Shown here: positions 1 through 64,000 of the stretch, one piece after another
How the letters are laid out: the number at the start of each line of letters is the position of its first letter
Position numbering within the stretch: the first letter of the stretch is position 1
Origin: Candidatus Micrarchaeia archaeon
GTDB lineage: Archaea; Micrarchaeota; Micrarchaeia; Anstonellales; Bilamarchaeaceae
Direction of reading: 5' to 3'
Assembly (NCBI GenBank): GCA_041653635.1
Contig: JBAZFC010000001.1
Location: 433,723-497,722 of the forward strand
Length of the DNA: 64,000 bases
The notes under the pieces: generated by a model
Databases searched by the model: none
Told to the model about the DNA's origin: nothing
The model's input: the letters and a program-made list of their open reading frames with translations, nothing else
Translations under genes and position numbers: made by a program

Positions 1-642
1 CCGCCAGCGACACGAGCTTCCCTGCCAGCTTCCCGCCGACGAGGTGATCTATGTTCGGGCACACCTCCTTCGCAAGCTCGTTCATGTATTCCTCGTACGA
101 GTCCATGAGCGCATAAACCGCCTCTATCCCGCGGGCCAGCTCGCGTATCTTCTCCACGTCCTTGGTCTTCAGCTCCCCCCCGGTGCTCGCCTTCGCCCTC
201 GCGCATATGTCCAGGGCCTTCCCCTGCCCCACGAACTGTGAAATTGACGCCGGGTCCGGGTTCGCCTTGTCCAGGTTCAGCACCACTCCGATATAGCTGC
301 GCCTCTCCGTGGTCTTCAATTCCGGGAAATAGAGCGAATACATCTCCTCCAATTTTTCCGCCATGAGGTTGGAAACGCTCTCCAGCTCCTCAACCGTGCG
401 GGAAATCTGCGCGAGCATCACGTCCCTGCTCCTCAGCGCGGCAGAAGTCCTCTCCCTCGCCTTCTTCAGGAACCTCAATCTCCTGTCCATGTCCGGGTCG
501 CTTCCGCCCCTGTCCCTCCCTCCGCTGGGGCGCCCCCCGAACCCGCCCCTCCTGTCGCCGAAGCCGCTGGGCCTGCTGCTAAATCCGCCCGGGCGCCCGC
601 CGCCCCTTCCACCGCCAAATCCGCCTCTGCGTTCCATAATAA

Positions 643-1767
643 TCACTCAAATCTTTTGTTCCACATCTCTTTCGCCAGTTTCCCGGTGTGGGTGTATCTT
701 TCCACGTCCGCCCTTTCCTTCCTTTTGCGGTGCTCGCACAGGAACCCGTTTATTTTCTGCGCGAGGACTTCCTTCACCTCCCCGGTGAGCATCCTCCCGC
801 TACCATATTCCCCGGCGATTCTTTTTAATTCCACATCATCCGGCTCAAAAAGCACGCTGAGCCACTGGAACGGCACGTCCACGGACAGGTCCGCCCCCAA
901 TTTCCTGTGCTCCTCAAGGGTGGAGCGCCCGCCCGAGAACGCGTATTTCATTATCTTGTTCCGCACCGTCTTTTCGTCGTCGTCCAGCCAGATTGCGCTC
1001 TCCTTCATGGACGAGCTCATCTTCCCCTGCGCCCCCTGCAATGGAGAGAGGAATTTGGAGTGTATCTGCGCCGCCTTGTGGTATCCCAGCCCCTCGGCGA
1101 TGTCCCGCTGTATCCTCCAGTAGGGGTCCTGGTCTATCGCCGCAGGAATGAGGCACCTCCTCTTCTCAAAGAAGGTCGGCAGCATCTGGCACGCCGGGTA
1201 CATGCCCATCCCTATGTTCGTTTCATTTGTGAACCCGAACACCGCCTTCACCGTTGAATATGTGACCTTCTTCGCTATCTTCAATAGCATCGGATAAGTG
1301 TTCCCCATGTATTCGCTGTCCCTGTAGATGAAGGTGCGGTCCGGGTCAAAGCCCACCGCCGCTATTTCCGCGATGTTCTCCTCCGCCCATTTCCCGGTCT
1401 CCTCCCAGCCCATGTCCTTCTTGTACAGGAAGTTCTCGTCGTCCGTAATCTCTATGTACAAATTAACCTTGAACCGGTCCTGCAGCCATTTCGTGAAAAT
1501 CATCGGGATGAGGTGCCCGATGTGCATCTGGCCGCCCGGCTTCCTCCCGGTGTACAAATAGAAGCCCTTCCCCTTTTCATAGTCGTCCAGCACCAGGTCC
1601 AAATCCCTGTGCGAGAAGAAAAAGTCGCGGTGCAGCATCACGTGCGTGCCCCCCGCGTCCTTCTCCAGCCTGCCGCGCAGCTTCCCGTCTATCCTCTTTG
1701 TCCCGAATTCCTTCACGAGCTTTTCGTAATCCACCTTGCCCGAGACTTCCCACGGAGTGACTGCCAT
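643..1767 (-). CDS. trpS: Tryptophanyl-tRNA synthetase (archaeal/eukaryotic type)
   Basis: 374 aa. VTPWEV N-terminus, class I HIGH-type motif GHLIPM, KMSSS motif, and QDPYWR region typical of eukaryote-type TrpRS. Confidence 0.9.
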   Translation of the reverse strand: MAVTPWEVSGKVDYEKLVKEFGTKRIDGKLRGRLEKDAGGTHVMLHRDFFFSHRDLDLVLDDYEKGKGFYLYTGRKPGGQMHIGHLIPMIFTKWLQDRFKVNLYIEITDDENFLYKKDMGWEETGKWAEENIAEIAAVGFDPDRTFIYRDSEYMGNTYPMLLKIAKKVTYSTVKAVFGFTNETNIGMGMYPACQMLPTFFEKRRCLIPAAIDQDPYWRIQRDIAEGLGYHKAAQIHSKFLSPLQGAQGKMSSSMKESAIWLDDDEKTVRNKIMKYAFSGGRSTLEEHRKLGADLSVDVPFQWLSVLFEPDDVELKRIAGEYGSGRMLTGEVKEVLAQKINGFLCEHRKRKERADVERYTHTGKLAKEMWNKRFE

Positions 1768-1829
1768 GCATCAAGTTCCCATATAAACATTAAAAAATTG
1801 TTCCTAAAAAAACCACTCCTGTGACATAA

Positions 1830-2378
1830 ATGACTTTTGTCCCCAAGAAACTATTCTTTACAAAGGGTGTTGGCGTTTCCAACACGAGGTTGAGCTCCTT
1901 TGAGGAGGCGCTGCGTTCCGCAGGGATTGCGAAATTCAACCTTGTTACGGTGTCCAGCATCTTCCCGCCCAACGCGCAGCTCATAGACCGCGAGCAGGGC
2001 CTCGCGGAGATGCACGCCGGGCAGATTGTTTTCTGCGTCCTAGCGCGCCTTTCCTCATGCGAGCCGAACAGGCTCATATCCGCCTCCATCGGCACCGCGC
2101 TGCCCGCGGACCCGTCCGTGCACGGCTACCTGAGCGAGCACCACTCGTATGGATTGAACCAGGAGAAGTGCGGCGACTATTCCGAGGACCTCGCGGCATC
2201 CATGCTCGCATCCACTCAGGGTATAGAGTTCGACGTGGACGCGAACTGGGACGAGAAGGAGAAGTACTTCAAGATGAGCGGGAAGATCGTCAAGACCTTC
2301 AACACCACGCAGACCGCGGTCGTGGACAAGAACGGCAAATGGACCTCGGTGATTGCGGCGGCGGTATTGCTACCCTGA
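1830..2378 (+). CDS. pdaD: Pyruvoyl-dependent arginine decarboxylase
   Basis: 182 aa. FFTKGVG N-terminus and internal VSSIFPP self-cleavage-type serine motif resemble archaeal PvlArgDC. Confidence 0.7.
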
Positions 2379-2441
2379 TTTTTTTGGTTTGCAAAACTAA
2401 TAGTAAATAAACTAAAAAGGAAAAAATGAGGGCCGAAGCCC

Positions 2442-2795
2442 TCACCTTCTCTTCTTTCTCTTTGGAGCAGCCTTCTTCTTCGCCGCTTTTCTTGCCGGCT
2501 TCCTGGCCACGGCCTTCTTCGCCGCAGGCGCCTTCTTCATGGCGGAATACGGCGGCGCGAACACTGCCGGCCTCGCCATCCCCGGCCTCGGGGGCGGGAG
2601 CGGCCTCATCGCGGGCCTCGCACCCGGCGGGAGCGGCCTGTATATCGGCGTAATGGGCCTCGGCGGGATTGAGCCCGGCCTCGGCGGAGGCAGCGGCCTC
2701 ATCGCCGGCCTCGGAGCGGAAGGGGCCGGCCTGGATGCAGGCGCACCCTCGTCCTTGCCCAGGAAGAACTCCTTAATCGATTTTAGTATGCCCAT
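2442..2795 (-). CDS. Proline-repeat protein with K/A-rich basic C-terminal tail (hypothetical)
   Basis: 117 aa. Tandem PAMRPLPPPRPG repeats, then AKKAVARKPARKAAKKKAAPKRKKRR tail. TATA-like TTTTTATATTTTC about 30 nt upstream on the minus strand. Confidence 0.5.
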   Translation of the reverse strand: MGILKSIKEFFLGKDEGAPASRPAPSAPRPAMRPLPPPRPGSIPPRPITPIYRPLPPGARPAMRPLPPPRPGMARPAVFAPPYSAMKKAPAAKKAVARKPARKAAKKKAAPKRKKRR

Positions 2796-2892
2796 GCTAT
2801 CACATCCCTCTCTTCAAAGGGAAAATATAAAAAGGTTATCAGGGGTCGCACGAGAGCGAACGCTTTTAATCAGGCGCCAACCAATCCAACCC

Positions 2893-3378
2893 ATGGATTT
2901 CCTGAGGGTAAGCTGGGACGATGCGTCGCAGATGTGCGAGCGCCTCGCATCCAGGGTATCCTCGTCCGGCTTCAGGCCGGACGTCATAATAGGGATAAGC
3001 AGGGGCGGCCTCGTTCCCGCCCGCCTCCTCTCCGACATTCTGGGCCTGCACGAATTATATGTGATGCGCGTTTCGCTTTACACGGGCATCGGGAAGAAGG
3101 CCGCAGCGCCCAAAATAACGCAGCCCCTCCCGGCGAAGCTCGGCGGGAAGAAGGCATTGCTCGTTGACGACGTTTCAGACACAGGAAAGAGCCTGGAAGT
3201 TGCAAAAAAGCACGTCCTGGACATGGGCGCCGGGGAAGTGAAGGTCGCAACCCTCCATTTCAAGCCGCACTCCGCCTTCCGCCCGGACTTTTTTGAGGGC
3301 GAAACGGGCGCGTGGATAATCTATCCCTGGGAAATCCACGAATGCAGGCGCGAGCTGGGAGATAAAATGCCGGAGTGA
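2893..3378 (+). CDS. Purine phosphoribosyltransferase (HGPRT/XPRT-like)
   Basis: 161 aa from internal ATG. PRPP-binding motif ALLVDDVSDTGKSL, typical type I PRTase fold length. Confidence 0.75.
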   Translation: MDFLRVSWDDASQMCERLASRVSSSGFRPDVIIGISRGGLVPARLLSDILGLHELYVMRVSLYTGIGKKAAAPKITQPLPAKLGGKKALLVDDVSDTGKSLEVAKKHVLDMGAGEVKVATLHFKPHSAFRPDFFEGETGAWIIYPWEIHECRRELGDKMPE

Positions 3379-3382
3379 TTGG

Positions 3383-3934
3383 ATGGAACTGGGTTACAAG
3401 GTCTATATGGCCCTTCTTGCGCTTTTCACCCTGCCGATATTCATAGTGCCTTTCCTCGCGGCGGCGGATTCCGGCGCCGCAGAGCCCCTCTATTCCTTCT
3501 ACGGGCTCACCTGCCACCAGTTCATCTCGCGTTCCATATGCTACTTCCCGGGATACGGGATTTCGGACTGCACATCCTCAGGCAGCCTCGCCCCGTACCC
3601 GCTGCACATCACCGAAAAGAATGGGATGGTCGGCTACCCGTTCCCTGTATGCTCAAGGGACATAGGCATATACTTGGCGGCGCTCGCGAGCGGCCTCCTC
3701 CTGTTTTTCCTAAAGAAATCAGATTCCATGGAAATCCCGAACCCGCTCTTCTTCATGCTCGCGCTCGTGCCCATAGCACTGGACGGGGGGACGCAGCTCA
3801 TAGGGCTGCGTGAGAGCACCAACCTCCTGCGCCTCCTCACGGGCGGCATAGCCGGCTTCGCCTTCTCTTTCTACTGCGTGCCGCTGATGAACAGGGCTTT
3901 CGCAAAGAAAGATGGGAAGAAGGATAAGAAATAG
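3383..3934 (+). CDS. DUF2085-like polytopic membrane protein
   Basis: 183 aa. CHQ...RS motif and several hydrophobic helices. Directly follows the PRTase gene. Confidence 0.5.
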   Translation: MELGYKVYMALLALFTLPIFIVPFLAAADSGAAEPLYSFYGLTCHQFISRSICYFPGYGISDCTSSGSLAPYPLHITEKNGMVGYPFPVCSRDIGIYLAALASGLLLFFLKKSDSMEIPNPLFFMLALVPIALDGGTQLIGLRESTNLLRLLTGGIAGFAFSFYCVPLMNRAFAKKDGKKDKK

Positions 3935-3943
3935 TATATCTTC

Positions 3944-5839
3944 TCACTTCAACCGTATCGCTTCCAGGTTCAGGGGCGCCCTCGCCTCCCTCCTAAGCAG
4001 CGATGCAGCCGCGCGTGCGAGGTCGTCCGCCTTGTTCCAGTCCCCGTGCATCGTAAACACGCGTTCAGGGGTGGGCTTGAGGTTGCTCAGGAACGCCATG
4101 AGCTGGTGCCTGTCGCTGTGGCCGGAGAACCCTTCCACGGTCTCCACGCGCATCCTGATGTTCATTATCTTCGCCCTTCCGTCGTCCCCGGTCACGGGTA
4201 TCTCCTTCATGCCGCGCTGTATCTTGTGCCCGAGGGAGAGTGGGCTCTGGTAGCCCACGAATATCAGCGTATTCTTTTCATCCTCGGCCATGAGGCGCAG
4301 GTATTCCACCGAGGGCCCGCCGTTCATCATCCCAGAAGGCGCCAGTATCACCGAGGGCTCGCCAGTAACTATGGTCTCCTTGTCCGTGCCCTTCGCCACC
4401 TTGAGCATCGGGGACTCAAACGGGCTGTTGTTGGAGAGTATGCGCCTCTCTATGCTCTCGCGCAGGTATTCCGGATAAGCGGTATGTATCGCCGATGTCT
4501 CCATGACCATGCCGTCTATGTACACGGGGATGTTGAAGTTCGGGTCCCTCCTCGCGTAGTCCTCCAGCACGAGCATTATCTCCTGGCTCCTGCCGACCGC
4601 GAACACGGGTATGAGGACCTTGCCGCCCTTCGCCGCCGTCTCCTTTATGATATTCACCAGCCGGTCCTCCATGTCCCTCCTGTTCGAGGTGACGTCGTTC
4701 TTCGCCCCGTATGTGCTCTCCAGGAACAAGGTCTCTATCCGCGGGAAATGTGTGTTCGCCGGCTCAAACAATTTCGTATAGCCGAACTTCATGTCCCCGC
4801 TATATACGAGATTATGCAGCCCCTCGCCTATGTGCAGGTGCACCATCGCGCTGCCGATTATGTGGCCCGCGTTGTAGAGCGTCATCTTTATCTCCGGGGT
4901 TATGTCCACCACTTCCCCGTACTCCACCGGCACGACGCGCCTCAATTCCTTCTGGATGTCCTTCTTCCCATAAGGTGGGTCCACACCCAGGGACTTCTTC
5001 ATCAGGTCCACGGAATCCGTCTGGAGGAGCGCCATCAGCTCGCGCGTAGGCGGCGTGCAATAGACGGGCCCGTCGTATCCATATGCATACAAGTACGGGA
5101 GGAATCCCATGTGGTCTATATGGCCGTGGCTGATTATGACCGCGTCCAGCTCTTCCAGCGGGAACCCCATGAAATTCAGGTAGGGGTACGCCTTGCTCGG
5201 CTCGCTTATCACCGGGTTGATTCCCACGTCTATGAGTATGCGGCTGTGCGGCGTCTGCACCAGCATGCACGAACGCCCGACCTCCCTGAACGCGCCCAGC
5301 ATGGACACGCGCACCCACTCGCTGGAGGGCGGGGGCTGGCATATCTTCTTGCCCAGCGAGAGCAGGAATTTCTTCCGGTCATCCGCCTCCGCCATATACC
5401 CCTTCCTTATGCCCCTTATGGTGGCCGAAGGTATCGTCGGGCTCCTGAGCACGACCGGGGACCATCCCGTCCTGGTTATGATTTCCTTGAGTACGCTCCC
5501 GCCCTTCCCTATCACGAGCCCGGGCTTCAGCGCCTCTATGAACACTTCCGAGAAGATGGATGCGAAGGTTATGGAGCTTATGACCGCCTCCTTGGGCACC
5601 ACGCTCTCTATCTCTTTTCGCGCCTTCTCGATGTCCGCCAGCCTGCTCTGGTCCACGCGCACGCTGACCTTCTTGCGCACCGCGCCCGCGAGCTGCTTTA
5701 TGAGCTGGTCGTTCCTGTAGAAGGCGTCGATGTTCTTCACATATATGACTATGTTCAGCCCTTCGGCCTCCACCTTGGTAATCCCGCACTCCGCGGGCAT
5801 TATGTCTGATACTGTTTTCTCTATGTCTTTCTGTTGCAT
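3944..5839 (-). CDS. Archaeal CPSF1-type beta-CASP ribonuclease with N-terminal KH domains (aCPSF1)
   Basis: 631 aa. KH-like GKGG motifs N-terminal, metallo-beta-lactamase HGHIDHMG motif, and beta-CASP C-terminal region. Confidence 0.9.
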   Translation of the reverse strand: MQQKDIEKTVSDIMPAECGITKVEAEGLNIVIYVKNIDAFYRNDQLIKQLAGAVRKKVSVRVDQSRLADIEKARKEIESVVPKEAVISSITFASIFSEVFIEALKPGLVIGKGGSVLKEIITRTGWSPVVLRSPTIPSATIRGIRKGYMAEADDRKKFLLSLGKKICQPPPSSEWVRVSMLGAFREVGRSCMLVQTPHSRILIDVGINPVISEPSKAYPYLNFMGFPLEELDAVIISHGHIDHMGFLPYLYAYGYDGPVYCTPPTRELMALLQTDSVDLMKKSLGVDPPYGKKDIQKELRRVVPVEYGEVVDITPEIKMTLYNAGHIIGSAMVHLHIGEGLHNLVYSGDMKFGYTKLFEPANTHFPRIETLFLESTYGAKNDVTSNRRDMEDRLVNIIKETAAKGGKVLIPVFAVGRSQEIMLVLEDYARRDPNFNIPVYIDGMVMETSAIHTAYPEYLRESIERRILSNNSPFESPMLKVAKGTDKETIVTGEPSVILAPSGMMNGGPSVEYLRLMAEDEKNTLIFVGYQSPLSLGHKIQRGMKEIPVTGDDGRAKIMNIRMRVETVEGFSGHSDRHQLMAFLSNLKPTPERVFTMHGDWNKADDLARAAASLLRREARAPLNLEAIRLK

Positions 5840-5898
5840 CTAAATCACGTTCTTTTCATTTTGCTAAGCAGGCTTCCGCCCTCTTTGAGAAGCAGAAA

Positions 5899-5912
5899 CC
5901 AAAAAAAAAAAC
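5899..5912 (-). terminator. Oligo-T (T11) terminator downstream of psmB
   Basis: A11 on the plus strand equals T11 on the minus strand, about 40 nt past the psmB stop. Matches the archaeal oligo-dT termination signal. Confidence 0.5.
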
Positions 5913-5949
5913 AAAACCTTGCCTTCCGGTTGTTTCGCCCAAATAATAT

Positions 5950-6630
5950 CTATTCCTTGCTAGGCTGTGCCGGGTGCTTCTTGAAGTCCTTGTCGCCAAG
6001 CAACTCGGTCCCGTGCGGCGTTATGATGAGCACGTCCACGCCTTCGCCGCTTCCTGCATCCCTCTTTATCGCGGCCCCTACCGCGCGGTATGCTATCGGA
6101 GCATTCTCCTTCACGCTGCCGTCCTTGACGAACATCTCTTCCAGCACGCCCATCGCTATCGGCGAGCCGCTTCCTGTCGCTGTGATGTCCTCTTCGGTCA
6201 CGCCGCCGAGCATGTCCACGCTGAACACGCGCGGTTTTTCGTCAACGCCCCCGATCAGCAGCTGCACGAAGAAAGGGTAATACTTGTTTCCGGACAGGAT
6301 GTTCGCGAGGAGCGTAGCCGCCCCCTCAACCGTTATCCTCCTGCCGTGCTTCAGCTCGTACATCTTTATCTCGGCGCGCATCCAGCGCACGAGCGCCTGT
6401 GCGTCGCCCACGCCGCCCGCAATCGTCATCCCTATGTAATCGCTTATCAGGTGTATCTTGGGCGTCTTCTTGTTGGCGATGTAGTAGCCCATCGTCGCCC
6501 TCTTGTCGCTCGCGAGGATTACGCCGTCCTTGCAGACAAGCCCTACTGTAGTCGTCCCGGTTTTCTTTATCATCTGTTCTTTGGAATCCATTTCCATAGG
6601 CTCACCAAAAGTAGTTGATATTCTATGCAC
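5950..6630 (-). CDS. psmB: Proteasome beta subunit
   Basis: 226 aa. Propeptide followed by the TTTVGL active-site threonine motif. Confidence 0.9.
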   Translation of the reverse strand: MHRISTTFGEPMEMDSKEQMIKKTGTTTVGLVCKDGVILASDKRATMGYYIANKKTPKIHLISDYIGMTIAGGVGDAQALVRWMRAEIKMYELKHGRRITVEGAATLLANILSGNKYYPFFVQLLIGGVDEKPRVFSVDMLGGVTEEDITATGSGSPIAMGVLEEMFVKDGSVKENAPIAYRAVGAAIKRDAGSGEGVDVLIITPHGTELLGDKDFKKHPAQPSKE

Positions 6631-6639
6631 TATAAGGGT

Positions 6640-6879
6640 TTATAAAGGTGCGGGCAATCCGCCTTTCTCGGCGAGCCAAACCCCGTCCAGAAGCCCATAT
6701 GCATAATCACTAGCGCCGAAAGATGAGAAATAATCCCCCTTTTTGAAGAAGTGCCCCGCATCTTTTGCGTATTGCTCTGCAAGCGCGAACACTTCTGGGC
6801 ATTCCTCCTTAATCCAAGCGCTCCGCTCAAGGTGAATCTTCAGTTTCGCAAGGCTTTTTCCCGCGCGTTCCTTTTCCAT
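6640..6879 (-). CDS. Small hypothetical protein directly 3' of tRNA-Arg
   Basis: 79 aa ORF whose ATG lies 2 nt after the tRNA 3' end. Protein-like composition, no recognised motifs. Confidence 0.3.
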   Translation of the reverse strand: MEKERAGKSLAKLKIHLERSAWIKEECPEVFALAEQYAKDAGHFFKKGDYFSSFGASDYAYGLLDGVWLAEKGGLPAPL

Positions 6880-6881
6880 AT

Positions 6882-6981
6882 CGGGCCCGGTGGGATTTGA
6901 ACCCACGACCGCCTGGTCACTCCTGCATTCAGGAGAAGGCATTCGAAGCCAGGCACGCTATCCAAGCTGCGCTACGGGCCC
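6882..6981 (-). tRNA. tRNA-Arg(TCG) with about 25-nt intron in the anticodon loop
   Basis: Acceptor stem GGGCCCG/CGGGCCC, D-arm GCGC..GCGT, anticodon stem CCTGG/CCAGG, T-arm GTGGG TTCAAAT CCCAC. There are 32 nt between the anticodon stem halves, i.e. loop CTTCGAA plus a 25-nt intron containing a CTCCTG/CAGGAG hairpin. Confidence 0.7.
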
Positions 6982-7025
6982 ATACCCGATGACTAATTAA
7001 GAATGGAAGTAAAATAAAAACCTGT

Positions 7026-7946
7026 TTATTGGGTGAGGATTCGCGCCCCGTTCTCTTCCACTACAACCGTGTGCTCCGCCTGCGCCACCAATCCGCCCCC
7101 CGCCTCTTTCAGCACAGGATATGCCTTCAGCACCTGCATCCTCAGCATCTCCTTCAGCGCGTTGCTCACGAGCAATTTGGAGGGGAACTTCTGCACGAGC
7201 CACCTCTCCGCAAAGGGGAGCATCCCGTAATTATCCAATATGTGATTTAATATCTGCCTGGACTGCCTCATGCGCAGCCCGCCCGGCAGATACAAGGAGA
7301 ATATCTCCACCTGCTCCGTATCCGAGACAAATCCCTTCCCGTCCGTAGCGAAGGGCTCCACCGCAAATATGTCCCCTGCCTGGAACTCGTACGGGTCCTC
7401 GGTCTTCACATTCGGTATGTCTATCCCCGCATGCAGCAGCCCCGTCTTTATCATGTGCCCGGTGAGGTTCGCAATCGGCTTGTACCCGTATCCTTTGATG
7501 GTCTCCTCAACTATCCCGCCGATTTCCCCGACCTTCACGCCCAGCTTTATGCCAGCAATCGCGTTGGCGAGCGCCTTTTCCGCCGCCTCCACCAATTTCC
7601 CGTTCTTGCCGCCCAAATCTATTGTGTACGCGGTGTCCGCTATCGCCCCATTCACGCTCGTCCCGAAATCTATCTTTACTACGTCCGTCTCCTTGAACAG
7701 CGCCTGGTCCCCCTTTTCCGGGGTGTAATGCGCGGCGATTTCATTAATTGAAACATTTGTAGGAAAAGCGGGGAACGCCCCCTCCTCAACTATCATCCCC
7801 TCTATTGTTTCGGCAACGTCAAGGAGGCTCGCATCGGCCATCACGAGCGCCTTGCTCTCCTCCCTTATCTTTGCGGCAATCTTCCCCGCCTGCTCAAATT
7901 CTGAAAGCGGAGCCTCAACAAATTCGTCCATAGGAAGATTTCCCAC
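7026..7946 (-). CDS. map: Methionine aminopeptidase, type 2
   Basis: 306 aa. Archaeal MetAP2 length with the pita-bread fold metal ligand context (DFGTSVNG, HYTP). Confidence 0.9.
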   Translation of the reverse strand: MGNLPMDEFVEAPLSEFEQAGKIAAKIREESKALVMADASLLDVAETIEGMIVEEGAFPAFPTNVSINEIAAHYTPEKGDQALFKETDVVKIDFGTSVNGAIADTAYTIDLGGKNGKLVEAAEKALANAIAGIKLGVKVGEIGGIVEETIKGYGYKPIANLTGHMIKTGLLHAGIDIPNVKTEDPYEFQAGDIFAVEPFATDGKGFVSDTEQVEIFSLYLPGGLRMRQSRQILNHILDNYGMLPFAERWLVQKFPSKLLVSNALKEMLRMQVLKAYPVLKEAGGGLVAQAEHTVVVEENGARILTQ

Positions 7947-7954
7947 CGAAGTGA

Positions 7955-8902
7955 TTATATTACTGCTTGCCGGGCGTTGGCAACGGGTATCTCATCCACC
8001 TGCGTGATTGCATTTATGACGTCGTAGTTCTTGCCGCGCCCCTCCCGCTTGATGCTGCCGAGCATCCCCTTCCAATGCCTCAGGGTGGATTCCGGCTGGG
8101 GGATGCCCCCCCTGCTGCATGCGAAGACCATCCCGCAAAGAAGCCTCGGGAAGAACCTCAGGTTGAACCCGCGGTCCCACCTTTGGGACACCCTCCCGTA
8201 GACCTCATCCAGCATTTCGTACGCCTTTTGCGGATTTCCCCTGCACATTTCCGAATACGCCATTATCATGGCCGCCTTCGTCCTCTCGTCCAGCGTCGCG
8301 TGCATGCCCACCGTCACCGCGGCCGTCTCAATCGCCCTTTCGTAGTGCCCCAGCTTCCTCAGGGCTTCCGCGTATTTGAGCGTCACGCTTGGCGTCATCC
8401 TGTACTTCTGGGGGATGTCCACGTAGAGCGCCACCATCTCGTCGTATTTGCCCCTGGCGTAGAGCCCGGACATAAGGTTGCTGTGGTTGTGCACGCAGTC
8501 CATGCCCCTCCCCGCCGCCTCGGCAATAGTCCCGCGCGCCTCATCAAACATCCCGCATCTTGCGTAGGCGTCCACCATGCCGCCGTAAATCTCCCTTGTC
8601 ACGATTCCCGTGCTCACCGCATCCCGGAACATCTGCTCGGCATACCCTATTTCTCCCAGCCTCCCGTGCAGCATGATCAGCATTGAAAGGGCCACCTTAT
8701 GTTCCGGGTCCCTCTCCAGGATGTCGGCAACCCTCTCCTTTGCCTCCCTGTACCTCTTCGCCTCCACGAGCTTGAACACCGGCTTCAGCCTCTCATGCAT
8801 GGGCCTCTCGGCGCGGGGTTTCCAAGAGTCGGAAGCCATGCCTTCCCGCTCCCTCCTATCGTTTACGCCAAAGCTGGCATGTGCTAGCGTTCTCCTGCTC
8901 AT
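7955..8902 (-). CDS. PPR/TPR-like helical repeat protein
   Basis: 315 aa. About five 35-residue repeats with PPR-like signature (e.g. EIYGGMVDAYARCGMFDEA, NLMSGLYARGKYDEM). Confidence 0.5.
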   Translation of the reverse strand: MSRRTLAHASFGVNDRREREGMASDSWKPRAERPMHERLKPVFKLVEAKRYREAKERVADILERDPEHKVALSMLIMLHGRLGEIGYAEQMFRDAVSTGIVTREIYGGMVDAYARCGMFDEARGTIAEAAGRGMDCVHNHSNLMSGLYARGKYDEMVALYVDIPQKYRMTPSVTLKYAEALRKLGHYERAIETAAVTVGMHATLDERTKAAMIMAYSEMCRGNPQKAYEMLDEVYGRVSQRWDRGFNLRFFPRLLCGMVFACSRGGIPQPESTLRHWKGMLGSIKREGRGKNYDVINAITQVDEIPVANARQAVI

Positions 8903-8962
8903 AATACACCTTTAGTGTGTAATTAACACAATAAGGGTTTTAATAAGTTTGCACTTGTGTGC

Positions 8963-11500
8963 CTACGCCCGCCAATACTTCTTATTCTTGATAAAATTCT
9001 TCTGAGCTTCCAGCAAATCAAGAAGCAGCAAATCCTCATCCTTGTGCAGTTTGCTTAAAATCCTGTCCGCGGTCTTTGGCCCAACCCCGAAAACGGACAG
9101 GGCAAGCAGCCCCTTCTTCCCATAAGCCCTCAGAATAGCCGCCTTCGCGGCGAGCTCCTCCGGCTCACCCGGCCAAATAGTAAGGGAAGTGCGCCCGCAC
9201 TTGTGGCACTTGAAATTCTCCGGCGCATTCGCCACGGTGGTAAGCCGTTCGGCTCCGCACGACAGGCAATGGAGTGTAATCTTCTTCTTTTCCAGCTCCT
9301 CGCGTATGGATTTCAGCATCGCCTCGCGTGGCTGGATTGAGGGCACGCCCTCCTCTTTCCTCTTTATCCCGACCATCGCGAAGAAAGAGAGCTTCTCCCT
9401 CTCCTCAAACACGAGCGCCGGTTCTTTCTTCATGATTCCGAGAAGAAGCCTCTTCGCCCCTTCCAGGTCAAAATATTTCCTGAATATGGAATTCAGCGTC
9501 TCATCATACACCGGCGTATCCACCATCAATCTAATGAGCTTCGTTCCCACCATCGCGTCCTCGCCAAACATCCCGAACATCCTTCCGGTGTGCAGGAACA
9601 CGAGGCGCAGCGCAGATGAATTCCACAGGGATTCTTCCGCATCAAATTCCAAATCATAGGGCACGAGCGCCGCATCTATCCATTCCTTTTTCGCCGGAAA
9701 AGGAAGCCGGAGCATCACCCTGTACGGATCCGTAGCCACCGCCACTTCCGCCCCCAGCTTTTTTGCCAACCTAAGCTGCAAAACTCTTCCAAGAGTATAA
9801 TTTATCCTCGTCCCGAGGCAGGAATGCAAAATCACGGATTCCTTCGCAATCTCCACAAGTATTTTTTTGTCGTCGGGCACAACCCTCTCCCCATGCTTCT
9901 CCTCATCCGCTCCGCGCAGCCTCCCGACCTCCTGCGCAACTTCCTTATGCACGGGTATGTCCTCGCCCACCCAGTCCGGAATCACGAAATCCGCGGAGGC
10001 AGTCTGCTCCGCCAATAATTCCGAGGACAATTCAATCATCTTCCATACCTTCCCTTTTGAGGAGAAGAACTCCCCTGGCGTGAGCGTTGCAACGAACCTT
10101 TCGTCCAGCGAAGCCACAATCTTGTTCGTGCTTGCGTCCCTCAGGGCATACTTCCTCTCCTTAGGAATGGTGGTCAGATTATAGAAGTAATATTCCCTCC
10201 CCGCCTGCCTTATCGCGGAGGTGTTGTCCGGATTAAGGAAGATTAGCCGCTCCCTCTCCAATTGTTTTACGACGCGCTTGAACTCATCCGGCTTCAGCGC
10301 GAACGCATACGCCCTGTTTAGTATCTTATAAGCGTCATCCACATTCATTCTTCCCTTATCCAGCAGCAATCCCACGAATTGGTGAGCCGCAACATCCATC
10401 GCGCCCCGCACCACCTCCCTCTCTTCCAAGAAGCCGCCCTCAAACTTATCCTTTATCGCGCGCGCCTCCATCCACTCGTCATAATCTCCGACGACTATTT
10501 TTCCGGAAGGCCTGAGGTGCATCGCGTGCCCGCTCCGCCCCACCCTCTGCACGAGCCGCGCCACTTCCCTCGGCGAATTAAACTGTATTATCTCCTCCAT
10601 GCCCCCGATATCTATCCCCAATTCCAGCGAGGAAGTCGCCACCACTGTCTTGGTTTCCCCTCCTTTCAGCCCCTCCTCCGTCTTCAGCCGCACCTCAGCA
10701 GAAAGCGAGCCATGATGTATATCTATTGGAACCTTTTCCATATCCAGATAAGTCGCAAGCGCCTCCGCGGTGCTCCTCGTATTTACAAATACAATCCTTC
10801 TTTTCCCAGCTTCCTTCTCAAGAATGTCCTTCACTTTCTCGAAAATCTTCTTCTGCCCGCCATACGCCTTGATTATCTCCAAATCCAGTTCCCTTCCGGC
10901 CCCGGCCTCAATCACGGAGAATTCCCTCTCACCGCATATGAGCTTCCCCGCCTCGCGCGGCTTCGCGACCGTCGCGCTCAGCCCTATGCGCTGGAAGTCC
11001 GCGACCTCCGCCAATCTTTCCAATCCCATTGAGAGCTGCGTCCCGCGCTTGTTGTTCATGAGCTCGTGCACTTCATCAACAATCACGTGCTTCACATTAG
11101 CAAGATGAGCCCTCATCACGCGGCCCACCAATATCGCCTGCAATGTTTCCGGCGTCACAATGAGCAATTGCGGAGGCGAAGCCCTCTGCTTTCCCCTCTC
11201 GCTCACGCTCGTGTCCCCGTGCCGCACCGCGTGCGTGATGCCCGCCTGCTCGCACCACCAGTCCATCCTCTTCTTCATGTCCCGGTTGAGCGCCCGCAGC
11301 GGCGTAATATACAAACAGGAAATCCCCTTCTTCCCATGCACCATTTCCAGCACGGGGAGCAGCGCCGCTTCTGTTTTACCGGAGCCCGTGGGTGCCACTA
11401 GGAGAGCGTTCTTCCCCTGCAGGAGCACAGGCATCGCCTTCTTCTGTATTGCCGTAGGCTCAGGGAACCTTTTTTTGAACAATTCGGCTATAGTCTCCAT
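8963..11500 (-). CDS. lhr: Lhr-type large ATP-dependent helicase
   Basis: 845 aa. Walker A APTGSGKT, DEVH box, helicase C domain, C-terminal zinc ribbon (CLSCG...CHKCG) and HhH-like tail. Confidence 0.85.
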   Translation of the reverse strand: METIAELFKKRFPEPTAIQKKAMPVLLQGKNALLVAPTGSGKTEAALLPVLEMVHGKKGISCLYITPLRALNRDMKKRMDWWCEQAGITHAVRHGDTSVSERGKQRASPPQLLIVTPETLQAILVGRVMRAHLANVKHVIVDEVHELMNNKRGTQLSMGLERLAEVADFQRIGLSATVAKPREAGKLICGEREFSVIEAGAGRELDLEIIKAYGGQKKIFEKVKDILEKEAGKRRIVFVNTRSTAEALATYLDMEKVPIDIHHGSLSAEVRLKTEEGLKGGETKTVVATSSLELGIDIGGMEEIIQFNSPREVARLVQRVGRSGHAMHLRPSGKIVVGDYDEWMEARAIKDKFEGGFLEEREVVRGAMDVAAHQFVGLLLDKGRMNVDDAYKILNRAYAFALKPDEFKRVVKQLERERLIFLNPDNTSAIRQAGREYYFYNLTTIPKERKYALRDASTNKIVASLDERFVATLTPGEFFSSKGKVWKMIELSSELLAEQTASADFVIPDWVGEDIPVHKEVAQEVGRLRGADEEKHGERVVPDDKKILVEIAKESVILHSCLGTRINYTLGRVLQLRLAKKLGAEVAVATDPYRVMLRLPFPAKKEWIDAALVPYDLEFDAEESLWNSSALRLVFLHTGRMFGMFGEDAMVGTKLIRLMVDTPVYDETLNSIFRKYFDLEGAKRLLLGIMKKEPALVFEEREKLSFFAMVGIKRKEEGVPSIQPREAMLKSIREELEKKKITLHCLSCGAERLTTVANAPENFKCHKCGRTSLTIWPGEPEELAAKAAILRAYGKKGLLALSVFGVGPKTADRILSKLHKDEDLLLLDLLEAQKNFIKNKKYWRA

Positions 11501-11560
11501 ATTATTGCACTAATATTTCCCTTCGGGAGTATTTATTCCTTTCTGGGGTGCGCTTCCACC

Positions 11561-12463
11561 CTATTCCTTCCCAGGCTTCACTTCCAAACTCATCCCATCC
11601 TTCGCAATCTCCGTGTTCTTGAAAATCGCCTTCGCCTCTGAGAGCAGTTCCTTTTCCGCATCCGCATACCTGCAGCTAATATGAGTAAGAATGAGTTTTT
11701 TCACACCCGCCTTCTTCGCAATCCGCGCCGCATCCGCGGCGGTGGTGTGCATCCTCCCTTCCGCCTCGTCCCCCGTTCCCTCGCCGAAAGTCCCATCATG
11801 TATCAATAAATCCGCCCCGCGCGCAGCAAGCACCACGCGTTCCGAGGGCATCGTGTCCCCCGTATAAACTACTTTTATCCCCTTCCGGACCCAGCTCACT
11901 TCCTCCAATTTTATTTTCTTGCCGCCAACTTCCACGACTCCCTTCTCCTGTATTTCTCGGAAAAGCTTTCCCTTCAATCCGCGGCCCTTTGCCTCCTTCT
12001 CGTTGAATTTTACTTTATCATCTTCGTGGAAAACCAGCCCATAGGACTCTTTCCCGTGCTCCACCCTGAATGCAGAAATGGAATAATCCTTTCCGCGGTA
12101 AAGCTCTTCCTCGCGCATCTCCCCCATCTGCACGAAATCCGGGTTCCGCATGAACGAGGGGCTCATCGCCTCAATCATCATCCCCAGCCCACGCGGCGCA
12201 AAAACCTTGAGGTGCGCCCTCTGCGTGTTCATCCTTATGGTCTCAATCAATCCGAACACTCCCAGAAAGTGGTCAAGGTGCAGATGAGTGATGAATATCG
12301 CCTCCACCCCGCCGTACCCCACCCCCCTGCGCATCATCTCGCGCTGCGTCCCCTCGCCGCAGTCCCACAGGAACAATTTGTCCCAGTGCAACGCGATGGC
12401 CGGCATGGCCCTCTTCACGGACGGGACGGCGCCGCCGGTCCCGATGAAATCAACCTTCAGCAT
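11561..12463 (-). CDS. rnz: Ribonuclease Z (tRNA 3' endonuclease)
   Basis: 300 aa. Metallo-beta-lactamase HLHLDHFLG motif, short-form RNase Z length. Confidence 0.85.
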   Translation of the reverse strand: MLKVDFIGTGGAVPSVKRAMPAIALHWDKLFLWDCGEGTQREMMRRGVGYGGVEAIFITHLHLDHFLGVFGLIETIRMNTQRAHLKVFAPRGLGMMIEAMSPSFMRNPDFVQMGEMREEELYRGKDYSISAFRVEHGKESYGLVFHEDDKVKFNEKEAKGRGLKGKLFREIQEKGVVEVGGKKIKLEEVSWVRKGIKVVYTGDTMPSERVVLAARGADLLIHDGTFGEGTGDEAEGRMHTTAADAARIAKKAGVKKLILTHISCRYADAEKELLSEAKAIFKNTEIAKDGMSLEVKPGKE

Positions 12464-12487
12464 GCGTATTCACCTGAACGATAAAGG

Positions 12488-12520
12488 ATAAAAAAGAGGT
12501 TGCATCCCATCCCGGATGCA
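12488..12520 (-). terminator. Hairpin plus T6 terminator downstream of sepF
   Basis: Inverted repeat TGCATCC-N6-GGATGCA, followed on the minus strand by a T6 tract. Confidence 0.4.
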
Positions 12521-12556
12521 CAAAAAGATGAAAATAGAAAAATGAAAGTACGCCGA

Positions 12557-12949
12557 CTACATCTTCTCAGGCGCGGGCTTCTGCTTGCTCTTCACAATCT
12601 TCACTTTGGACGGTGTGAGCATCACAAGTTCCTGCGTGAGGAGCGCTATGTCGCCGTTCATCTTCTCAACGGTGACCTTGAGCTTGCCGATTATGCCCTT
12701 CAGGCGGTTCGGCTGCTTCGCGAGCGGAGTAACATTCACTATTATGATGTTCTTGCTCGTGAGCTCCTTCAGCGCGAGGTTGGCGTCGCCCTCGTTCCTG
12801 AGGTCTATCCTCTTCACGTAGAAATCCGCCGGCGGATTCACCACGTCGCCTTCCTCCTCCATCTCGAGGTATTGCCCGAGGTCAGGCTCGTCAGTTTCTT
12901 TCTCTTTCCCGAATATCTTGTCGAATATTCCCATCCTGTCACCTGCCAT
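12557..12949 (-). CDS. sepF: SepF-like cell division protein
   Basis: 130 aa. MGIFDKIFGK N-terminus and DUF552-like C-terminal domain similar to archaeal SepF. Confidence 0.7.
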   Translation of the reverse strand: MAGDRMGIFDKIFGKEKETDEPDLGQYLEMEEEGDVVNPPADFYVKRIDLRNEGDANLALKELTSKNIIIVNVTPLAKQPNRLKGIIGKLKVTVEKMNGDIALLTQELVMLTPSKVKIVKSKQKPAPEKM

Positions 12950-13064
12950 GGTCGTCTGTCCAGCTATTGAACGAAAAGGATTATTAAACCCACTCTCATG
13001 CCTGCCGGAACCCCGTTTCCACTATTCTTATTAACGTTTCCAATCAAAATGATGCCCGGTATAC

Positions 13065-14246
13065 ATGCCTTCTTTTGGGGAGTTCGCATCTCCTTCCAGG
13101 ATTTTCCGGGACAGGGACGTCCTCTCACCGCATTTCATACCCAACACGCTGCATTTCAGGGAGCACCAGATACGCGAGCTGATGTCCATTCTCGCGCCCG
13201 CGCTGCAGGGCAAGAAGCCGCGCAACCTCATGCTATACGGAAAAACGGGCACGGGAAAAACATGCTGCACGAAGCACGTCTCCAGGAAGTTTGAGGAGGA
13301 GAACCCGAACGCGAAGATAATCTACATCAACTGCAGGATGTACAACAAGCCCTACAGGATACTCTCAAAGGCGATAAAATCCCTCACGGACGGCGTGGAC
13401 AAGCAGGGCTACGGCCTGCCTTTCTATTACGAGAAGATGCTGGAATGGTGCGGAACCGGCAGGCAGCTAATCCTCATCCTTGACGAGATAGACATGGCGA
13501 AGAACATAGATGAGCTCATATATACCCTTACAAGGGCGAACGACGAGCTGGAAAAGGGCGGCGTTTCCCTCATCGGGATTTCCAACCGCCTCACGTTCAA
13601 GGAGGGGCTGGACCCGAGGAGCAAGAGCAGCCTGTATGAGCGGGAGATGGTCTTCCCGCCCTACACCGCGCCGCAGTTGCAGAAGATTTTGCAGCAGCGC
13701 GTGGATCTCGCATTCAAGGAGAACGTGATAAGCGCAGGGGCCATAAACCTCGCGAGCGCCTTCACTGCGCAGGATTCCGGGGACGCCCGTTATGCGCTCA
13801 AATTGCTATTGCGCGCGGCTGAGCTTGCGGAGGAGAGGAGCCTCTCCAGGATTTCGGACGCCGAAGTGAAGGAGGCGAGGGACGTCGTTGAGACCGACCT
13901 CGTGAAGGAAGCTGTGGACAAATTACCTGAGCACCACCAATTGGTTTTGTACGCCGTAGGCCGGCTCACCCTTTCCGGGAGCAAGTACGCGCGCTTTGAG
14001 GACGGGAAGGACGGCTACCTCTTTTCCGGGGATGTGTATGAGGATTATTCCGAGCTCTGCTCCAAGCTGAGGAAGGCGGCCAAGACCGCGCGCTCTTATA
14101 GGAGTTACCTTACTGATTTGGAGATGCTCGGCCTCGTGACCACGGTGGAGAGCGGCAAGGGGATCCGCGGGCACACCAAGCTCATAAAGCTCGGGCACAC
14201 CCCGCAGGAGACCGTCTCCATGATGCGGCAGAAATTCGGTGAATGA
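13065..14246 (+). CDS. cdc6: Orc1/Cdc6 replication initiator
   Basis: 393 aa. LPHRE-type N-terminus (FREHQ), Walker A GKTGTGKT, AAA+ fold plus winged-helix C-terminus. Confidence 0.9.
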   Translation: MPSFGEFASPSRIFRDRDVLSPHFIPNTLHFREHQIRELMSILAPALQGKKPRNLMLYGKTGTGKTCCTKHVSRKFEEENPNAKIIYINCRMYNKPYRILSKAIKSLTDGVDKQGYGLPFYYEKMLEWCGTGRQLILILDEIDMAKNIDELIYTLTRANDELEKGGVSLIGISNRLTFKEGLDPRSKSSLYEREMVFPPYTAPQLQKILQQRVDLAFKENVISAGAINLASAFTAQDSGDARYALKLLLRAAELAEERSLSRISDAEVKEARDVVETDLVKEAVDKLPEHHQLVLYAVGRLTLSGSKYARFEDGKDGYLFSGDVYEDYSELCSKLRKAAKTARSYRSYLTDLEMLGLVTTVESGKGIRGHTKLIKLGHTPQETVSMMRQKFGE

Positions 14247-14765
14247 ATGGACGAAACGGATTTCGTATTCCAGGCAGGCGCGCTGCGCAGGGTGGAGCGC
14301 TCGGGCTGGAGGACAGTGGGCATAGAGCCGGAGAGCGTCTCCGAGCATTCCTACCGCGCGGCAATCATAGCGTATATTCTCGCAAAAAAGGAAGGGGTGA
14401 ATCCCGAGAAGGCATCCCTCGCCGCAATTTTCCATGATTTGCATGAGGTCCGGATTAATGACATCCATATAGTAGGAAAAAAATACCTTTCAATAGACGA
14501 GAAGAAGGCGCGCTCAGACACGTTCGCGCCCCTTCCCGAAATCCTGGGGCTTTTCAAGGACGAAAAGATAATGCGCGTCGCGGGCGACGCGGACAAGCTT
14601 GAACTCATATTCCAGGCAAAGGAGTACAAGGACCTCGGCAATCCGTACGTGCAACAGTGGATAGACCGCGCCTCCGCGCTGCTGAAGACCGATTCCGCGA
14701 AAAAAATGGCCAAGGAGGCGGTGAAGAGGGACGCTTTCAAGTGGCTTTTTGAGGCGAGGGAATGA
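14247..14765 (+). CDS. HD-domain phosphohydrolase (YfbR-like)
   Basis: 172 aa. Conserved H...HD motifs (SEHSYR, IFHDLHE). Confidence 0.7.
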   Translation: MDETDFVFQAGALRRVERSGWRTVGIEPESVSEHSYRAAIIAYILAKKEGVNPEKASLAAIFHDLHEVRINDIHIVGKKYLSIDEKKARSDTFAPLPEILGLFKDEKIMRVAGDADKLELIFQAKEYKDLGNPYVQQWIDRASALLKTDSAKKMAKEAVKRDAFKWLFEARE

Positions 14766-15172
14766 AGCCAATAGCATTGCTGGCGCTCGGCGCGTTCCTG
14801 CTCATCCTTGCCGGCTGCACGGGCACAATCTCCAATGATGAGGCCAATTGCGCTGAGAACCGCACCGCCACCCCCTGCACGAACTCCGCGCTCTGGTACG
14901 CGGTCCTGCACAAGGACGTCCCAACCGCGCTTTCAATGTGTGCGCGCATAGAGGCCGGGGACGCATTCACCGGCTCGGGAAAGGACCGCTGCTACATGGA
15001 GGTCGCCCGCACCACGAACGACGTCACAATATGCAACAATATAGATTCCCTGAACACCGTTACGAAGGGGCTGTGCATAGACCGGGCGAAGCCGCCAAGG
15101 GAGAGCACCTTCTGCATCCCGGCATTGGTGCTTCCGGTGCTGGCGCTTGTTTTAATCGCGAGGCGCTCGTAA
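14762..15172 (+). CDS. Cys-rich secreted lipoprotein-like protein
   Basis: 136 aa. Signal peptide ending in lipobox-like LAGC, many Cys, C-terminal hydrophobic anchor. Confidence 0.5.
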   Translation: MKPIALLALGAFLLILAGCTGTISNDEANCAENRTATPCTNSALWYAVLHKDVPTALSMCARIEAGDAFTGSGKDRCYMEVARTTNDVTICNNIDSLNTVTKGLCIDRAKPPRESTFCIPALVLPVLALVLIARRS

Positions 15173-15186
15173 AGGCGCGCCACAAT

Positions 15187-16437
15187 TCACAATTCCAATA
15201 CGTCCCCGTTCTTCGGCGCGTAAACCTCGTGCCCCATCGCCTGCAATTCGTTCTGGAATTCCAAAATCCTGTCCCCGTGGTTGAGGACTATTCTTTCAGG
15301 GTCCGCCTTCTTTATGTATTCCAGGAGGTCGCTCCTTCCCGCATGGGCGGAGAAATCGTAATATGACCAGGGCAAATCCACGTCAAGGATGTTCCCGTCC
15401 AGGTCTATCTTGTTCTCGTTCATCACCCTCCAGCCGTTCGTCCCCTCCACATTATACCCGGTAAATATCATCTTTGACTGGGGCAGCATGTTCAGGAGGT
15501 ATTTGAGCGCAGGCCCGCCCTGCAGCATGCCCGCGGTGCTTATGATGATTGAGGGCATGGATGTCGCATCCCTCCTGTCCATCTCGTCCTTCACGAACAC
15601 CACGGTGCCCGCCATCTCTGCGAAGGATTCCGCATCGTTCATGTAGTTCCCGTGCTTCTTGTACAATTGCGAAACGGCCTTCCCCATCCCGTCCACGAAT
15701 ATGGGCGTGTCCGGCATGAGGGAGCGCACTATGGATATGAGCTCCTGCGTCCTCCCCACCGCGAACGACGGGAAAAGGACGTTCCCCTTATTATCTATTA
15801 TCTCCTCCATCTCCTTCTTCAATTTCTTCTCCAGTTGTTTCCTGTCCGGGTGCTCCCTTGAATGGTATGTGCTCTCTATCACCAGCACGTCCACTTCCCT
15901 GATTGGCTTCGCGCCCTTGTGCATCCGCGTCTCCCCGAGCTTGAAATCGCCCGTATATACGAACCTCCTCCCCTTCCATTCCGCCTCCACCATCGCCGCT
16001 CCCAATATGTGCCCGGCGTCGTGCAGGGTGAATTTCGTCTCCTCCACGTGCACCTTCTGCCCATATTTCACCGGCACGAACTTCCTCTGCGCCTTCGCGA
16101 CGTCCACCGCGTTGTACGGGCACTCCTCCCCCATTATCTTCATGCTGTCCGGCCAGAGGATGGATGCGATGTCCAGCGTCGGCTGCGTCCCGAACCAGTT
16201 TATGTTCTCGTGCGTGAAAAGCTCCGGAAGGTAGCCAGAATGGTCAAAGTGCGCATGGCTGAGTATCATCCCATCCAATGGCCCCTGGTACTGCGCCGGG
16301 AACATGTCCCTCTTCCCGCCCGGCTGGTATATCTTCAACCCGCAGTCCAGCATCACCTTTACGTCCGTCTCAAGGACGAAGCAGCTCCTTCCCACTTCCT
16401 GCCCCGCGCCGAGGCATTGAAGTCGTATTTTTTCCAT
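15187..16437 (-). CDS. Archaeal CPSF2-type beta-CASP ribonuclease (aCPSF2, no KH domains)
   Basis: 416 aa. HAHFDHSG metallo-beta-lactamase motif plus beta-CASP region. Confidence 0.8.
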   Translation of the reverse strand: MEKIRLQCLGAGQEVGRSCFVLETDVKVMLDCGLKIYQPGGKRDMFPAQYQGPLDGMILSHAHFDHSGYLPELFTHENINWFGTQPTLDIASILWPDSMKIMGEECPYNAVDVAKAQRKFVPVKYGQKVHVEETKFTLHDAGHILGAAMVEAEWKGRRFVYTGDFKLGETRMHKGAKPIREVDVLVIESTYHSREHPDRKQLEKKLKKEMEEIIDNKGNVLFPSFAVGRTQELISIVRSLMPDTPIFVDGMGKAVSQLYKKHGNYMNDAESFAEMAGTVVFVKDEMDRRDATSMPSIIISTAGMLQGGPALKYLLNMLPQSKMIFTGYNVEGTNGWRVMNENKIDLDGNILDVDLPWSYYDFSAHAGRSDLLEYIKKADPERIVLNHGDRILEFQNELQAMGHEVYAPKNGDVLEL

Positions 16438-16462
16438 TGGCTCGCCGCCCCTTATGCTCGGC

Positions 16463-16480
16463 GTGCATTTTTAAATTTTC
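16463..16480. promoter_or_regulatory. Symmetric TATA element serving divergent aCPSF2 and acdB promoters
   Basis: GCATTTTTAAATTTTC centred about 27 nt from both the acdB ATG (16498) and the aCPSF2 ATG (16437). Confidence 0.4.
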
Positions 16481-16497
16481 TATTGGATGCCTAACCC

Positions 16498-17127
16498 ATG
16501 GCCGCGAAGATTCCGGAGTTTGCCCTGCTTGAGAAATACGGAATCAAGCTCATACCATACGGAATCGCAAAGGATGAGAAGGAAGCCGCCCGCATCGCAA
16601 AGAAGCTCGGCTATCCCGTCGCGCTCAAAATCATCTCTCCCGAAATCACGCACAAGACCGATTACCATGCGGTGAAGGTGGGGCTCAAGAACGAGGAGAG
16701 GATGCTCGCGGCCTACGAGGACATAATGGAGAACGTCCGCGGCCACAAAGTTTCCGGGATGCTCGTGCAGAGCATGGCCCGCAAGGGCTTGGAGCTAATT
16801 ATCGGGGGAAAGAAGGACCCGCAATTCGGGCATATGGTCGTCCTAGGTTTGGGCGGCGTATATGTGGAGGTGTTCCGCGACGTTTCCGCGCGCATCTGCC
16901 CAATCCAGCGCCAGGACGTAAAAGAGATGGTGATGGAACTCCGCTCCAACCCCCTGATAATGGGCGTCCGCGGCATGAAGCCCATAAACATAGACGCATT
17001 GGAAACCTTGATGCTGAAGGTTTGCAGGATGATGCTGGAGGAGGACGTCCTTGAGATGGATTTGAACCCCGTCATCTTTGACGAGAAGGGATATGATATA
17101 GTGGATGTGCGTTTGAGGAGGGACTAA
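16498..17127 (+). CDS. acdB: Acetyl-CoA synthetase (ADP-forming) beta subunit, ATP-grasp
   Basis: 209 aa. ATP-grasp domain, immediately precedes the alpha subunit gene. Confidence 0.8.
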   Translation: MAAKIPEFALLEKYGIKLIPYGIAKDEKEAARIAKKLGYPVALKIISPEITHKTDYHAVKVGLKNEERMLAAYEDIMENVRGHKVSGMLVQSMARKGLELIIGGKKDPQFGHMVVLGLGGVYVEVFRDVSARICPIQRQDVKEMVMELRSNPLIMGVRGMKPINIDALETLMLKVCRMMLEEDVLEMDLNPVIFDEKGYDIVDVRLRRD

Positions 17128-17128
17128 A

Positions 17129-18517
17129 ATGCGAGAGGATGTAAAAAATCTCAAGTATGTTTTTGAGCCCTCCTCCATCGCGGTCATAGGCGCTTCCCCA
17201 ACAACCGGAAAATTAGGGAACGTCGTCCTCAAAAACATTCTAGACAGCAATTTTGAGGGAAAAGTTTATCCCGTGAATCCGAAATATGAAAATGTGCTTG
17301 GGCTGAAATGCGCCCCGGATGTGAAATCCGTAGAAGGCACTCCGGACCTCGCCATTTTCGCCATCCCTGCGGAACTCATCCCTGATGTGATGGAACAATG
17401 CGGAAAGAAGGGGGTGAAGGGCGCGATTGTGCTTTCCGCCGGCTTTGGGGAAATAGGAAGGAAGGACCTGGATGAGAAATTATCCTCTATTGTAAAAAAA
17501 TACAAAATCGCCCTCATAGGCCCGAATTGTTTGGGCGCATTGAATCCCGCGAACCGCGTGGATACCCTATTTTTCCCATTCTACAAATTGGGCCGCCCGC
17601 GCATCGGCGACATTTCCTTCGTCACGCAGAGCGGCGCTGTGGGCAGCTGCATCGTGGACATGGCCGCCTATTTTGGGATTGGATTTGCTAAATTCGTTTC
17701 ATACGGAAACGGGCTTACCCTTGATGAGTCGGACATAATAGAGTATTTCGGCTCTGATGAGCACACGAAGCAGATTTTGCTCTATTTGGAAGGGACAAAA
17801 GACGGGCGCAAGCTGCTGGAAGTGATGCGCCGCGTAAATAAGAAAAAACCAATCATCGCTTTGAAGGCAGGGAAGGGCGCGGGCGCCTCCAAAGCCGCGA
17901 TGTCCCATACCGGAAATATCGCAGGCAATTACACCGCATATCAAGCCGCTTTCCGCCAGGCAAAAGTGATAGAGGTGAATTCCCTCGCCGAGCTTTTCCA
18001 TGCGGTGAATGCATTCAGCCAACCTTTTCCAAAGGGGAACCGTGTCGCCGTGCTTACGGACGGAGGCGGGCTAGGCGTCCTTACCGCAGATGCTATTGAG
18101 GCAGAAGGGATGCGGCTCTCCCAGCTTTCCACAGCCACTTCAAAGGTAATCAAGAGCATCCTCCCGCCCTACGGAAACGTGGGGAATCCAATAGACATAA
18201 TCGCGGATTCCGGACCTGACCAGTACAAGAAGGCTTTGGACGCGCTTATCGCGGACGATGGCGTGGATACCATAATAGTAATAGTTCTATTCCAAGCCCC
18301 TGCTTTGGACTCCAGCATCCTGGACATCATAGTTACAGCTTCTGACCAGCGCAAGAAGCCCATATTCACCGTCGCGGTTGGCGGCGACTACACAAATGAA
18401 AGCAGGAAAGTCCTTGACAGGTACGGCGTGCCTTCCTATGATTCCCCTGATTTCGCGGTGAAGGCATTGAAGAGATTCACGGACTACGGATTACTTCTTT
18501 CTAAGAAGAAGAAATAG
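17129..18517 (+). CDS. acdA: Acetyl-CoA synthetase (ADP-forming) alpha subunit
   Basis: 462 aa. CoA-binding Rossmann N-terminus (IAVIGAS), succinyl-CoA-synthetase-like fold. Confidence 0.85.
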   Translation: MREDVKNLKYVFEPSSIAVIGASPTTGKLGNVVLKNILDSNFEGKVYPVNPKYENVLGLKCAPDVKSVEGTPDLAIFAIPAELIPDVMEQCGKKGVKGAIVLSAGFGEIGRKDLDEKLSSIVKKYKIALIGPNCLGALNPANRVDTLFFPFYKLGRPRIGDISFVTQSGAVGSCIVDMAAYFGIGFAKFVSYGNGLTLDESDIIEYFGSDEHTKQILLYLEGTKDGRKLLEVMRRVNKKKPIIALKAGKGAGASKAAMSHTGNIAGNYTAYQAAFRQAKVIEVNSLAELFHAVNAFSQPFPKGNRVAVLTDGGGLGVLTADAIEAEGMRLSQLSTATSKVIKSILPPYGNVGNPIDIIADSGPDQYKKALDALIADDGVDTIIVIVLFQAPALDSSILDIIVTASDQRKKPIFTVAVGGDYTNESRKVLDRYGVPSYDSPDFAVKALKRFTDYGLLLSKKKK

Positions 18518-19141
18518 ATGGTCCATCTCAAACGGCTCCAGATCTATCCTTTCAACAACCTCAAACGTCCCCTCCAATTCCTTTTCCACCCTCGCATAGA
18601 TTTCCGATGGTTTTTTCGTCACATCTATGCTCTGGGACTTGATTGCAATCATCCCATACCCGCCCTTCTTCAGGAAGCGGGCGTTCTTTATCATCATTTC
18701 CGCCTGCTCGGGGTGGGCGACGTCCTCAAAAACCACATCCACATTTCCCACTTCCTCGTAATCCTGCGGCTTCCCTGCATCCGCGAGTATTGGAATGACA
18801 TTCTGCCTCACTTCGCACAATTGCAGGAGGGATTTCATTGAATGCGCGGATATTTCCACAGCATAGACCTCTCCCGTTTCCCCCACTATATCTGATACAT
18901 GGGAAGTGGTGGTGCCGGTGGCCGCCCCCAGATAGAGAACTTTGGAGCCCGGCTTTATGGGCATGGTTTTCAGCCCCCGCCTTATCGCGGCGCCCAGCTT
19001 GCTGCGGTTCGGGTTCCAGGAGCGGTACTCCACACCCTCTATTTTGTAGGTGTCCTCGCCGTAAGCCTTCTTCCCCGGAACAAGATTCCTTGTAAGGAGC
19101 ATTCCCTTGTTCTCGTACACTCCCTTGAACAGTTCCATCAT
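18491..19141 (-). CDS. flpA: Fibrillarin rRNA/tRNA 2'-O-methyltransferase
   Basis: Fibrillarin core (KVLYLGAATGTTTSHVSDIV). Its ATG forms an ATGA overlap with the upstream ORF's stop codon. Confidence 0.9.
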   Translation of the reverse strand: MMELFKGVYENKGMLLTRNLVPGKKAYGEDTYKIEGVEYRSWNPNRSKLGAAIRRGLKTMPIKPGSKVLYLGAATGTTTSHVSDIVGETGEVYAVEISAHSMKSLLQLCEVRQNVIPILADAGKPQDYEEVGNVDVVFEDVAHPEQAEMMIKNARFLKKGGYGMIAIKSQSIDVTKKPSEIYARVEKELEGTFEVVERIDLEPFEMDHLFLLLRKK

Positions 19142-19686
19142 TGGCGAACACACTCTCCTTCCGAGCACTCGCAGCTTATTTCCAACCTTTCAATGTCCCC
19201 GCTGGAGCAGTGGTACTCATAAAGCAGTGAAGGCGATGCGCACCTGTCCGTGACCGTTTCCATCACCGCGGTGCTTTCGGTCATCTTTGTGTCGCCCCTC
19301 CTATAAATGTCGTCCCCCTCGTTTGATTCCACGCAGAAGCCCTCCTGCCTGTGCACGCATGCATTGTCGCGGCAGTTCCAGCCGCACCTCACGATGTCCT
19401 GTGACACAACGCCGCCCCTGCAGGAATAAACCTGCATGTCCCCGCCCGGGTAGCAGCCGTTCGTGTATGTCCCGTATGCGCCGTCCAGCTCGCCCTTTGC
19501 GTAGGTCGCGTATTCCTCGCATGCCTGCGGCGCGGTTATCCCCGGAGGGGATGGCTCAGGCTGCGGATAGGACAGCCCTCCTGTATAGCCGGAAGAGCCG
19601 GGCTGGCTGGCTGTGCCGCCCTGCTGCTGCGCGCAGCCCGCAAGGAAAAGAAACCCTATTACCAGGATTGCTAGAATGGATTTCAT
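19138..19686 (-). CDS. Cys-rich secreted lipoprotein-like protein
   Basis: 182 aa. Signal peptide with LAGC lipobox-like motif, 14 Cys. Translationally coupled to flpA. Confidence 0.5.
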   Translation of the reverse strand: MKSILAILVIGFLFLAGCAQQQGGTASQPGSSGYTGGLSYPQPEPSPPGITAPQACEEYATYAKGELDGAYGTYTNGCYPGGDMQVYSCRGGVVSQDIVRCGWNCRDNACVHRQEGFCVESNEGDDIYRRGDTKMTESTAVMETVTDRCASPSLLYEYHCSSGDIERLEISCECSEGECVRQ

Positions 19687-19713
19687 AAGTATTATTCGGA
19701 GGGAGGGTTTAAT

Positions 19714-20106
19714 TTAATACCTGCGCCGCCTTCTGGAGTAGAAACAGGTGCATTTGACGTTTCTCGAACTAGGTTTTTTGTCTTCATCTGAATAAAGATT
19801 CCATGATATAATTAAACCCAATCCGCATAATGAAATAAAGAAACCCAAATTGAGTACGAATATGGAAATACTGCCAAAAATGCTTGCCCCAGAAGTACCA
19901 AATCCATTTGTTGATACTACCCACGCCCCTACAAGTCCTGCGATTATACCAACCATCATGTCTCTAAAGATTTTCTTTACTTTTTCAGCGTTCTTTTTTA
20001 AATATCTCCAGATGAAACTTATGCCTAACAAAGCAAAAATCATCCCGATAAATATGGGGATAAGAAGTGCTACGATTATCGCCATATCACCGGTTAGTTC
20101 AAACAT
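19714..20106 (-). CDS. Small three-helix membrane protein directly 3' of tRNA-Lys
   Basis: 130 aa from ATG 10 nt after the tRNA. Three hydrophobic segments. Confidence 0.35.
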   Translation of the reverse strand: MFELTGDMAIIVALLIPIFIGMIFALLGISFIWRYLKKNAEKVKKIFRDMMVGIIAGLVGAWVVSTNGFGTSGASIFGSISIFVLNLGFFISLCGLGLIISWNLYSDEDKKPSSRNVKCTCFYSRRRRRY

Positions 20107-20115
20107 TCTCTCATC

Positions 20116-20190
20116 TATCGGGCCCGGGGGGATTTGAACCCCCGGCCTACGGATTAAAAGTCCGCCGCTCTGACCAAGCTGAGCTACGGG
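20116..20190 (-). tRNA. tRNA-Lys(TTT)
   Basis: Cloverleaf read by hand. Acceptor GGGCCCG/CGGGCCC, anticodon loop CTTTTAA, T-arm GGGGG TTCAAAT CCCCC. Confidence 0.85.
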
Positions 20191-20230
20191 CCCAAGAGCA
20201 AACACTATTAACGCATCAAATAGTTTTAAA

Positions 20231-21235
20231 CTACTCCTTCCTCGCAATCTCCTTAGCAACCCCTTCCGGGAAGAAAGTGAACTTGTGCTCCTTCAGCACG
20301 GTCATCACCTCCAAAGAACGCATCACGGGAAGGAAGTTGTTCCTGAATTCCAGAAGCGTCTCATGCAATTCAGAAGGCCCCCGCGCAGTAAAGAACGCAA
20401 CCCCGCCCAAAGAATTCGCGGAATGGAAACCATAAGTAACTCCCTTCTGCGTCTTGAAATATGCCTTCAGTTTCGCCTCATACTCCGGAGTGATGTTCTT
20501 CAGCATGAACTCAATATAGTAGGAATTGAAGCCGAGCATGGAGACGTCCAAATCCACCCCGTATCCCTCTATCACGCCCAGCGCCTCAAGGTTCGCCTTC
20601 CTGTACCCCACCACGTCCCTGTCCAGCCCTGTTTCCTTCACCATGTCAACTATCCTTTTCCGCCCGTTGGAATCCAGGGAGCGCAGCACGGCGGCGTCCC
20701 TCGCATCCAGCCTGGGCCGCCCCTTCTGCACCACGGCGCTCCGGCGCGTGGAGAACGGCCGCAGGCCCGTTTCCCCCACCGCGTCCATGAAATTGGTTTT
20801 TTTGTAAAGGAAGGCGCAGGACTTCACCTCAAGGTCGTTCAGCGCGGCCCCGCACACGCCCGATATCTCCGATACAATCCTATACACGTCCTCGTCGTTC
20901 CGCACCGCGAACTCCGCAAGCACATCCCAGCGCCCAAGCATGGTGAAGGCGTTCATGCAGAAGGGGTGCGCCCTTATGTGCCCCATTATCTTCTCCATCT
21001 CCTCTTTCCCAGGGGAGAGGCTCATGGTGAGCTGGAACGAATTGTAGCCAAGGGAATCCGGGTGTATCCTGGTGAAATACTTGCATATCACGCCCATCCT
21101 CTCCAGCCGCTTAATCCTGTAAAGGACGGCATCCTTGGAGAGCCCCGCCATTTTTGCAATCCTGTTGGTGGGCAGGCGGGAGTTCTGCGTGAGTATATAG
21201 AGTATTTTTCTGTCTTTTAGGTCAATTTTTTCCAT
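20231..21235 (-). CDS. Tandem (double) Lrp/AsnC-family transcriptional regulator
   Basis: 334 aa. Two HTH plus RAM units in series. Confidence 0.8.
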   Translation of the reverse strand: MEKIDLKDRKILYILTQNSRLPTNRIAKMAGLSKDAVLYRIKRLERMGVICKYFTRIHPDSLGYNSFQLTMSLSPGKEEMEKIMGHIRAHPFCMNAFTMLGRWDVLAEFAVRNDEDVYRIVSEISGVCGAALNDLEVKSCAFLYKKTNFMDAVGETGLRPFSTRRSAVVQKGRPRLDARDAAVLRSLDSNGRKRIVDMVKETGLDRDVVGYRKANLEALGVIEGYGVDLDVSMLGFNSYYIEFMLKNITPEYEAKLKAYFKTQKGVTYGFHSANSLGGVAFFTARGPSELHETLLEFRNNFLPVMRSLEVMTVLKEHKFTFFPEGVAKEIARKE

Positions 21236-21278
21236 AAGTAAGAATTATACGCAATAATCTTAAATATTTCACTTATTT

Positions 21279-23120
21279 GTGGCAAAATCCATTCACAGGT
21301 TATATATCCCCAAAATGCGTAAGAAACTTATGAGAAACCTGAAATTCACCGAACTGGGGTATGCGCCGATAGAAGTGCTGGAGGCGAGCCGCGCACACCG
21401 CGAGGGATATGCGCCGGAAGGGCCCGGGCGCCCCAGGCCCCGCGAGAACGGCAAATACTACTGCCTTTCCTTCTATCTGGATTCCATCACCAAAGAAAAC
21501 TGGGCGGACTTCCTCAGGAAGCTCTCGGACTTCCAGCTCACCGCGACCATCCACATGGAGATGGAGGGCCGCCACGTGCGCTTCATAGTGGAGAGCGACA
21601 GGCACCTGGAAAACGGGAACTCCATCTTCTACCCGTTCAGGGCGATGCCCACGAGGGAGGAGCCGGCAAAGATGCCGGGGGGGATATGGCCCCACGCGGT
21701 GCGCAGCAAGGACCTCTTCGCATTCATGTCCAGGGAGCAGATAAGGAAGAACAGGGAAGTTAAGAGGATAGAGCTGAGATGCGTGATAAAGAGGCCTTTA
21801 AACGTAATCCCGGCAATCGGGAGGGTTTCCTATTCCAACGGGGATTCGGAATTCCTCGCAATAGCGGACCTCACCACCTTCCTCTCCTTTGACCTTCTCA
21901 AGACCGCGGAGATGCATGTGGATAAAGTGGAGGCGGAGCTGAGGAACTCGGACATACGCACGAGGGGCCAGAGGAAGAACCTCATGCTTGAGGGCAACGG
22001 CGTGAGTTTAGGGGTGGAGGATTACGATTTCCAGAAGCACGGCCTGGTCGTAGGCCAGAGCGGCGCAGGGAAGAGCAAGCTCCTTGAGCTTTTTGTAAAA
22101 GGCCTCATAAAGGATGGAAAGCTGGACGAATACACCGTGGTCTTCCTTGACCCGCACGGCGACGTGCACAGGAACATAAAATATGAAAAGAGCACTCTGG
22201 TGGACTTCCGCTCCCACGCGATAGAATTGTTCTCAAACAGCGGGGAGCCGAGCGGCTCCACCGAGCTCACGGTCGCGCTGTTCTCCTCATTCATAGACGT
22301 AAATAATCCCTACCTTTCAAGGGTGCTCAAGCACTCCCTCCACCTCCTCTTCTCGCTCAAGATGATGAGCCTGGACAACCTGAGCCTCCTGCTCACGGAC
22401 ACTATGGCGAGGAAGGAGATAGTCGCGAAATGCGAGAACACCCAGCTCAAGAAGTTCTTTGACACCGAGTTCATGGAGATGCGCACCCAGCGTTATGACA
22501 GTGCGATACTTCCGATAGTAAATCTAATAGATGAATACAGGATGCTCACCGCGGGCATAAGCGAGGCGTCCCAGCACGAGCTGGCCGGGCTCATGGACAA
22601 GAACCCGCTGGTCTTCGTTTCAACGAACCCCGCGCTCCTCGGAAAGAACATGACGAGGTTGATTGGCGGCGCGGTAATCCAGCAGATATTCACCCTCCTG
22701 CAGACAGGAAGGATAAGGAAGAAAATCATACTCGTGGTGGATGAGACCTCGCTTGTGCAGAACCCTGCGCTCGCCTCCATTTTATCCGAGGCGAGGAAGT
22801 TCGGGCTCACGGTCCTTTTCGCGCAGCAGTACCTCGGCCAGCTTGAGGAGGGCGTGCTCAAGTCCGTGCAGGCGAACATGGTGAACCTATTCTGCTTCAA
22901 GGTTGCAAGGGAGGACGCGGACACCGTGAATAAAATGATGAATTTGGAAATCAACCCCGTCTTTGAGAAGGAGAGGGCGTTCGCAAAAGTGGAGGACATG
23001 AAGACGGACATGCTCACGAAGAGCAACCCGAGGGAATGCGTCTTCCGCGTGATGCAGAACGGAAGGCTGGTGAGGCCGGTGAAGGCGAGGACCGTGGACG
23101 TGGAAAGCCTGGTGATATGA
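21279..23120 (+). CDS. HerA/FtsK-superfamily (DUF87-like) P-loop ATPase with unknown N-terminal domain
   Basis: 613 aa. Walker A VVGQSGAGKSK, Walker B ILVVDETS, followed by an ARKFGLTVLFAQQ motif characteristic of HerA/VirB4-clade ATPases. The first about 250 aa are unrecognised. Confidence 0.7.
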   Translation: MAKSIHRLYIPKMRKKLMRNLKFTELGYAPIEVLEASRAHREGYAPEGPGRPRPRENGKYYCLSFYLDSITKENWADFLRKLSDFQLTATIHMEMEGRHVRFIVESDRHLENGNSIFYPFRAMPTREEPAKMPGGIWPHAVRSKDLFAFMSREQIRKNREVKRIELRCVIKRPLNVIPAIGRVSYSNGDSEFLAIADLTTFLSFDLLKTAEMHVDKVEAELRNSDIRTRGQRKNLMLEGNGVSLGVEDYDFQKHGLVVGQSGAGKSKLLELFVKGLIKDGKLDEYTVVFLDPHGDVHRNIKYEKSTLVDFRSHAIELFSNSGEPSGSTELTVALFSSFIDVNNPYLSRVLKHSLHLLFSLKMMSLDNLSLLLTDTMARKEIVAKCENTQLKKFFDTEFMEMRTQRYDSAILPIVNLIDEYRMLTAGISEASQHELAGLMDKNPLVFVSTNPALLGKNMTRLIGGAVIQQIFTLLQTGRIRKKIILVVDETSLVQNPALASILSEARKFGLTVLFAQQYLGQLEEGVLKSVQANMVNLFCFKVAREDADTVNKMMNLEINPVFEKERAFAKVEDMKTDMLTKSNPRECVFRVMQNGRLVRPVKARTVDVESLVI

Positions 23121-23830
23121 TGGACAACGAGGAAGGCTTCAGGGCGGTCTGCAAACAATTGTTCGGGGCGGGCGTTTCCATTTCTTTGGAGGAGGGCGCG
23201 AAGCTCTTTTCTTATGGGATAGAACTGCCCAGGCAGAGGAAGACGATGGAAGGCGGCACCACCCACACCAATTATGGTGGCGGGAACTACGTAAATCCTA
23301 AGGAGGTGCAGAAGCTCACGGAGGGCGGCAACATGTTTCCCGTGGAGAAAATAGATGGTATGGAGGACGTCCAGCGCCTCTACTCGGATTTGCGCTCCTT
23401 CCTCGGCGACAAGTCCATAGACGCGCAGAACATGGAGAAATCCGACAATGTATTGGCAAGCTCGGACGTCTATATGAGCGACAACATCGTGGAATGCAAG
23501 AACGTGGGCTTCTCCTTCTCCCTTTTCCGGTGCGAGTACGTGTACGGCTCCAAGAACCTGGACTCCTGCTCCTTCTCCATCAGGTGCCAGGACAGCAGAT
23601 TGCTTAACAACTGCTTTGAGGTCAGCTGGAGCGCGAAATGCACGGACTCTATGTTCTGCCACGACTCCTTTGATTTGCGGGACTGCCTCTTCTGCTTCCA
23701 TCTGGCGTCCAAGCAGTACTGCATAGCGAACAGGCAGTATTCCAGGGAGGATTATCTCCGCATAAAAGGGATGCTGCTGGAACACCTCAAGAAAAACGGG
23801 TTTAGGGCGGATTTCTTCCCGCAATTGTGA
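23117..23830 (+). CDS. Cys-ladder tandem-repeat protein (hypothetical), translationally coupled to the ATPase
   Basis: 237 aa. ATGA start/stop overlap. About ten Cys at 6/9/12-residue spacing (CEYVYGSKNLDSCSFSIRCQDSRLLNNCFEVSWSAKC...). Confidence 0.6.
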   Translation: MMDNEEGFRAVCKQLFGAGVSISLEEGAKLFSYGIELPRQRKTMEGGTTHTNYGGGNYVNPKEVQKLTEGGNMFPVEKIDGMEDVQRLYSDLRSFLGDKSIDAQNMEKSDNVLASSDVYMSDNIVECKNVGFSFSLFRCEYVYGSKNLDSCSFSIRCQDSRLLNNCFEVSWSAKCTDSMFCHDSFDLRDCLFCFHLASKQYCIANRQYSREDYLRIKGMLLEHLKKNGFRADFFPQL

Positions 23831-23872
23831 GCTTCCGCAGGGTATAAAAAGAGTTGTTCATTATATACTTAT

Positions 23873-24304
23873 ATGGTTGAAGATAGAAAACCTAAATTTG
23901 CGGTGATACCCGGAGGGCTGGAGCCCAAAGGCCTCAAAAGCAAGGCGAGGCAGGCACACAGGGACATCGCCGCCAAGTGCATACTTGATATTCACGAGAT
24001 AAGGGACAGGATGGCCAAAAGGGTCGCGGACCCGGAACTGTTCAATGAAGAGTTTAAGAAATATTTCAATACGCCCACCACAACCAGTGACCTGGAGCGG
24101 AGGAGGCAGATGGAGGTTGCGCTGGAAAAGTGGCTGAAGTTTGAGGAGGATTTTTACGCCCACCTCAATGCGAACGGCTACAGGAGCATTCTTCTTCCAG
24201 CGGAAAAGATAGCCGCCACCGTCAAACATATAGCAGACACCGCATGGGTGGGTTTCAGGCCTGTTTTCCACGGGCGCAAGCCCACACCACCGGATTCCGC
24301 ATAA
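23873..24304 (+). CDS. Hypothetical protein
   Basis: 143 aa ORF with protein-like composition, no motif recognised. Confidence 0.45.
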   Translation: MVEDRKPKFAVIPGGLEPKGLKSKARQAHRDIAAKCILDIHEIRDRMAKRVADPELFNEEFKKYFNTPTTTSDLERRRQMEVALEKWLKFEEDFYAHLNANGYRSILLPAEKIAATVKHIADTAWVGFRPVFHGRKPTPPDSA

Positions 24305-24321
24305 GTATATAAAAAGTTCTG

Positions 24322-25362
24322 ATGAATTTTTCCCTCATGCCTACGAAAGAGGAATACCTGCAAAGGGAACTGAAGCACATAGACATCAAGAAGCACAACA
24401 CGGTACAGCTTGTTGAGGACTATTCACACATGGCTTTCCAGGCAAGAAATCTTGCCCGCGCCTCGCACATCTACGACAAGATGCTTTCCGACGACAAATG
24501 CACGGTCATCCTAACGCTGGCCGGCTCGCTCTTCAGCGCCGGGCTAAAAGATGTAGTAGTTGATATGGTGCGCAACAACATGGTGGATGCAATCGTATCC
24601 ACGGGCGCCATAATGGTGGACCAGGACTTCTTTGAGGGATTGGGCTTCAAGCATTACATCGGCACGCCGATGGTGGATGACGAGGATTTGCGCCAGAAGC
24701 ACATAGACCGCATTTACGATACATACATTGACGAGGACGAATTGCGCGTATGCGACATGACCGTCGCGAAAATAGCGGACGGGCTTCCGCCCAAGCCCCA
24801 CTCCTCAAGGGAAATCCTGAGGGAAATGGGCAAGCACCTGAAGGAGCACGGGAAGAACAAGCAGTCCGTGGTTCTCGCATCCTATGAGATGGGCGTCCCG
24901 ATTTTCGTGCCCGCCTTCTCCGATTGCAGCGCGGGCTTCGGCTTCGTCCACCACCAGTGGAACCATCCCGGGCAGCATGCGTCCATAGATTCGGCGAAGG
25001 ATTTCCTTGAGCTTACGAAACTCAAGCTGGCGGCGGGGGAAACGGGAATCTTCATGGTCGGAGGCGGAGTTCCGAAGAACTTCACCCAGGACGTGGTTGT
25101 TGCGGGAGAGGTGCTGGGGAAGGACGTTTCCATGCACAAGTACGCCGTGCAAATCACCGTCGCGGACGAGAGGGACGGCGCGTGCTCCAGTTCCACCCTG
25201 AAGGAGGCGCACTCCTGGGGCAAGGTGGACGAGGGAAACGAGCAGATGGTCTATGCGGAAGCGACCATGGCGATGCCCCTCATTGTGGGATACGCTTACC
25301 ACAAGGGAAATTGGAAGAAGAGGAAGCCGAAGAACTTCGGGCCGATGCTTGACAAGGGCTAA
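24322..25362 (+). CDS. dys: Deoxyhypusine synthase
   Basis: 346 aa. DHS family signature regions (GAIMVDQDFFEGLG, NAD-binding segments). Confidence 0.9.
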   Translation: MNFSLMPTKEEYLQRELKHIDIKKHNTVQLVEDYSHMAFQARNLARASHIYDKMLSDDKCTVILTLAGSLFSAGLKDVVVDMVRNNMVDAIVSTGAIMVDQDFFEGLGFKHYIGTPMVDDEDLRQKHIDRIYDTYIDEDELRVCDMTVAKIADGLPPKPHSSREILREMGKHLKEHGKNKQSVVLASYEMGVPIFVPAFSDCSAGFGFVHHQWNHPGQHASIDSAKDFLELTKLKLAAGETGIFMVGGGVPKNFTQDVVVAGEVLGKDVSMHKYAVQITVADERDGACSSSTLKEAHSWGKVDEGNEQMVYAEATMAMPLIVGYAYHKGNWKKRKPKNFGPMLDKG

Positions 25363-25363
25363 T

Positions 25364-25618
25364 ATGGACGGCGTAAATCTTCTCGGCTATCTTGCGGGCC
25401 TCCTGCTCACCATTTCGCTAATCCCCCAAGTGCTGCAGAGCTGGAGGACGAAATCCACCAAGGATATTTCCCTCTGGAGGTACGTGATTTACACCTCCGG
25501 CATCGCGCTGCTGGTCATTTACGCATTCCTTGTGAATGACATCCCGGTCGCGGTGACGAACATCGTGGCGCTGCCGCTCGCGCTTTCAGTCATCTACCTG
25601 AAATTGAAGCACGGGTAG
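25364..25618 (+). CDS. PQ-loop / SemiSWEET-like small membrane protein
   Basis: 84 aa. Three TM helices, PQ motif (LIPQVLQSW). Confidence 0.6.
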   Translation: MDGVNLLGYLAGLLLTISLIPQVLQSWRTKSTKDISLWRYVIYTSGIALLVIYAFLVNDIPVAVTNIVALPLALSVIYLKLKHG

Positions 25619-25669
25619 GTATTAGGCATATTTTAATATTGCATAATCCCAATCTACTCAGGTGTTTTC

Positions 25670-27247
25670 ATGCGTTATGTATGTGATACAAGCGTAATCA
25701 TAGACGGAAGGATTCTGGAACTCGTTGAAAAGGGCGAGGTGAAAGGAGAGATAGTCATACACGAGGCGTCCATCGCGGAGATGGAGAACCAGTCCAACAT
25801 GAAGAAGGAAACGGGCTACGCCGGCTTCGCGGTGCTGAGGAAACTCCGCGAAATGGAGAAGGCGCACGGCATCACAGTGCTGATAAAGGGCGAGAGGCCC
25901 ACCCCGGACGAGATAAGGGGCGCAAAACGAACTGGGCAAATAGATTTCATGGTGCGCAGGCTGGCGAAGGCAGAAGGCGCAACGCTGATTACGGGCGACA
26001 CGGTCCAGCACAATGCCGCGGAGGCAGAGGGGATAAAGACAATCTACCTGCGCGCGCACGAACTGAAGGGAAAGCTTAGCTTTGAGCATTACTTTGATGC
26101 GAAGACGATGTCACTCCACCTGAAGGAGGGATGCAAGCCCGTGCTGAAAAAGGGCGGCCCCGCGCGTGTGGAGATAGTTGAGGTGCCGGAGATAATCACC
26201 GAGGACCAGATAAGGAAGCTGGGAGAGGAGATAGTTGAGGCGACCGGAAGGAACATCACTTATTATTTTGAGATAGACCGCGTGGGCGCGAGCGTCATAC
26301 AGATGGGGGAATATAGAATAGTCATTGCGAAGCCGCCCTTCTCCGATGGGTTTGAGATTACGATAGTCCGCCCCATAAAGAAGAACACGATGGCGGATTA
26401 TGAGGTAAGCGAAAAGCTGAAGGCGAGGATTGACCAGCAGGCGGAGGGAATAATCGTGTGCGGGCCGCCCGGCTCTGGCAAATCCACGTTCGCCGCGGCG
26501 CTCGCGGAATATTACCATTCCAAGAAATATGTGGTCAAGACTATGGAATCGCCCAGGGACATGCGCGTGATTCAGGAAATCACCCAATACACCGCGTTGG
26601 AAGGTGATTTTGAGTATACAAAAGAGATACTCCTGCTCGTCCGCCCGGACTACACATTCTATGATGAGATGAGGAAGAGCAAGGACTTCAACATCTACAC
26701 TGACATGCGCTTAACAGGCATAGGATTGGTCGGGGTGGTGCACGGGCGAAAAGCGATAGACGCAATCCAGCGCTTCATAGGGAAAGTGGATTTGGGCGTA
26801 ATCCCGCAGGTTGTTGACACGGTCATAATGATTGACGGCGGGCAGATAACCCAGGTCTATGAGCTGAGCCACACCGTGAAGGTTCCCGCGGGGATGAGGG
26901 AGCAGGATTTGGCGCGCCCCGTAATAGAAGTAAAGGATTTTGAAACAGGGGAGCCGGAATACGAGATTTACAAGTTCGGAGAAGAAACAGTGGTCCTTCC
27001 GCTTGGAGAGGCAATGGCACGCGGGCGGGGAAGAGGGCGAGGCGGGGAACGTGGCAGGGAAGGCGGCGGCCAGTTTGAGCGCGCACTCTCCAGGCTAATG
27101 CAGAATGAATTCAAGGTGGAGAAGGTGCAGGGCGGGTTCCTTGTGCGCGCGAAGCCGAATGACATTACATATCTATTCAAGCAGGGGCGGAAAAAATTGC
27201 GCAAGCTTGAGAACCGGTACGGCAAGATAGAGGTGCGGGAGCTTTGA
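25670..27247 (+). CDS. PIN-domain PilT/PhoH-like ATPase with KH domain (COG1855-type)
   Basis: 525 aa. N-terminal PIN, Walker A GPPGSGKST, C-terminal KH-like region plus RG-rich tail. Confidence 0.8.
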   Translation: MRYVCDTSVIIDGRILELVEKGEVKGEIVIHEASIAEMENQSNMKKETGYAGFAVLRKLREMEKAHGITVLIKGERPTPDEIRGAKRTGQIDFMVRRLAKAEGATLITGDTVQHNAAEAEGIKTIYLRAHELKGKLSFEHYFDAKTMSLHLKEGCKPVLKKGGPARVEIVEVPEIITEDQIRKLGEEIVEATGRNITYYFEIDRVGASVIQMGEYRIVIAKPPFSDGFEITIVRPIKKNTMADYEVSEKLKARIDQQAEGIIVCGPPGSGKSTFAAALAEYYHSKKYVVKTMESPRDMRVIQEITQYTALEGDFEYTKEILLLVRPDYTFYDEMRKSKDFNIYTDMRLTGIGLVGVVHGRKAIDAIQRFIGKVDLGVIPQVVDTVIMIDGGQITQVYELSHTVKVPAGMREQDLARPVIEVKDFETGEPEYEIYKFGEETVVLPLGEAMARGRGRGRGGERGREGGGQFERALSRLMQNEFKVEKVQGGFLVRAKPNDITYLFKQGRKKLRKLENRYGKIEVREL

Positions 27248-27831
27248 AGAAGATAATCTCGCTGCATGATGATTACCAGCTTGCGCTGGAGAGCGCCACG
27301 AAGGCGGTGCTGGACGGCAAGGTCTTCATCTACCCCACGGACACGGTCTATGGGATTGGGGGGAACGCGCTTGACGAGGAGGTTTGCGAGCGCATAAGGG
27401 AGATAAAGAAGAGGGACGTGAAGCCCTTCTCCATAATAGTCTCGGATTTCTCCATGCTCAGGAAATACTGCGAGGTCCCCGAGGACAGGATGCGCTACCT
27501 TTTCCAGTATCTTCCCGGCCCCTACACATTCATCCTTGTGAAAAAGGCGGGCATCCTTGCCTGCCCGGGGGGGAGGATAGGCGTCCGCGTGCCCATGCAC
27601 TCGTTCATAAGGAAGGTCGCAGGCGACACCGGGCTCCCCATACTCGGGACGAGCGCGAACATCTCCGGCAAGGGGCCGGCCTTCTCATTCAAGAAGATAA
27701 GCAAGGCACTAATCAAGCAGGTTGACCTGGCCATAGACGGCGGGGACACTTATTACAAGCAGGAATCCACGGTCGTGGACTTGGTGGATATGGAGATAAA
27801 GAGGGAGGGCGCAGGCAAATTCCATCTTTAG
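27244..27831 (+). CDS. L-threonylcarbamoyladenylate synthase (YrdC/Sua5 domain)
   Basis: 195 aa. YrdC fold motifs (IYPTDTVYGIG, RIREIKKR). Confidence 0.8.
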   Translation: MKKIISLHDDYQLALESATKAVLDGKVFIYPTDTVYGIGGNALDEEVCERIREIKKRDVKPFSIIVSDFSMLRKYCEVPEDRMRYLFQYLPGPYTFILVKKAGILACPGGRIGVRVPMHSFIRKVAGDTGLPILGTSANISGKGPAFSFKKISKALIKQVDLAIDGGDTYYKQESTVVDLVDMEIKREGAGKFHL

Positions 27832-27885
27832 CTCCGAACGCGCGCGAAGGAAAAGGTATTTAAGCACTCACCGGGAAAAATAGGC

Positions 27886-28200
27886 ATGGCAGGACCGGTG
27901 CAAAAGCAGGCGAGCAAGGACCTCAGCCTGTTCGCTGTCCCCAAGCCCCTCAAGAAGCAGGAGGAAGAGGCGGCAAAGGCGCACGAGCTGCAGTTGGAGA
28001 CCGTGCGGACCACGAACGCCATACTTGACCTCGCAAGGAAGCACGAGAGGGACCTGCCGAGGATAGACGAGGACAATTTTTCAATCAACACGTCCAGCAA
28101 GAACGCGACGATTATACAGAGCGCCGGAGCGATAGTCTCGGTGGACAGCAAGGGGCCGATTTCGGTCTACTGGGCCGGAAGGAAAGTCACTGTGGGCTGA
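27886..28200 (+). CDS. Hypothetical protein
   Basis: 104 aa ORF with coding-like composition. Confidence 0.4.
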   Translation: MAGPVQKQASKDLSLFAVPKPLKKQEEEAAKAHELQLETVRTTNAILDLARKHERDLPRIDEDNFSINTSSKNATIIQSAGAIVSVDSKGPISVYWAGRKVTVG

Positions 28201-28204
28201 TCTT

Positions 28205-28585
28205 ATGCGTGCAATGAAAGAGAAGGAAGAGGAGGTTCCCCGGCTCAGCTACGTTCCGGTCGTGAGCGTCGCGCTGCAGGATGCGGAGATGGCCGCCTTC
28301 AACGTCATGAACGACGCGTGGAGGAACATATTCGCGGGGAAGGTCACGGATTCCAGGATTGGAGACCTCGCAACCAGGCCGGACAGGTTTGAGGGCTGCT
28401 CGGTGAAATACGCAAAGATGGGCGATGCGGACATATACAGCGTGGAGGCGTCGCTCAACCGCGTGAAGAGGATACTTACGCTCAAGGTAAGCGACAGCTC
28501 AACGGAAATGATGCTTTCCACTCCGGATGGAAAGGAAGTGGAATACATAAAAGAGTCTGGCGGCGAAATCGTTGTGAGGCGCTAG
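28205..28585 (+). CDS. Hypothetical protein
   Basis: 126 aa ORF directly following the previous ORF. Confidence 0.45.
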   Translation: MRAMKEKEEEVPRLSYVPVVSVALQDAEMAAFNVMNDAWRNIFAGKVTDSRIGDLATRPDRFEGCSVKYAKMGDADIYSVEASLNRVKRILTLKVSDSSTEMMLSTPDGKEVEYIKESGGEIVVRR

Positions 28586-29295
28586 TCCCGTTTCCACTGG
28601 CTCCAGTCCGGGCGCTTCTCTTCTTCCCCCTTTTTCTCCTTCTCTTTCTTCTCCGGCGCTTCCTTCCTCACGACCGGGGCGTTTTCCTTCTTCTGCTCTT
28701 TCTTCTCCTGTTTTATGGGAAGCGCATGCCCCTCTTTTTTCTCAGGGACCTTTGACGGCACAGCGGTCTTGGCAGGAACGCCCTCTTTTCCCTTTTTCTT
28801 TATGGGGACGACCTCGGCGGTGGAGATGACCGTTTCTTTCTCCTCTTCCTTTTCTCCGGTGAGCATGCGGATGAGCTTGTGGATTATCCCCCGCCTCCTG
28901 CTCCTTTCCCCCCTCAATTGCACGCGTATCGCCCCTCCCGCGGGGCCTGCACCCGAATAATCAGTGGTGTCCTCCTCCTCAAGGCAGTACCAGCAGAGGT
29001 TCCTGTTGTTGAAGCGGTAGAGTATCTTCGTCTCCCTGCCGCAGCGCTCGCACCTTCCCGGCTTCTCGTACATCTCGGCTTCGGCGCCTTCTTCCTCCTT
29101 TTTCCTTTCCGGGGCGCGCTCCTCCTCGCGCTCGGCGTCCATCCTGCAATTGGGGCATATCCATTGGCCGCGCCACTGCTGCATCTCATTTTTCGGAATA
29201 TACATCCTGCAGCGCCAGCACTGCATGTTCTGCTCCCTGAAAGAGCATTCGGGGCATAGGTCAAAGCCCTCACGGCCGCATACACGGCAATGCAT
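28582..29295 (-). CDS. Multi zinc-ribbon protein with KE-rich tail
   Basis: 237 aa. Five CxxC pairs (CRVCG, CPEC, CWRC, CPNC, CERCG, CWYC). TATA box about 29 nt upstream. Confidence 0.6.
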   Translation of the reverse strand: MHCRVCGREGFDLCPECSFREQNMQCWRCRMYIPKNEMQQWRGQWICPNCRMDAEREEERAPERKKEEEGAEAEMYEKPGRCERCGRETKILYRFNNRNLCWYCLEEEDTTDYSGAGPAGGAIRVQLRGERSRRRGIIHKLIRMLTGEKEEEKETVISTAEVVPIKKKGKEGVPAKTAVPSKVPEKKEGHALPIKQEKKEQKKENAPVVRKEAPEKKEKEKKGEEEKRPDWSQWKRD

Positions 29296-29317
29296 GACCG
29301 TATGTTAGAGAGGATGG

Positions 29318-29329
29318 TGTTATATTTTT
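29318..29329 (-). promoter_or_regulatory. TATA box for the zinc-ribbon gene
   Basis: Minus strand reads AAAAAATATAAC, about 29 nt upstream of ATG 29295. Confidence 0.4.
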
Positions 29330-29333
29330 TCGT

Positions 29334-29353
29334 TTTGTAACCATGGTTACAAA
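29334..29353. promoter_or_regulatory. Perfect 20-bp palindrome (putative regulator binding site)
   Basis: TTTGTAACCATGGTTACAAA, perfectly self-complementary. Abuts the TATA/BRE region of the zinc-ribbon gene. Confidence 0.4.
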
Positions 29354-29379
29354 TAAGCAATATTGCACTAGAATAATAC

Positions 29380-29545
29380 TTCAGAGCTCCAGGTACTCAT
29401 CAGCAGGCATCCCCCCTATCTGTAGTCCAGGAGCCGAAGCTCCGGAAGAAACCCAGGGCATACCAGCCGGACTGTGAGCCCCGAGAGTCTTTTGCAGGGA
29501 GGGAAGCCCTCAGCAAACCTGCATCTCTTCATCAGCCCGTATTTG
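29380..29545. ncRNA. Structured intergenic region, candidate small ncRNA (strand and identity unresolved)
   Basis: About 160 nt with several stable hairpins (GGAGC-CGAA-GCUCC; GCAGG-GAGGG-AAG-CCCUC-AGCAAA-CCUGC; CUCUUC...GAGAAG plus U4). No ORF. Confidence 0.25.
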
Positions 29546-30590
29546 TCAGAGAAGCCTTTTAAACTCATCAAAAAGGAAGCGGGCGTCGTGCGGCCCGGGG
29601 GACGCCTCCGGATGGTACTGCACCGAGAATATGGGCTTTGAGGAGTGCCTCATCCCCTCCACGGTCTTGTCGTTCAATTCCACCTGCGTCACCACGAACT
29701 CCTCCGGCACCCTCTCCACTGCGAACCCATGGTTCTGCGTGGTCATGAGCACCCGCTTCTTTTCCGAATCATAGACCGGATGGTTGGAGCCGCGGTGCCC
29801 GAACTTAAGTTTAGAGGTGCTCCCTCCGAACGCATGCGCGATGCACTGGTGCCCGAGGCAAATCCCGAACATCGGGAGCCCTGCCAACTCCCTTATGGCT
29901 GAATGTACATTGGTGAGAATTGCCGGGTCCCCTGGCCCGTTGGAAATCAATATCCCATCCGGCTCAAATGCAAGGATATCCTTTGCCGTGGTATTCCACG
30001 GCACGGAAACAACCCCTATTCCCAGTTTGTTCAGCTCCTTCACGATGCTCCTCTTCACTCCCAAATCCAGCAGCACCACCGTCTTCTCCGCATTCTCCGG
30101 AACAAACTTCTCCACTCCCTTTGACGACGCCTTCTCCACGAAATTCACGGACGAATAATCAAAGGACGCATCCCCTCCCTTCTCCGCGCCCTCAAAAACC
30201 TCCACCGAGCACGGAAGCACCCCATGCGTCCTTATCTTCTTCACCAGCGCCCTCGTATCCACGCCGCAAATCCCGGGCACCCCATATTTTGAAAGGAAGG
30301 AGTCCAAATCCCGCGCCCCCTCCCTGTGGAAGAAATCCCCGCTCGCCTCCCTGACCACAAATCCTTCCGCCCAAATCCGCGGGCTCTCAAAATCCAGATT
30401 GTTTATCCCATAATTCCCGATGAGCGGATAGCTCATCGTCAATACCTGCCCGGCATAGCTCGGGTCTGTCAATGCCTCCTGGTAGCCCTGCATGGACGTG
30501 TTGAACACGAGCTCCCCCACGTGCCGCACCGAGGCCCCGAACCCCTCGCCGAAAAACGCGCTCCCGTCCGCGAGCCGCAGCACCGCCTTC

Positions 30591-30610
<20 letters not shown>
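29546..30610 (-). CDS. carA: Carbamoyl-phosphate synthase small (glutaminase) subunit
   Basis: 354 aa. Class I glutamine amidotransferase catalytic context (GICLGHQ). Confidence 0.9.
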
Positions 30611-33740
<3,130 letters not shown>

Positions 33741-33781
33741 TGGCCCACCAACAATTAGATGCTTACAATGAGCGTTAAAGT

Positions 33782-34243
33782 TTATAATAGTTTAAGCATC
33801 CCGTCCCCCGCCAGATGCGAGAGATAGCCCAGCAGCGCCGCAACCCCGAATATCCAATTGGAAAAGAACCAAATCGCAACCCCATACGCCCCTGCAAGCA
33901 ATAATGTGTGGGTAATCCCCCTGTGCCTCGGCTTCAGGTACGTAATGAAAATCATGTACAGCCCCGTAATCGCCAGCGTATTAATCAGAATGGAATGCCA
34001 GTTGTCCACCCCGCACGTAATTCCGTTGCAGGCAGCCGTATAAGAAAACAAGAATGCACAAATCGGTATGCTCAAGTCCGCATAACCCCTAATCTTGCTG
34101 GAGTCATGGTCAATGTCCGGCACGAGCGCAGAGAATGCAGCCACAAACACGATGGAAGCAAACAGGAAAACATCCGCCCCAACAAGGAGCGCAAACGCAG
34201 CCCCAAAAACAATCCCAAGCAGGACATGCCCAGCCCAATTCAT
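33782..34243 (-). CDS. Membrane-bound metal-dependent hydrolase (DUF457/YdjM-like)
   Basis: 153 aa. Polytopic with conserved His/Asp motifs (HRGITH, HLAGD). Confidence 0.6.
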   Translation of the reverse strand: MNWAGHVLLGIVFGAAFALLVGADVFLFASIVFVAAFSALVPDIDHDSSKIRGYADLSIPICAFLFSYTAACNGITCGVDNWHSILINTLAITGLYMIFITYLKPRHRGITHTLLLAGAYGVAIWFFSNWIFGVAALLGYLSHLAGDGMLKLL

Positions 34244-35127
34244 AGCTTAACCCCATACTTCTCAAACACCACTTCCTTCTTGTGCCTGTACGAAATGGAA
34301 TCAAACGCAATTGACAATACAATCAACCTATTCAGTATAGCATCCAGCTCCTGCTCCTTTATCTCCTTCCCGGTCCTCTCCAGCACAATCCCCGCATCCG
34401 TCGCCTTGAACGCAAAATGAGCCGCGGAATTCCTGTACAGCCCGTCCCAGAGCGAAACAAACTCGCCCACGAGCCCGTCGTTCACCCACACGCCCTTCAC
34501 CTTGCTTATGAACATCCCCACGGTATCATCTTTCCCCGCCTTTGAGAAATCCGGCGAAGTCAGGAGCAGCATCTTGTGCCTCATGAAAAGGTACTCATAA
34601 AAATCATTGTACAGCTTGAATTTGAGGTACATCCTCACCTTCGGGCTCACGTCCTCCCTCCCGGCGAGCGTGCGCACCCTCATCAAAAGGTCTATTTTCT
34701 CCGATGAATCCGCAACGTATGAATCCAGTACATTCACCACTTCCTCCTTCACCTGGAAAGGGACCCCGGTAAAGGATTTGGAGAACAGCCACGCATACAT
34801 CTCCTTGTACCTTCCATACTCCTCAAGAGAAGACAGCTTATGCCCGCCCACCACCATCTCCTCGCTCAAATCCTCGGCCTGGTCAAAATGCGCGAACGCC
34901 ATCTTCAATTTCCCGGCCTCGGATTCCGGCAGCGGCTCGGCAAACCGTATAGACGCAAGGATGGAATCCCCCTGCGATATGTGCATCGCCATCTCCTTCC
35001 TCAATTCCATCTCATCCTGGCTTATCCTGGGCATTCCCTTCACCTCAAATGAGCCCGCCCGGAATCGGACCGGGTTCTCCAGCGTGTAAGGCTGGCGTCT
35101 TAGCCAGTGGACCACGGGCTCTGGCAA
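34240..35127 (-). CDS. Hypothetical protein
   Basis: 295 aa, coding-like, no motif recognised. Confidence 0.5.
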   Translation of the reverse strand: MPEPVVHWLRRQPYTLENPVRFRAGSFEVKGMPRISQDEMELRKEMAMHISQGDSILASIRFAEPLPESEAGKLKMAFAHFDQAEDLSEEMVVGGHKLSSLEEYGRYKEMYAWLFSKSFTGVPFQVKEEVVNVLDSYVADSSEKIDLLMRVRTLAGREDVSPKVRMYLKFKLYNDFYEYLFMRHKMLLLTSPDFSKAGKDDTVGMFISKVKGVWVNDGLVGEFVSLWDGLYRNSAAHFAFKATDAGIVLERTGKEIKEQELDAILNRLIVLSIAFDSISYRHKKEVVFEKYGVKL

Positions 35128-35166
35128 AGATAAGTATACTATTTACCTAAAAGTTAAAAATAAGGT

Positions 35167-35724
35167 CTAGTACGGCCTCTTGAGCTGCGGCTTCACGAAC
35201 AGGTAATATCTTTCCTTGCCCTCCATCTCCGAGATTATCCTGTGCACGAAAATGGCCGCCGGGTCCCCCAAAGTGGAAACCCTCGCCTTGAGATCCGCGA
35301 AGTTCTCAAACGGCTTCTTGTCCCTCTCCTTGAGTATGAGCTCCATGTTCTTTTTTCCTATTCCCGGAATCAAATCCAGCTGGTGCACCCTCATGGAGAT
35401 GGGCCCGGCCTTGTTTATGAAATTCACGAACACCGCCTCGCGGGATTCCACTATCTTCCTCACCACATTCGGCACTATGTCCTTCGCCCCGGTGGTCAGT
35501 TCGGTATACTCTATCCTCCCCTTTATCCTGTCCACTTCCGTGCGGTCGCCCTTCCCCACGAATATCTTGGCGCCCACGGTGATGTTCGCGTCCGGCTTCG
35601 CCGTCGCCTCAAGCAGGGTGAAGAACTGGTCCCCCACGAGCTGGACGATAGGCTCCTGCCTGAGCCCGACCGCCCTTCCCCGGGAGAGGTATTCAACAAC
35701 CCATGCGTAATCTTCCATAGCCAT
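35167..35724 (-). CDS. DUF655/COG1491 HhH nucleic-acid-binding protein
   Basis: 185 aa. HhH motif LIPGIGKK. Sits in the conserved L21e-RpoF-DUF655 operon position. Confidence 0.65.
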   Translation of the reverse strand: MAMEDYAWVVEYLSRGRAVGLRQEPIVQLVGDQFFTLLEATAKPDANITVGAKIFVGKGDRTEVDRIKGRIEYTELTTGAKDIVPNVVRKIVESREAVFVNFINKAGPISMRVHQLDLIPGIGKKNMELILKERDKKPFENFADLKARVSTLGDPAAIFVHRIISEMEGKERYYLFVKPQLKRPY

Positions 35725-36047
35725 TACCCAAGTGCCCTAAGCACGTCCTTCATTTCCTCTTCGCTTATGTCTATCTTGTTCTTCAGCAGCACCGCCTTGA
35801 GCGCCGCCTCGCTGCCAGGCATGATATCAACAATCTTGACCGCCGTCTCCTCGTCAATCTTCGGGCTCGCCGCCTTCACCTTCTTCAGCATGCCCTCCGA
35901 CTTCTTCCTGTCCGTCTTCGCGAAGAGTGTCGCATGCTCCAGCGCGTTCGCCTGTTCGTACCCCAGCTCCTCACCCGCGTCCTTCCTTGCCTGCAGCACT
36001 TCCAGCACGTCCGCCATCGGCACGGGCCTGGAATTGGTTATCTTCAT
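35724..36047 (-). CDS. rpoF: DNA-directed RNA polymerase subunit Rpo4/F
   Basis: 107 aa. Position between rpl21e and DUF655, as in many archaea. Confidence 0.7.
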   Translation of the reverse strand: MKITNSRPVPMADVLEVLQARKDAGEELGYEQANALEHATLFAKTDRKKSEGMLKKVKAASPKIDEETAVKIVDIMPGSEAALKAVLLKNKIDISEEEMKDVLRALG

Positions 36048-36319
36048 TGCATCCCCCTCAGGTGCACAGGTGAGGCGATGAGCCTCTTCCTGGCGTTCAT
36101 GTCCCTTATCTCAACCACGTACGCCTTGCCCCTCTTCTCAACTATGGTCCCATGCCTTCCGTCATAACGCGGAGCAGGGAAGCCCGAGAAGCAGGGCTGC
36201 AGGGATATGACTACCCTGTCCCCTTTCTTGAAGGTCTTAACACGGTCCCCGACCGTGAGCTTCTTGCTCTTCTTGAACCTCTTGGTCCTCCTGACCATTA
36301 TTCCCTTTGAGTTCTTCAA
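36044..36319 (-). CDS. rpl21e: 50S ribosomal protein L21e
   Basis: 91 aa. L21e pattern (VGDRV...GRHGTIVEKRGKAYVVEI...PVHLR). Confidence 0.85.
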   Translation of the reverse strand: MKNSKGIMVRRTKRFKKSKKLTVGDRVKTFKKGDRVVISLQPCFSGFPAPRYDGRHGTIVEKRGKAYVVEIRDMNARKRLIASPVHLRGMQ

Positions 36320-36453
36320 TTTTCACACCCTGTTTCCATTATTTCCGATTTCGGATTTTTAAATCTGCCACTGTTGGGTATGCAGAATCCGTGCTAATTT
36401 ATTTCTGCACCCCTTTATAAATGTTGCTGCCGGATATTTAAATAGGTGATTCT

Positions 36454-37029
36454 TTGTCTCCGAAGCTTAAGGGGATTGACTATACAATTACCAACATCGT
36501 GGCATCTTCCAACCTCGGCCTCGAGCTGGACCTTTTCCTCATAGCGACCAAAATCCCGCAGGTTGAGTACGAGCCCGAGCAGTTCCCGGGCGCCATCCTG
36601 AAGTTCGACGACCCGAAGGCCACCATTCTCCTGTTCAAGAACGGGAAGATAGTCTGCGTCGGGTGCAAGAGCGAGGCGAAGATAGCGGAGACCATCGCAA
36701 AGACGGTGAAGCTCCTCACGCCCTACGCCAAGAAGATAATAAAGAAGACCAAGAGGCCCGAGTTTGAGATAACGAACATCGTCGCATCCGCGAACCTGGG
36801 CATGGGCCTGGACCTATACACTATTGCTTCCGAAGTTGAGAACGTGGAATACGAACCGGAACAATTTCCGGGCGCAATCCTCAAGTTCCGCGAGCCGAAG
36901 GCCTCGTTGCTGCTTTTCAAGAACGGGAAGGTCATCTGCGCGGGCTCCAAGGACGAGAAGAGCATAGAGGCGGCCCTCATGAAGGCGAAGAAAATCCTCA
37001 AGCCCTTCTCCACGGTGAATCCACGGTGA
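36454..37029 (+). CDS. tbp: TATA-box binding protein
   Basis: 191 aa. Two direct TBP repeats (NIVASSNLGLELDL / NIVASANLGMGLDL). Apparent TTG start. TATA TTTATAAAT about 36 nt upstream. Confidence 0.9.
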   Translation: MSPKLKGIDYTITNIVASSNLGLELDLFLIATKIPQVEYEPEQFPGAILKFDDPKATILLFKNGKIVCVGCKSEAKIAETIAKTVKLLTPYAKKIIKKTKRPEFEITNIVASANLGMGLDLYTIASEVENVEYEPEQFPGAILKFREPKASLLLFKNGKVICAGSKDEKSIEAALMKAKKILKPFSTVNPR

Positions 37030-37337
37030 AAGGGACAATGCCCACACAGAAGCAGGTAATGGGCAAGCTCAAGGAAGTGCTGGACCCCGAGATAGGCGTA
37101 AACATAGTGGATTTAGGGCTAATTTACGAAGTCAAGGTGGAAAAAGCACAGGTCAATATCAAAATGACCTTCACCACCCCCGCATGCCCCCTCCTCGGCT
37201 ACATAGTGAACAACGTCCAGTCAAAAGTCCGCGAACTCAAAGGCATCTCGGACGTGCAGGTACAATTCGTATGGGAGCCGCGCTGGACGCCTGAGCGGAT
37301 GAGCTCCGCCGCCAAAAAACAATTGGGATTGCAATGA
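37026..37337 (+). CDS. DUF59/MIP18-family Fe-S assembly protein (SufT-like)
   Basis: 103 aa. DUF59 signature (IVDLGLIY...ACPL). Confidence 0.7.
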   Translation: MKGTMPTQKQVMGKLKEVLDPEIGVNIVDLGLIYEVKVEKAQVNIKMTFTTPACPLLGYIVNNVQSKVRELKGISDVQVQFVWEPRWTPERMSSAAKKQLGLQ

Positions 37338-37642
37338 TGGTCGTCCTCACAACCCTGCCCTCGTATGCGCATGCCGAGCGGCTCGCCTCCTCCATAGTTG
37401 ATTCCCGCCTCGCCGCCTGCGCAAGCATCCTGCGCATAGAGCACTCCTATTACAGGTGGAAGGGCCGCACCGTCCGCGCCCCGGAAATCCTCCTCATCAT
37501 CAAAACCCGCAAATCCCTCTATGCCAAGGCAGAAGCGTTCATAAAGAAAAACCATCCCCACAAGTGCCCGGAGATAATCGCGCTCTCGCCTTCCAAGGTG
37601 AGCAAGGACTACAAAAAGTGGCTCTATTCAGAAACCGGATGA
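37334..37642 (+). CDS. cutA: Divalent-cation tolerance protein CutA
   Basis: 102 aa, CutA1 fold length. Confidence 0.8.
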   Translation: MMVVLTTLPSYAHAERLASSIVDSRLAACASILRIEHSYYRWKGRTVRAPEILLIIKTRKSLYAKAEAFIKKNHPHKCPEIIALSPSKVSKDYKKWLYSETG

Positions 37643-37683
37643 ATCCAGCTGGCTCTCCGGAATCAGCAGCGCAAATGGCGCAG

Positions 37684-37959
37684 CTATTCCCCCATTTTGC
37701 TCCAGATGAAAGCGAAAAGCCAGCCCACAACAGCGCCCATGATGAACGCGCCAACGATGCCCACGATAAAAGTGAGCACGTCAAACGGGAGCGCAGTCAG
37801 CGTCACCCCTGTGACGAAGTGGACCGAGTGCCACCATCCCATTATGCCGCCACCAGTCGCCGTTACCAGCACAACCCAAACAATGTGCAGCACGGCGAAC
37901 AGCAGCCCCAGCGAGATGGCCGCCCGCTTTCCGCTTATCTCCATCGCCATGCAGAGCAC
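37684..37959 (-). CDS. Small membrane protein
   Basis: 91 aa with three hydrophobic helices. Confidence 0.4.
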   Translation of the reverse strand: MLCMAMEISGKRAAISLGLLFAVLHIVWVVLVTATGGGIMGWWHSVHFVTGVTLTALPFDVLTFIVGIVGAFIMGAVVGWLFAFIWSKMGE

Positions 37960-37987
37960 TCAAAAAGAAGGAATTTATGCCTTCCGC

Positions 37988-38572
37988 TCAGGAGAAAACC
38001 AATTCCAGCACTCCATTCTTATACTTCTTTTCCATCTTCTTCCCGCCCACATCCTCGGGCAGCTCCACCTTCCTGTAATATTTGCGCGCCCCTTCCGCCT
38101 TTATTTCCAATTCCTTCCCGCTGACGCTGAGCTGCACGTCCTTCTCGCCAACTCCCGGCATCTCCGCAATGACGTTTATGCCTTTCTTGTCCTTGAAAAC
38201 ATCAACCAGGGGCTCCCTTCCCTCGCCTTCATGTTCCTGCTCCCGGCTTCCAGCTTCCGAAATCTTCTCCCGCCCTTCCCCTTCTCCTGTTTCCCTCTCC
38301 AGCACCCTCATCTCCTGCTCCTTCCTCTTTATGTCCCCGAACTCCGTAACTACGGGTTTTCCGTCCTGCCCTACCCTTATGGAGAACCCATAAACCTGCG
38401 GCCCCCTCATCTGGGAGAGGCGCCTCACCTCGTTTTGGGGCATGCCCTTCATCATCCGCTCCATCATCTCCTCCATCTCCTCGCGCATCCGCTCGAACTC
38501 GCCGCCGAACCCGAACTCGTCCTCGTCAAGTCCGAAGAACCCGAAGGGCCTTCTCTTCCTGCCGGTCGCCAT
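37988..38572 (-). CDS. Small heat shock protein (Hsp20) with E/G/M-rich N-terminal extension
   Basis: 194 aa. C-terminal alpha-crystallin domain (VDVFKDKKGINVIAEMPG...GVLELVF). Confidence 0.8.
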   Translation of the reverse strand: MATGRKRRPFGFFGLDEDEFGFGGEFERMREEMEEMMERMMKGMPQNEVRRLSQMRGPQVYGFSIRVGQDGKPVVTEFGDIKRKEQEMRVLERETGEGEGREKISEAGSREQEHEGEGREPLVDVFKDKKGINVIAEMPGVGEKDVQLSVSGKELEIKAEGARKYYRKVELPEDVGGKKMEKKYKNGVLELVFS

Positions 38573-38643
38573 AACAATCCCACCATACAGTCGTCCCCAT
38601 AGCTATTTAACTTTTCTCTTGCCATCCCTCCAATGGTGAGCAA

Positions 38644-38859
38644 GTGGAGGAGAAGAAAAGTTTCGACCTTCCGAAGCCGGTAAAGGAGGGCGACATATTA
38701 GACGTGACGATTGAATCAGTGGGCGGCAAAGGCGACGGCATGGCCAAGAAGGACGGTTTCGTCATTTTCGTGCCGAACGCCCAGAAGGGAGACGCAATCA
38801 AGGTAAAGATAGTCTCGCTCAAGCGCACCTTCGGCATAGGCGAAAGGGTGGAGGAATAG
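38644..38859 (+). CDS. TRAM-domain protein
   Basis: 71 aa, stand-alone TRAM fold (GDILDVTIESVGGKGDGMAK...). Confidence 0.7.
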   Translation: MEEKKSFDLPKPVKEGDILDVTIESVGGKGDGMAKKDGFVIFVPNAQKGDAIKVKIVSLKRTFGIGERVEE

Positions 38860-39294
38860 ATGTTCATACCCGACCCGTACGAAAAATTGAAGAAGCTCCG
38901 CAAGAAGATGTACTGGGACTTCCCGGACATTTTCGGCAGGGAGTTTGACTTCTACACCGCGGAGGCGAGGATTCCGCTCGCCGACCTGCGCAAGGAAAAG
39001 AACGACCTCGTCCTCGTAGTGGAAATGCCCGGCCTGCACAAGGAGGACATAAAGGTGGACTTGCACGAGGGCAGAGTCCGCATCTCAGGCGGCAGCAAGG
39101 CGGGCAAGGAAGAAAAAGGAAAGGGCTTCTACCACAAGGAACGCCTCATCTCCGCATTCTCACGCGAATTGGCGCTCCCCGAGGAGGTTGACCCCTCCTC
39201 CGCAAAGGCCAAATATGAGGACGGAGTGCTGGAAATCCGGATGAGGATAAAATCCGGCCAGAAAAAGAAGGGCAGGCAGTTAGTGATACGCTAA
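38860..39294 (+). CDS. Small heat shock protein (Hsp20)
   Basis: 144 aa alpha-crystallin domain. Start immediately follows the TRAM ORF stop. Confidence 0.8.
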   Translation: MFIPDPYEKLKKLRKKMYWDFPDIFGREFDFYTAEARIPLADLRKEKNDLVLVVEMPGLHKEDIKVDLHEGRVRISGGSKAGKEEKGKGFYHKERLISAFSRELALPEEVDPSSAKAKYEDGVLEIRMRIKSGQKKKGRQLVIR

Positions 39295-39379
39295 AGTGGT
39301 GCAAATAACGTTCGCAAAAGTTTCCTTTCTCCCAAAACCTAGCCATTTAAATACTCTTTTTGCGACTTATACTACCATT

Positions 39380-40744
39380 ATGCCTTCAAATAATTCTCCA
39401 GAAAAATCCAGGCAGCTTTCGCTTCTCGATGAAAGCGGCCCAAAGGGCCTCAGGAGTACTCCGCCCCCGCTCACTGCAAGGTACGGCTCCACAAACCGCG
39501 TCCCCAGGGAGTTCTTCTTCCCCGAAGGCGACGTGACGCTTGAGCGCATAGTGGGCGCCATGCAGTCCTGGAAGAACAACGGCATAGACGGTTTCAAAAG
39601 GGCGTACGCTTTCCATAGGAAGCTGCTGGCCGCGGAAGGGAAGCCCCGCCTGAGGGAGGACGGCACGCTGTATGAGCAGCACCCCGCCAGGGTGGCCCTG
39701 CGCATGGCGATTGTAGGCGGCGGCTCCGACATAGTCACGCCCGCTTATCTTCACGACATCACGGAGGATTTTGACGTGCCGCCGGAAAGGCTCGGGGAGT
39801 TCGGCCACATAGTCACCCCCAGGGTATCGCTCCTCACGAAGGGCAGGTGGAACCCGGACGTTTCCCCGGACTGGATATATCCTGAAAACCCGGCTTTTTA
39901 TACGATGGAGGACCTGTACGAGCCCACGATGTACGCCATGCGCGCAAGGAGCTACAACGACCGGCTCCTGGATGCCGGCGACATCTCCGTGGTCCTGATA
40001 AAGGCGGCGGACCACCTTGACAACCTCATGCACTGGGACAAGGCGAAGCAGCAGAGGAACGTTGAGACCATGCTGAACAACGTCCTTGCCATCCTCATGC
40101 GCATGCTGGCGTGGGAGGACGTGCAGGCGCTCGTGAAGTTCATACGTGAAAACGTCAAGCTGGAGGTGCCCGAGGGCATGCTCGTGCAGTCAAAGTCGTG
40201 GGTTGAGAGGCACGAGCCGAGGGACATCATACTCAGGAAGGGGCTGAAGGGCATGCTCACCGGGCTGCAGATTCCGCGCTCCGGGCAGGCGAACATATAC
40301 GGCGCAAGCGCGAAGTACGCCCTGCCCCTTGGCTGGTGCGAGGTCGGGCTCCCCAACGACCGCAAGGACTACCTGAAGCTTCTTACAGATGCGTTCTCCC
40401 CGGACTATTCGGTAATCCCGGTGGAGAGCAAGCTGCCCCCGGGCATGCCTGCCAGCGAACAGATGTTCCGCGTCTTCATACCCCGGGACGAGGCAGCCAT
40501 CGCGCCATACGGCTTCGCGTTTGATGAAAGGACCGCGCGGCTTACATTGAGCATGGGGGAGAAGAGGTTCAGGTTAATGCTGCACACCCTTGACCGGGAA
40601 TTCATCATAGAAGACCCTGCCCTGGACGGTCCAATCCATGATATCGAGGCACGTTGCCACGACATCGTTTCAAGGGTAAGGGATTTCCACACCAAGTACA
40701 TCCTCCCGGGCCTTGAGGCGAACTCCAGCATACCCCCGCAGTGA
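39380..40744 (+). CDS. RelA/SpoT-type HD-domain protein (putative (p)ppGpp hydrolase-like) with long unknown C-terminal domain
   Basis: 454 aa from ATG 39380 (TATA TTTAAATA at -27). Motifs AFHRK...YEQHPARVA, AYLHDITEDF, LIKAADHLDNLMH match the RelA/SpoT hydrolase HD fold. Confidence 0.7.
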   Translation: MPSNNSPEKSRQLSLLDESGPKGLRSTPPPLTARYGSTNRVPREFFFPEGDVTLERIVGAMQSWKNNGIDGFKRAYAFHRKLLAAEGKPRLREDGTLYEQHPARVALRMAIVGGGSDIVTPAYLHDITEDFDVPPERLGEFGHIVTPRVSLLTKGRWNPDVSPDWIYPENPAFYTMEDLYEPTMYAMRARSYNDRLLDAGDISVVLIKAADHLDNLMHWDKAKQQRNVETMLNNVLAILMRMLAWEDVQALVKFIRENVKLEVPEGMLVQSKSWVERHEPRDIILRKGLKGMLTGLQIPRSGQANIYGASAKYALPLGWCEVGLPNDRKDYLKLLTDAFSPDYSVIPVESKLPPGMPASEQMFRVFIPRDEAAIAPYGFAFDERTARLTLSMGEKRFRLMLHTLDREFIIEDPALDGPIHDIEARCHDIVSRVRDFHTKYILPGLEANSSIPPQ

Positions 40745-40750
40745 TGTTTT

Positions 40751-41344
40751 ATGCAGCTTTTCGGCCTTTCCCTCACAATCCCAAAAGATGTCTATGAGCC
40801 CGCGGAGGACTCAGAGATGCTCGCCTTCCATTCCCACAATCTGAAGGGAAAAATCCTTGAGATTGGAACAGGCTCCGGCCTCGCTTCAATCCTTAATGCA
40901 AAAACCAACCCTTCAAATGAAGTGCTCGCCACGGACATAAACCCCGCCGCGATAGAATGCGCAAAAAAGAACGCGGAGGCAAACGGCGCCAAGAACATCC
41001 ATTTCCTCCAATCCAACCTTTTTGAAAAAGTGGAAGGGAAATTTGATTCTATCCTATTCAATCCGCCCTACCTCCCCACCTCCAAAGATGAAAGGGTCCC
41101 CGGCAACCTCAACTACGCATTTGACGGCGGAGAGGATGGAAGGAAAACATTGGACATCTTCCTGGAGGAATTTGACAAATTCCTCGCTCCGAAAGGAGTC
41201 CTTCTCCTAGTCCAGAGCTCCCTCAATTCCACAGAAAAGACGCTCGCAACCCTGCAGGGAAAGGGCTTCGCAACAAGAATCCTTGAGGAGCGCCCCTTCT
41301 TCTTTGAGATTATCTATCTAATAGAAGCCCAAAGAACAGTATAA
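40751..41344 (+). CDS. HemK/Mtq2-family N5-glutamine methyltransferase
   Basis: 197 aa. SAM-binding EIGTGSG and NPPY motif. Confidence 0.7.
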   Translation: MQLFGLSLTIPKDVYEPAEDSEMLAFHSHNLKGKILEIGTGSGLASILNAKTNPSNEVLATDINPAAIECAKKNAEANGAKNIHFLQSNLFEKVEGKFDSILFNPPYLPTSKDERVPGNLNYAFDGGEDGRKTLDIFLEEFDKFLAPKGVLLLVQSSLNSTEKTLATLQGKGFATRILEERPFFFEIIYLIEAQRTV

Positions 41345-41351
41345 GCGCAAT

Positions 41352-42581
41352 CTAGAGAATAATATACGCGTTCCCCTTCTTCGTAATCGTCAAAGCAGTT
41401 TCCCCGGAGAACCCGAACGTCTTCGCATATCCCTTCTCTATCTTTATGCGCATCCCGTCCCTCACGAGCGCCCCGCGGTTGTCAAATATGTATATCACTC
41501 CCTCGCTCCCCTCTTCGTCCGCCACCACGAGCCTTGTCAGGTTTTCCTTCACCCTCTTGCTCTTCTGGTACTCCTTCTGCTCCACGCTCTTCACGAGCAG
41601 CGGAACCGTGGTCACGTTCCTCATGCCGCTTTTAAGCTCCGTGAGATGGGTAATATTCATCTGCTTGTGCCTGTCCTTCGCAACCCTGAACGCCAGCTTT
41701 ATCTCCTCCTCCGCGTTCCTCACCATGTTCTGCATCGCCTTTTTCATGACGTCCTCGTCACCTTCCGAGGCGAGCATCGTATCATAAGCAAGCCTGAACA
41801 GGCTCCCCTTCTCCTCCCTCTCCTCGCGCACCTCCTGCGCCTCAACCGCTTCGGGCGTCTCCAGCTCGCTGGAAATCTCGTCCATCTCCCTTCCGGCCCT
41901 GCCCATGTCCAGCTCCTTAGTCCCCACGCTCTGGAGCCCGAGCTTCCCATCCGTTGAATCTTCCGAGGGCTCTTCGGTTTCCGGCTCCCTTCCCTCTTTC
42001 CCGTTGTTCTCCTTCTTCTCCGGAATCCCCGGCTTCTGCCCCTTCGCCTCGCCCTCGTCGCTTATCACGTGCGTCTCTGCACCTGAAATGACATCCAAAT
42101 AATCAGTAAGCATCTCCTGCACGGCCCTGCCCTTCTGCTCGTTAACCTGGCCGTTCTTGCCGAACGCCTTCATGTAAATCTTTTCCAGGGTGGGGAGCAT
42201 CCTGCCTTTCATCGCGGCGGCCTTCTCCTTGCCCAGCTTCCTCTCCATCAGCTGCTGCAGGGGCCTCATCATCTTCTCGCGCGCCGTTTCCGCCTTCCTC
42301 TCCTCCTCCACGCTCTTCTTCTCCTCGGGCTTCTCGTCCGCGCCGTTCTTGAACACTTCCGCGAACGACATGAGCTCCGGCTGCGCCACCCTCTTTCCAT
42401 CCAGCAGCGTCCTCGCGAGCGTGCTCACGCTCGCATCCTTGTCGTAGGTAAGCTCCAATAGCGCGAAGTTCGCCGCAGGGTCCTCATACCTTGCAAGCTC
42501 TGCCGCGGCCTGCTTCCTGACCTGCGGGTTCGCGTCAAAAGTGAGCGACACTAGCTCATTGAGAGTCGGTTTGCGCGTCAT
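41352..42581 (-). CDS. HEAT-like repeat / low-complexity E,K-rich hypothetical protein
   Basis: 410 aa from internal ATG 42581. N-terminal HEAT/PBS-lyase-like repeats. Confidence 0.5.
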   Translation of the reverse strand: MTRKPTLNELVSLTFDANPQVRKQAAAELARYEDPAANFALLELTYDKDASVSTLARTLLDGKRVAQPELMSFAEVFKNGADEKPEEKKSVEEERKAETAREKMMRPLQQLMERKLGKEKAAAMKGRMLPTLEKIYMKAFGKNGQVNEQKGRAVQEMLTDYLDVISGAETHVISDEGEAKGQKPGIPEKKENNGKEGREPETEEPSEDSTDGKLGLQSVGTKELDMGRAGREMDEISSELETPEAVEAQEVREEREEKGSLFRLAYDTMLASEGDEDVMKKAMQNMVRNAEEEIKLAFRVAKDRHKQMNITHLTELKSGMRNVTTVPLLVKSVEQKEYQKSKRVKENLTRLVVADEEGSEGVIYIFDNRGALVRDGMRIKIEKGYAKTFGFSGETALTITKKGNAYIIL

Positions 42582-43368
42582 CCTTAACACCCAGCTCCTC
42601 CAGGGCCAAACGGAACACGTTGAGGAGCGCATGCCCCTCGTCCTTGGTCGGATTCGCCCTCGCGAGAACCCTCGCGAACGCAACCTTGCACCTTCCCGGG
42701 TTGCGAAGCCTATATCTCGCCGCCATCTTATTAAACATATGCGTGAGTGCGCGCCTCTCCGAAGGCGAAAGCCGCTCTTCCCCCCAAGAGGAAGGGGGGG
42801 CACCCCCCTTCTCTCTAGGGTACTCATAACCCCCCATTTTTGTCCTTGCAAACCCAGCTTTAGCCATCCCACTATCAATGGAATACAGAACCACCGCAAC
42901 CGCATGGCTAAGGTTCAGCACCGGATAGCCCGCGTGCGTTTCCGCATGCACCAGCAGGTCGCACGCGCTTATCTCCTTTTCATTGAGCCCTATCCCCTCC
43001 CTGCCGAAAACCAGCGCTATCCTCTGCCCGCCGCGCTCCCCCAGTCCGGCGCAGAACTTTTTCAGGGGCACCGCCGCCCGTATCGTCCCCTTGTTCCTCT
43101 TCAGGATGCCCGTCGTCCCCACCACGAGGCCGCAATCCCCCACCGCCTCCCGCAGCGTCCCGTACCTCTTCGCCTTTTTCAGGAGCCCCACCGCATGCTT
43201 TGAGAACTTGACAGCGTCGGCCCCCAGCCCGCATTTCGGGCCCGCTATCCTCAAATCAGAAAAGCCGAAATTCTTCATAACGCGCGCGGCCATGCCGACA
43301 TTAACATCGTATTCCGGCCCTACAAGGACCACGCAGAACGTGGGCGCGGCCCCTTTTTTCCCGCCCAT
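42556..43368 (-). CDS. SpoU/TrmH-family RNA 2'-O-methyltransferase with C-terminal extension
   Basis: 270 aa from ATG 43368. SPOUT knot motifs (LVFGREGIGL, AVAVVLY). C-terminal extension contains the in-frame repeat copy E. Confidence 0.75.
   Translation of the reverse strand: MGGKKGAAPTFCVVLVGPEYDVNVGMAARVMKNFGFSDLRIAGPKCGLGADAVKFSKHAVGLLKKAKRYGTLREAVGDCGLVVGTTGILKRNKGTIRAAVPLKKFCAGLGERGGQRIALVFGREGIGLNEKEISACDLLVHAETHAGYPVLNLSHAVAVVLYSIDSGMAKAGFARTKMGGYEYPREKGGAPPSSWGEERLSPSERRALTHMFNKMAARYRLRNPGRCKVAFARVLARANPTKDEGHALLNVFRLALEELGVKDDAQTDSQ
42779..42870 (+). repeat. Dispersed hairpin repeat, copy E (inside the SpoU CDS, in-frame)
   Basis: CCAAGAGGAAGGGGGGGCACCCCCCTTCTCTCTAGGGTACTCATAACCCCCCATTTTTG... 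homologous to copies A-D. Confidence 0.7.
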
Positions 43369-43432
43369 GTGCGTTTTATAAATCCTTCTCCTTAAATATT
43401 TTCCACTTATACTTATTTGGTGCAGTGGTACG

Positions 43433-43963
43433 ATGGAACTCGATGAACTTGAAGCACAGATAAAAACGCTTGAGGACAAGAAGTCCGGCCTCATAGAGGA
43501 GATTAAGAAGAACTACGGCCGGATACGCTACAAGAAGTACGAGGAGAAGGCCCTCGACCCGTACCTGAAGGAAACAGAGCACGTGATGGTCGGCCCGGTC
43601 AGGAAAAAGCTCCGACAGCTGGAGTTCCGCATATCCACCCAGGCTTACACCCCGCAGATAGAGCGCCAGATGATAAAGGACGTGCGCAAGGCGGAGGAGG
43701 AGCTGAAGGGCCTGAGGCAGGTAGAGCGCGCACGCAGGAAGAAGAAGCTCGTGCAGCAGGACATCATAGACGCGGAGAACCGCATTAAAGAAATAGAGGA
43801 GGAGCTCAAGAAGATACGCGAGACGCTCAAGGAGCTCTACGGGAAGGCGCGCACCTCAAAGTCGGCGAACAAGCAGGGCGTCACCTTCGGGGAGAAGCAC
43901 GACCACCTCGTCTCCATGGGGGATGTAGTGATTATAGAAGAGGAAGGGAAGGACAAGAAATAA
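43433..43963 (+). CDS. Coiled-coil protein (hypothetical)
   Basis: 176 aa, heptad-rich K/E sequence. Confidence 0.5.
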   Translation: MELDELEAQIKTLEDKKSGLIEEIKKNYGRIRYKKYEEKALDPYLKETEHVMVGPVRKKLRQLEFRISTQAYTPQIERQMIKDVRKAEEELKGLRQVERARRKKKLVQQDIIDAENRIKEIEEELKKIRETLKELYGKARTSKSANKQGVTFGEKHDHLVSMGDVVIIEEEGKDKK

Positions 43964-44383
43964 TTACCTGATTAGTTTTTTCCCTTCTTCAATTATCTTT
44001 TCGTGGTCAAATCCAAGCTCAGGCAATTCCTTTAGCGGAAACCACTTCGCCTCCTTCGCATCATCCCCGCCTTTCAGTTCCCCGCCCACCGCCTCGCACA
44101 GATAAGCCGCAGCCACGGTCCCCCGCGGGTCCCTGTCCGGGCCTGAGAATACCCCGATAAGTTTTTTCACGCGCACGCTCAGCCCCGTTTCCTCAAGCGC
44201 CTCGCGGGCGCAGCACTGTTCCGCCGTCTCATCCGCCTCGGCGAACCCTCCGGGAAGCGCCCACTTCCCCTTAAACGGCTCATTCTTCCTCCTAATCAAT
44301 ACTATTCTCCCGTCCCGCACTATCATGGCATCTGTTACGAAAGGCCTCATGAGATGTGTTGAAATTAGTGTATTTATAAGCAT
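43964..44383 (-). CDS. NUDIX hydrolase
   Basis: 139 aa. Nudix box GGFAEADETAEQCCAREALEETG. Confidence 0.8.
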   Translation of the reverse strand: MLINTLISTHLMRPFVTDAMIVRDGRIVLIRRKNEPFKGKWALPGGFAEADETAEQCCAREALEETGLSVRVKKLIGVFSGPDRDPRGTVAAAYLCEAVGGELKGGDDAKEAKWFPLKELPELGFDHEKIIEEGKKLIR

Positions 44384-44412
44384 TTCTCCACAAATATTAT
44401 TCCGGGGTACAT

Positions 44413-46449
44413 ATGCCGGAACCTAAAGGCAAACTTGATTCATCTAATGGAGAGAGGGTAATCAGGCTGGATTCAACTGAGCCATGCGCTCCTAAGGCGA
44501 GGGATTTGCGCGGCAGGGAACCTTGTTCCAGCAGGGATGCAAGGAATGCGCATAATATGAGCGCAAAGATTTCACTTCTCAATCCGTCTGGAGAGGAAAT
44601 TGCAACCGAAACAATTGCTGAAGGCGAAACAAAATCAGTTGGGGGCATTCGCGTAACCGTTTTTGCAGTTGGCATTACTCTCGCAGGATGCGAGTACATA
44701 ACAAATAACTATTATAGTCAGGATGCCACCCAGGAGCCAGACGACGCTGGCGAGCCGGAGATAACTGATGCAAGTGGTGAGGTTTCCATTCCGGAGGCCT
44801 CTGATTCCGAAGCCGAAGCTCCAAACATGTGCGAAACCGCCCCCCGTTCTGAAAGATGCGACATCAGGACCGAAACCAGGTCAAGATGCGTCGCAGGCGA
44901 GAACATTGCAGTCGAGAACAATGGTTATCTGTTCGTGCCCACGGGCATAAGCGAAGACGGAGTGAGCATGAGGGTATTGGATTCTCTTAACAGTTGCAGG
45001 CAGATGGGGGACGACAGCACGCTACAGATTGGGGAAATAGTCATACTTTCCCTAAACGGCGAAACATTCACCGCAATTGCGCCGACGATAGCATACTCGG
45101 ATTCACCGCCGTGGGCAATCCTTGACATTGAGAAATCCGTTGCGGGCCCGGTTTGCGCAGAAGAAATGGACAGGTGCACGGAAAGGTCTATAGATCGGGC
45201 AACCTGTGACACCTACGAAGGGAAGGGCGTTCCATTTGACAACCTCCTTTTCATTCCCGCAAGGATTTACATGGAAAGTTCTGTTCCGGCAGCTGAGATG
45301 ATTGTGCAGGACAAATATAGGGAATGCGAGGTCGTGGGAACAGCCGCAATACTCCAGGGAGAAGAGGGTATCATCACGGTTGGCACGCAGCCTTATCGTG
45401 TAAAATTGGACGAAGCAATCGTTTCCGACCCGTCAATGGGCCTATCCTCCGCAAGATTGGTGATAAAGCGCGGCGCAGGCCCTGACCCTGCAGTTTGCCC
45501 GGATGTGACCGGGACTTGCGAGGATTTCCCGCATGGCAATTGGCTATGCATGGTATATGAGGGGAAGGCTGCGGATTTGGAAGGTGGTCGCCTCATGACC
45601 GTGCGGAGGATATGGGAGGAAGGGGGCGTTAAAAAAGTCACACTTGAGATGCAAGACCTTCATGCTGATTGTGCCGTGGTATATACATTCACTCTTGATG
45701 AGCATACTGATACTGGATCATGGCCATTTGAGTTCCGTGGCAGGGAGTATGGAATACATGTATATTATTTGAATACCGAAGGAGCAACAAAAATGGCAGG
45801 CCTAATTGTGTACCCGAGGACCTGTGACGATGAACGGCCAGCGGACTTTTGCACTTCGCCCTCGCCGACCAGTGTGGAATGCATTACGCGTGATAGCGCA
45901 GCAGTTGAGTTTGATGGCATACATTTTTTCATAAATCCGCTTGAGGACTCAACAATCGGGCCGTTCGCGGAGGTTGTTGCAGAAGATATGTCTGATAGCT
46001 GCCATAGAGAATTTGGCCGTGTTCTTATCAACGTTCCAGGCTATTCATACGTTTTTGCTGGCGAATATTCGTATAAAATAACTGTATCCACAGCCGACCT
46101 TGGTTCCGGGGAGCTTTCTATAACAATAGAACGCGGTGCGCCAACCATATGCGATGGCAGCGAAAGGAGCGAGTACCTTGATGTGGCCGGAGCCCCGCCT
46201 CTAGTCTCGGCTGATGGTGTGCTCACAGTTAGCCTTACAGACATAACAAGGGATGTTCCGCCACGCGCCTCGTTGCTGGTCACGGATACGGTAAGCGGAG
46301 ACGTGGTGAGGCGCGTCCCGTTGCCGGCCGGTGGCACCGCAATTGTGACATACCGCGGAGTGAACTACATAATACTGGTGCACGATGTTTCGTCAGGCGT
46401 AATGCTCATAGACAAGTGGGCATACGCATCCATAGCGACCTGCGAGTAA
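44413..46449 (+). CDS. Large membrane-anchored Cys-rich extracellular protein (hypothetical)
   Basis: Up to 678 aa (alternative start MSAKISLL at 44557). Hydrophobic anchor ending in LAGC, more than 20 Cys, no recognised domains. Confidence 0.55.
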   Translation: MPEPKGKLDSSNGERVIRLDSTEPCAPKARDLRGREPCSSRDARNAHNMSAKISLLNPSGEEIATETIAEGETKSVGGIRVTVFAVGITLAGCEYITNNYYSQDATQEPDDAGEPEITDASGEVSIPEASDSEAEAPNMCETAPRSERCDIRTETRSRCVAGENIAVENNGYLFVPTGISEDGVSMRVLDSLNSCRQMGDDSTLQIGEIVILSLNGETFTAIAPTIAYSDSPPWAILDIEKSVAGPVCAEEMDRCTERSIDRATCDTYEGKGVPFDNLLFIPARIYMESSVPAAEMIVQDKYRECEVVGTAAILQGEEGIITVGTQPYRVKLDEAIVSDPSMGLSSARLVIKRGAGPDPAVCPDVTGTCEDFPHGNWLCMVYEGKAADLEGGRLMTVRRIWEEGGVKKVTLEMQDLHADCAVVYTFTLDEHTDTGSWPFEFRGREYGIHVYYLNTEGATKMAGLIVYPRTCDDERPADFCTSPSPTSVECITRDSAAVEFDGIHFFINPLEDSTIGPFAEVVAEDMSDSCHREFGRVLINVPGYSYVFAGEYSYKITVSTADLGSGELSITIERGAPTICDGSERSEYLDVAGAPPLVSADGVLTVSLTDITRDVPPRASLLVTDTVSGDVVRRVPLPAGGTAIVTYRGVNYIILVHDVSSGVMLIDKWAYASIATCE

Positions 46450-46489
46450 TCCCTTTTGATTTTCTTTCTTTAATTCAGGAGACGATGCA

Positions 46490-47065
46490 ATGAAACCAGC
46501 AACAATTCCCAAATCCGAGCCTGCGGAATGCCCCCAAATCCCAGAACGGAGGCGCTTCCTCCACACCGTGCTCTTTGCAAGCACGGCGCTCGCAGCCGGC
46601 TGCAAATCTAAAGAATCCAACCCAGCAACATCCGCACGCCTTTTCCAGAACCACCCATTCCCTCTTGGCAGTTCATCCCTCACCCTCAAGGAGTGCAGCG
46701 GTGCGGAACAGACAGCAACATTTGAGGTCTCCAGGCCCGGAAATGAACTCCCGGATTCCGTAACCCTCCGCATCCCCGGCTCCTTCACGGTTTCCGGCAT
46801 CCATCCCCCGGCATCCAACAAATACGAAATCTATGTTGAAAGCATCTCCCGCAATGCACCAAATTCCGCAGATGTCTCCATCTTAGAATCCACGCCAGCC
46901 AAAGGTTCCGAAAATACCGCAGGGCTTTTCTCCGACCTTCCCGCCATAGGCGCGGCAGTCGCTTTCTTCGGAGCGGTGGCTTTCTGGATTACGCACCGCC
47001 GCAAGCCTGAGGAAAGTGAAGGCACCCTCCTGGGCCCCAGGGGCGGCAAAACCACAACCATTTAA
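46490..47065 (+). CDS. Secreted protein with Tat-like signal (RRRFLH), lipobox-like AAGC and C-terminal TM anchor
   Basis: 191 aa. Confidence 0.5.
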   Translation: MKPATIPKSEPAECPQIPERRRFLHTVLFASTALAAGCKSKESNPATSARLFQNHPFPLGSSSLTLKECSGAEQTATFEVSRPGNELPDSVTLRIPGSFTVSGIHPPASNKYEIYVESISRNAPNSADVSILESTPAKGSENTAGLFSDLPAIGAAVAFFGAVAFWITHRRKPEESEGTLLGPRGGKTTTI

Positions 47066-47088
47066 TTACTCCCTGAGGAATTTAACCA

Positions 47089-48408
47089 ATGGATTTGGGC
47101 AAGAGCCTTCGCGCTCTGATCAACAAGATTACCAACGCCCCAGTCGTAGACGAGGCGACGCTCAAATCCTTCATCAAGGAATTGCAGCGCATCCTGATTG
47201 CGTCCGATGTGAATGTTAAGCTCGTTTTCGAACTCTCAAAAAAGATAGAGAAGCGCGCGTCCGCGGGCGAAGTCCCCAAGGGGCTCACCATGCGCGAGCA
47301 TCTCCTGAAGGTGGTTTACGACGAGCTCGTATCCTTCATGGGCACCTCTTATGAGCCAAGGTTGGACAGGCACAAGGTGCTTCTGTGCGGCCTCTTCGGC
47401 TCAGGAAAAACAACCAGTTGCGCAAAGGTCGCTTATTTCTACAAGAAGAAGGGGATGAAAGTAGGGATGGTCGGCGCGGACGTTGAGCGCCCCGCAGCCC
47501 AGGAGCAGCTTGAGCAGCTTGCAGCCCAAATCGGAGTCAATTACTATACCATAAAAGGGGAGAAGGAAGCGTACAAGGTTGTGGAGGACGCCCTCAGCAA
47601 GAGCAAGGATGATATTCTAATAGTGGATTCCGCAGGAAGGAGCGCGTTTGATGCCCGCCTCGCAGATGAATTGAGCAACATAATCCGCGTGCTCAAGCCG
47701 GACGAATCTTACCTCGTGGTGAGCGGGGACATCGGCCAAATAGCCGGCAAGCAGGCAGAAGAATTCAACAAATTGACTCCGGTGACAGGAGTCCTCGTAA
47801 CAAAGATGGACGGGAGCGGAAAAGGGGGAGGCGCCCTCTCCGCGGTAGCCGCCACCGGCTCCAAAATCGCCTTCATCGGCGTGGGAGAAAAGATGGAGGA
47901 CCTCCAGGTCTATGATTCCGAAAGGTTCGTGGGCCGCCTCCTTGGCATCCCGGACATCCAGGGCCTGATGGAAAAAGTAAAGGAGATTTCCGAATCCGGC
48001 GAGATGCAGGCACCCGAGGAAGTGACCGAACTCACGGTTGATGTGTTCTACCAGCAATTGAAAGCGGCGAAGAAGCTCGGCCCATTAGACTCGGTATTCT
48101 CCATGATGGGGATGTCCGATGTCCCCCGCGAGATGATGGACCAGGGCCAGGACAAGCTGAAAAAGTATGAGTCCATAATATCATCCATGACAAAGGCGGA
48201 AAGGAAGGACGCCTCCCTAGTGCGCAAGAGCCGCGCCCGCATGGAGCGCATCGCGAAGGGCTCCGGCTGTGAACTGGAGGACGTTCGCCGCTTCCTCTCA
48301 GAATTCTCCAAGATGGAACAGATGTTCTCCCGTTTCCGCAAGGACCGCGGGCTGCGCAAAAAGCTTGAAAAGATGATGAAAGGCGGAAAGCTGCCTTTGG
48401 GCATGTAG
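47089..48408 (+). CDS. srp54: Signal recognition particle protein SRP54
   Basis: 439 aa. N-domain, GTPase G-domain (GLFGSGKTT, DSAGR), Met-rich M-domain. Confidence 0.9.
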   Translation: MDLGKSLRALINKITNAPVVDEATLKSFIKELQRILIASDVNVKLVFELSKKIEKRASAGEVPKGLTMREHLLKVVYDELVSFMGTSYEPRLDRHKVLLCGLFGSGKTTSCAKVAYFYKKKGMKVGMVGADVERPAAQEQLEQLAAQIGVNYYTIKGEKEAYKVVEDALSKSKDDILIVDSAGRSAFDARLADELSNIIRVLKPDESYLVVSGDIGQIAGKQAEEFNKLTPVTGVLVTKMDGSGKGGGALSAVAATGSKIAFIGVGEKMEDLQVYDSERFVGRLLGIPDIQGLMEKVKEISESGEMQAPEEVTELTVDVFYQQLKAAKKLGPLDSVFSMMGMSDVPREMMDQGQDKLKKYESIISSMTKAERKDASLVRKSRARMERIAKGSGCELEDVRRFLSEFSKMEQMFSRFRKDRGLRKKLEKMMKGGKLPLGM

Positions 48409-48459
48409 TTTTTAAGCCTTTCAGCATACAATCTATCCACTAATCCCTGAGGTTATGCC

Positions 48460-49071
48460 ATGTATTACAGGACGTCCGTAGAAGAGAAGGTAAGGCTTCC
48501 CCCAAAATTCCTGGTGATGAAGCTCACCGATGCGGTGACAAAGATGCTCCGCGAGAAGTACGAGAGGAGGATAATCCGGGACATGGGCCTGGTCATCGCC
48601 GTGGAAAATGTTGACGTGGGCGGGGACGGCACGGTCATCCCGGGCGACGGCGGCATCTACTACGATGCGAAGTTCGACGCCATCACATTCATGCCTTACG
48701 TGAACGAGGTGTTCAGCGGCGAGGTGAAGGAAGTGGTTGAGTTCGGCGCCTTCGCCTCCATAGGCCCGCTGGACGCGCTTATACACATCTCGCAGATAGG
48801 CAACGACAAGTACTCGTACGACAAGAAGAACAAGTCCCTCACAACCAGGAGGGGCTCGTCCGTGAAGAAGGGCGACAGGGTCGTAGTGAAGGTATCAACC
48901 GTCAGCATGAGGGCGACGACCTCGGACACCAAGATAGGGCTCACCATGCGCTCGGACGGCCTTGGCCCGGAGAAGGAGAAGCGCGCTGAAAAAGCGAAGG
49001 CGGGCAAGAAGCCGGCCGCAAAGGGCAAGGCAAAGGAAACCAAGGAAGAGAAGAAGGGTGAAGCGAAATGA
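48460..49071 (+). CDS. rpoE: DNA-directed RNA polymerase subunit Rpo7/E'
   Basis: 203 aa. S1 domain plus K/A-rich tail. Followed by spt4. Confidence 0.85.
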   Translation: MYYRTSVEEKVRLPPKFLVMKLTDAVTKMLREKYERRIIRDMGLVIAVENVDVGGDGTVIPGDGGIYYDAKFDAITFMPYVNEVFSGEVKEVVEFGAFASIGPLDALIHISQIGNDKYSYDKKNKSLTTRRGSSVKKGDRVVVKVSTVSMRATTSDTKIGLTMRSDGLGPEKEKRAEKAKAGKKPAAKGKAKETKEEKKGEAK

Positions 49072-49250
49072 AGGTCTGCAGGGAATGCCGGTTCGTGGTT
49101 GAGGGCTCTGACAAGTGCCCGAAATGCGGCTCCGCCGAGCTCACTGACCGTTTCTCAGGCATGCTGATTGTGCTGGACCCGGAGAAGTCCGAAATCGCAA
49201 AAGTGGCGCAGGTAAATTCGGTGGGAAGATACGCGCTGAAGGTAAAATGA
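49068..49250 (+). CDS. spt4: Transcription elongation factor Spt4 / RNAP subunit E''
   Basis: 60 aa. Zinc ribbon CRECRF...CPKCG. ATGA overlap with rpoE. Confidence 0.75.
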   Translation: MKVCRECRFVVEGSDKCPKCGSAELTDRFSGMLIVLDPEKSEIAKVAQVNSVGRYALKVK

Positions 49251-49960
49251 AGTTCGTATCCGGCGCCGAAGCCGCCGTTGTGGAAGATTCACTAATCATC
49301 GCGGACCTGCACCTTGGGATGGAGCAGGAGCTTTTCCGCAGGGGAATCCGCATAGGCGATTTCACTGATTACCTGATTGACAAGACATTGCTTCTCCTCC
49401 GCGAAACAAAATGCAAAAAGCTAGTGATACTCGGCGACATAAAGGAGAACGTGGTCTCTCTTGAGGGGGAGGTGCGCCGCTATTTTGACTCCGTGCTTCC
49501 GCACGCATCCGTTACAGTTTGCAAAGGCAACCATGATGGGGATATAGAGAGGATAAGCGGAATAAAAATCGCCCCGCCCGAAGGAATCGTGCTGCACGGA
49601 ATAGGGATGCTGCACGGCCACGCGTGGCCAGCACCGGAACTCATGGAATGCAAAACAATCCTCATGGGGCACAACCATCCCCAGCTCACATTCTTTGAGG
49701 GCGGGAAAAAGGAGCCGCACCCGGTCTGGGTTTTCTGCGGGCCTGAAAAATCCGCAATAAGCAAAAAATATCCGTCGCACAACAAGAACCTCAAGCTCGT
49801 AATCATGCCATCCTTCAACCCGCTTTTGGGGAACGATATCGAGAGATTCGGGGGGCTCGGGCCGGTTTTTCGCAACAAGTTATTCCAGTGGAATAAGGCA
49901 ATTGTCTATACGCTTGGCGGAATTAAGCTGGGAACAGTGCGTGAAATAGCACGCACATGA
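49247..49960 (+). CDS. Calcineurin-like metallophosphoesterase (COG1407-type)
   Basis: 237 aa. Motifs DLHLG, GDIKE, GNHD, GHxH. Confidence 0.7.
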   Translation: MKFVSGAEAAVVEDSLIIADLHLGMEQELFRRGIRIGDFTDYLIDKTLLLLRETKCKKLVILGDIKENVVSLEGEVRRYFDSVLPHASVTVCKGNHDGDIERISGIKIAPPEGIVLHGIGMLHGHAWPAPELMECKTILMGHNHPQLTFFEGGKKEPHPVWVFCGPEKSAISKKYPSHNKNLKLVIMPSFNPLLGNDIERFGGLGPVFRNKLFQWNKAIVYTLGGIKLGTVREIART

Positions 49961-50087
49961 CGCGCCATTTTTCATCGACGGCGGGCGCTCTTCCATACGG
50001 AACGAATTTAAAGCGTTATGAGTAATAGTCATACGTTCCACGGGACAAGGTTGTGAACGGTGGAAGAGATAACCAAGAGGTAATTGT

Positions 50088-50327
50088 ATGGGAAGCCGAA
50101 GGGGAAAAGACAAGCTTCTTTATTGCGAATCGTGCGGAAGGGCGGTCCCGCGGACGAAGGCGGTTGATTTCAACAAGAGGAGCGCCTACAGCACCGACCT
50201 GAGAGGGGAGGACAACGTTACTGCTTTTGCGGACCGTACTGTCTACTACTGCATAAGCTGCGCAAAGCACAGGAAAATTTTCGAGCGGAAGAAAGAGATC
50301 GCCGCGAGGAGGAGGACGAGGTTTTGA
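50088..50327 (+). CDS. rps26e: 30S ribosomal protein S26e
   Basis: 79 aa. CxxC...CxxC zinc ribbon with S26e context (CESCGRAVPRTKAV...YCISCAKHRK). Confidence 0.8.
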   Translation: MGSRRGKDKLLYCESCGRAVPRTKAVDFNKRSAYSTDLRGEDNVTAFADRTVYYCISCAKHRKIFERKKEIAARRRTRF

Positions 50328-50328
50328 G

Positions 50329-50622
50329 ATGGACGACGTGGAGTTTTGCGGAAGGAAGTACAAAGCTTTCCAACAAACTCTGGGCAACCTCCCAATGATA
50401 GTCGTCAAGGCAAAGCGCGGATATATCGCATGCAGCTACATAAACAAGGATACCGCGGAGAGGGTGGGCGACATCGCCGCATTCGTTTCCGGTGTCAAGT
50501 GCGTCAGCGACATCTTTTCAGCCAAGGTAAAGGGAACCACCACATGGGCGGAAGACCTTGGCATACGCGAGGGCATGAGCGTGAAGAAGGCCCTAGAGCT
50601 CATGGACAGGGAAGAGGAATAA
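50329..50622 (+). CDS. DUF1805-like small protein
   Basis: 97 aa, tightly linked to rps26e. Confidence 0.4.
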   Translation: MDDVEFCGRKYKAFQQTLGNLPMIVVKAKRGYIACSYINKDTAERVGDIAAFVSGVKCVSDIFSAKVKGTTTWAEDLGIREGMSVKKALELMDREEE

Positions 50623-50671
50623 GCCCGGATATATTTCTTTTTAATTTCTTCCCCCCACAGATAAGTTCCCA

Positions 50672-50755
50672 GCAGGGGTAGCCAAGTGGCCAACGGCGCG
50701 GGCTTCAGGAGCCCGTCTCTTAGTGGGTTCGGGGGTTCGAATCCCCTCCCCTGCA
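50672..50755 (+). tRNA. tRNA-Leu(CAG)
   Basis: Acceptor GCAGGGG/CCCCTGC, 3-bp D stem, anticodon loop TTCAGGA, long variable arm (class II), T-arm GGGGG TTCGAAT CCCCT. Confidence 0.85.
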
Positions 50756-50855
50756 TCTCCAAGAGGAAGAGGGGGGAACTCCCCCCTCCTCTCTTTAGGG
50801 TAATCATACCTCCCCCCACTTCTCATCGCAACCCTTTGCACGTACTCCTTACGCA
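50756..50855 (+). repeat. Dispersed hairpin repeat, copy A
   Basis: AAGAGGAAGAGGGGGG-AACT-CCCCCCTCCTCTCTT hairpin, then TAGGGTAATCATACCTCCCCCCACTTC...CCCTTTGCACGTACTCCTTACGCA. The tail overlaps the stop codon of the P-type ATPase. Confidence 0.75.
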
Positions 50856-53452
50856 ATGGAAGGAAAACCCTTCCTTGAGCGCATCCCCATCCATTTCCGC
50901 ATCTCAAGATAAGCGAAGAGGAACACGCTGGTCCCCAGCACCACCGCCCAGTGCTCCAGCGCCAGCGGCTTGACCGCAAAGAGCACGTTCAGCTCCGGCA
51001 CATACAGAATCGCCAGGTGCATGCCCATGGTCAGCAACACAGTGAGCACTATCCATTTGTTCGCGAGAATCTCCCTCCACACCGGCCTTTCCAGGGACCT
51101 GCACGCGAACACCTTGGTCTTCTCCATCGCGACAAGCATCGTGAAAACCATGGTCTGCGCGAGCACCATGTCGCCGCCGCCCATAACCCATGCAAATGAG
51201 GCGAGAGTGGCGAATGTCATTATTATGGGCGACTCCACAAGGTACAATTCCATCCCGATCCATATGTTTTCATTCCTCTGCCTAGGCATCTTCTTCATCA
51301 CGTCCCCGCTTATGGGGTCCACCGCGAGCGCCACCGCGGGCAGGCCGTCCGTGACCAGGTTTATCCATAATATCTGTATCGCAACAAGGGGGAGGGGCAT
51401 CCCGAGCATCACCGCGAGGAATATGACCGCCACCTCCGCGATGTTCCCGGAAATCAAAAACGCCACCGTCTTCTTTATGTTCTCATAGATGCCGCGCCCC
51501 TCCTCCACCGCAGCAACGATTGTCGCAAAATTGTCATCAGCCAGCACCATGTCCGAGCTCTCCTTCGCGACCTCGGTGCCGGTTATGCCCATCGCCACCC
51601 CTATGTCCGCCTTCTTCAGGGCGGGCGCATCGTTCACCCCGTCCCCGGTCATCGCGACCACGTGCCCCCTCGCGTTGAGCGCATCAATTATCCTCAGCTT
51701 GTGCGCGGGCGATACCCGAGCATACACCGAAATGCCGTCCACTGCCCCAAGAAATTCCTCTTTCCCCATCGCGTCCAGCTCTTCCCCGGTGAGCACCTTC
51801 CCGTTGCCTATCCCCAGCTCCTCCGCGACCGCCTTGGCGGTGAGCGGATGGTCGCCCGTAATCATCACAACCCTTATCCCGGCGCCCCTGCACAGCCCGA
51901 CCGCCTCCTTCGCCTCTGGCCGCGGGCTGTCCATCATCGCCACTATGCCCACGAAGACCAGCGCCTTCTCCACGTCCCCCTTCTTCGTCTTCCCGTCAAT
52001 GTCCCGGTACGCGAGCGCGAGCGTCCTGTACCCCTTGGAGGTGAGGGAGTCGTTCTCCAGCATTATCGCCTCAGCCTCGCCCCTGCCCAGCGGCCTGCTT
52101 CCTCCCCGTGCCCAAATCCTGGCGCATTTCCCCAGCACCACTTCCGGCGCGCCCTTCGCATAAGCAATATGCTTGTTCCCGCTGCCCCTCACAGTTGTCA
52201 TCATCTTCCTGTCCGAATCAAACGGGAACTCAAACATCACCGGGTTCTCCCTTTCCAGTTCGTCCTTCCAAATCCCGCCTTTCGCCGCGAGGACGAGCAG
52301 CGCACCCTCCGTGGGGTCGCCGACCACTTCCCAGCCCTTCTTCTTTTCCAGCCAGGCGTTGTTGCACAGGGCCCCGATTTTCATCGCCAATTGCAGCCCC
52401 TCGTCCGCGCCCACCGCCTTCCCGCCAGACCTGAACTCGCCCCTCGGCTCATATCCCGAGCCGCCGACCTCGAAAACCTTCCCGCCTACCAGCACCCTCC
52501 GGACAGTCATCTCGTTCCGCGTCAGCGTCCCAGTCTTGTCCGTGCAGATGACGTCCGCGCACCCGAGCGTCTCCACCGATTTTAGTTTTTTCACTATCGC
52601 GTTCCGCCTGCTCATCCTCTGCACGCCCACGGCCAGCGTAATCACGACCACGGCGGGCAGTCCCTCCGGAATGGCAGCCACCGCGAGGCTCACCGAAGTA
52701 AGGAACATCCCCACCGGCTCGAATCCCCTCGCCAGCCCGGCGAGGAATATGAACGCGCAAAGCACGAGCACCCCCACCCCCAGCTGCCTGCCCATCCTGT
52801 CCAGGTCAACTTCCAGGGGAGTCCTCTCCTTCTGCACGGTCTGCACCATCTCGGTTATGCCGCCCATCCGGGTGGCCATCCCAGTCTTCTCAACGAGCAT
52901 CCTTCCCCTGCCCGCGACTATCACCGTTCCAGTCCATGCGCGGTCCTTCCCTGCCTCGTGCTTGTGCACAGGGACGCTCTCCCCGGTGAGCGCCGCCTCG
53001 TCCGCCGCAAGCCCGTACTGCTCCACCACCAATCCGTCCGCGGGCACGCGGTCCCCGGCCTCCAGCAGCACGATGTCGCCCGGCACGACCTCCCGCGCGT
53101 CTATGTTCGCCGCCTTCCCGTCCCTCAGCACGTTCGCTCGGGGCGAGACCATCCTCCTCAACGCCTCAAAGGATTTCTCCGCCTTGTACTCCTGCACGAA
53201 CCCGATTATCGCGTGCAGGAAAACAATCGCAAGTATCATTATCACATCCAGCCCCTCGCCCAGCAGTTGGGCGACTATCGCCGCCGCGATAAGGAGCAAA
53301 ACCAGGAAATCCGTGAACTGCCTCAGGAATTTGACCACTACGTGCTCCCCTTTTTTCTCCCGCAGCTCGTTGGGCCCGTATTTCCTGAAGAGCCTGGCAG
53401 CCTCAGCGCCGCTCAAGCCCGCATACCTTGCCATCGCTTTTTGTTCAGGCAC
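50849..53452 (-). CDS. P-type cation-transporting ATPase (type IIA, Ca2+-ATPase-like)
   Basis: 867 aa. DKTGTLT phosphorylation motif, TGDGVNDAPAL, ten-TM architecture. Confidence 0.9.
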   Translation of the reverse strand: MPEQKAMARYAGLSGAEAARLFRKYGPNELREKKGEHVVVKFLRQFTDFLVLLLIAAAIVAQLLGEGLDVIMILAIVFLHAIIGFVQEYKAEKSFEALRRMVSPRANVLRDGKAANIDAREVVPGDIVLLEAGDRVPADGLVVEQYGLAADEAALTGESVPVHKHEAGKDRAWTGTVIVAGRGRMLVEKTGMATRMGGITEMVQTVQKERTPLEVDLDRMGRQLGVGVLVLCAFIFLAGLARGFEPVGMFLTSVSLAVAAIPEGLPAVVVITLAVGVQRMSRRNAIVKKLKSVETLGCADVICTDKTGTLTRNEMTVRRVLVGGKVFEVGGSGYEPRGEFRSGGKAVGADEGLQLAMKIGALCNNAWLEKKKGWEVVGDPTEGALLVLAAKGGIWKDELERENPVMFEFPFDSDRKMMTTVRGSGNKHIAYAKGAPEVVLGKCARIWARGGSRPLGRGEAEAIMLENDSLTSKGYRTLALAYRDIDGKTKKGDVEKALVFVGIVAMMDSPRPEAKEAVGLCRGAGIRVVMITGDHPLTAKAVAEELGIGNGKVLTGEELDAMGKEEFLGAVDGISVYARVSPAHKLRIIDALNARGHVVAMTGDGVNDAPALKKADIGVAMGITGTEVAKESSDMVLADDNFATIVAAVEEGRGIYENIKKTVAFLISGNIAEVAVIFLAVMLGMPLPLVAIQILWINLVTDGLPAVALAVDPISGDVMKKMPRQRNENIWIGMELYLVESPIIMTFATLASFAWVMGGGDMVLAQTMVFTMLVAMEKTKVFACRSLERPVWREILANKWIVLTVLLTMGMHLAILYVPELNVLFAVKPLALEHWAVVLGTSVFLFAYLEMRKWMGMRSRKGFPSIA

Positions 53453-53492
53453 GAGTTTTATAAACTCTTAGCTTTCAATTAGAGCAAAAAGG

Positions 53493-54212
53493 GTGCTGGT
53501 TATGTATGGGGTTACGCCACAAGCTTATGACCGGGCAATAACAGTCTTCAGCCCGGACGGAAGGCTTTTCCAGGTAGAATATGCAAAAGAGGCAGTGAAG
53601 AGGGGCGCCACAGCGGTAGGCGTCTGCACGATGGACGCGGTCGCGCTGGTCGCATACAAAGCCGCGCATTCGCGCCTCGTGGTCCCGGAATCCATGCAGA
53701 AGATTTTTGACGTGGACAACCATGTCTGCGTCACCGCGAGCGGCCTGATTGCGGATGCGCGCCGCCTCGTGGACATAGCGCGGACGCACGCACAGAGGCA
53801 CAGCATGACCTTCAACGAGCCCGTGCCAACCGAGTCCATAGCAAAGCACGTTTGCGACCTCATGCAGTTATACACCCAATACGGGGGCATACGGCCCTTC
53901 GGCGTCTCCCTCCTCGTTGCGGGGGTGGGCAAGGGCGGCCCCGAGCTCTACGAGGCGGAGCCGAGCGGCGCCATGACAGGCTACTACGCGGATTCCGTGG
54001 GGAACGCGAAGAAGGAAGTGGACGAGCTCCTTGAGAAGAAGTTTGACAGGAAAATGGACATAAAGGACGCGATAGGCGTTGCGGTTGATGCGCTCAAGCA
54101 GACGAGCGAAACCAAGCTCACCGCGGACAACATAGAGGTGCGCTACGCAACGGTCGCATCACCCAAATTCGTCCCCATGACCGAGAAGGAAATCGCAAAA
54201 TACTTGAAATAG
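53493..54212 (+). CDS. psmA: Proteasome alpha subunit
   Basis: 239 aa. YDRAITVFSPDGRLFQVEYA N-terminal signature. Confidence 0.9.
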   Translation: MLVMYGVTPQAYDRAITVFSPDGRLFQVEYAKEAVKRGATAVGVCTMDAVALVAYKAAHSRLVVPESMQKIFDVDNHVCVTASGLIADARRLVDIARTHAQRHSMTFNEPVPTESIAKHVCDLMQLYTQYGGIRPFGVSLLVAGVGKGGPELYEAEPSGAMTGYYADSVGNAKKEVDELLEKKFDRKMDIKDAIGVAVDALKQTSETKLTADNIEVRYATVASPKFVPMTEKEIAKYLK

Positions 54213-54240
54213 ATTTTAGATTTCCAGATTAAGGCGCGCC

Positions 54241-54340
54241 CCTCCAAGAAGAAGAGGGGGGCGCCCCCTCCTCTCTTTAGGGTAATCATACCTCCCCCCC
54301 CCACTTCACTAGGGGGACGCTTTGCACGTACTCCTCACGC
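54241..54340 (+). repeat. Dispersed hairpin repeat, copy B
   Basis: AAGAAGAAGAGGGGGGCGCCCCCTCCTCTCTT hairpin plus a TAGGGTAATCATACC... tail near-identical to copy A. Sits between the convergent psmA and pyrH stops. Confidence 0.75.
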
Positions 54341-54352
54341 GCTTTTCTGCAA

Positions 54353-55036
54353 TCATTGCGAAGAAACAATAGTCCCGGCGTGCCTCTTTCCTTTTACTGC
54401 CTTTTCCAAATCCTTAACATTTTTCCCGCCCACAAAGTGCAGCTCTATCCCGCTCCTTTTCGCGAGCTTGCACGCCACCATGTCAAACACGAAATTAGTG
54501 CCCGGCGCCCTCTGGTCGTATTTCTGCGCCATCTCCAACAGTTGCGCGTGCGTCATCTTGTCAAATTTCTTCGCGGAGGGGTTGCCCTTCGGGTCCGAAT
54601 CGTAAATCCCGTCCACGTTGCTCAGATTGACCAATCTTTTTGCCCCGATTGCCTCCGCGAGCAATACGGAATCCGTGTCCGTAGTAATGCCTGGAATCGT
54701 CCCTCCCATCACCACAATCTTGTGCCCGCCCAGCGCGGCTGCCGCCTTTCCGAAGTCCCTGAACACCTTCGGGTGCGCCACATCCCGGAACAATGCGAGC
54801 ATGAGCTGTGCGTTCAATCTTGTCGCCGCCACAGCCGCTTCGTCCGCAACGAAATTGTTGCCGCAAAATTCCCGCGCGGCGGACGCATATTCCCTCGCAA
54901 CCTTCCCGCCTCCGGTGACAATCCCCAGCTCCTCGCCGCTTTTCATCACCATGTCCTTGAATTCCTTGAGGAACGCGTGGTCTATGCTGCCCGTACCGTT
55001 GATCAAGCTTCCCCCAAGAGAGATTACGACTGCCAT
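54353..55036 (-). CDS. pyrH: Uridylate (UMP) kinase, archaeal type
   Basis: 227 aa amino-acid-kinase fold, closely resembling archaeal UMPK (VTGGGKVAREY..., NVDGIYDSDPK). Confidence 0.75.
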   Translation of the reverse strand: MAVVISLGGSLINGTGSIDHAFLKEFKDMVMKSGEELGIVTGGGKVAREYASAAREFCGNNFVADEAAVAATRLNAQLMLALFRDVAHPKVFRDFGKAAAALGGHKIVVMGGTIPGITTDTDSVLLAEAIGAKRLVNLSNVDGIYDSDPKGNPSAKKFDKMTHAQLLEMAQKYDQRAPGTNFVFDMVACKLAKRSGIELHFVGGKNVKDLEKAVKGKRHAGTIVSSQ

Positions 55037-55086
55037 GCGCAGACATTAGTTCGTAAGTTTATAATGTTTTCAGTGCCCTGCGCAAA

Positions 55087-55989
55087 TCAAATCCTGCACG
55101 AAACCCCGTGCTTCAAATAGTATTTCTGGTGGTATTCCTCAGCAGGATAGAATTCGCCCGCAGGCACTATCTCCGTCACAATAGGATTTCTATGTTTCTT
55201 CCCCTCCCCCTCTTTGGATTCCCTCGCCTCCTTCTCCTGTTTTTTGGAATGGAAAAATATCACGGAGCGGTACTGCGTTCCAAAATCCGGCCCCTGCCTG
55301 TTCGGCGTAGTGGGGTCGTGCATCCTCCAGAAAACATCCAGCAATTGCTTATACGATACTTTTGATGGGTCAAACTCCACCCGCACGGATTCCGCATGCC
55401 CCGTCTTCCCGCCGTGCACTTCCCAGTAAGTAGGGTTCTTCGCAGTCCCTCCTGCATATCCCGCGGTGGTGGAAACCACGCCCTTCACGGCATCAAACTG
55501 CTCCTGCACGTGCCAGAAGCACCCAGCAGCAAAAGTAGCAATCTCAGTCTTCATCTCCCCAGCATACGGCTTCAGCGCAGCCGCATTTATGCAATACCTC
55601 TTCCCGGTGGGAGGCGGCCCGTCGTCAAACACATGCCCCAGGTGCGCCCCGCAACGGGCGCACAAAACCTCCTTCCTTTCCATAAAGAGGTCCTTATCCA
55701 CTTTTATCCGCACATTCAATTCAGATACCGGCTCCCAGAAGCTCGGCCACCCGGTGCCGGACTCAAACTTCCTGCCCACCTCAAACAAATCAGTCCCGCA
55801 GCACACGCACTGGTACAGCCCCCTTCCCAGAGGAACATCGCACTTGCCGGTGAAGGGCATTTCCGTCCCTTTCTTCCGTGTAATTTCAAACTGTTCCGGG
55901 GTGAGGATTTTCCTCCACTCCGCGTCCGCCTTCACTACTTCCGGCAATTCCTCAACCGCCTTCTTCCTGGCGTTGAAAATCCTTACCAT
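55087..55989 (-). CDS. msrBA: Fused peptide methionine sulfoxide reductase MsrB-MsrA
   Basis: 300 aa. N-terminal MsrB (CxxC...RYCINAAAL) plus C-terminal MsrA (GCFWHVQ). Confidence 0.85.
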
Positions 55990-55999
55990 GCAACCGCCC

Positions 56000-56497
56000 C
56001 TAGACCAGGACCTTCTTCATTATCTCGTTGTCCGTAAACAGTTTCGTGAAGGGTTTGATATAAGCCAAAAACTTGAGGGGCCTCACTATGTACATCCTTC
56101 CGTTCTTCCACAGGGGCTTGAACCCCAATCTATACACGACCATCTCGTCCGTCTTGGTGCATTTCCTGAAATAGACCGTTCCGTCCGCCCCTATCCCCCC
56201 CATTGAATCAAACAATCCCGCAAGGAAGGAAGCGCTGTACTCATTCTTGTACTTGAACCTCTCCCCCTCCTCCTCAACCGTCTTCTGGAAAAACCGCCTG
56301 TACGCCGTATTGTAGAAATAGACCGTGTCCTCCCCGCCCAATATCTTCCCGACTTCCGCAATCTTCGCCTTCATGCACACATCAGTAAAAACAGCAAGAA
56401 TCTCTTCGCTCCCGCTCACACCCAGCCCCGACGGGGCCCTCCTGTCCTTCCACAATCCTATAATATAGGATAATTCCGGGGTGAGCTTTACCTTCAT
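56000..56497 (-). CDS. Small protein with two LAGLIDADG-like motifs (hypothetical)
   Basis: 165 aa. SYIIGLWKD at about residue 10 and [17 protein letters not shown] at about residue 100, spaced like double-motif LAGLIDADG endonucleases. Confidence 0.35.
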
Positions 56498-56982
56498 CCT
56501 TTTGCCCTCTTCCTTACCCTCTCCTCCTCTTCCTCTTCAAACTTAACAACCGGCACCTTCTTGGCCGGCACGAAGCCTCCGAGCCTCTGCGAGGTGCTCA
56601 TGTTTATGGAATTCAATATCTCGCCGGCGAGCAGGTCGTCCCTGTCGCCCTGCACGTTGTGCTTCAGTTTCTTTTCGGCGCTAAGCGGCACCCTCGCTTC
56701 GTTGAAAATCTGCTCCAGAAGCGTCTCATCCGCCTTCGTGAACGGCTCCTTCCCGTCCAATATCCTCGCGTGCGCCTTCTCCAGCACGCCCGCGAACCTG
56801 TTTATGTCCGCCTTGCTGGCGCCGCCCACCTTGAGCGCTGAAAGCAGCCCGGCCGCAAGCACCACGTTCCTCTTCTTGGTCCTGTTCAGCAGCCGGGAAA
56901 GCGTGCCCGCCTCCTTCGTGGAGAGCTTGCCCTTCACCGCCGCAAGAACCTTCGCGGAAAACCCTGAGAAATCCTCTGGCAT
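56494..56982 (-). CDS. Hypothetical protein (operon with previous ORF)
   Basis: 162 aa. ATGA overlap with downstream ORF. Confidence 0.45.
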   Translation of the reverse strand: MPEDFSGFSAKVLAAVKGKLSTKEAGTLSRLLNRTKKRNVVLAAGLLSALKVGGASKADINRFAGVLEKAHARILDGKEPFTKADETLLEQIFNEARVPLSAEKKLKHNVQGDRDDLLAGEILNSINMSTSQRLGGFVPAKKVPVVKFEEEEEERVRKRAKG

Positions 56983-57057
56983 GGGCGTCTTTCTTTTCGC
57001 ACATTTATAAGATTTCCGGCGTGTGCGTTGCAGTCCGGCGGCGCGTTCCCGCCGCGC

Positions 57058-57432
57058 CTATTCCGGGCCCATCCTGAACACTACCGGAACCGGGAAGGGC
57101 GCCATCACGTTCTTGTGCAGCACGATTGCATTCTCCCCGGGAATGCAGGTGTTCGCCTCCAGCGTGTCCATCCCAATGCACAGACCCGTAAGTTCCGTTA
57201 TCTCCTCCGCGCCCTCGTGCATCTTCCCCTCGTCTATCCCGAACGTCCCGCCCATCCACTCATCATGCGAAGACGGCTGGAGCCCTCCCTTGAGCCAGAT
57301 TACCCTCCACGCGTCCTCGGCCAATTCATATTGGTAGAGCGAGGAATGCTGGACCGGCTGGTGCAGTAGCCCGAATGAGGAAAAGGAGAGCAGCACCACC
57401 AGCGCGATGAGCGCCTCCACGGTCTTCAGCAT
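57058..57432 (-). CDS. Small N-terminally anchored hypothetical protein
   Basis: 124 aa, one N-terminal hydrophobic helix. Confidence 0.4.
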   Translation of the reverse strand: MLKTVEALIALVVLLSFSSFGLLHQPVQHSSLYQYELAEDAWRVIWLKGGLQPSSHDEWMGGTFGIDEGKMHEGAEEITELTGLCIGMDTLEANTCIPGENAIVLHKNVMAPFPVPVVFRMGPE

Positions 57433-57454
57433 GCATGCGTCTTTTCCAAGAAAC

Positions 57455-57514
57455 CTATTTAATTACTATTTGAGTAATCCCCCCGATGCTTCTTACCGAG
57501 AAATACGCCCCTCA
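57455..57514 (+). repeat. Upstream duplicate of RFC promoter plus first 30 nt of rfcL CDS (direct repeat 1)
   Basis: GATGCTTCTTACCGAGAAATACGCCCCTCA matches 57656-57685 with 1 mismatch. Preceding about 30 nt also align with the genuine promoter region. Confidence 0.7.
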
Positions 57515-57612
57515 CCCAAAAACGCGGGGAGGGCACTCCCCCCATTTTTAGGGTTCATTCTGACCCCCTCCCACTTCACTTTGAAACCCTTTGCCCGCAC
57601 TCCTTACGCACG
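57515..57612 (+). repeat. Dispersed hairpin repeat, copy C (bidirectional terminator-like)
   Basis: CCCAAAAACGCGGGGAGGGCACTCCCCCCATTTTTAGGGTTCATTC...CCCTTTGCCCGCACTCCTTACGCA. A5-hairpin-T5 arrangement. Confidence 0.75.
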
Positions 57613-57625
57613 CGGTTTTCCTTAA

Positions 57626-57685
57626 TCTTATAAATTGTCTTTCAGTAATTCCTGCGATGCTTCTAACCGAGAAATACGCCCCTCA
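57626..57685 (+). promoter_or_regulatory. rfcL promoter (TATA TTATAAAT at 57628-57635) plus start of CDS, direct repeat 2
   Basis: TATA about 26 nt upstream of ATG 57657 (leaderless). Confidence 0.5.
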
Positions 57686-59090
57686 AAAAATTGAGGAAAT
57701 ACCCGGCAACACCGAGCTTAAGCAGAAGCTCAGGCGCTGGGCCCTCAACTGGGGAAGGGGCGAGCCGGGCAAGCCAATCCTGCTCACCGGCCCCACGGGC
57801 ACAGGCAAAACTGCTCTTGCCGTAGCCCTTGCCACGGAAATGGGGCTTGAGCTTGTGCAGATGGGCGCGAGCGAGCTGCGCAACAGGGAACGTGTGGAAA
57901 AAATAATGCATGGGGCGATGATGGCGTCCACCCTCTCCGGGAAAGGCAAGCTGGTTCTAATAGACGACGTTGATGCGATGTCCGGAAGGGAGGACTCGGG
58001 TGGCGTCTCCTCCATAGCGTCCGTCCTCCGCTCCCCAGCCCAGCCGATAATACTCACCGCAACCAACGCATGGGAAAAGAAGATATCCTCCCTCCGCTTC
58101 CTCTGCGACATCCTCACGCTCAAGAGGGCGATAGCCCCATCCATTGCGCGCATCCTCTCCCGCATCGCGGAGAAGGAGAGGATAGAGTGCCCGGTAGAAA
58201 AAATAGAAGGAATATCCGAGAACGCCAACGGTGACATACGAGGCGCGATAAACGACCTGCAGGCCTGCTCCCCAGGAATGCGCGACCGCGAGAAGGACAT
58301 GTTCGCGAGGATGTCCGCGCTCTACCGCTCCTCCACCTATTCCGAGGCGAGGGCGGCGGGCTTCGGGGATGTTGAGCACGACTACTTCAAGCTCTGGATA
58401 GACGAAAACCTGCCTGCTGTCTTTTCCGGAAGCGAGTTGGCGGACGCCTACTCCTCCCTTTCAAGGGCGGACATCTTTGACGGCAGGATACATTCCCGCC
58501 AGTACTGGGGCTTCCTCCGCTACTCCGGGGATTTGATGTGCGCAGGCACCGCTCTCGCTCACCCCGGCGCGGGCCAGAGGTTCATACGCTTCTCCTTCCC
58601 TTCCTACCTGCGCCAGATGTCCGCGACCACCGCCACGCGCGCAATCCTCCGTTCCCTCCGCTCCAAGGCGGGCAGGAGGCTGCACACCTCAGGCAAGGAG
58701 GCGGAAGGATCCCTCCCCATCCTCGCATTCATGCACGCGAACAGCCCCGCCGAGGTTGAATCCTTCTACGGGCTTGATGAAAAGGAGGTAGAGCTTCTCT
58801 CCTCCATGCTCCCGAAGGGAGTGCATGTGGTGAAGCCGGAGAAGAAAGAGGAGAAAAAGAAGGGCAAAAAAGAGGCAGATGGGAAGGAGAGCAAAGCCGC
58901 ACCGGAAGGAGCAAGCGAAACCGGGAAGGCAAGCCCCCCTGTCCGCGCGGCTGAGAAGGAAGTGAAGCGCGAGGAGAAAAAGGAGAAGGGAGTTCCCGGG
59001 AAGGAATCCGGTGAATCCACGAAGAAGGACCTCCTCCCCCCTAAGAGGCAGCCGCCGGCCCGCCATTCCAAGCTCAGCGAGTTCTTCTAG
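57657..59090 (+). CDS. rfcL: Replication factor C large subunit
   Basis: 477 aa. Clamp-loader AAA+ (LLTGPTGTGKT), MLLTEKYAP N-terminus typical of RFC. Confidence 0.85.
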   Translation: MLLTEKYAPQKIEEIPGNTELKQKLRRWALNWGRGEPGKPILLTGPTGTGKTALAVALATEMGLELVQMGASELRNRERVEKIMHGAMMASTLSGKGKLVLIDDVDAMSGREDSGGVSSIASVLRSPAQPIILTATNAWEKKISSLRFLCDILTLKRAIAPSIARILSRIAEKERIECPVEKIEGISENANGDIRGAINDLQACSPGMRDREKDMFARMSALYRSSTYSEARAAGFGDVEHDYFKLWIDENLPAVFSGSELADAYSSLSRADIFDGRIHSRQYWGFLRYSGDLMCAGTALAHPGAGQRFIRFSFPSYLRQMSATTATRAILRSLRSKAGRRLHTSGKEAEGSLPILAFMHANSPAEVESFYGLDEKEVELLSSMLPKGVHVVKPEKKEEKKKGKKEADGKESKAAPEGASETGKASPPVRAAEKEVKREEKKEKGVPGKESGESTKKDLLPPKRQPPARHSKLSEFF

Positions 59091-59190
59091 AGAAAACGCG
59101 GAGGGAGCGCCCTCCCCATTTTCTTCTATCTTTCTGCCCCTCCCCACCTCCGCTTGGAAACGCTTTGCACTGCTTTATCCATCTCCCCCG
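59091..59190 (+). repeat. Dispersed hairpin repeat, copy D (terminator-like, 3' of rfcL)
   Basis: AGAAAACGCGGAGGGAGCGCCCTCCCCATTTTCTTCTATCTTTCT...GCTTTGCACTGCTTTATCC. Hairpin plus T-rich tract directly after the rfcL stop. Confidence 0.7.
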
Positions 59191-59301
59191 TCGTGAGCTC
59201 TTTTGTCCGAACGCGTAGGAAAACCTCCACGTCGGTCTCGACGATAGCTTTATATTTCTTGTCTTCCGAATAGGCTCAGTATAAATTTAAGGGTGTAAGA
59301 C

Positions 59302-59517
59302 ATGGGATCCAAAATAGGAACAGAGAAAATAATGAGGGAGGACGGGTACCTCTACTTCGTCGGCAAGGACGGCTACGTCTGGAGAGTGCCGATGAAGCAC
59401 AACAAGAGGGGCTCCAAGAAGAAGGTCGGGACCCAGAGGGTCGACAAGAAGAAGGGCCACCTTTACTATGTCGGCGACGATGGGTACGTGTACCAGGCCA
59501 AAATGAAGAACGCCTGA
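59302..59517 (+). CDS. Small basic protein with internal duplication (DGY-repeat)
   Basis: 71 aa. EDGYLYFVGKDGYVWRVPMK / KGHLYYVGDDGYVWQAKMK duplicated module. TATA GTATAAATTT upstream. Confidence 0.5.
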   Translation: MGSKIGTEKIMREDGYLYFVGKDGYVWRVPMKHNKRGSKKKVGTQRVDKKKGHLYYVGDDGYVYQAKMKNA

Positions 59518-59578
59518 GTTCACTACTCCCTTTTTATTTTTTCCTCCTTATTTTATTCTCACATTATAGGTGGTTTAA

Positions 59579-59962
59579 TTGAAATTAGTGATATCTGACA
59601 AAAAGACAGGCAAGTCGTATTCCGTTGAGGTCGCCGAGGACAAGCGCTCCCTCTTCGCAGGGAAGAGGATGGGCGACACGGTCCAGGGCGACGACTTCGG
59701 GCTGTTCGGCTACACGCTGAAGCTAAGCGGCGGCAGCGACACGAGCGGCATCCCCATGAGGCGCGACATTTCCGGCTCAAGGAAGATGAAGGTCCTCCTC
59801 TCCGGAGGGCAGGGGTTCAACCCTACGCGCAGGGGGATGAGGAAGAAGAAGATGGTGCGCGGCAGCCTTTTCGGCGCGGACAACGCGCAGGTCAATGCGG
59901 TCATAGAAACATACGGCCAGGCTGCGCCCGACGAACTGTTCAAGAAGGAGGAAAAGAAGTGA
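59579..59962 (+). CDS. rps6e: 30S ribosomal protein S6e
   Basis: 127 aa. MKLVISDKKTGKSYSVEV N-terminus typical of S6e. Confidence 0.85.
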   Translation: MKLVISDKKTGKSYSVEVAEDKRSLFAGKRMGDTVQGDDFGLFGYTLKLSGGSDTSGIPMRRDISGSRKMKVLLSGGQGFNPTRRGMRKKKMVRGSLFGADNAQVNAVIETYGQAAPDELFKKEEKK

Positions 59963-61158
59963 CCGGCTCCCCGCAGGCGGTAGTCAACATCGGCCTCCTG
60001 GGCCACGTGGACCACGGAAAGACCAGCCTCACCAAGGCGCTCACCGGCAAATGGACCGACACGCACAGCGAGGAGGTGAAGCGCGGGATATCCATCCGCC
60101 TCGGTTATGCGGACACCAACATCTATTTCTGCCCGAAATGCAATCTGCACACATTGAAGGACAAGTGCCCGAACTGCGGCGGGAAAACAGACATAAAGAG
60201 GCGCGTCTCTTTCCTTGATGCGCCGGGCCACGAGACGCTGATGACCATCGTCCTGTCCGCGTCCAGCATAATGGACGGCGCGCTTTTGCTCATCGCCGCG
60301 AACGAGCCCTGCCCGCAGCCGCAGACCGCGGAGCACCTCATGATACTCAACATAGCGGGCATAAAGAACGTCGTGGTGGTGCAGACCAAGATAGACCTCG
60401 TGACGAAAGAGCAGGCGAAGGCGCACTACGAATCCATAAGGAATTTCCTGAAGGGCTCGGTCGCGGAGAACGCGCCCATAATCCCGGTCGTTTCCAACTA
60501 TGGGATAAACGTGGATGCGGTCGCGGACGCCATAGAGCGCTCAATCCCAACGCCGCACCGGGATTCCTCTTTGCCGCCCGTGATGTTCATCTCGCGCTCA
60601 TTTGACATAAACAAGCCGGGCACCCCGATTCCGAACCTCAAAGGCGGGGTGGTGGGCGGCTCCCTGGTGCAGGGAACAATCAAGAAGGGAGACACGGTGC
60701 TCATACGCCCGGGCTTTGAGACCTCAAAAAAAGTGGTGAAGGAAGTGCAGGTGAAGGTGGAGAGCCTCATGTCCGAGGGCGGCCCGCTTGAATCCGCTGC
60801 TCCCGGAGGCCTGATTGCGGTCGGCACTTCGCTGGACCCGAACGTCGCGAAGGCGGACTCGCTCGTGGGCTGCCTTCTGGGGAAGCCGGGTTCGCTTCCC
60901 GATGCCAAGGCGGAGATTATTTTTGACCACCACCTCATCCAGAGGGAGGGCTTTGACAACCCACCCCTAAAGATGGGCGAGCCCATAGTCATAAACGTGG
61001 GCACCGCCACGGGCATAGGCGTGATTGCAGCGATAAAGAAGGGGCAGGTTCTCGCGAAGCTCAAGAAGCCGGTATGCGTGGTGAAGGGCTCCACGGTTGC
61101 GATGAGCAGGCGCGTGGGGCAGAGATGGCGGCTGGCGGGATGGGGCAAGTCCCTCTAA
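59959..61158 (+). CDS. Translation initiation factor aIF2 gamma subunit
   Basis: 399 aa. GTP-binding G1 GHVDHGKTSL, zinc ribbon CPKCN...CPNCG, EF-Tu-like domains. Confidence 0.9.
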   Translation: MTGSPQAVVNIGLLGHVDHGKTSLTKALTGKWTDTHSEEVKRGISIRLGYADTNIYFCPKCNLHTLKDKCPNCGGKTDIKRRVSFLDAPGHETLMTIVLSASSIMDGALLLIAANEPCPQPQTAEHLMILNIAGIKNVVVVQTKIDLVTKEQAKAHYESIRNFLKGSVAENAPIIPVVSNYGINVDAVADAIERSIPTPHRDSSLPPVMFISRSFDINKPGTPIPNLKGGVVGGSLVQGTIKKGDTVLIRPGFETSKKVVKEVQVKVESLMSEGGPLESAAPGGLIAVGTSLDPNVAKADSLVGCLLGKPGSLPDAKAEIIFDHHLIQREGFDNPPLKMGEPIVINVGTATGIGVIAAIKKGQVLAKLKKPVCVVKGSTVAMSRRVGQRWRLAGWGKSL

Positions 61159-61577
61159 TCCGCGCAGAAGTACAATTTCGCTATATTCTCGTTGTATACT
61201 ACTAATCTGTAGATGCAATTCCTCCCATCCGCATCCCATCCAATCTCAAGGTTTTCCAGCCCCATTTCCTGTTCCAGAGCTGCAACATCCACTGCGCCCA
61301 ATTCCCCTCCGTCAATAAGATTTGGATAATAGCTCGCCGAGAAACCGAAGCCCCCGTTCTTTTCCACGCCCGCATATTCCACCACATAATCCGATACGGC
61401 CAGCAATCTCCCTTCTTTAGTAAGCAAATTTATGTCCGATTCCGCCTTGTGCTCCGCAAGCGCAGAGAAGACGAGGATGTTGCCCAGCATAAGTATGACT
61501 GGGATGGTTGCGAAAAGCAAATCAAAGGTCGCAACACCCGACCGCTTTTTCAGCAGCCCTTCAAACAGGTTCCCCAT
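61155..61577 (-). CDS. Type IV pilin-like protein (class III signal peptide)
   Basis: 140 aa. KKRSG-VATFDLLFATIPVILML N-terminus resembles the archaeal prepilin signal. Confidence 0.5.
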   Translation of the reverse strand: MGNLFEGLLKKRSGVATFDLLFATIPVILMLGNILVFSALAEHKAESDINLLTKEGRLLAVSDYVVEYAGVEKNGGFGFSASYYPNLIDGGELGAVDVAALEQEMGLENLEIGWDADGRNCIYRLVVYNENIAKLYFCAD

Positions 61578-61896
61578 CCACTCCCCCGCATCCCATAATT
61601 ATTATTCCTGACGATTCGCCCACGCTCACCCGTTCCCCTGAAACCCTGTGCGCGAGCGGAAGGTCCGCACTCACCATCCCTGCCCAGCACCCCGCGCCCA
61701 TCGCGAATGAGGATTCCTCCGCAAGAACCCTGTCCGCGGCGGCATCGCCCATTCCCCTCTCGCCGGATTCCAGCACCCTCACCCCGGCAACTATTACGCC
61801 GACCAGCACGAGGAATGCTGCAAACGCAAGGAGGAATTCAGCCGCAACTTGTCCTTTTCTGCATCCAGCACCCCGCACCCGGCATCTCGCATTCAT
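61561..61896 (-). CDS. Type IV pilin-like protein (class III signal peptide)
   Basis: 111 aa. RKGQ-VAAEFLLAFAAFLVLV N-terminus. Confidence 0.45.
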   Translation of the reverse strand: MNARCRVRGAGCRKGQVAAEFLLAFAAFLVLVGVIVAGVRVLESGERGMGDAAADRVLAEESSFAMGAGCWAGMVSADLPLAHRVSGERVSVGESSGIIIMGCGGVDGEPV

Positions 61897-62513
61897 CTTA
61901 TTACCTCGCTCGTGGGGAAAACCGAAACCCCGGCCACATCATATTTTGATGAATAAACGGAAATCCCGACCGCCCCCTCAAGCATCGGGTTCGGCGGCTC
62001 CGGCCCCTTCAGCAATATGGAGTCCTCCATCCCGGTTCCGTATGGAACCTTCTGCGTTATCTGCATGAAAGGGGCGCAAGCAGGGCTCGCTATCGGCTGG
62101 CATGCTGTACACATCCTGAACCCTCCCGCCTCCCTCATCCTTTTCGGAAGCGCATCCAGCTCGGCCCCGTTCGTATAGCCGCACCAAACCTGCACTTCGT
62201 AATCCTCGTCCCACAAATCCATTCCAAGCTGCGCCAGCGACGCATACGCCGCAGCCCTTATGGCCGCCTCCCTTTCCTGCGGCACCCGCATTTCCGGAGG
62301 CACCAGGGCATCGTAAGCTACCGCCCCATCGTGCATCCCATAAGAGGCCGCTTGCAATATGTTCTCCTTCACGTTCCTCTCTATGTGCTCCATCCGCATT
62401 ACGCTTATCGCCTTCTCGTTTGAATAGTAATGCGGCTCGGCTAGAAGAGCCGCGGCTGCAACGAACAGCCCCAGCGCGGCGAGCACAATCAGGAAAGAAA
62501 TGTAGCCCCTCAC
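61893..62513 (-). CDS. Type IV pilin-like protein (class III signal peptide)
   Basis: 206 aa. MRG-YISFLIVLAALGLFVAAA N-terminus. The three ORFs overlap by 4-17 nt (operon). Confidence 0.45.
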   Translation of the reverse strand: MRGYISFLIVLAALGLFVAAAALLAEPHYYSNEKAISVMRMEHIERNVKENILQAASYGMHDGAVAYDALVPPEMRVPQEREAAIRAAAYASLAQLGMDLWDEDYEVQVWCGYTNGAELDALPKRMREAGGFRMCTACQPIASPACAPFMQITQKVPYGTGMEDSILLKGPEPPNPMLEGAVGISVYSSKYDVAGVSVFPTSEVIR

Positions 62514-62564
62514 AGTAGAATTCCTGCAGAGAAGATAAAATACCTATCGTGCATCCCTAATCCG

Positions 62565-63518
62565 ATGAGGGTTCGCCAGATAGACGCCTTCCGCGGCTTT
62601 GCAATCGTGCTGATGGTCTTCTTCACTCTCTACGCATTGCTCAGTAACGGGCCCGACTTCCTGCTGCACAACAAGCCCGATTCGCTGCACGCGGGCGATT
62701 TCGTGCTTCCCCTCTTCATTTTCGCAAGCGGCATGTCCCTTTTCTTCTTCACCCAGAAGCGGAAAAGCCGCCCGGCAAAGTATGTACTGGATTCAATGGA
62801 ACGCTTCTGGAAGCTCGTGCTCATCTCGTTCTTCCTGATGCTTCTCTTGGGCGCCGCACCCTTCACGATGGACGAGCTGATGCTCATAGCCCTCCTCTCG
62901 CTGCCCACCATCGTCCTCGCCCTCTTTCCGGAAATTTTCATCTATGCGGGCATCCTCCTTCCGCCCGCGCTTTACCTCATCCTTCTTTACACCGGCTCCC
63001 TCCCAAATTTCAACGCCGCATACCTCGGCGGCTATCCTGCTGCAATCTTCTACCTTCCGGTGATGCTCTTCGGCTTCCTTGCTGGGAAATCGGTATCAGA
63101 GAAAAAGAGCCTCCTCCCCCTATTTGCATCCATGCTCGTTCTAACAGCCCTCCTTCTTTTCCTTGTACCGCCCTACAAAATGGAGGCGTCCCCCTCTTTC
63201 ATGGCGCTCGCCTCCCTTCTCTCCCTAATCCTTTACATCTGCGTTGAGCGCATAATCAGCATCCCATCCTTCCAATCAGTCCCAGTACTTTTTTTCGAAT
63301 ACCTCGGCAGGAACCCGATAAGGTATTGGGTGCTGATGTTCCTCCTCTTCATAATCCCGGTAAGATTCTACCTATTTGCAGGGGGGCAGCACACCGCCGG
63401 GCTTGAGCCGGCGCAGGCAGTGTTGGTGTCCCTGGCATTTTCCATAATCCTATTCCTGGTTTCAAAACTGATGGATTGGATTATTTGGTTTCGCAGAAAG
63501 AGTGTTCAAAAAAACTAA
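62565..63518 (+). CDS. Acyltransferase-3/DUF1624-like polytopic membrane protein
   Basis: 317 aa. IDAFRGFAIVLMVFF N-terminal motif, about 10 TM helices. Confidence 0.6.
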   Translation: MRVRQIDAFRGFAIVLMVFFTLYALLSNGPDFLLHNKPDSLHAGDFVLPLFIFASGMSLFFFTQKRKSRPAKYVLDSMERFWKLVLISFFLMLLLGAAPFTMDELMLIALLSLPTIVLALFPEIFIYAGILLPPALYLILLYTGSLPNFNAAYLGGYPAAIFYLPVMLFGFLAGKSVSEKKSLLPLFASMLVLTALLLFLVPPYKMEASPSFMALASLLSLILYICVERIISIPSFQSVPVLFFEYLGRNPIRYWVLMFLLFIIPVRFYLFAGGQHTAGLEPAQAVLVSLAFSIILFLVSKLMDWIIWFRRKSVQKN

Positions 63519-63561
63519 AACATAAGATGGCGGGAGCCTAAGCCCCCGCCTTCTGCAATAT

Positions 63562-63978
63562 TCAGAGGGTGCCGCCGCCACCGATGCTGCCGCATGCGTT
63601 CGTGACCGTCACGCTCGTCATCGCATCCAGCACTGGGGGGACGAGCACCAGGATTATGATGCCGATAACGGCACCGATAATCATTGAGGTTGCCCAGACC
63701 GAGGCCCTTGCCCTGGTCTCCGCACCCATGACCTGGCCCGCCGCATACACGACCGCCGCAAGCACGATGAGCACGAATATGACCGCGCCCAAGACCGTGT
63801 TAACGGTTGTGTAAAGCTGGCAGATGCCCGCCTTTATGTCAGACCCTGCGCTAGTCGTCGCGAATCCAACGCTTGAAAGGACCAACGCAACCAGCATCAG
63901 CCCACTAACCATCTTTGTCGCATTCATATTCTGACCTCTTTGCTTTCTTATAGTTCCTAGTAATGTTTTTAATAACAT
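63562..63978 (-). CDS. Membrane protein (hypothetical)
   Basis: 138 aa, three hydrophobic helices, Gly-rich C-terminus. Confidence 0.4.
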   Translation of the reverse strand: MLLKTLLGTIRKQRGQNMNATKMVSGLMLVALVLSSVGFATTSAGSDIKAGICQLYTTVNTVLGAVIFVLIVLAAVVYAAGQVMGAETRARASVWATSMIIGAVIGIIILVLVPPVLDAMTSVTVTNACGSIGGGGTL

Positions 63979-64000
63979 GTGTGCCGGAAGACGCCTATGT

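Follow-up and report, generated by a model that had tools for sequence, protein, structure and literature searches.

Stringent control in bacteria centers on the RelA/SpoT-homologue (RSH) enzymes. The long RSHs, such as Mtb Rel (5XNX), T. thermophilus Rel (6S2T) and A. baumannii SpoT (7QPR), carry synthetase, TGS, helical, zinc-finger and ACT/RRM domains besides the hydrolase (HD) domain. The small alarmone hydrolases (SAHs), represented by MESH1 (3NR1/5VXA), RelH (7QOC/7QOE), PaSAH (6YVC) and Aph1 (7SMG), have a single domain, a length of about 150-205 aa and no synthetase domain, and their chemistry is Mn-dependent (PMC9293644). RSH hydrolases have already been recorded in several archaea, where the SAH class is known sporadically (PMC3153485), and RelA/SpoT genes have been reported for four further phyla of the DPANN group, in 19-69% of their genomes, namely Diapherotrites, Woesearchaeota, Pacearchaeota and Nanoarchaeota, for which a bacterial origin was inferred (Li et al. 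2021, PMC8407392). Because of these records, DPANN included, an archaeal RSH is by itself no surprise, and the statement of a preliminary description of the present locus that stringent-response enzymes are generally absent from archaea, though broadly true, has to be qualified. In Haloferax and Sulfolobus, (p)ppGpp itself went undetected (PMC10249747).

Micrarchaeota are not among the phyla listed in PMC8407392, and the protein described here is among none of the archaeal occurrences in Atkinson et al. 2011. It shares with the DPANN genes of PMC8407392 its RSH-family membership and a DPANN host; those genes, however, were assigned at the level of annotation and no special architecture was described for them, unlike the Micrarchaeota fusion. 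In this fusion, an RSH hydrolase domain is joined to an orphan C-terminal domain (C-domain), a combination seen only in Micrarchaeota. Judged by sequence, the resulting family forms a new branch, confined to one lineage, within an enzyme family already known.

The gene lies in a window (the whole 64-kb stretch of DNA analyzed here), and its product does not differ from P0001, annotated as 'hypothetical protein' and encoded on a 1.03-Mb contig of a Candidatus Micrarchaeia archaeon MAG. Its reading frame runs without interruption from the ATG at 39380 to 40744 and encodes 454 aa (Table 1). This predicted start was confirmed by the N-termini of the orthologues and by a conserved TATA promoter. 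A longer, GTG-initiated ORF from 39296 was rejected because the ATG is where the orthologues start and because the added stretch would contain the conserved promoter. The TATA-like box TTTAAATA is found at 39346-39353, 27-34 nt upstream of the ATG, which fits a leaderless or near-leaderless transcript, whose start, going by the TATA-to-TSS spacing usual in archaea, is predicted to lie a few nt upstream of the ATG; the gene's own leaderless TATA promoter had been proposed in the preliminary description. The promoter block is 72-81% identical over 54 nt among seven orthologous loci, although in three of these the nucleotide identity of the coding sequence is merely 53-55%. A scan of positions 37000-42000 with Rfam gave no match, so that the conserved upstream block corresponds to no known RNA. 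A scan for sigma-70 promoters and terminators, which is inapplicable to an archaeon, recovered merely the TATA region.

Table 1. Features of the RSH locus, with positions in the window.
Feature	Positions	Strand	Remarks
Hsp20 gene	37988-38572	-	upstream context
TRAM gene	38644-38859	+	upstream context
Second Hsp20 gene	38860-39294	+	upstream context
Conserved promoter block AACCTAGCCATTTAAATACTCTTTTTGCGAC	39336..39366	+	unique in the window
Whole gene	39380..40744	+	RSH-type HD hydrolase of 454 aa, its C-terminal domain an orphan; coordinates include the stop codon
N-terminal extension, aa 1-62	39380..39565	+	basic, predicted disordered (alignments, AF2)
RSH (RelA/SpoT-homologue) hydrolase domain, Pfam HD_4 (PF13328), aa ~63-262	39566..40165	+	Pfam and PDB profile search
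HD1 (R92) and HD2 (H101), within LREDGTLYEQHP	39653..39682	+	both invariant (20/20); align to LRQSGDPYITHP of Mtb Rel
HD3 (H125-D126, putative metal ligands) and HD4 (E129-D130, putative nucleophile-activating pair)	39752..39769	+	aligned to LLHDTVED of Rel
Aromatic-rich insertion, aa 155-198 (GRWNPDVSPDWIYPENPAFYTMEDLY...R)	39842..39973	+	past 'LTK', ahead of the HD5 helix
HD5 (K208...D211) and HD6 (N215), within IKAADHLDN	40001..40024	+	all three residues invariant
Orphan C-terminal alpha/beta domain, aa 263-454	40166..40741	+	AF2 model, family searches
HemK2/MTQ2-family protein (release-factor glutamine) methyltransferase gene	40751..41344	+	7 nt past the stop codon; MTS domain

Taken alone, the protein encoded in the window matched Pfam HD_4 with 29.2 bits, against a gathering score of 27.2 (E 8.8e-7), and a single-sequence phmmer search of the PDB gave an E-value of 5.8e-4. 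At the level of the family, eight of nine members matched HD_4 (best E 1.5e-17), and the only other Pfam family matched by these nine was the generic HD family (3/9). The family profile matched 22 PDB sequences, all of them RSH hydrolase domains, headed by Mtb Rel (3.2e-23) and Tth Rel (1.9e-22), while MESH1 followed at 5e-15 (about 1e-14). The long RSHs named above were the best matches (E 3e-23 to 3e-17) and aligned over both halves of the HD domain, including the helices past KxxDxxxN; most SAHs scored 59 bits or less, versus 86 for long Rel enzymes. The ED pair specific to RSHs and the motif KxxDxxxN were both in register with the RSH hydrolases of the PDB. These comparisons support a genuine RSH (HD_4) type and no other HD subfamily, and bear out the RelA/SpoT-type hydrolase that the preliminary description had recognized and proposed to check with Pfam and against other subfamilies, none of which fitted better. 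The idea that the RSH likeness is superficial and that the domain belongs to the dNTP triphosphohydrolases, the HD domains of CCA-adding enzymes, the HD-GYP proteins or the 5'-nucleotidases could draw on the weakness of the single-sequence evidence, with HD_4 only 2 bits over its cutoff; it is effectively refuted by the profile matches and the in-register RSH motifs.

The region homologous to RSHs extends from about residue 63 to residues 250-262. The C-terminal domain is for this reason about 190 aa long (263-454) and not roughly 300 aa, the domain sizes given at the outset being off by about 100 aa. The motifs quoted in that account for the N-terminal 170 aa are all present, but the last of them is at residues 208-215; the quoted GWCEVGLPNDRKDYLK is present as well, at residues 318-333.

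We assessed the catalytic motifs, as defined in PMC9293644, by counting residue conservation over 20 family members, whose mean identity is only about 37%. Motifs HD1-HD4 and HD6, as well as the Asp of HD5, are invariant or nearly so and identical to those of long RSHs. In the protein of the window they read YEQ-H101-PARVA, L-H125-D126-IT-E129-D130 and K208-AAD211-HLD-N215. R92, which aligns with the Arg of LRQSGDPY in Mtb Rel, H101, H125, D126, E129, K154, K208, D211 and N215 are invariant in all 20 members, and the spacings from R to H (9 residues) and from H to HD (24 residues) are the same in Rel and RelH. Because the catalytic His, Asp, Glu and Asn residues align in register and are invariant, the assignment survives the test that the preliminary description had itself set for it, the alignment of the catalytic His and Asp. 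Position 130 is Asp in 16 of the 20 members, including the protein of the window, Glu in three and Asn in one. The HD1 Arg and the HD6 Asn have been described as guanine-coordinating (PMC9293644).

Two features set the family apart from long RSHs within the HD domain itself. The residue right after the HD5 Asp, an Arg/Lys position that reads ADRLHN in Rel, is His in the protein of the window and in P0002, Asn in 16 members and Ser in one, an Arg being retained only in the outlying P0030. The aromatic-rich insertion past 'LTK' exceeds its Rel counterpart by ~17 residues (Rel spans profile positions 156-196 with residues 110-133 only) and contains an invariant W165 and a nearly invariant R188. 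Outside the HD domain, the protein has none of the synthetase, TGS, helical, zinc-finger and ACT/RRM domains of long RSHs, and has instead an unrelated ~190-aa domain after the HD domain and a basic ~60-aa extension before it, all this in an archaeal host. It is hydrolase-only like the SAHs, with which it shares the catalytic motifs and, by prediction, the Mn-dependent chemistry, but its 454 aa include two conserved regions that SAHs lack. The N-terminal extension, which the preliminary description did not mention, contains the conserved motifs (K/R)xxQ[LIM]x[LI][FLP] and PLTxR...RVPxEFFxP; its pI is 8-12 in most members and its pLDDT is below 50. An AF2 model of the whole protein, for which the first 4 homologues served as input, was of insufficient quality (pLDDT 43.6) and was not used; the structural reading of the C-domain is that of a separate model of aa 240-454.

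This separate model, for a region where structure prediction had been recommended, had a pLDDT of 77.5 and a pTM of 0.76, and the five models were consistent. The domain so predicted is of alpha/beta type; its conserved core (aa 278-366) leads into a beta region that varies among members and then into a long helix at the C-terminus. R281, P299, P325, P353 and E360 are invariant in the 20 members, and Y307, E321, G323 and S350 are present in 19 of them. The mean pairwise identity of the C-domain core is the same as that of the HD domain (0.37 vs 0.37). The C-domain had no Pfam match, RelA_SpoT (PF04607) being absent even at E<=1, and searches of PDB sequences with its profile, built first from 10 and later from 13 sequences, returned nothing beyond noise, namely cubilin and the ankyrin-repeat protein p18INK4c (E>=0.027), which we rejected. 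Foldseek searches of the model against the PDB and BFVD returned best E-values of 0.075 and 0.043, respectively, with TM <=0.22, which we took as no match. TGS and ACT domains were found neither by Pfam nor by structural matching, and the protein stops at residue 454. The earlier statement that the C-terminus has no recognizable family is upheld by the Pfam, PDB sequence, Foldseek and hhalign searches, from which the C-domain appears to match no known family or fold. The predicted beta-alpha-beta-beta-alpha-beta order of residues 319-382 recalls the ferredoxin/ACT/RRM topology, with no structural match backing this likeness.

We considered whether the C-domain could be a (p)ppGpp synthetase in degenerate form. 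The idea came from its position and size and from loose likenesses such as that of FRLMLHTLDREF to EIQIRTxxMHxxAE. It was discarded since hhalign gave a probability of 0.1-0.3% against (p)ppGpp synthetase (SYNTH) domains, no Rel, RelQ, RelP or nucleotidyltransferase structure was among the best Foldseek matches listed, and PF04607 was absent. On inspection of the C-domain sequence, the signature motifs of SYNTH were also all missing.

When 1.84 billion (1.84e9) representative proteins were searched exhaustively with the C-domain (hmmsearch), 8 matched, and every full-length protein among them also bears the HD domain. The N-terminal extension of ~60 aa and the C-domain of ~190 aa are present in all full-length members, and all named members of the family are Micrarchaeota; further Micrarchaeota MAGs with the family include JAFGQX01, JBFMEZ01, JAWAFC01, JAKQHW01 and JACCLI01. 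In an outgroup search of 5.8e9 proteins, the family scored at least 139 bits and was separated by a gap from the next matches (<=110 bits), which were bacterial HD+SYNTH(+TGS) proteins. The nearest relatives of the HD domain outside the family are, therefore, bacterial long bifunctional RSHs, which points to an old acquisition of the domain from Bacteria.

The genomic context was as previously reported, with two sHSP genes and a TRAM gene adjoining the RSH gene. This Hsp20/TRAM/Hsp20 arrangement is kept only in the close clade, as part of a long, fully collinear block, and is missing around the distant members P0008 and P0010. Since the synteny is not retained in distant members, we regard the 'stress-related locus' of the preliminary description as weak. 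Taken together, its observation is partly confirmed and its interpretation partly supported. The neighbors of distant family members are SecY and ribosomal protein genes, or ArgRS. The product of the downstream gene matched NF011529 at 216.6 bits, above the cutoff, and TIGR00537 (hemK_rel_arch) at 185 bits; this HemK2/MTQ2 gene, a context gene only, is possibly co-transcribed with the RSH gene, and its adjacency is also retained only in the close clade. In the loci examined, the RSH gene sits in conserved housekeeping blocks (TBP, L21e, MTQ2, SecY, ArgRS) and not in variable islands, and it appears to have been passed down vertically instead of belonging to a mobile island. No alarmone synthetase gene adjoins it in any locus examined, PADLOC gave no match, and tblastn of a long RSH against the 64-kb window matched the HD domain only, with no synthetase found.

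We favor, with somewhat better than even confidence, the explanation that the protein is a catalytically competent RSH hydrolase of old bacterial acquisition, in which a Micrarchaeota-only C-domain serves as a regulatory, ligand-binding or partner-binding module. Judging from the conserved residues, one Mn2+ would be held by H101, H125, D126 and D211, and water would be activated by E129/D130, so that a (p)ppGpp-like nucleotide, its base and phosphates gripped by R92, K154 and N215, would lose its 3'-(pyro)phosphate. In enzymatic terms, we read the protein as probably an active 3'-(pyro)phosphohydrolase, Mn-dependent and equipped with a lineage-specific regulatory domain. A role of the C-domain in regulation or in ligand or partner binding is most likely because its fusion to the HD domain is fixed, its conservation equals that of the HD domain and it has invariant polar residues; it would gate the hydrolase. 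After acquisition from Bacteria, the synthetase and TGS regions would have been lost or replaced, and the gene would then have been inherited vertically within Micrarchaeota. The substrate may be other than canonical ppGpp because the Arg/Lys of HD5 is lost family-wide and an aromatic insertion lies beside the predicted active site. Against the favored explanation stand the failure to detect (p)ppGpp in archaea studied to date (PMC10249747), the failure to find a synthetase in the 64-kb window, and the replacement of the Arg/Lys of HD5 by His or Asn together with the variation of D130 in 4 of the 20 members.

A rival explanation is an orphan hydrolase resembling MESH1, in organisms where no (p)ppGpp is made and where the substrate, with chemistry and fold unchanged, would be NADPH, a 3'-pyrophosphorylated RNA or tRNA end or another abundant 2'/3'-phosphorylated nucleotide. 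MESH1 is itself an RSH hydrolase of organisms without a synthetase and acts as a NADPH phosphatase (PMC9166373), it is matched by the family profile, no synthetase was found in the window, (p)ppGpp went undetected in model archaea (PMC10249747), and the altered HD5 and the aromatic insertion would be compatible with a changed substrate pocket. The HD1 Arg and HD6 Asn, described as guanine-coordinating, are, however, invariant, and the HD domain scores higher against long Rel enzymes than against MESH1, so that we hold this possibility to be unlikely, though deserving of real weight. A bifunctional enzyme, in which the C-domain would be an unrecognized, diverged or non-homologous alarmone synthetase or kinase in a minimal Rel-like make-and-break protein, would explain why an alpha/beta domain of similar size (~190 aa), in which Arg and Glu residues are invariant and Glu, Ser and Tyr residues nearly so, occupies the exact SYNTH position of the long bifunctional RSHs to which the HD domain is most closely related. 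The hhalign, Foldseek (best E 0.075 among the matches listed), Pfam and motif results given above make this improbable.

We also considered that the HD domain binds a nucleotide without hydrolyzing it, the protein being a receptor or scaffold. Hydrolase-dead HD domains occur in RelA-type long RSHs and provide a precedent for such a pseudo-enzyme, to which the family-wide lack of the HD5 Arg/Lys and the imperfect conservation of D130 could be added; retained yet inactive HD domains are discussed in PMC3153485. The four putative metal ligands, E129 and N215 are nevertheless invariant over 20 diverged sequences, as is typical of active enzymes, and we judge a pseudo-enzyme decidedly improbable. 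A small alarmone hydrolase acting as an antitoxin or in defence, by neutralizing a toxSAS or a phage-triggered alarmone, would have its counterpart in the SAH antitoxins of toxSAS modules that are known (bioRxiv 10.1101/575399, 10.1101/2021.04.30.441581). The Micrarchaeota gene has no synthetase gene next to it in the loci examined but sHSP, TRAM, MTQ2, SecY and ArgRS as neighbors, in housekeeping blocks rather than variable islands and with no PADLOC match, which makes such a role extremely improbable.

The favored explanation, a competent hydrolase with a regulatory C-domain, can be extended to a more far-reaching proposal, which we consider doubtful. Micrarchaeota, which are tiny symbiotic archaea, might run an alarmone-type circuit in which the hydrolase would be the off-switch and the C-domain a sensor or docking module of new fold replacing TGS/ACT. 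(p)ppGpp or a related 3'-pyrophosphorylated nucleotide would come from the symbiont, its host or neighboring bacteria, and the C-domain would sense a cue related to symbiosis or stress, or tether the enzyme to the ribosome or another partner. If this were true, stringent-like control would reach an archaeal phylum via a new regulatory module.

The finding is no radical surprise, as RSH genes are known from other archaea and other DPANN phyla. The use of alarmones by archaea is unsettled, and the Micrarchaeota family provides a concrete test case: it is conserved, has its own promoter, is apparently inherited vertically and has intact catalytic residues, while the place of the synthetase and regulatory regions of bacteria is taken by a conserved domain that matches no known fold. 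Being small (~190 aa), confidently modeled and endowed with clear invariant residues, this orphan domain is tractable for structural and ligand-binding work. If the enzyme hydrolyzes (p)ppGpp, Micrarchaeota must encounter that molecule; if it does not, it would join MESH1 as an RSH hydrolase scaffold re-used for another nucleotide.

Taken as a single sequence, the 454-residue product of the RSH-family gene (RSH, RelA/SpoT homologue) offered marginal evidence for the RelA/SpoT-type HD hydrolase proposed in the preliminary description: 29.2 bits with HD_4, the Pfam family of RSH hydrolases (cutoff 27.2), 29.8 bits with TIGR00691 across the N-terminal 110 positions of the model, and E 5.8e-4 with T. 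thermophilus Rel in the PDB. Therefore, family members were gathered for a profile; a first search of 5.8e9 proteins gave four, eight came from a profile search run exhaustively over 1.84e9 representatives, and more were added later. The HD profile A6, made from nine N-terminal regions, matched 22 distinct PDB sequences. All 22 were RSH hydrolase domains and none belonged to a different HD subfamily; they included Rel from M. tuberculosis (E 3.2e-23), T. thermophilus (1.9e-22) and B. subtilis (7e-20), A. baumannii SpoT (5e-18), RelH (1.5e-17), MESH1 (5e-15), and PaSAH and Aph1 (5e-7 to 2e-5). HD_4 was matched by eight of the nine members (best E 1.5e-17). By these profile comparisons the RSH assignment is right.

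The domain sizes first proposed, HD motifs within the N-terminal 170 residues and a C-terminal domain of about 300, were wrong, because the RSH-homologous region of the family profile alignment begins near residue 63 and ends at 250-262, with the last catalytic motif at residues 208-215; the C-terminal domain spans about 190 residues (263-454). Once these boundaries are corrected, the original observation is real. The N-terminal extension has a pI of 8-12 in most members, is poorly predicted in the structure model and carries conserved short motifs. One of these, (K/R)xxQ[LIM]x[LI][FLP] (e.g. QLSLL, QIPLF, QLELF), resembles the bacterial beta-clamp-binding pentapeptide QL[SD]LF and is at odds with the archaeal PIP box.

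Features of the window discussed in the text
Feature	Position	Strand	Remarks
RSH-family gene	39380-40744	+	ATG 39380 gives 454 aa; stop ends at 40744
N-terminal extension, aa 1-62 (~60 aa)	39380-39565	+	basic, predicted disordered, precedes HD domain
TATA-like box TTTAAATA	39346-39353	+	27-34 nt 5' of ATG
Promoter block AACCTAGCCATTTAAATACTCTTTTTGCGAC	39336-39366	+	single occurrence in window
Further TTTAAATA octamer	36435-36444	both	divergent L21e/TBP intergenic region
Conserved acidic protein ORF	41352-42905	-	listed as 517 aa
SpoU methylase ORF	42556-43494		
NadM-type Nudix (ADP-ribose pyrophosphatase-like) gene	43964-44383	-	3.2 kb downstream of RSH-family gene

The window has a G+C content of about 55% and the sequence is archaeal, with TBP, L21e, Rpb4 and other archaeal genes around the locus. 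A 'hypothetical protein' with 100% identity to the product is encoded in a MAG of a Candidatus Micrarchaeia archaeon (1.03-Mb contig). The true start of the gene is the tabulated ATG and not GTG 39296 farther upstream, since orthologues share the N-terminus M-[PAS]-S-N and a conserved promoter sits within the would-be extension. If transcription starts at the distance from the TATA-like box that is usual in archaea (TATA-to-TSS spacing), the predicted mRNA is leaderless or almost so. The promoter block was 72-81% identical over 54 nt across seven orthologous loci (L001, L005-L010) even where, in the three most distant, the coding sequence retained just 53-55% nucleotide identity. The gene thus does have a promoter to itself, as had been proposed, and this promoter is under purifying selection. 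Such conservation beyond that of the coding sequence suggests either a site bound by a regulator or strong constraint on the core promoter; no Rfam family matched the promoter region. The octamer occurs four times in the window (0.97 expected), consistent with its being the TATA consensus of the organism.

Bisiak et al. 2022 (PMC9293644) defined six RSH hydrolase motifs: HD1 Arg, HD2 His, HD3 His-Asp, HD4 Glu-Asp, HD5 Asp plus Arg/Lys, and HD6 Asn. When 20 members were aligned (mean pairwise identity 0.37 in the HD region), R92, H101, H125, D126, E129, K154, K208, D211 and N215 were invariant and in register with Rel, and D130 (HD4) was Asp in 16. Unlike in Rel (ADRLHN), the Arg/Lys following the HD5 Asp is replaced by His in the window protein and its relative P0002, by Asn in 16 others and by Ser in one, only the outlying P0030 retaining Arg. 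Compared with Rel, the family also has about 17 more residues between 'LTK' and the HD5 helix, a stretch rich in aromatics in which W165 is invariant and R188 near-invariant. These two features set the family apart from canonical RSH domains; the enzyme thus looks active but may have a different substrate pocket.

The C-terminal domain matched no Pfam family at E<=1 (10, then 13 members), gave only noise in PDB profile searches and has no NCBIfam family. AF2 produced a reasonably confident model of residues 240-454 from 10 sequences (pLDDT 77.5, pTM 0.76; five models within 1.3 pLDDT units), yet Foldseek found no match for it among 350,542 PDB chains (best E 0.075, TM <=0.22) or in BFVD (best E 0.043). 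By all these tests the domain is a true orphan, in agreement with the preliminary description. As it occupies the position of the synthetase in long RSHs, we compared it directly, using hhalign, with an alignment of three (p)ppGpp synthetase domains (SYNTH, PF04607); the probability was 0.1-0.3%, and this identity was rejected. The domain is under constraint: its core (residues 278-366) is conserved to the same degree as the HD domain (mean pairwise identity 0.37), R281, P299, P325, P353 and E360 are invariant in the 20 members, and 19 of these also share Y307, E321, G323 and S350 at each position. It is lineage-restricted, occurring in just eight representative proteins of 1.84e9 in the exhaustive search, always preceded by the HD domain in the full-length ones. 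P0007 (144 aa, encoded on an ENA contig of 1.3 kb) joins a cold-shock-domain-like N-terminus (GTVKFFNRVKSFGFI) to the second half of the C-domain at a 'DDGKDY' stretch common to both parts. This protein is probably a chimera created in assembly; a genuine one would be the sole case of the C-domain without an HD domain.

All members carrying a name are from Micrarchaeota/Micrarchaeia, including one 'Candidatus ainarchaeum sp.', a name missing from the taxonomy used, and the seven loci among GTDB species representatives are all in Micrarchaeota MAGs. In the HD-profile search the family scored at least 139 bits, and a gap separated it from the proteins ranked next (<=110 bits), which were bacterial long RSHs of HD+SYNTH(+TGS) architecture. 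Most simply, the gene would have been acquired from Bacteria long ago, with its synthetase and regulatory regions being replaced afterwards. RSH hydrolases are known sporadically from archaea, in Natronomonas, Methanococcoides and Methanosarcina (PMC3153485); for four other DPANN phyla, RelA/SpoT genes have been reported in 19-69% of the genomes, Micrarchaeota not being listed (PMC8407392). Our literature search found no description of the present Micrarchaeota family.

The proposal of a stress-related locus received little support. In the close clade (protein identity >=39%) the order Hsp20(-)/TRAM/Hsp20/target/MTQ2-methyltransferase is retained as part of a block collinear from YdjM to NUDIX, and the neighbours change in distant members: the gene for P0008 sits where the ribosomal-protein operon ends, flanked by SecY and an AAA_17/18 kinase, and that for P0010 adjoins arginyl-tRNA synthetase. 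The sHSP association is therefore most simply explained by shared ancestry. The same block encodes the conserved acidic protein, whose orthologues (407-415 aa) have no Pfam family except a weak HEAT-repeat match; its true start is probably internal, since the listed ORF overlaps the SpoU ORF and exceeds the orthologues in length. Many long ORFs opposite real genes (35242-36081, 37456-38602 and others; e.g. one of 279 aa facing Rpb4/L21e and one of 301 aa facing Hsp20) are not genes themselves but artefacts of the high G+C content. At locus L005, a HEPN and nucleotidyltransferase (MNT-like toxin-antitoxin) pair (10658-11645), absent from the window, is inserted beside the Nudix gene.

On balance we lean towards an active nucleotide 3'-(pyro)phosphohydrolase that depends on Mn, with a new regulatory domain as its gate, as the likeliest function. 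An enzyme of the same chemistry and fold acting on a substrate other than (p)ppGpp, such as NADPH or 3'-pyrophosphorylated RNA/tRNA, is a good deal less probable; it has a precedent in MESH1, an RSH hydrolase without cognate synthetase that is able to act on NADPH (PMC9166373). No synthetase, toxin or defence gene was found adjacent to the gene, and (p)ppGpp was undetected in Haloferax and Sulfolobus (PMC10249747). Atkinson et al. 2011 mention that Thermus thermophilus has yielded a ppGpp hydrolase that is non-homologous. The window's Nudix gene is by analogy a possible alternative candidate for ppGpp hydrolysis. The Thermus enzyme is itself a Nudix protein. In architecture, the proteins described here are a new variant within a known enzyme family, and their interest would be greater if a ligand of the orphan domain, or alarmone signalling in Micrarchaeota, were demonstrated.

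Follow-up and report, generated by a model that had tools for sequence, protein, structure and literature searches.

An in-frame copy of a Micrarchaeota hairpin repeat in the interdomain hinge of a TrmJ-family methyltransferase gene

Selfish DNA inside protein-coding genes has its classic case in Rickettsia. Palindromic repeats with coding potential, some of them inside coding regions, were reportedly also described in Methanocaldococcus jannaschii by Suyama, Lathe and Bork in 2005. The Rickettsia palindromic elements (RPE; Ogata et al. 2000) are summarized in PMC2229807 and PMC10969869. Translation of the element in guanylate kinase has been experimentally shown, and its effect on the enzyme is neutral or slightly harmful (PMC2229807). 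Here, we describe a copy of a hairpin repeat family of Micrarchaeota that lies in frame in a TrmJ-family gene, and for which, judged by analogy, RPE appear to be the closest known counterpart.

Copy E and its host gene

The window, by which we mean the whole stretch of 64,000 nt analyzed, belongs to a Candidatus Micrarchaeia (DPANN) archaeon and contains on its minus strand a TrmJ-family gene and, overlapping its end, a second gene:

42556..43368, minus strand: TrmJ-family tRNA 2'-O-methyltransferase gene, 270 aa (Pfam, TIGR00050, PDB and structure matches)
42883..43338, minus strand: SPOUT catalytic domain, residues 11-162 (Pfam, PDB matches, model)
42604..42780, minus strand: TrmJ C-terminal helical domain, approximately residues 197-255, beyond the insert (conserved; helices in the model)
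41352..42581, minus strand: downstream gene, 409 aa, weak HEAT_2 match; its start shares the last 26 nt of TrmJ

The open frame itself runs to 43494, and the true TrmJ start is at 43368, giving a 270-aa product (P0001) that is 100% identical to the public annotation. SpoU_methylase (PF00588) matches residues 11-162 (Pfam, E 3.3e-23), PDB TrmJ chains are the best sequence matches (E 1e-16 to 1e-20), and TIGR00050 (TrmJ/YjtD, NCBIfam) spans residues 12-252 at profile positions 6-225 of 233. The TIGR00050 score of 146.8 bits falls below the curated cut-off of 167.15, and equivalog models likewise score below their own cut-offs; for TIGR00050, the shortfall is probably due to a 21-residue insert and to archaeal-bacterial sequence distance. 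On these matches P0001 is a family-level homologue of TrmJ, the SPOUT tRNA C32/U32 2'-O-methyltransferase, with methylation of position 32 as its putative activity. Its AlphaFold model (mean pLDDT 79) superposes on full-length Zymomonas and E. coli TrmJ (5gra, 4xbo) with a target-normalized TM-score of 0.75 over 248-259 aligned columns (Foldseek), and the C-terminal domain is modeled as helices 202-218, 224-238 and 242-267.

The first-pass annotation had asked whether the linker and the C-terminal extension are missing from orthologues, and had offered as an alternative that the extension is a recent fusion created by an insertion. In the alignment most orthologues, the closest included, do lack the linker, but the C-terminal domain is found in 30/30 aligned orthologues, with or without the insert. 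It is the ordinary C-terminal part of TrmJ: no orthologue lacks it, bacterial TrmJ has it too, it falls within the TIGR00050 span of residues 12-252, and it superposes on 5gra and 4xbo. We therefore rejected a fusion made by the insertion. The same annotation had placed the element in a long frame of the downstream gene as well. ORF 41352..42905 is indeed open, but no meaning of the overlap is supported, as the frame only extends upstream of the real start at 42581. Three related contigs have the downstream gene annotated with a length of 404-414 aa and a start within the last bases of TrmJ (overlapping by 26 nt in both L001 and L002 and by 4 nt in L079), and that start corresponds to the ATG at 42581 in the window.

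The repeat copy itself, which we call copy E, folds into two hairpins:

42784..42837, minus strand: copy E, short form of the Micrarchaeota hairpin repeat family, 54 nt (profile match and codon reading)
42817..42833, minus strand: small 5' hairpin of copy E, GGGGU / loop UAUGAGU / ACCCU
42787..42816, minus strand: main G/C-rich hairpin of copy E, AGAG.AAGGGGGGU / loop GCC / CCCCCCUUCCUCU, about 12 pairs with one bulge

Read on the minus strand from 42837 to 42784, copy E is ATG GGG GGT TAT GAG TAC CCT AGA GAG AAG GGG GGT GCC CCC CCT TCC TCT TGG, 18 sense codons that encode M178-W195 of TrmJ (MGGYEYPREKGGAPPSSW) in the frame of ORF 42556..43494. An nhmmer profile of the family, made, like all our repeat profiles, solely from copies of other genomes, matches 42837-42784 from end to end (positions 1-53 of 53, E 8.8e-19), and the match is not due to chance. 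The codon reading and the profile together confirm the earlier observations that a hairpin repeat lies in frame inside the SpoU gene and that no stop codon interrupts it. The length then assigned to it, 92 nt, has to be reduced to the 54 nt that are homologous to the family: in the TrmJ hinge the long-form profile begins to align no earlier than its position 56, and the long-form 5' arm (about 45 nt, GCGTAAGGAGTACGTGCAAAG...GTGAAGTGG), sought with its own profile, was not detected upstream of copy E.

The 54-mer has a computed folding energy of -29 kcal/mol. Both hairpins are kept in a consensus structure of 30 distinct copies, which shows one covarying pair in the main hairpin (GC to AU in 8 sequences) and many G-U wobbles, with pairing possible solely on the sense strand. 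In a search against Rfam 15, gathering scores were reached by tRNAs only, and the element itself had no credible match with an E-value of 5 or less.

Filled and empty alleles of the TrmJ hinge

Comparison of insert-bearing (filled) and empty orthologues gives the extent of the insertion:

42781..42843, minus strand: insert absent from empty orthologues, 63 nt, 21 codons, T176-G196 (DNA alignment of filled and empty alleles)

Besides the element, the difference takes in 6 nt 5' of it and 3 nt 3' of it. These extra 9 nt may be what decay has left of a 9-nt target duplication of AGGGAGGAG; no significant target-site duplication was detected at the TrmJ site. The closest orthologue, P0004, is 86% identical, has the same gene neighborhood and lacks exactly these 63 nt. 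The insert is present in eight alleles (P0001, P0002, P0003, P0005, P0007, P0008, P0010 and metagenome locus L122), which share the peptide pattern GF[AV]R[TA]K[MT]GGY[ED]YP[RK]EKGGxPPSSW, and is missing from P0004, P0006, P0009 and every more distant orthologue, including the outgroups (P0026-P0047 and bacterial TrmJ), all of which have a short hinge. TIGR00050 pairs 241 residues of the protein with 220 profile positions, a surplus of 21 that equals the length of the insert. In the AlphaFold model the insert site lies between helix 153-170, the last of the SPOUT domain, and helix 202-218, in a region where mean pLDDT is 53-69 (residues 171-200) and drops below 50 at residues 186-195. That the element is an insertion carried in frame within coding sequence is supported.

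All eight insert-bearing alleles keep identical insert length and frame and are stop-free, whereas in intergenic copies of the family the runs of G and of C differ in length by 1-2 nt (cores of 44, 45, 47, 48 nt and so on). The domain beyond the insert is under purifying selection, with dN/dS of 0.07-0.27 between insert-bearing alleles. A scan of three insert-bearing alleles for bulge-helix-bulge splice sites, with the canonical motif required, found no conserved border motif that would remove a multiple of 3. Matches resembling the motif occur 12 times per 120 start positions at the element versus 12-16 gene-wide, and the sole one kept in the three alleles has 2-bp helices and would excise 44 nt. 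Purifying selection downstream, the lack of a frame-restoring motif and the low pLDDT between two domains together point to read-through of a tolerated hinge loop, and read-through translation is, on this sequence evidence, the best and most economical reading. It would yield the tryptic peptides MGGYEYPR and GGAPPSSWGEER, both predicted.

The insert-bearing alleles also have in common a stretch of hinge upstream of the insert:

42844..42879, minus strand: hinge version exclusive to insert-bearing alleles, about 36 nt, I164-R175 (IDSGMAKAGFAR); not part of the repeat family

This derived hinge, I-D-x-G-M-A-K-A-G-F-A-R, is common to filled alleles of both clades; empty alleles have clade-specific hinges, which align with those of the outgroups. 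The block has no similarity to the long-form 5' arm. Between clades, filled alleles are 0.89-0.96 identical in the flanking block and around the insert versus 0.79 gene-wide. Within a clade, filled and empty alleles are only about 0.5 identical in the 42844-42879 block and 0.97-1.0 identical directly 3' of the insert. In an orthologue tree built without the hinge region, each insert-bearing allele is sister to empty ones, in both sub-clades and at no fewer than (that is, at least) 6 positions; P0007 pairs in this way with P0018, and P0005 with P0013/P0014, the sisters having unique residues in common elsewhere in the protein. The presence of one flanking block in filled alleles across clades argues for one origin followed by recombination, and the pattern fits a single origin of the insert-bearing allele and its later spread through conversion tracts that may have measured about 100 nt. 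Different alleles have one or the other of two element subtypes, YEYPRE and YDYPKE, at the same TrmJ site; a strictly single origin accounts for this only if other copies later converted the site, the alternative being a second event. The element differs between clades at 2 of 54 nt, against a synonymous divergence of 0.7-1.1 for the gene, and this conservation could also stem from selection on the hairpin itself or from gene conversion by other copies.

The repeat family and the origin of the TrmJ insert

Family copies were sought in genomes and metagenomes with a 19-nt core pattern and then with a longer one. With the core pattern, 7 metagenome-assembled genomes of Micrarchaeota yielded about 59 copies; the longer pattern added 55 metagenome loci, bringing the family to about 110 copies. 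Bacterial matches of the 19-nt pattern were discarded, being hairpin-less and agreeing in number with the approximately 35 calculated for chance; the viral contigs scanned gave one match, likewise hairpin-less and taken as chance. We take the family to be confined to one clade of Micrarchaeota (DPANN archaea). The copies come in a short form of about 54 nt, a long form of about 100 nt and nested-module variants, in which a module lies before the main hairpin or within its loop, and most are non-coding and longer than copy E. The window has five copies, all on the minus strand (nhmmer); those besides copy E are:

50759..50859, minus strand: long-form copy lying between the 3' end of tRNA-Leu(CAG) and the stop of an 867-aa gene, E 6e-26
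54244..54347, minus strand: long-form copy between two convergent genes, E 9e-27
57526..57615, minus strand: variant copy, E 2e-15, with a 55-nt direct duplication on both sides
59090..59170, minus strand: degenerate copy just past the stop codon of an RFC-like gene, E 0.0012

Placement at the borders of genes is close. The tRNA-Leu(CAG) gene beside the copy at 50759..50859 occupies 50672-50755 on the plus strand, and the 867-aa gene, on the minus strand, has its TAA stop (50849-50851) inside the GCGTAAGGAG motif of that copy. The duplication around the copy at 57526..57615 (57460-57514 and 57631-57685) corresponds to the 5' end of the RFC-like gene. In the family as a whole, the CTTGG end is 0-3 nt from a tRNA gene in 17/62 copies. 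Of these, 14 immediately precede the tRNA on its 5' side and share its sense, and 3 adjoin the 3' ends of different tRNA-Leu genes and run opposite to them. Host sequence is imperfectly duplicated, in direct orientation and over 11-60 nt, on the two sides of 19/93 unique copies, where a control leads one to expect about 1, and the right-hand duplicate begins 0-5 nt after the element in 16 of these 19. Often the duplicated stretch is the beginning or the end of a gene, which leaves the interrupted gene complete. Adjacent copies on one contig share their orientation in 12/13 pairs (P = 0.0017). Taken together, tRNA adjacency, flanking duplications and strand bias point to real mobility, and the family is probably mobile. 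Copies are often found at contig ends, which indicates that the repeats break assemblies of metagenome-assembled genomes.

Besides the TrmJ hinge, four gene sites hold the family in frame, all entering in frame f1, GGY[DE]YP[KR]E. These are the TrmJ C-terminus (one module in P0021, another in P0023), the interdomain linker of a DUF460 protein (insert in P0122 and P0123, absent from 19 orthologues including P0125), the N-terminal leader of a pilin-like protein (P0121, attributed to the genome of the window) and a PurL-like gene in which the copy stands directly behind the ATG. Three frames are open, and f1 is the most hydrophilic among them, with a GRAVY of -1.29 (the other two, 0.07 and -0.27). 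Genic candidates in f2 or antisense (L031, L041, L069, L108 and others) were dismissed, as their flanks resemble wrong-frame translations. A search of the protein collection with 97 aa of concatenated peptide variants returned P0121 alone at E up to 10. This single match is explained by the poor E-values that an 18-residue match obtains in 5.8 billion sequences, and, the peptide search being weak, host genes were located from DNA loci instead. The suggestion that the element can be exapted into coding sequence is supported as regards in-frame insertion, here and at other gene sites; an acquired function would go beyond the evidence, which fits tolerated selfish DNA.

We propose that copy E inserted in sense orientation and in frame into the variable TrmJ hinge between the SPOUT and C-terminal helical domains, and that the TrmJ gene would have stayed functional. 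Ribosomes would translate the element and so add a stretch of 21 residues (TKMGGYEYPREKGGAPPSSWG) with many glycines, prolines and charged side chains; this stretch would form a disordered surface loop tolerated by the hinge. The insert-bearing allele would have arisen once, after which homologous recombination among related lineages would have carried about 36 nt of adjoining hinge sequence along with it. This explanation draws on the observed family membership, presence/absence polymorphism, frame conservation, downstream selection and position in the fold, and it adds to them a presumed neutrality of the insert. Insertion of a mobile repeat, a read-through hinge loop, one origin and recombination spread, taken as a whole, make up an account that we hold with good confidence, and copy E is most likely tolerated selfish DNA in a disordered hinge loop.

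A protein with a short hinge would still be produced if the element were excised from TrmJ mRNA as an endonuclease-dependent archaeal intron, through a bulge-helix-bulge or a relaxed motif. The stability of the RNA hairpin, the tolerance of G-U wobbles on the sense strand and the tRNA genes that adjoin many copies are all compatible with this, as is the broad specificity of the splicing endonuclease of ARMAN-2 (Micrarchaeota), which accepts and cuts non-canonical motifs (PMC3239211). Splicing would, however, need none of the stop-freeness, frame keeping and common entry frame that all genic copies display, and these features count against an intron together with the lack of a canonical border motif removing a multiple of 3 and the background rate of motif matches, making excision in our judgment decidedly improbable. 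The insert could instead have been taken over for a function, the longer hinge altering tRNA binding or the hairpin pausing translation, so that the allele would be advantageous. Its occurrence at so many positions of the tree with apparent recombination spread, the near invariance of the element across clades and the conservative nature in f1 of the subtype-defining substitutions (E to D, R to K) speak for such a role; yet most orthologues, the closest included, do without the insert, which is itself predicted to be disordered, and the same element is present in unrelated proteins and in intergenic DNA. The neutral or slightly harmful insert of Rickettsia guanylate kinase (PMC2229807) also argues in the other direction, and we regard a beneficial role as unlikely.

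A patchy distribution on the tree might also be expected had the long hinge been ancestral, with empty genes produced by repeated deletion, or had the family itself been derived from TrmJ coding sequence. The short hinge of all more distant orthologues speaks against both, as does the finding that empty hinges match the outgroups and filled alleles have one derived block; family copies, moreover, are mostly non-coding and longer than copy E. We consider an ancestral long hinge very unlikely indeed. Repeats that break assemblies could in principle generate an artefactual insert, or the gene could be a pseudogene, but the same insert-bearing allele is found in independent NCBI, JGI, ENA and Logan assemblies, nothing disrupts the open frame, and purifying selection acts on the domain beyond the insert; we give these two possibilities next to no credence.

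A different question is what the family is. It may represent an archaeal element, mobile or structured, of a new kind and not a plain analogue of miniature elements (MITEs) or RPE, a reading suggested by the nested hairpins, the landing 0-3 nt from tRNA or gene ends, the 11-60 nt duplications and the strand bias. The structure is better preserved on the sense strand than on the other, as might be expected of an intermediate of single-stranded DNA or RNA, or of a role at the RNA level as tRNA leader or 3'-UTR module, and coding copies, such as that in TrmJ, would then survive solely in the hydrophilic frame. We think this reading, taken whole, possible but doubtful.

Comparison with known systems

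To our knowledge, almost nothing has been learned about DNA mobility and exchange in Micrarchaeota, and the tRNA association, long duplications and apparent recombination spread of this family are testable leads on both. Filled and empty orthologues side by side offer a natural experiment on the amount of added length that the TrmJ hinge can bear. The case also suggests that, in essential enzymes, hinges and termini generally offer such repeats a safe haven. There is also an effect on annotation, the insert probably helping to push TrmJ below curated family cut-offs.

Like known non-autonomous small repeats, the family has stable stem-loops and sometimes forms in-frame gene fusions or N-terminal peptides; unlike them, it has neither terminal inverted repeats nor a target duplication of fixed length. 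The 5' end GGGGGGTTATGA (long form GCGTAAGGAGT) is not complementary to the 3' end TTCCTCTTGG, the inverted repeat of the element being internal, and in place of the fixed-length duplication of MITEs the 19/93 flanked unique copies have duplications that vary in length from 11 to 60 nt. With these two defining properties wanting, we rejected an identity as a MITE. Archaeal bulge-helix-bulge introns, which include rare mRNA introns and "transposing" tRNA introns, are likewise short structured inserts with a link to tRNA genes; they differ in that no such motif was found at the element borders and genic copies obey frame constraints, and identity with them was set aside for want of a frame-restoring motif conserved in the three insert-bearing alleles scanned. 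The M. jannaschii palindromic repeats resemble the present family in being archaeal and having coding copies, and differ in lineage and sequence.

The resemblance to RPE is closer. As the two summaries cited at the outset portray them, RPE are small dispersed hairpin repeats of a reduced genome, and so are the copies described here; both are found between genes as well as joined in frame to conserved protein-coding genes, and also in RNA-gene contexts; both leave orthologues with and without the insert side by side; both place the insert where the fold can accommodate it, in a loop or at the surface; and in both the genic copies use one reading frame. The Micrarchaeota family is a multi-copy hairpin repeat with in-frame copies in conserved genes that have empty orthologues, and it shows a single preferred frame at five in-frame host sites and a loop location marked by low pLDDT. 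It differs in being archaeal (DPANN) where RPE are bacterial, in its length (54 nt or about 100 nt, against the 105-150 bp given for RPE in those summaries) and in its lack of terminal inverted repeats, and it has tRNA adjacency, long variable flanking duplications and nested hairpin modules of its own. The likeness is one of properties, with no sequence relationship expected. From frame conservation and downstream dN/dS we infer an RPE-like translated insert in a protein that would still be active, and on that reading the phenomenon familiar from Rickettsia now extends to DPANN archaea with similarly reduced genomes.

Repeat orientation and tRNA genes

The CTTGG (3′) end of the hairpin repeat lies 0 to 3 nt from a tRNA gene in 17 of 62 copies. 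Fourteen of these are same-sense copies situated directly 5′ of the tRNA 5′ end, and the other three are opposite-sense copies at the 3′ ends of three different tRNA-Leu genes, including the tRNA-Leu(CAG) of the window:

50672-50859, tRNA-Leu(CAG) together with its adjoining repeat copy

The rest of the tRNA-adjoining copies are at loci L006, L007, L020, L032, L035, L047, L050, L052, L054, L057, L063, L065, L066, L067, L071 and L076 of related genomes or metagenomes. A TATA-like box, TTTAATTT, is present 25 to 32 nt upstream of the mature 5′ end of the tRNA-Leu (window 50640-50671), and its position suggests that this gene is transcribed from the mature 5′ end itself or from a point very close to it. 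With a start at the mature tRNA end, repeat copies placed at −1 of other tRNA genes would give long leaders.

Adjacent repeat copies on one contig share their orientation in 12 of 13 pairs (P = 0.0017), a count that covers all five window copies (42784-59170) and contigs JBFMEZ010000013, 25 and 29, JAGVON010000043 and 81, Ga0265297_10005586, and Ga0068707_1001580. The window copies sit on the strand of prevailing negative GC skew. Many copies are found at the very ends of contigs (L003, L019, L021, L025, L058, L071, L072, L077, L094, L107, L111 and L125), and the family therefore breaks short-read assemblies of these genomes.

Two other features of the window were recorded. The 100-nt tRNA gene at 6882-6981 (minus strand), which matches Rfam at 54.8 bits and was missed by ARAGORN, resembles the tRNA-Lys at 20118-20194 and probably contains an intron. 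At 2581-2743 there is a tandem pair of 70-nt units that are 79% identical and spaced by 93 nt (CCCGGCCTCGG...GGCCTCATCGC...), probably a Gly/Ala-rich repeat within a coding region.

Flanking duplications and nested modules

The variant repeat copy at 57526-57615 is bracketed by the two units of a direct duplication, each 55 nt long, which are 84% identical and repeat the upstream region of the RFC-like gene and its first 10 codons (MLLTEKYAPQ):

57460-57514, one unit of the duplication
57631-57685, the other unit

Comparable duplications of 11 to 60 nt surround 19 of 93 unique repeat copies elsewhere, where about one would be expected.

The repeat also contains nested hairpin modules, located either ahead of the main hairpin or within its loop, and these show compensatory changes (e.g., CATCGCcgcaGCGATG versus CTTCACcgcaGTGAAG).

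Nested modules and the loci that carry them
Module B: L008, L011, L015, L039, L044, L062, L070, L073
Module C: L005, L006, L026, L034, L058, L069
Module B with a further insert: L021, L038, L042, L059, L071, L077

At the C-terminus of the tRNA methyltransferase TrmJ, one module is present in orthologue P0021 and the other in P0023. Other TrmJ orthologues have a second variable site, a loop of the catalytic SPOUT domain (columns 157-193 of protein alignment A1), in which the insert is 36 residues long in P0025 and a short GGWGMET-like stretch in P0008, P0010 and P0023.

Gene ends and protein starts within the repeat

The long-form repeat has a conserved motif, GCGTAAGGAG, at its 5′ end, and this motif contains the TAA stop codon (50849-50851) of an 867-aa minus-strand gene. 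At several other loci the upstream gene is terminated by the TGA of TGATGGGGGG at the 5′ edge of the repeat. The repeat encodes N-terminal residues of protein P0121, which lies outside the window, and of proteins at loci L087, L100 and L073. These cases include the leader of pilin-like proteins with a class III signal peptide (...GYDYPKERGERLPPSSWKGQ|ASVEFL...) and a PurL-like gene in which 17 repeat-encoded residues immediately follow the ATG.

Follow-up and report, generated by a model that had tools for sequence, protein, structure and literature searches.

Small hairpin-bearing repeats in a Micrarchaeota-type DPANN lineage: candidate non-autonomous mobile elements with a putative promoter

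The genome of a Micrarchaeota-type archaeon carries a family of short hairpin-bearing repeats, and we consider it probable, at roughly three chances in four, that these are non-autonomous elements of ~65-125 nt that have spread in this DPANN lineage and whose full-length form constitutes a small transcription unit, with transcription, selection at the RNA level, and movement by copy-and-paste being the parts of this reading that we infer. Judged from comparisons of sequence, the element would behave like selfish mobile DNA rather than as each gene's own signal. Among cellular genomes those of DPANN archaea rank with the smallest and most compact, and for that reason one does not expect selfish repeats to persist in them; the family appears nevertheless to have spread and, in doing so, to have rewritten gene ends. 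It has changed the C-termini of an ATPase, of pyrH and of a PEP carboxylase, has added a peptide to a tRNA methyltransferase, has apparently forced the essential clamp-loader gene rfcL to duplicate its promoter and start, and at present makes up the 5' flank of several tRNA genes, whose transcription would run through it or begin within it.

Five copies, designated A-E, lie in the window, by which we mean the whole 64-kb stretch of archaeal DNA that was analysed (G+C content, 55%), and direct reading of the window recovers at each of them the letters described earlier. The copies, their host genes and the associated features are as follows, with block 1 and block 2 denoting conserved segments of the element, P2 and P3 its hairpins, DR1 and DR2 the two arms of a direct repeat, and CM the covariance model introduced below.

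42556..43368, minus strand: trmJ, encoding a SpoU/TrmJ-type RNA methyltransferase of 270 aa (P0001, 100% identical; PF00588), the host of copy E
42781..42876, minus strand: copy E, short and degenerate, in frame within trmJ and translated as ...GFARTKMGGYEYPREKGGAPPSSW...
50672..50755, plus strand: tRNA-Leu(CAG), identified by ARAGORN and Rfam, its 3' end 3 nt from the hairpin end of copy A
50756..50860, minus strand: copy A, full-length type 1, with block 1 (GCGTAAGGAG...), block 2 (GAAGTGGGGGG), P2, and the long hairpin P3
50849..50851, minus strand: TAA stop codon of the ATPase gene, within block 1 of copy A (translation ends ...KGFPSIA-stop)
50849..53452, minus strand: P-type ATPase gene
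54241..54346, minus strand: core of copy B, full-length type 1 (CM score 110.1 bits)
54347..54365, minus strand: continuation of the B insertion, which shares homology with the purine-rich, promoter-proximal part of other copies and codes for the pyrH ending SSQ-stop
57460..57514, plus strand: DR1, carrying the promoter that rfcL had originally and the initial 29 nt of its coding sequence (old ATG at 57486), severed by copy C
57512..57615, minus strand: copy C, full-length type 2, with the hairpin AAAAACGCGGGG...CCCCCCATTTTT
57616..57637, no strand assigned: purine-rich spacer with a TATA box (TTATAA) that precedes block 1 of copy C by 17 nt on the minus strand
57631..57685, plus strand: DR2, the duplicated rfcL 5' end and now the true gene start (ATG at 57657)
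59086..59185, minus strand: copy D, decayed type 2, beginning 0 nt after the rfcL stop codon

The initial annotation had proposed that these five stretches form one family with a common layout, and sequence modelling confirms them as homologous copies of a single small hairpin-bearing repeat. An HMM trained on A, B and C only recovers both E (E = 4.8e-8) and D (E = 6.9e-7), and it finds no sixth match in the 64-kb window. The covariance model that had been called for was made from twelve full-length copies; it scores B at 110.1, A at 102.4, C at 94.2, E at 35.9 and D at 30.5 bits, all on the minus strand, with E-values of 1.6e-5 for copy E and 2.2e-4 for copy D, and in the window it recovers exactly these five and no further copy. 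Pairwise identities among the window copies range from 0.63 to 0.82, each exceeding the maximum of 200 shuffles, and the ~85% identity reported for A and B is reproduced closely (84% across 102 nt); D and E are degenerate, E being a short form and D having a decayed conserved tail. The similarity is not a mere likeness among GC-rich terminators, given that ~60 nt of conserved sequence lie outside the hairpin, and the spacers of ordinary genes in the window are short and bear no such hairpin. Other GC-rich hairpins near positions 7761, 47817 and 63171 were considered and rejected as family members, as they lie within coding sequence and are unrelated.

Read on the minus strand, the full-length element consists of the 5' block GCGUAAGGAGURCGNGCAAAG, a variable linker, the motif GUGAAGU followed by a run of G, the 4-bp hairpin P2, and the GC-rich hairpin P3 of 14-15 bp, which ends in UUGG; a TATA box and a purine-rich spacer of ~17 nt precede the 5' block. 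Two types of the hairpin occur across species, type 1 with AAGAGAGGAGGGGG... and a P3 ending in ...CUCUUGG, and type 2 with AAAAAUGGGGGGAG...GCGUUUUU and a P3 ending in ...GCGUUUUUGG. Type 2 copies (C, D, F and G, the last two lying outside the window) have T4-T5 on both sides, the hairpin being flanked by A5 and T5, and type 1 copies have only CTCTCTTT or CTTCCTCTT, without a good U tract. The 5' blocks have been lost from D, E and G, short copies retain P2 and P3 only, one subfamily bears a nested hairpin of 38 nt, and the hairpin loops accept expansions of 38-49 nt. Each copy is a singleton whose hairpin begins with CCAAGAGG or AAAAACG. Terminal inverted repeats are absent: the two ends, CCAAGAGG... 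and ...CTCCTTACGCA, lack complementarity, and the single inverted repeat is the internal hairpin near one end.

The evidence for the strand on which this structure is maintained comes from its base pairs. In the proposed structure 97% of cells are paired, against 52-68% in slid controls; compensatory changes affect seven pairs, in P3 and P2, and no shuffle equals the observed covariation. Among G·U cells, 26 pair solely when the minus strand is read and 0 solely when the plus strand is read, from which it would follow that the hairpin has been maintained on the strand opposite to the one in which the initial annotation oriented the family, that orientation being contradicted by the conserved pairing and by all the G·U pairs. 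Selection on the hairpin most plausibly operates at the level of RNA. A promoter is suggested by the TATA boxes found 14-19 nt upstream of block 1 in copies from four other contigs (L004, L012b, L010 and L005) and in C; the sequences flanking block 1 in B and C are homologous to the TATA-bearing region of other copies, and the region at 57616..57637 is homologous to the TATA regions of L004, L006a and L012b. Applying the 22-nt spacing from TATA box to start seen at rfcL, transcription would be predicted to start at the junction GCGTA/AGGAG, in which case a 5' helix, P1, would lie outside the RNA.

Two further candidates for a function encoded in the conserved blocks were rejected. A small ORF behind the SD-like AAGGAG of block 1 does not hold, as its GTG is not conserved and indels break every frame, and an antiterminator-like pairing between block 2 and the 3' arm of the hairpin is no better than in shuffles and shows no co-variation between subfamilies, and is therefore taken as an effect of composition.

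These features invite the explanation that we are dealing with a family of structured small-RNA genes of ~100 nt, each transcribed from its own promoter, often together with a tRNA from which RNase P would free it by cleavage at the tRNA 5' end; copies that are dispersed or lie within genes would then be by-products. It would be suited by conserved blocks with variable linkers between them, by compensatory changes in both P3 and P2, by G·U pairs confined to one strand, by a TATA box at constant distance, and by hairpin loops that accept expansions as structured RNAs do. In several species, moreover, copies stand 1-2 nt upstream of the genes for tRNA-Thr(CGU), Thr(UGU), Gly(GCC), Ser(GCU) and for an intron-containing tRNA, which would suit it as well. 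Against it, the predicted start, 22 nt from the TATA box, falls within P1, a helix that may thus not exist in the RNA, and the 5' blocks are gone from D, E and G. At the gathering threshold of Rfam only tRNAs pass in the window, and the best sub-threshold match on copy A in a permissive search reaches 22 bits against a cut-off of 58.8 bits; reading both strands by eye reveals no convincing C/D box, H/ACA or ribozyme motif. Three copies, moreover, are antisense to the adjoining tRNA, copies occur in frame inside trmJ and within the rfcL coding sequence, and all five window sites are empty in close relatives, one of which (L015) shares 20.7 kb of synteny and has zero copies where the window carries three. 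We regard a family that is mainly one of functional small-RNA genes as unlikely. A functional small RNA, for example a tRNA leader, could coexist with mobility, and the conserved blocks, the compensatory pairs and the fixed location, 1-2 nt upstream of four different tRNA genes in several species, could instead reflect a functional RNA.

The proposal of mobility was examined at orthologous sites, for which syntenic contigs were fetched via TrmJ and RfcL homologues, their coding DNA being 72-88% identical to that of the window. Clean empty sites were found in syntenic relatives for all five positions. Site A is empty in L013 and L015, which retain CTTCCTTACGCAA matching the element tail, so that 11-12 nt at the empty site are identical to that tail. 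Site B is empty in the same two relatives, where the psmA and pyrH stops are 9 nt apart and pyrH ends GAP-stop; in the window, in which copy B lies between the convergent psmA and pyrH genes, a 125-nt block (54241-54365) replaces the last three pyrH codons, changing GAP-stop to SSQ-stop. The B insertion is thus longer, at ~125 nt, than the initial annotation had it, and supplies the last three pyrH codons together with the stop. At site C, four relatives (L017, L018, L019 and L020) have 52 nt between the upstream gene and rfcL, and the window has 171 nt (57515-57685) inserted after rfcL codon 9-10. The insertion at D (59091-59183) is missing from L017, L018 and L019 and present with the same boundaries in L020, and at site E the window and L013 carry an insertion, of 63 nt net, that L014, L015 and L016 lack.

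Differing subfamilies also occupy the same site. At the tRNA-Leu 3' end, site A, L016 has a short form with the 38-nt nested hairpin, and in the psmA/pyrH gap L019 has the short nested-hairpin subfamily, with pyrH ending SIE-stop, the window having a long type 1 copy at both; upstream of tRNA-Thr(CGU), L004 and L006 have a type 1 copy where L012 has one of type 2. Copies at four different loci in three assemblies have the 38-nt nested hairpin, a derived feature, in common. A comparison of presence and absence in relatives, which the initial annotation had recommended, thus finds empty sites and exchanged subfamilies rather than the same sequence at every orthologous position, and the empty sites refute an interpretation of the copies as conserved gene-specific signals. 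Close relatives are shown to differ by gains and losses of copies, which take place on the time scale at which species diverge. Copies A and D, shared by the window with the more distant GCA_975961585.1, are missing from closer relatives, a distribution not following the tree that allele exchange by recombination or precise loss could explain equally well as new insertion.

Landing sites are the 3' ends of genes, the boundaries of tRNA genes and, now and then, coding sequence. The comparison of filled with empty sites also reveals what the element does on landing, namely that it replaces stop codons and C-terminal residues, adds an in-frame peptide, or is accompanied, at rfcL, by duplication of promoter and start. 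The positions given for A, B and D at the 3' ends of genes hold, with the correction that the tail of A includes a stop codon: its far end contains the last codon and TAA stop of the opposite-strand P-type ATPase gene, which in the window ends ...KGFPSIA-stop and in relatives ends ...RNRHVA-stop with the same GCGTAAGGA. A similar case is found in L007, where a PEP carboxylase gene has its stop in the element, as the TAA of the conserved GCGTAAGG inside block 1. The broader claim that all five copies sit at gene boundaries fails for E, which is in frame inside trmJ, and for C, which lies inside the duplicated rfcL 5' end. Copy C interrupts codon 10 of rfcL, and the gene is rescued by a 55-nt duplication of its promoter and start codon. 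The two arms of this direct repeat (DR1/DR2, D13) are 84% identical and span the rfcL TATA box, start codon and first 29 nt of coding sequence; DR1 matches the uninterrupted rfcL upstream region of L017-L020, and the 171-nt insertion comprises the element, a TATA-bearing spacer and the second copy of the rfcL 5' end. Read on the plus strand, the TTATAA that serves block 1 of copy C as an upstream box on the minus strand precedes the new rfcL ATG by 22 nt.

At trmJ, copy E corresponds to a 21-residue insert that occurs in 7 of 21 aligned TrmJ homologues, is missing from close relatives (one of them 86% identical), and is distributed patchily across two clades. Two homologues (P0021 and P0023) bear the same peptide at the TrmJ C-terminus with an expanded loop, representing a second insertion, at the trmJ 3' end, and both situations were verified on the DNA with the covariance model. 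An AlphaFold (AF2) model shows the insert as a linker of low pLDDT that joins the SPOUT domain to the C-terminal helices. A search with a 30-residue peptide against 1.84 billion representative proteins returned only one TrmJ representative and two chance eukaryotic repeat proteins, and a concatenated peptide query for in-frame copies in other proteins gave no match; as the peptide scan matched only TrmJ, in-frame insertion looks rare.

Beyond the window, the source genome was extended on both sides by contigs identical to it, which yielded two more copies and hence seven within ~84 kb. Copy F (type 2) lies ~2.4 kb past the right window end, 2 nt after the stop of a VTT-domain gene and oriented like A-E; copy G, of type 2 and lacking the 5' block, lies ~2 kb past the left window end in the opposite orientation, its hairpin end 2 nt from the 5' end of an intron-containing tRNA. 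A pattern scan limited to one genome per species revealed near-identical copies in DeMMO3_23, POMEDNA-A14, 'Ca. ainarchaeum' STC_97 and MAG258, all of them other MAGs at species level, a metagenome scan found them on four more JGI metagenome contigs, and diverged or short copies occur in L013, L016, L019, L020, L021 and L022, so that the family is represented in at least 8 other Micrarchaeota-type assemblies or metagenome contigs and more than 20 copies are known overall. Two pattern scans found no copy in viral contigs.

The copies are biased towards tRNA genes. A tRNA boundary lies 0-3 nt from the element in 7 of ~17 distinct loci, and it is always the hairpin end that faces it (rough binomial P = 2e-5, taking tRNA genes as 3.9% of gene boundaries). 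The hairpin is directly upstream of a tRNA in eight loci. In the loci from other genomes its end lies 1-2 nt from the 5' end of an opposite-strand tRNA gene for Thr(CGU), Thr(UGU), Gly(GCC) or Ser(GCU), and in L003 the hairpin end is beside a tRNA 3' end. Another promoter would not fit between the element and a tRNA that follows it, and such a tRNA would thus be transcribed through the hairpin. The description of the elements as bidirectional terminator modules fits poorly for the type 1 copies 1 nt upstream of tRNA genes, which must be read through. The same applies to the more general view that the copies are ordinary terminators or gene-specific 3' signals, alike through composition or through common descent with their genes. 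It is true that the copies D, F and those of L020 begin 0-2 nt past a stop codon, that A and B lie between convergent genes, and that type 2 hairpins have their flanking A5 and T5; yet this view, already contradicted by the empty orthologous sites, would have to accommodate ~60 nt of conserved sequence not in the hairpin, homology far exceeding that of shuffles, copies within coding sequence and copies directly upstream of tRNAs, as well as the other window genes, which end without any hairpin, and we regard it as highly improbable.

How, then, might such an element move? In the reading that we prefer, that of non-autonomous hairpin elements, the unit would be transcribed from its own promoter or by read-through, its hairpin would be kept by RNA-level selection as a stable 3' end, as a 3'-UTR hairpin, or as a tRNA leader removed by RNase P, and it would spread by copy-and-paste without a dedicated element-encoded enzyme. 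Copying might proceed via host replication or recombination, by template switching or at microhomology, or might be performed by an enzyme acting in trans. The usual signatures of transposition are missing, there being neither terminal inverted repeats nor regular target duplication: empty and filled sites reveal no target-site duplication at B, D and E, and the 55-nt flanking duplication at C is atypical for one. Taken together with the 11-12-nt identity at empty site A, these observations would be compatible with replication- or recombination-based copying and equally with an enzyme in trans. A Pfam scan of ~20 ORFs in the window and 10 copy-adjacent ORFs elsewhere found no transposase, integrase or reverse transcriptase. 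The characterization of the family as MITE-like and selfish therefore stands as regards a dispersed, inserting repeat with empty sites, and does not as regards terminal inverted repeats and a regular target-site duplication, which the element lacks.

An enzyme in trans takes a specific form in the explanation that the copies derive from IS200/IS605- or REP-type elements and are moved by an HUH/Y1 transposase encoded elsewhere, with precise excision and insertion into the lagging-strand template. The lack of target-site duplication at B, D and E and the clean empty sites would be consistent with seamless excision, and a hairpin sits at one end. Orientation would fit as well: an Orc1/Cdc6 gene lies between G and the other six copies, A-F on its right having one orientation and G on its left the other (6 + 1), a flip that could reflect the direction of replication, with only seven copies and an assumed origin position to go by. 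No AT-rich spacer lies near cdc6, however, and neither GC skew nor intergenic AT content is informative on the origin; the strand-specific pairs would be on the leading-strand template. There is, furthermore, no conserved 4-5-nt target by the hairpin end and no shared motif across 19 junctions, the large end hairpin is single, GTAG heads and inverted REP pairs are lacking, no Y1 transposase or TnpB was found among the ~30 ORFs scanned, and the 55-nt duplication at C does not fit. We consider this derivation decidedly improbable.

A bolder alternative, which we hold to be doubtful, combines mobility with RNA function. The element would be a mobile small-RNA gene, consisting of a promoter and a structured RNA of ~100 nt, able to reach new sites by copying itself with no transposase of its own. 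It would home to the acceptor-stem base of tRNAs, before or after the tRNA gene and always with the same element end, guided perhaps by the tRNA-like fold or by enzymes of tRNA processing or replication. If true, archaea would have a new class of mobile element, one whose RNA might in addition serve as a tRNA leader or regulator. The strict polarity towards tRNA boundaries provides a testable handle on what may be a new mechanism of insertion. Three further kinds of element were considered for the family and rejected: integron attC sites, as the flanking genes are syntenic housekeeping genes and sequence, not structure alone, is conserved; template and variable repeats of a diversity-generating retroelement, as there is no reverse transcriptase and the copies are intergenic; and origin-recognition boxes, as the copies are spread over more than 60 kb and adjoin tRNAs in other genomes.

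A literature search for such an element in DPANN or Micrarchaeota found no specific description in the papers it covered, and its behaviour appears closest, by analogy, to that of the Rickettsia palindromic elements (RPE) and of REP-like or terminator-like repeats. RPE are palindromic repeats of ~100-150 nt without their own transposase that are intergenic, lie by or within RNA genes, or are inserted into conserved protein genes without breaking the frame, the translated peptide being tolerated at the surface or as a linker (PMC10969869). The archaeal element shares the lack of its own transposase, the tolerated in-frame peptide (here the trmJ linker) and a host with a reduced genome; its host, in contrast, is an archaeon, and it is likened to RPE by behaviour, no relationship of sequence being expected. 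It also differs in that in-frame copies are rare (trmJ only), with a bias instead to tRNA boundaries and gene 3' ends, and in that the full-length form has a TATA box, a fixed polarity and one hairpin end. With REP sequences and REPINs, which are mobilised by RAYT, the element has in common short palindromes at gene ends, no target duplication, a possible orientation bias and the possibility that it stabilises or terminates transcripts, whereas it has no GTAG head and no inverted doublets, the ORFs scanned include no RAYT, ~60 nt of its conserved part lie outside the palindrome, and some copies are intragenic. Palindrome-associated elements of the IS200/IS605 group need a conserved 4-5-nt target and subterminal hairpins at both ends, and the archaeal element has neither.

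The likeness to MITEs, such as those of Sulfolobus and the Correia elements, lies in small size, multiple copies, non-coding sequence, presence/absence polymorphism and nested insertions, and MITEs can bring promoters or terminators to neighbouring genes (PMC10969869); the archaeal element, by contrast, is without terminal inverted repeats and a regular short target-site duplication, and no parent insertion sequence or transposase sharing its ends was found among the ~30 ORFs scanned with Pfam. A MITE census relied on tools that detect terminal inverted repeats and target-site duplications (PMC11602168), and such tools would miss the element, which has neither. SPRITE of Streptococcus pneumoniae is a dispersed terminator-like repeat (PMC10969869), and the core of the archaeal element similarly resembles a hairpin terminator placed after genes, but SPRITE consists of bacterial Rho-independent terminators, whereas type 1 copies lack a good U tract and must be read through at tRNAs.

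Termination in archaea relies on U tracts, and in Nanoarchaeum, also a DPANN archaeon, transcription units joining a tRNA to a C/D box sRNA have been reported. By analogy with the latter, the element could be a small RNA joined to a tRNA in one transcript, with its end set by tRNA processing; the difference is that reading of the sequence shows no C/D or H/ACA boxes here and that the unit also occurs away from tRNAs, antisense to them and inside genes. Similar elements have probably been overlooked in archaeal MAGs, and they also break assemblies: contigs end at copies in L003, L005 and L022 and at both ends of L024, as is expected of a repeat.

Site A, the interval between the tRNA-Leu(CAG) gene and the P-type ATPase stop that is filled by copy A of the element in the window, is empty in two syntenic contigs from relatives (L013 and L015), and in both of these CTTCCTTACGCAA is retained at the ATPase stop, at the equivalent of window positions 50756-50856, where it matches the element tail exactly. 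This stretch either was left behind when a copy was lost or is a microhomology that served insertion.

In another syntenic contig, L020, a copy of the element lies within an extended reading frame:

L020 6290-7813: eIF2-gamma ORF, 507 aa vs the usual 400

A 1-nt difference right before the normal stop leads to read-through of the element copy and further, and reflects either a frameshift or an error in assembly; the relatives' convergent 138-aa gene is not called in L020.

Gene content also differs among these relatives:

55087-55989, minus strand: fused MsrA/MsrB gene, between pyrH and a 165-aa gene
44413-46449, plus strand: 678-aa ORF with no Pfam domain
L019 3116-3572: HicA/HicB toxin-antitoxin pair, inserted between a 162-aa and a 124-aa gene

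The window and L019 have the fused MsrA/MsrB gene, which is missing from L013, L015, L017, and L018 and is therefore a whole-gene indel among close relatives. The locus of the 678-aa ORF is variable, its position being occupied by a 497-aa or 493-aa ORF in L014 and L016 and by no ORF in L013 and L015. The HicA/HicB pair is missing from its position in the window and the other relatives.

Two observations concern tRNA genes and introns:

6882-6981, minus strand: tRNA of 100 nt
L004 3556-4377, minus strand: ORF with a LAGLIDADG homing-endonuclease domain

The former is probably intron-containing, because it is found by Rfam and missed by ARAGORN; its 5' and 3' parts recur in tRNA-Lys (20118-20194), as repeat families D17-D19. 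The LAGLIDADG ORF, on a contig from another genome, lies immediately upstream of the 3' end of a tRNA, is separated by about 80 nt from the unit formed by the element and tRNA-Thr, and may be located inside an intron of the adjoining tRNA, which is a tRNA-Ser in the corresponding locus L006.

Further features of the source genome are as follows:

3944-5839, minus strand: aCPSF1/FttA homologue with KH, metallo-beta-lactamase, and beta-CASP domains
L023 6063-8965, plus strand: 23S rRNA gene, about 3.6 kb past the right end of the window
13065-14246, plus strand: Orc1/Cdc6 gene
2581-2743, plus strand: tandem repeat, 93-nt spacing, 79% identical

aCPSF1/FttA is the general factor for transcription termination in archaea, and its homologue bears on 3'-end formation in this organism. 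After copy F, just right of the window, come 1.2 kb without a called gene and then the 23S rRNA gene, which no 16S rRNA gene adjoins on contig L023. Copies A-F, to the right of the Orc1/Cdc6 gene, are oriented oppositely to copy G on its left; neither an AT-rich spacer nor a GC-skew shift marks an origin near this gene. The tandem repeat codes for an N-terminal region, rich in Gly, Ala, and Leu, of a protein with a phosphoribosyltransferase domain.

Follow-up and report, generated by a model that had tools for sequence, protein, structure and literature searches.

The question raised by this locus is why the beginning of rfcL, the gene for the large subunit of replication factor C, occurs twice in a Micrarchaeia genome, with a copy of a repeated element between the two occurrences. 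A preliminary description of the 64,000-nt stretch of DNA analysed here (the window) took the arrangement for a target-site or promoter duplication generated by insertion of the element, and also likened it to a decoy promoter or an attenuator placed in front of an essential replication gene.

The duplicated 5′ end of rfcL

In the window, rfcL extends from 57657 to 59090 on the + strand and codes for a 477-aa protein; the gene was identified by the source annotation and by the AAA, RFC1 C-terminal and lid domains found with Pfam. Both the N- and the C-terminus of the protein are conserved among homologues, and the N-terminal MLL[TA]EKYAP is kept down to 49% identity, which identifies 57657 as the true rfcL start. 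A repeat search recovered the direct repeat as it had been described, with positions 57460-57514 repeated at 57631-57685 (55 nt, 84% identity, spacing 171 nt) and element copy C lying in between. As judged by local alignment and shuffling, the robust duplication is 46 nt long, 57469-57514 versus 57640-57685, both on the + strand, with an identity of 41/46. The upstream copy ends 1 nt 5′ of copy C, and the downstream copy is contiguous with the intact rfcL. The 46-nt repeat spans -17 to +29 of the gene and its copies differ at five positions, the identity being 13/17 in the non-coding part (-17 to -1) and 28/29 in the coding part, GATGCTTCT[T/A]ACCGAGAAATACGCCCCTCA, where a single base distinguishes the two copies. 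The better match of the coding part could hint at constraint on the upstream copy or at gene conversion, the difference between the two parts being borderline.

A gapped alignment was possible across the full intergenic region (57433-57514, 82 nt), but its distal part, 57433-57468 compared with 57608-57639, was not significant (p about 0.03-0.09), and hence a duplication is claimed for the 46 nt only. The TATA-like boxes TATTTAAT (57456) and TTATAAAT (57628) share their register, and homology between them could not be demonstrated. The promoter duplication of the preliminary description thus holds for the segment from -17 to +29, which is demonstrably doubled, but not for the boxes: the downstream one lies in an AT-rich stretch between the element and the duplication, with no significant homology to the upstream one. 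Either the original duplication would have been longer and has since decayed, or the new TATA box would derive from the filler. The original duplication at rfcL, of which at least 46 nt were duplicated, may have measured about 60-80 nt.

Upstream of rfcL lies a divergent gene (57058..57432, - strand), which codes for a hypothetical protein of 124 aa (WC350_02690) with no match in a Pfam search; its start is located 53 nt from the ancestral rfcL start. The putative ancestral promoter region between them, P1 (57433..57485), contains the TATA-like box TATTTAATTA at 57456-57465, whose centre lies at a distance of about 26-28 nt from each of the divergent starts, at 57432 and 57486. Since the box is midway between the two start codons, P1 would be a shared bidirectional promoter, with one TATA box common to two divergent and probably leaderless genes. 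On the other side of copy C, the AT-rich filler (57622..57639, + strand) carries the box TTATAAAT at 57628-57635, 22-29 nt 5′ of the rfcL ATG. In sequence it agrees with the TTATAAA(T/C) boxes that occur ∼22-34 nt 5′ of many start codons in the window, and it is most likely the working promoter of rfcL, P2.

Copy C itself (57516..57621, + strand) belongs to a subfamily that we term C-type. It begins with CCAAAAACGCGG and comprises an extended hairpin (57518-57549) with a core stem at 57526-57541, a T5 run (57545-57549), TAGGGTTCATTCTGACCCCC, a 3′ module (57567-57610) that ends in CTCCTTACGCA, and a terminal GTTTTCC. The upstream copy of the repeat opens a 21-codon ORF (57486..57551, + strand) coding for MLLTEKYAPHPKTRGGHSPHF, in which the first 10 rfcL codons are fused to element sequence. 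This ORF enters the hairpin core and then the T5 run, and its TAG stop codon takes the last T of that run; in a pattern scan, the hairpin and T-run of copy C appeared terminator-like on both strands. The short upstream ORF running into a hairpin and T5 is therefore visible in the sequence, although with 21 codons rather than the 20 first proposed. It is presumably functionless, a by-product of the insertion and an accident of the junction.

Empty sites in relatives and the origin of the arrangement

The preliminary description anticipated that, if an element had been inserted, an empty site would be seen in related genomes. Such sites, element-free and with one promoter, were found in four Micrarchaeia relatives, L002 (Ca. 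Iainarchaeum sp. STC_97; RfcL identity 83%), L003 (DeMMO3_23; 84%) and the outgroups L065 and L066 (66% and 60%). In each of them the divergent gene is syntenic with rfcL and is separated from the rfcL ATG by a spacer of 50-52 nt with one AT-rich box; the sequence of the upstream 46-nt copy is single-copy, and the 21-codon ORF is absent. An alignment placed a single clean insertion of 171 nt in the window. In the upstream copy, gaaacctatttaattactatttgagtaatc is identical to L003 at 30/30 nt, though the proteins are only 84% identical. The ancestral state preserved in the four relatives indicates that the lineage of the window acquired an insertion accompanied by a long target-site duplication (TSD). 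A second element, copy D (see below), is present in the distant L065 and missing in closer relatives, a pattern which indicates that copies can be lost cleanly, and hence absence from relatives is no absolute proof of gain.

These empty sites, together with the recurrence of long flanking duplications in the family, uphold the target-site duplication first proposed. We estimate at roughly 80% the probability that a ∼106-nt non-autonomous structured element was inserted in the start of rfcL with a long TSD that left the gene intact. The element would have landed about 29 nt into the rfcL transcription unit, and an insertion of the staggered-break type would have duplicated at least the 46 nt from -17 to +29; the essential rfcL would have stayed intact because the duplication rebuilt the gene start on the downstream side. 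Transcription of rfcL, probably as a leaderless mRNA, would now start from the consensus-like box TTATAAAT. The ancestral promoter would have been kept, even after rfcL moved by 171 nt, because its single TATA box probably also drives the divergent gene. P1 may thus still fire in both directions, and its firing toward rfcL would yield a ∼60-nt transcript that carries the first 29 nt of rfcL and ends at the hairpin and T5. Termination in archaea depends on oligo-T, and a homologue of FttA/aCPSF1 is encoded at 3944-5839 of the window.

Could the arrangement instead be a device selected to tune rfcL, with an upstream decoy promoter, or with a short ORF, hairpin and T5 acting as an attenuator? It is true that this essential gene is preceded by a promoter, a short ORF and a hairpin with T5, and that the coding part of the upstream copy is near-intact (28/29). 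However, the arrangement is missing in all four relatives, and a feature confined to one lineage is no conserved regulatory device. The mutually exclusive structures, conserved upstream of a gene, that characterize attenuators were not found: a competing antiterminator fold was not predicted, and the only other structure was a 5-bp hairpin. The tail of the 21-codon ORF is element sequence, and since its stop codon overlaps the T-run, a terminated transcript would be left without a stop codon. Furthermore, the local sequence before the rfcL ATG contains no Shine-Dalgarno-like sequence for translation from a read-through transcript, the same geometry occurs at a tRNA gene (L029), where a peptide plays no part, and the divergent gene accounts for the persistence of the upstream promoter. 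A regulatory role of this kind is improbable, and we do not retain the decoy-promoter or attenuator proposal; the short ORF and the terminator-like hairpin are better taken as consequences of the insertion.

A family of small structured repeats with long flanking duplications

A metagenome scan with the conserved 5′-module motif returned 54 loci. An earlier metagenome scan with a two-module pattern had returned 0 loci, and a scan of viral contigs with the 3′-module pattern gave no match. The element is non-coding and multi-copy, with a length of about 55-106 nt. Its 5′ end is precise (CCAAGAGG or CCAAAAAC) and reads CCAAGAGGAAG in general and CCAAAAACGCGG in the C-type subfamily. The 5′ end is followed by a G/C-rich hairpin whose loop tolerates large insertions and in which four base pairs show compensatory changes, by the conserved segment TCTYTAGGGTAMTCATAMC(T)CCCCCC, and by an optional 3′ module of ∼45 nt that ends in CTCCTTACGC and continues into a short T-run. 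The sequence after the element is T-rich, with a run of at least four T in 15 of 36 tails and of at least four A in 3 of 36. The hairpin contains a conserved G·U pair, a hint that folding takes place on the + strand; as this pair never varies, the evidence it gives is weak. The family is closely associated with tRNA genes: 18 of 58 copies lie at most 3 nt from a tRNA gene end, and none lies 4-200 nt away.

The 5′ and 3′ modules were contiguous at all loci, and no autonomous form, in which an ORF would separate the two, was found among them. Transposase, integrase and reverse transcriptase domains were likewise absent from the 37 ORFs of the window that were scanned. With Rfam 15, which was searched with the whole window at the gathering threshold and with two regions at permissive E-values, only tRNAs reached the threshold and no match with E≤1 covered any element copy. 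A reading as C/D-box sRNA, prompted by PMC6009581, was discarded, as neither strand contains a proper C box (RUGAUGA) in combination with a D box. Literature searches for a repeat of this kind in Micrarchaeota or DPANN gave nothing relevant, and the family is apparently undescribed.

The flanks were analysed in 47 non-redundant copies by a comparison of 100 nt upstream of each element with 220 nt downstream. Repeats between the flanks at p<0.01 were detected in 12 of these copies, where 0.5 were expected, and the upstream repeat ended 0-2 nt from the 5′ end of the element in 8 of the 12, and also in 5 marginal cases. The repeats are 11-61 nt long with identities of 73-100%; the downstream one starts after 4-37 nt of non-conserved T-rich filler and usually covers the stop and last codons of a convergent gene. 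In L025 and L029, 23-26 nt of tRNA-Thr 3′ ends are duplicated. The closest parallel to rfcL is provided by L029, where a D-type element follows position 32 of tRNA-Thr(TGT): a 32-nt copy of the 5′ part of the gene (31/32 identical) lies upstream, and the intact tRNA-Thr(TGT) lies downstream after a 21-nt filler. From L029, rfcL and the gene-end cases we conclude that the element can land inside a gene, no more than a few dozen nucleotides from its start or its end, and that the duplication restores this end. Flanking duplications were not detectable in about two-thirds of the copies and were mostly lacking at those abutting tRNA genes, so that long duplications are frequent but not universal.

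Five copies lie in the window, all on the + strand. Besides copies C and D, there is one at 42784..42884, which consists mostly of the short 5′ module, one at 50759..50862, which adjoins the 3′ end of tRNA-Leu(CAG), and one at 54245..54346, between the proteasome alpha-subunit gene and a convergent amino-acid-kinase gene. At the last of these sites L002 is empty, and L003 and L009 have copies at the orthologous position, flanked by duplications of 20-36 nt of a target that is single-copy. The L002 site after tRNA-Leu was rejected as a clean empty site, since apparent degraded element fragments, AATAATACTC and TTCCTTACGCAA, remain there.

The first base of copy D (59090..59170, + strand) coincides with the last one of the rfcL stop codon, so that rfcL is, as had been noted, bracketed by two element copies. 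Copy D belongs to the D-type subfamily, which is rarer than the C-type and also occurs in L029 and L065, and a deletion has removed 13 nt of its 3′ module. On its two sides are the copies of a degraded ∼11-nt duplication of the target TTTTTCTAATC, stop codon included (left, 59081-59092; right, about 59172-59184). The site is element-free in L002, L003 and L066. In L065, by contrast, a D-type element with a complete 3′ module occupies the same junction at the 3′ end of rfcL (TTTTTCTAGAG joined to AAAAC...), with a right-hand target copy TTTCTAA.... A recent insertion of copy D, which its absence from L002 and L003 would have suggested, was rejected in view of this element at the identical junction in an outgroup; either copy D is old or the site has been hit recurrently. 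Copy D was apparently lost cleanly in some lineages, and, judging from its different subfamily and the same-site element in L065, it is not a sister event of copy C.

The two copies in the window raise the alternative that no insertion took place at the rfcL start, and that a unit of promoter, rfcL and copy D was duplicated in tandem, after which the body of the first rfcL was deleted. Such a history would produce the observed order of promoter, 5′ fragment, element, promoter, gene and element, and C and D, which stand on either side of the gene, have the AAAACGCGG...CCCCATTTT stem variant in common. But copy C groups through TTTTTAGGGTTCATTCTGACCCCCTCCCACTTCAC with the C-type elements of L021, L037, L053 and L054 (L021, L037, L053/L055 and L054 being near-identical to it), whereas copy D groups with L029 and L065, and this division into different subfamilies argues against an origin of C from D. 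The 3′ module is complete in C and incomplete in D, D is old, as indicated by the same-site element in L065, while C is lineage-specific, and lone elements at many other loci show similar flanking duplications. We regard the tandem duplication as very unlikely, and insertion of copy C remains the preferred reading.

A somewhat different origin of the flanking repeats would be that they are att duplications of a larger integrated element, later deleted to a remnant. Archaeal integrative elements at tRNA genes offer a real likeness: a 20-60-nt duplication rebuilds the gene end and leaves a fragment behind, as in L025, L029 and rfcL, so that the gene-end and tRNA-end duplications resemble attL/attR, and the family is strongly tied to tRNA gene ends. 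These elements, however, have a fixed att core, a kilobase-scale size and an integrase, whereas here ∼100 nt are found at diverse targets with no shared target sequence. At dozens of targets that are unrelated to one another, the same conserved element of ∼55-106 nt separates the repeats, and the duplicated stretches have no sequence in common, either among themselves or with the element. No copy with an ORF was found, the 3′ module being joined to the 5′ module in every case, and no integrase was found among the window ORFs scanned. There is little reason to believe in such a remnant.

The junctions were compared in separately built assemblies, namely Logan SRR18595300, ENA ERZ27247358 and the 1.03-Mb MAG contig (Candidatus Micrarchaeia archaeon). 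The two Logan contigs reach the hairpin from opposite sides: L063 covers the left junction, with the upstream gene, promoter 1 and the rfcL 5′ fragment ahead of the hairpin, and L001 covers the right junction, from the hairpin by way of promoter 2 to rfcL. The ENA contig L064 stops within the upstream copy, whose diagnostic T it shows. There is a negligible chance that the duplication is an artefact of assembly or binning at repeated sequence: short-read assemblies do break at the element, the Logan contigs in the hairpin and the ENA contig in the repeat, but the copies differ at 5/46 positions and the three independent assemblies agree on the junctions, each junction with its own variant bases.

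Relation to known elements and possible routes of insertion

Miniature inverted-repeat elements (MITEs) carry at their ends inverted repeats measuring at least 10-15 bp, and their TSDs have a fixed length of 2-10 bp (PMC11602168). Like MITEs, the element is non-coding, multi-copy and missing at orthologous sites, with empty sites for copy C, copy D and the copy at 54245. It also resembles MITEs and other small intergenic repeats (Correia/NEMIS, ERIC, RUP) in its size, copy number, hairpin, location at gene ends and target duplications, and in that it can supply terminator-like or promoter-like signals to neighbouring genes. It differs from MITEs in that its inverted repeat is internal, near the 5′ end, and its termini are unrelated, with a variable T-rich 3′ end; in the alignments, the 5′ CCAAGAGGAAGGGGG/CCAAAAACGCGGGG had no reverse-complement partner at the 3′ ends ...ATAACCCCCC or ...CTCCTTACGCA..GTTTTCC. 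The duplications do not have a fixed short length either, being 46 nt at rfcL, 32 nt at tRNA-Thr, ∼11 nt at copy D and 11-61 nt elsewhere. The REP/BIME repeats (RAYT) and the palindromes derived from IS200/IS605 are 20-40 nt long, start with 5′ GT[AG]G and are inserted without target duplication. The present element lacks a GTAG head, is 55-106 nt long and has a conserved 3′ part that is not palindromic, and target duplications accompany it.

Long direct repeats of variable length on insertion are known for IS1634 and IS1549 (refs. B60 and B61, as cited in a passage of PMC2266710), and the IS1634 family has been called "remarkably diverse in archaea" (PMC2266710). The element described here is similar in its long variable direct repeats (11 to >60 nt). 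Members of the IS1634/IS1549 group are 1.5-2 kb long, with a DDE transposase and terminal inverted repeats; here no such repeats are associated with the element, nor was such a gene found among the 37 window ORFs scanned. To our knowledge, IS1634 and IS1549 are the only prokaryotic transposable elements with long, variable-length direct repeats.

Eukaryotic SINEs and retroposed small RNAs show another set of similarities: a precise 5′ end, a variable 3′ tail, a variable TSD and no terminal inverted repeats, as well as a lack of coding capacity, a strong structure and an association with tRNA genes. They differ in their A-rich tail, the tail here being T-rich, like an archaeal termination signal, and the family has no known reverse transcriptase partner. 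Moreover, with promoters situated upstream of the genes, as in archaea, a retrocopy would be made without a promoter of its own.

It is possible, although we propose it only tentatively, that the family represents an undescribed type of archaeal mobile element, small and structured, without terminal inverted repeats, that inserts through variably staggered breaks, with TSDs of 11 to about 80 nt, at the ends of transcription units. Its targets may be sites about 30 nt after start sites, stop codons and exact tRNA boundaries. By analogy with SINEs, the features may fit copying from a small RNA, that is, a SINE-like retroposon in DPANN archaea, in which the 5′ end may be set by a start site or by tRNA processing and the 3′ end by oligo-T termination. 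Alternatively, template-switch insertion at stalled replication forks may be the route, which would give a target duplication together with an insert at the junction. The action of a transposase like those of IS1634/IS1549 would be a further analogy for the long variable repeats.

None of the usual categories, be it MITE, REP or IS-derived, accommodates an element with a precise 5′ end, a variable T-rich tail, long duplications of varying length and exact abutment to tRNA genes, and this set of features makes the mechanism of insertion approachable by experiment. The family-wide result is of more interest than the single rfcL locus. It also has a practical side, as the element repeats break short-read assemblies and yield spurious small ORFs and misplaced start codons in annotation. 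A small mobile repeat is normally expected to kill a gene when it lands inside it, but a long TSD lets this element sit in the first or last 30-60 nt of essential genes, as at rfcL, tRNA genes and many 3′ ends. If the family is indeed a mobile element of the type proposed above, the copying of promoters and gene termini would let it rewire how essential genes are transcribed and yet spare the genes themselves. Its insertions create spare promoters, fusion ORFs, gene fragments and terminator-like hairpins, and these are raw material for regulatory change in very small DPANN genomes.

Distribution of the element and effects on annotation

All five copies of the hairpin-forming element in the window are on the + strand and lie inside 42-60 kb, and no copies were found in the 1-42 kb part of the window. 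Start-codon annotation can be misled by the element. Two mechanical ORF calls show this: one of 517 aa (41352-42905, - strand) spans the copy at 42784, and the other (57591-59090, + strand) is a version of rfcL with 499 aa and a TTG start codon that lies inside copy C, the element copy between the two copies of the rfcL start.

An Orc1/Cdc6 homologue is encoded at window 13065-14246, and hence a replication origin may lie nearby. A homologue of the transcription termination factor FttA/aCPSF1 is encoded at 3944-5839. ORF 2539-3378, which carries a phosphoribosyltransferase domain, contains a 93-nt tandem direct repeat (2581-2743; 79% identical).

Element variants and probable turnover at matching sites

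The element family is modular. In some variants an extra hairpin of ∼35 nt (CGCTCCGAGCCCCATACATCGGGGCACGGACCGAA) is present between the first stem and TCTCTAGGG, and in others a large structured insertion of ∼45 nt lies within the hairpin loop. Variants with either the extra hairpin or the loop insertion were found in the close relative L003 (1690-1800) and in the genome or metagenome contigs L010, L020, L024, L027, L037, L044, L053, L055 and L059, as well as in L018, L057 and L060. Nested or tandem copies occur in L030.

At the rfcL stop codon, L065, a distant relative (66% RfcL identity), carries an element of the rarer D-type subfamily (2810-3020), whose junction after the stop codon is identical to that of copy D in the window, and which has an additional internal insertion of ∼100 nt. 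The post-rfcL element is present in this distant relative but absent from closer ones, which implies either clean loss of the element or recurrent insertion at this site.

After tRNA-Leu(CAG), the close relative L002 keeps just 37 nt (358-394), compared with window 50757-50878. Since this remnant resembles degraded element pieces (AATAATACTC and TTCCTTACGCAA), the sequence comparison suggests that the element decayed there through internal deletion, and that this is not an empty site. An orthologous full copy is found in L044.

A fused msrB-msrA gene (SelR and PMSR domains) is present at window 55087-55989 and at the matching position in L003, and L002 has ∼90 nt in place of the gene, a gene-sized indel between close relatives.

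Element copies at tRNA gene ends

A tRNA-Thr(TGT) gene lies between two family elements in the metagenome contig L029 (2150-2370, minus strand). The D-type copy is inserted after position 32 of the tRNA, and 32 nt of the tRNA 5′ end are duplicated with it; the main-type copy lies at the 3′ end of the tRNA, 23 nt of which are likewise duplicated.

Separately, a 100-nt Rfam tRNA match (54.8 bits; window 6882-6981, - strand), which ARAGORN misses, probably represents a tRNA gene with an intron; the 5′ portion of the match is similar to tRNA-Lys at 20118-20194 (repeat family D5).

Among the 58 copies with an intact 5′ end, 18 have a tRNA gene end within -3 to +3 nt (L011-L054 and window 50672-50862), and none lies 4-200 nt from a tRNA. 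Of these 18, fourteen adjoin a tRNA 5′ end and are oriented divergently from the tRNA, and the other four adjoin a 3′ end and share the strand of the tRNA; together the 18 border no fewer than 10 tRNA species. Because copies adjoin tRNA ends and none is found slightly further away, the element may carry the promoter or the leader region that lies upstream of the adjoining tRNA genes, or may be targeted to tRNA boundaries.
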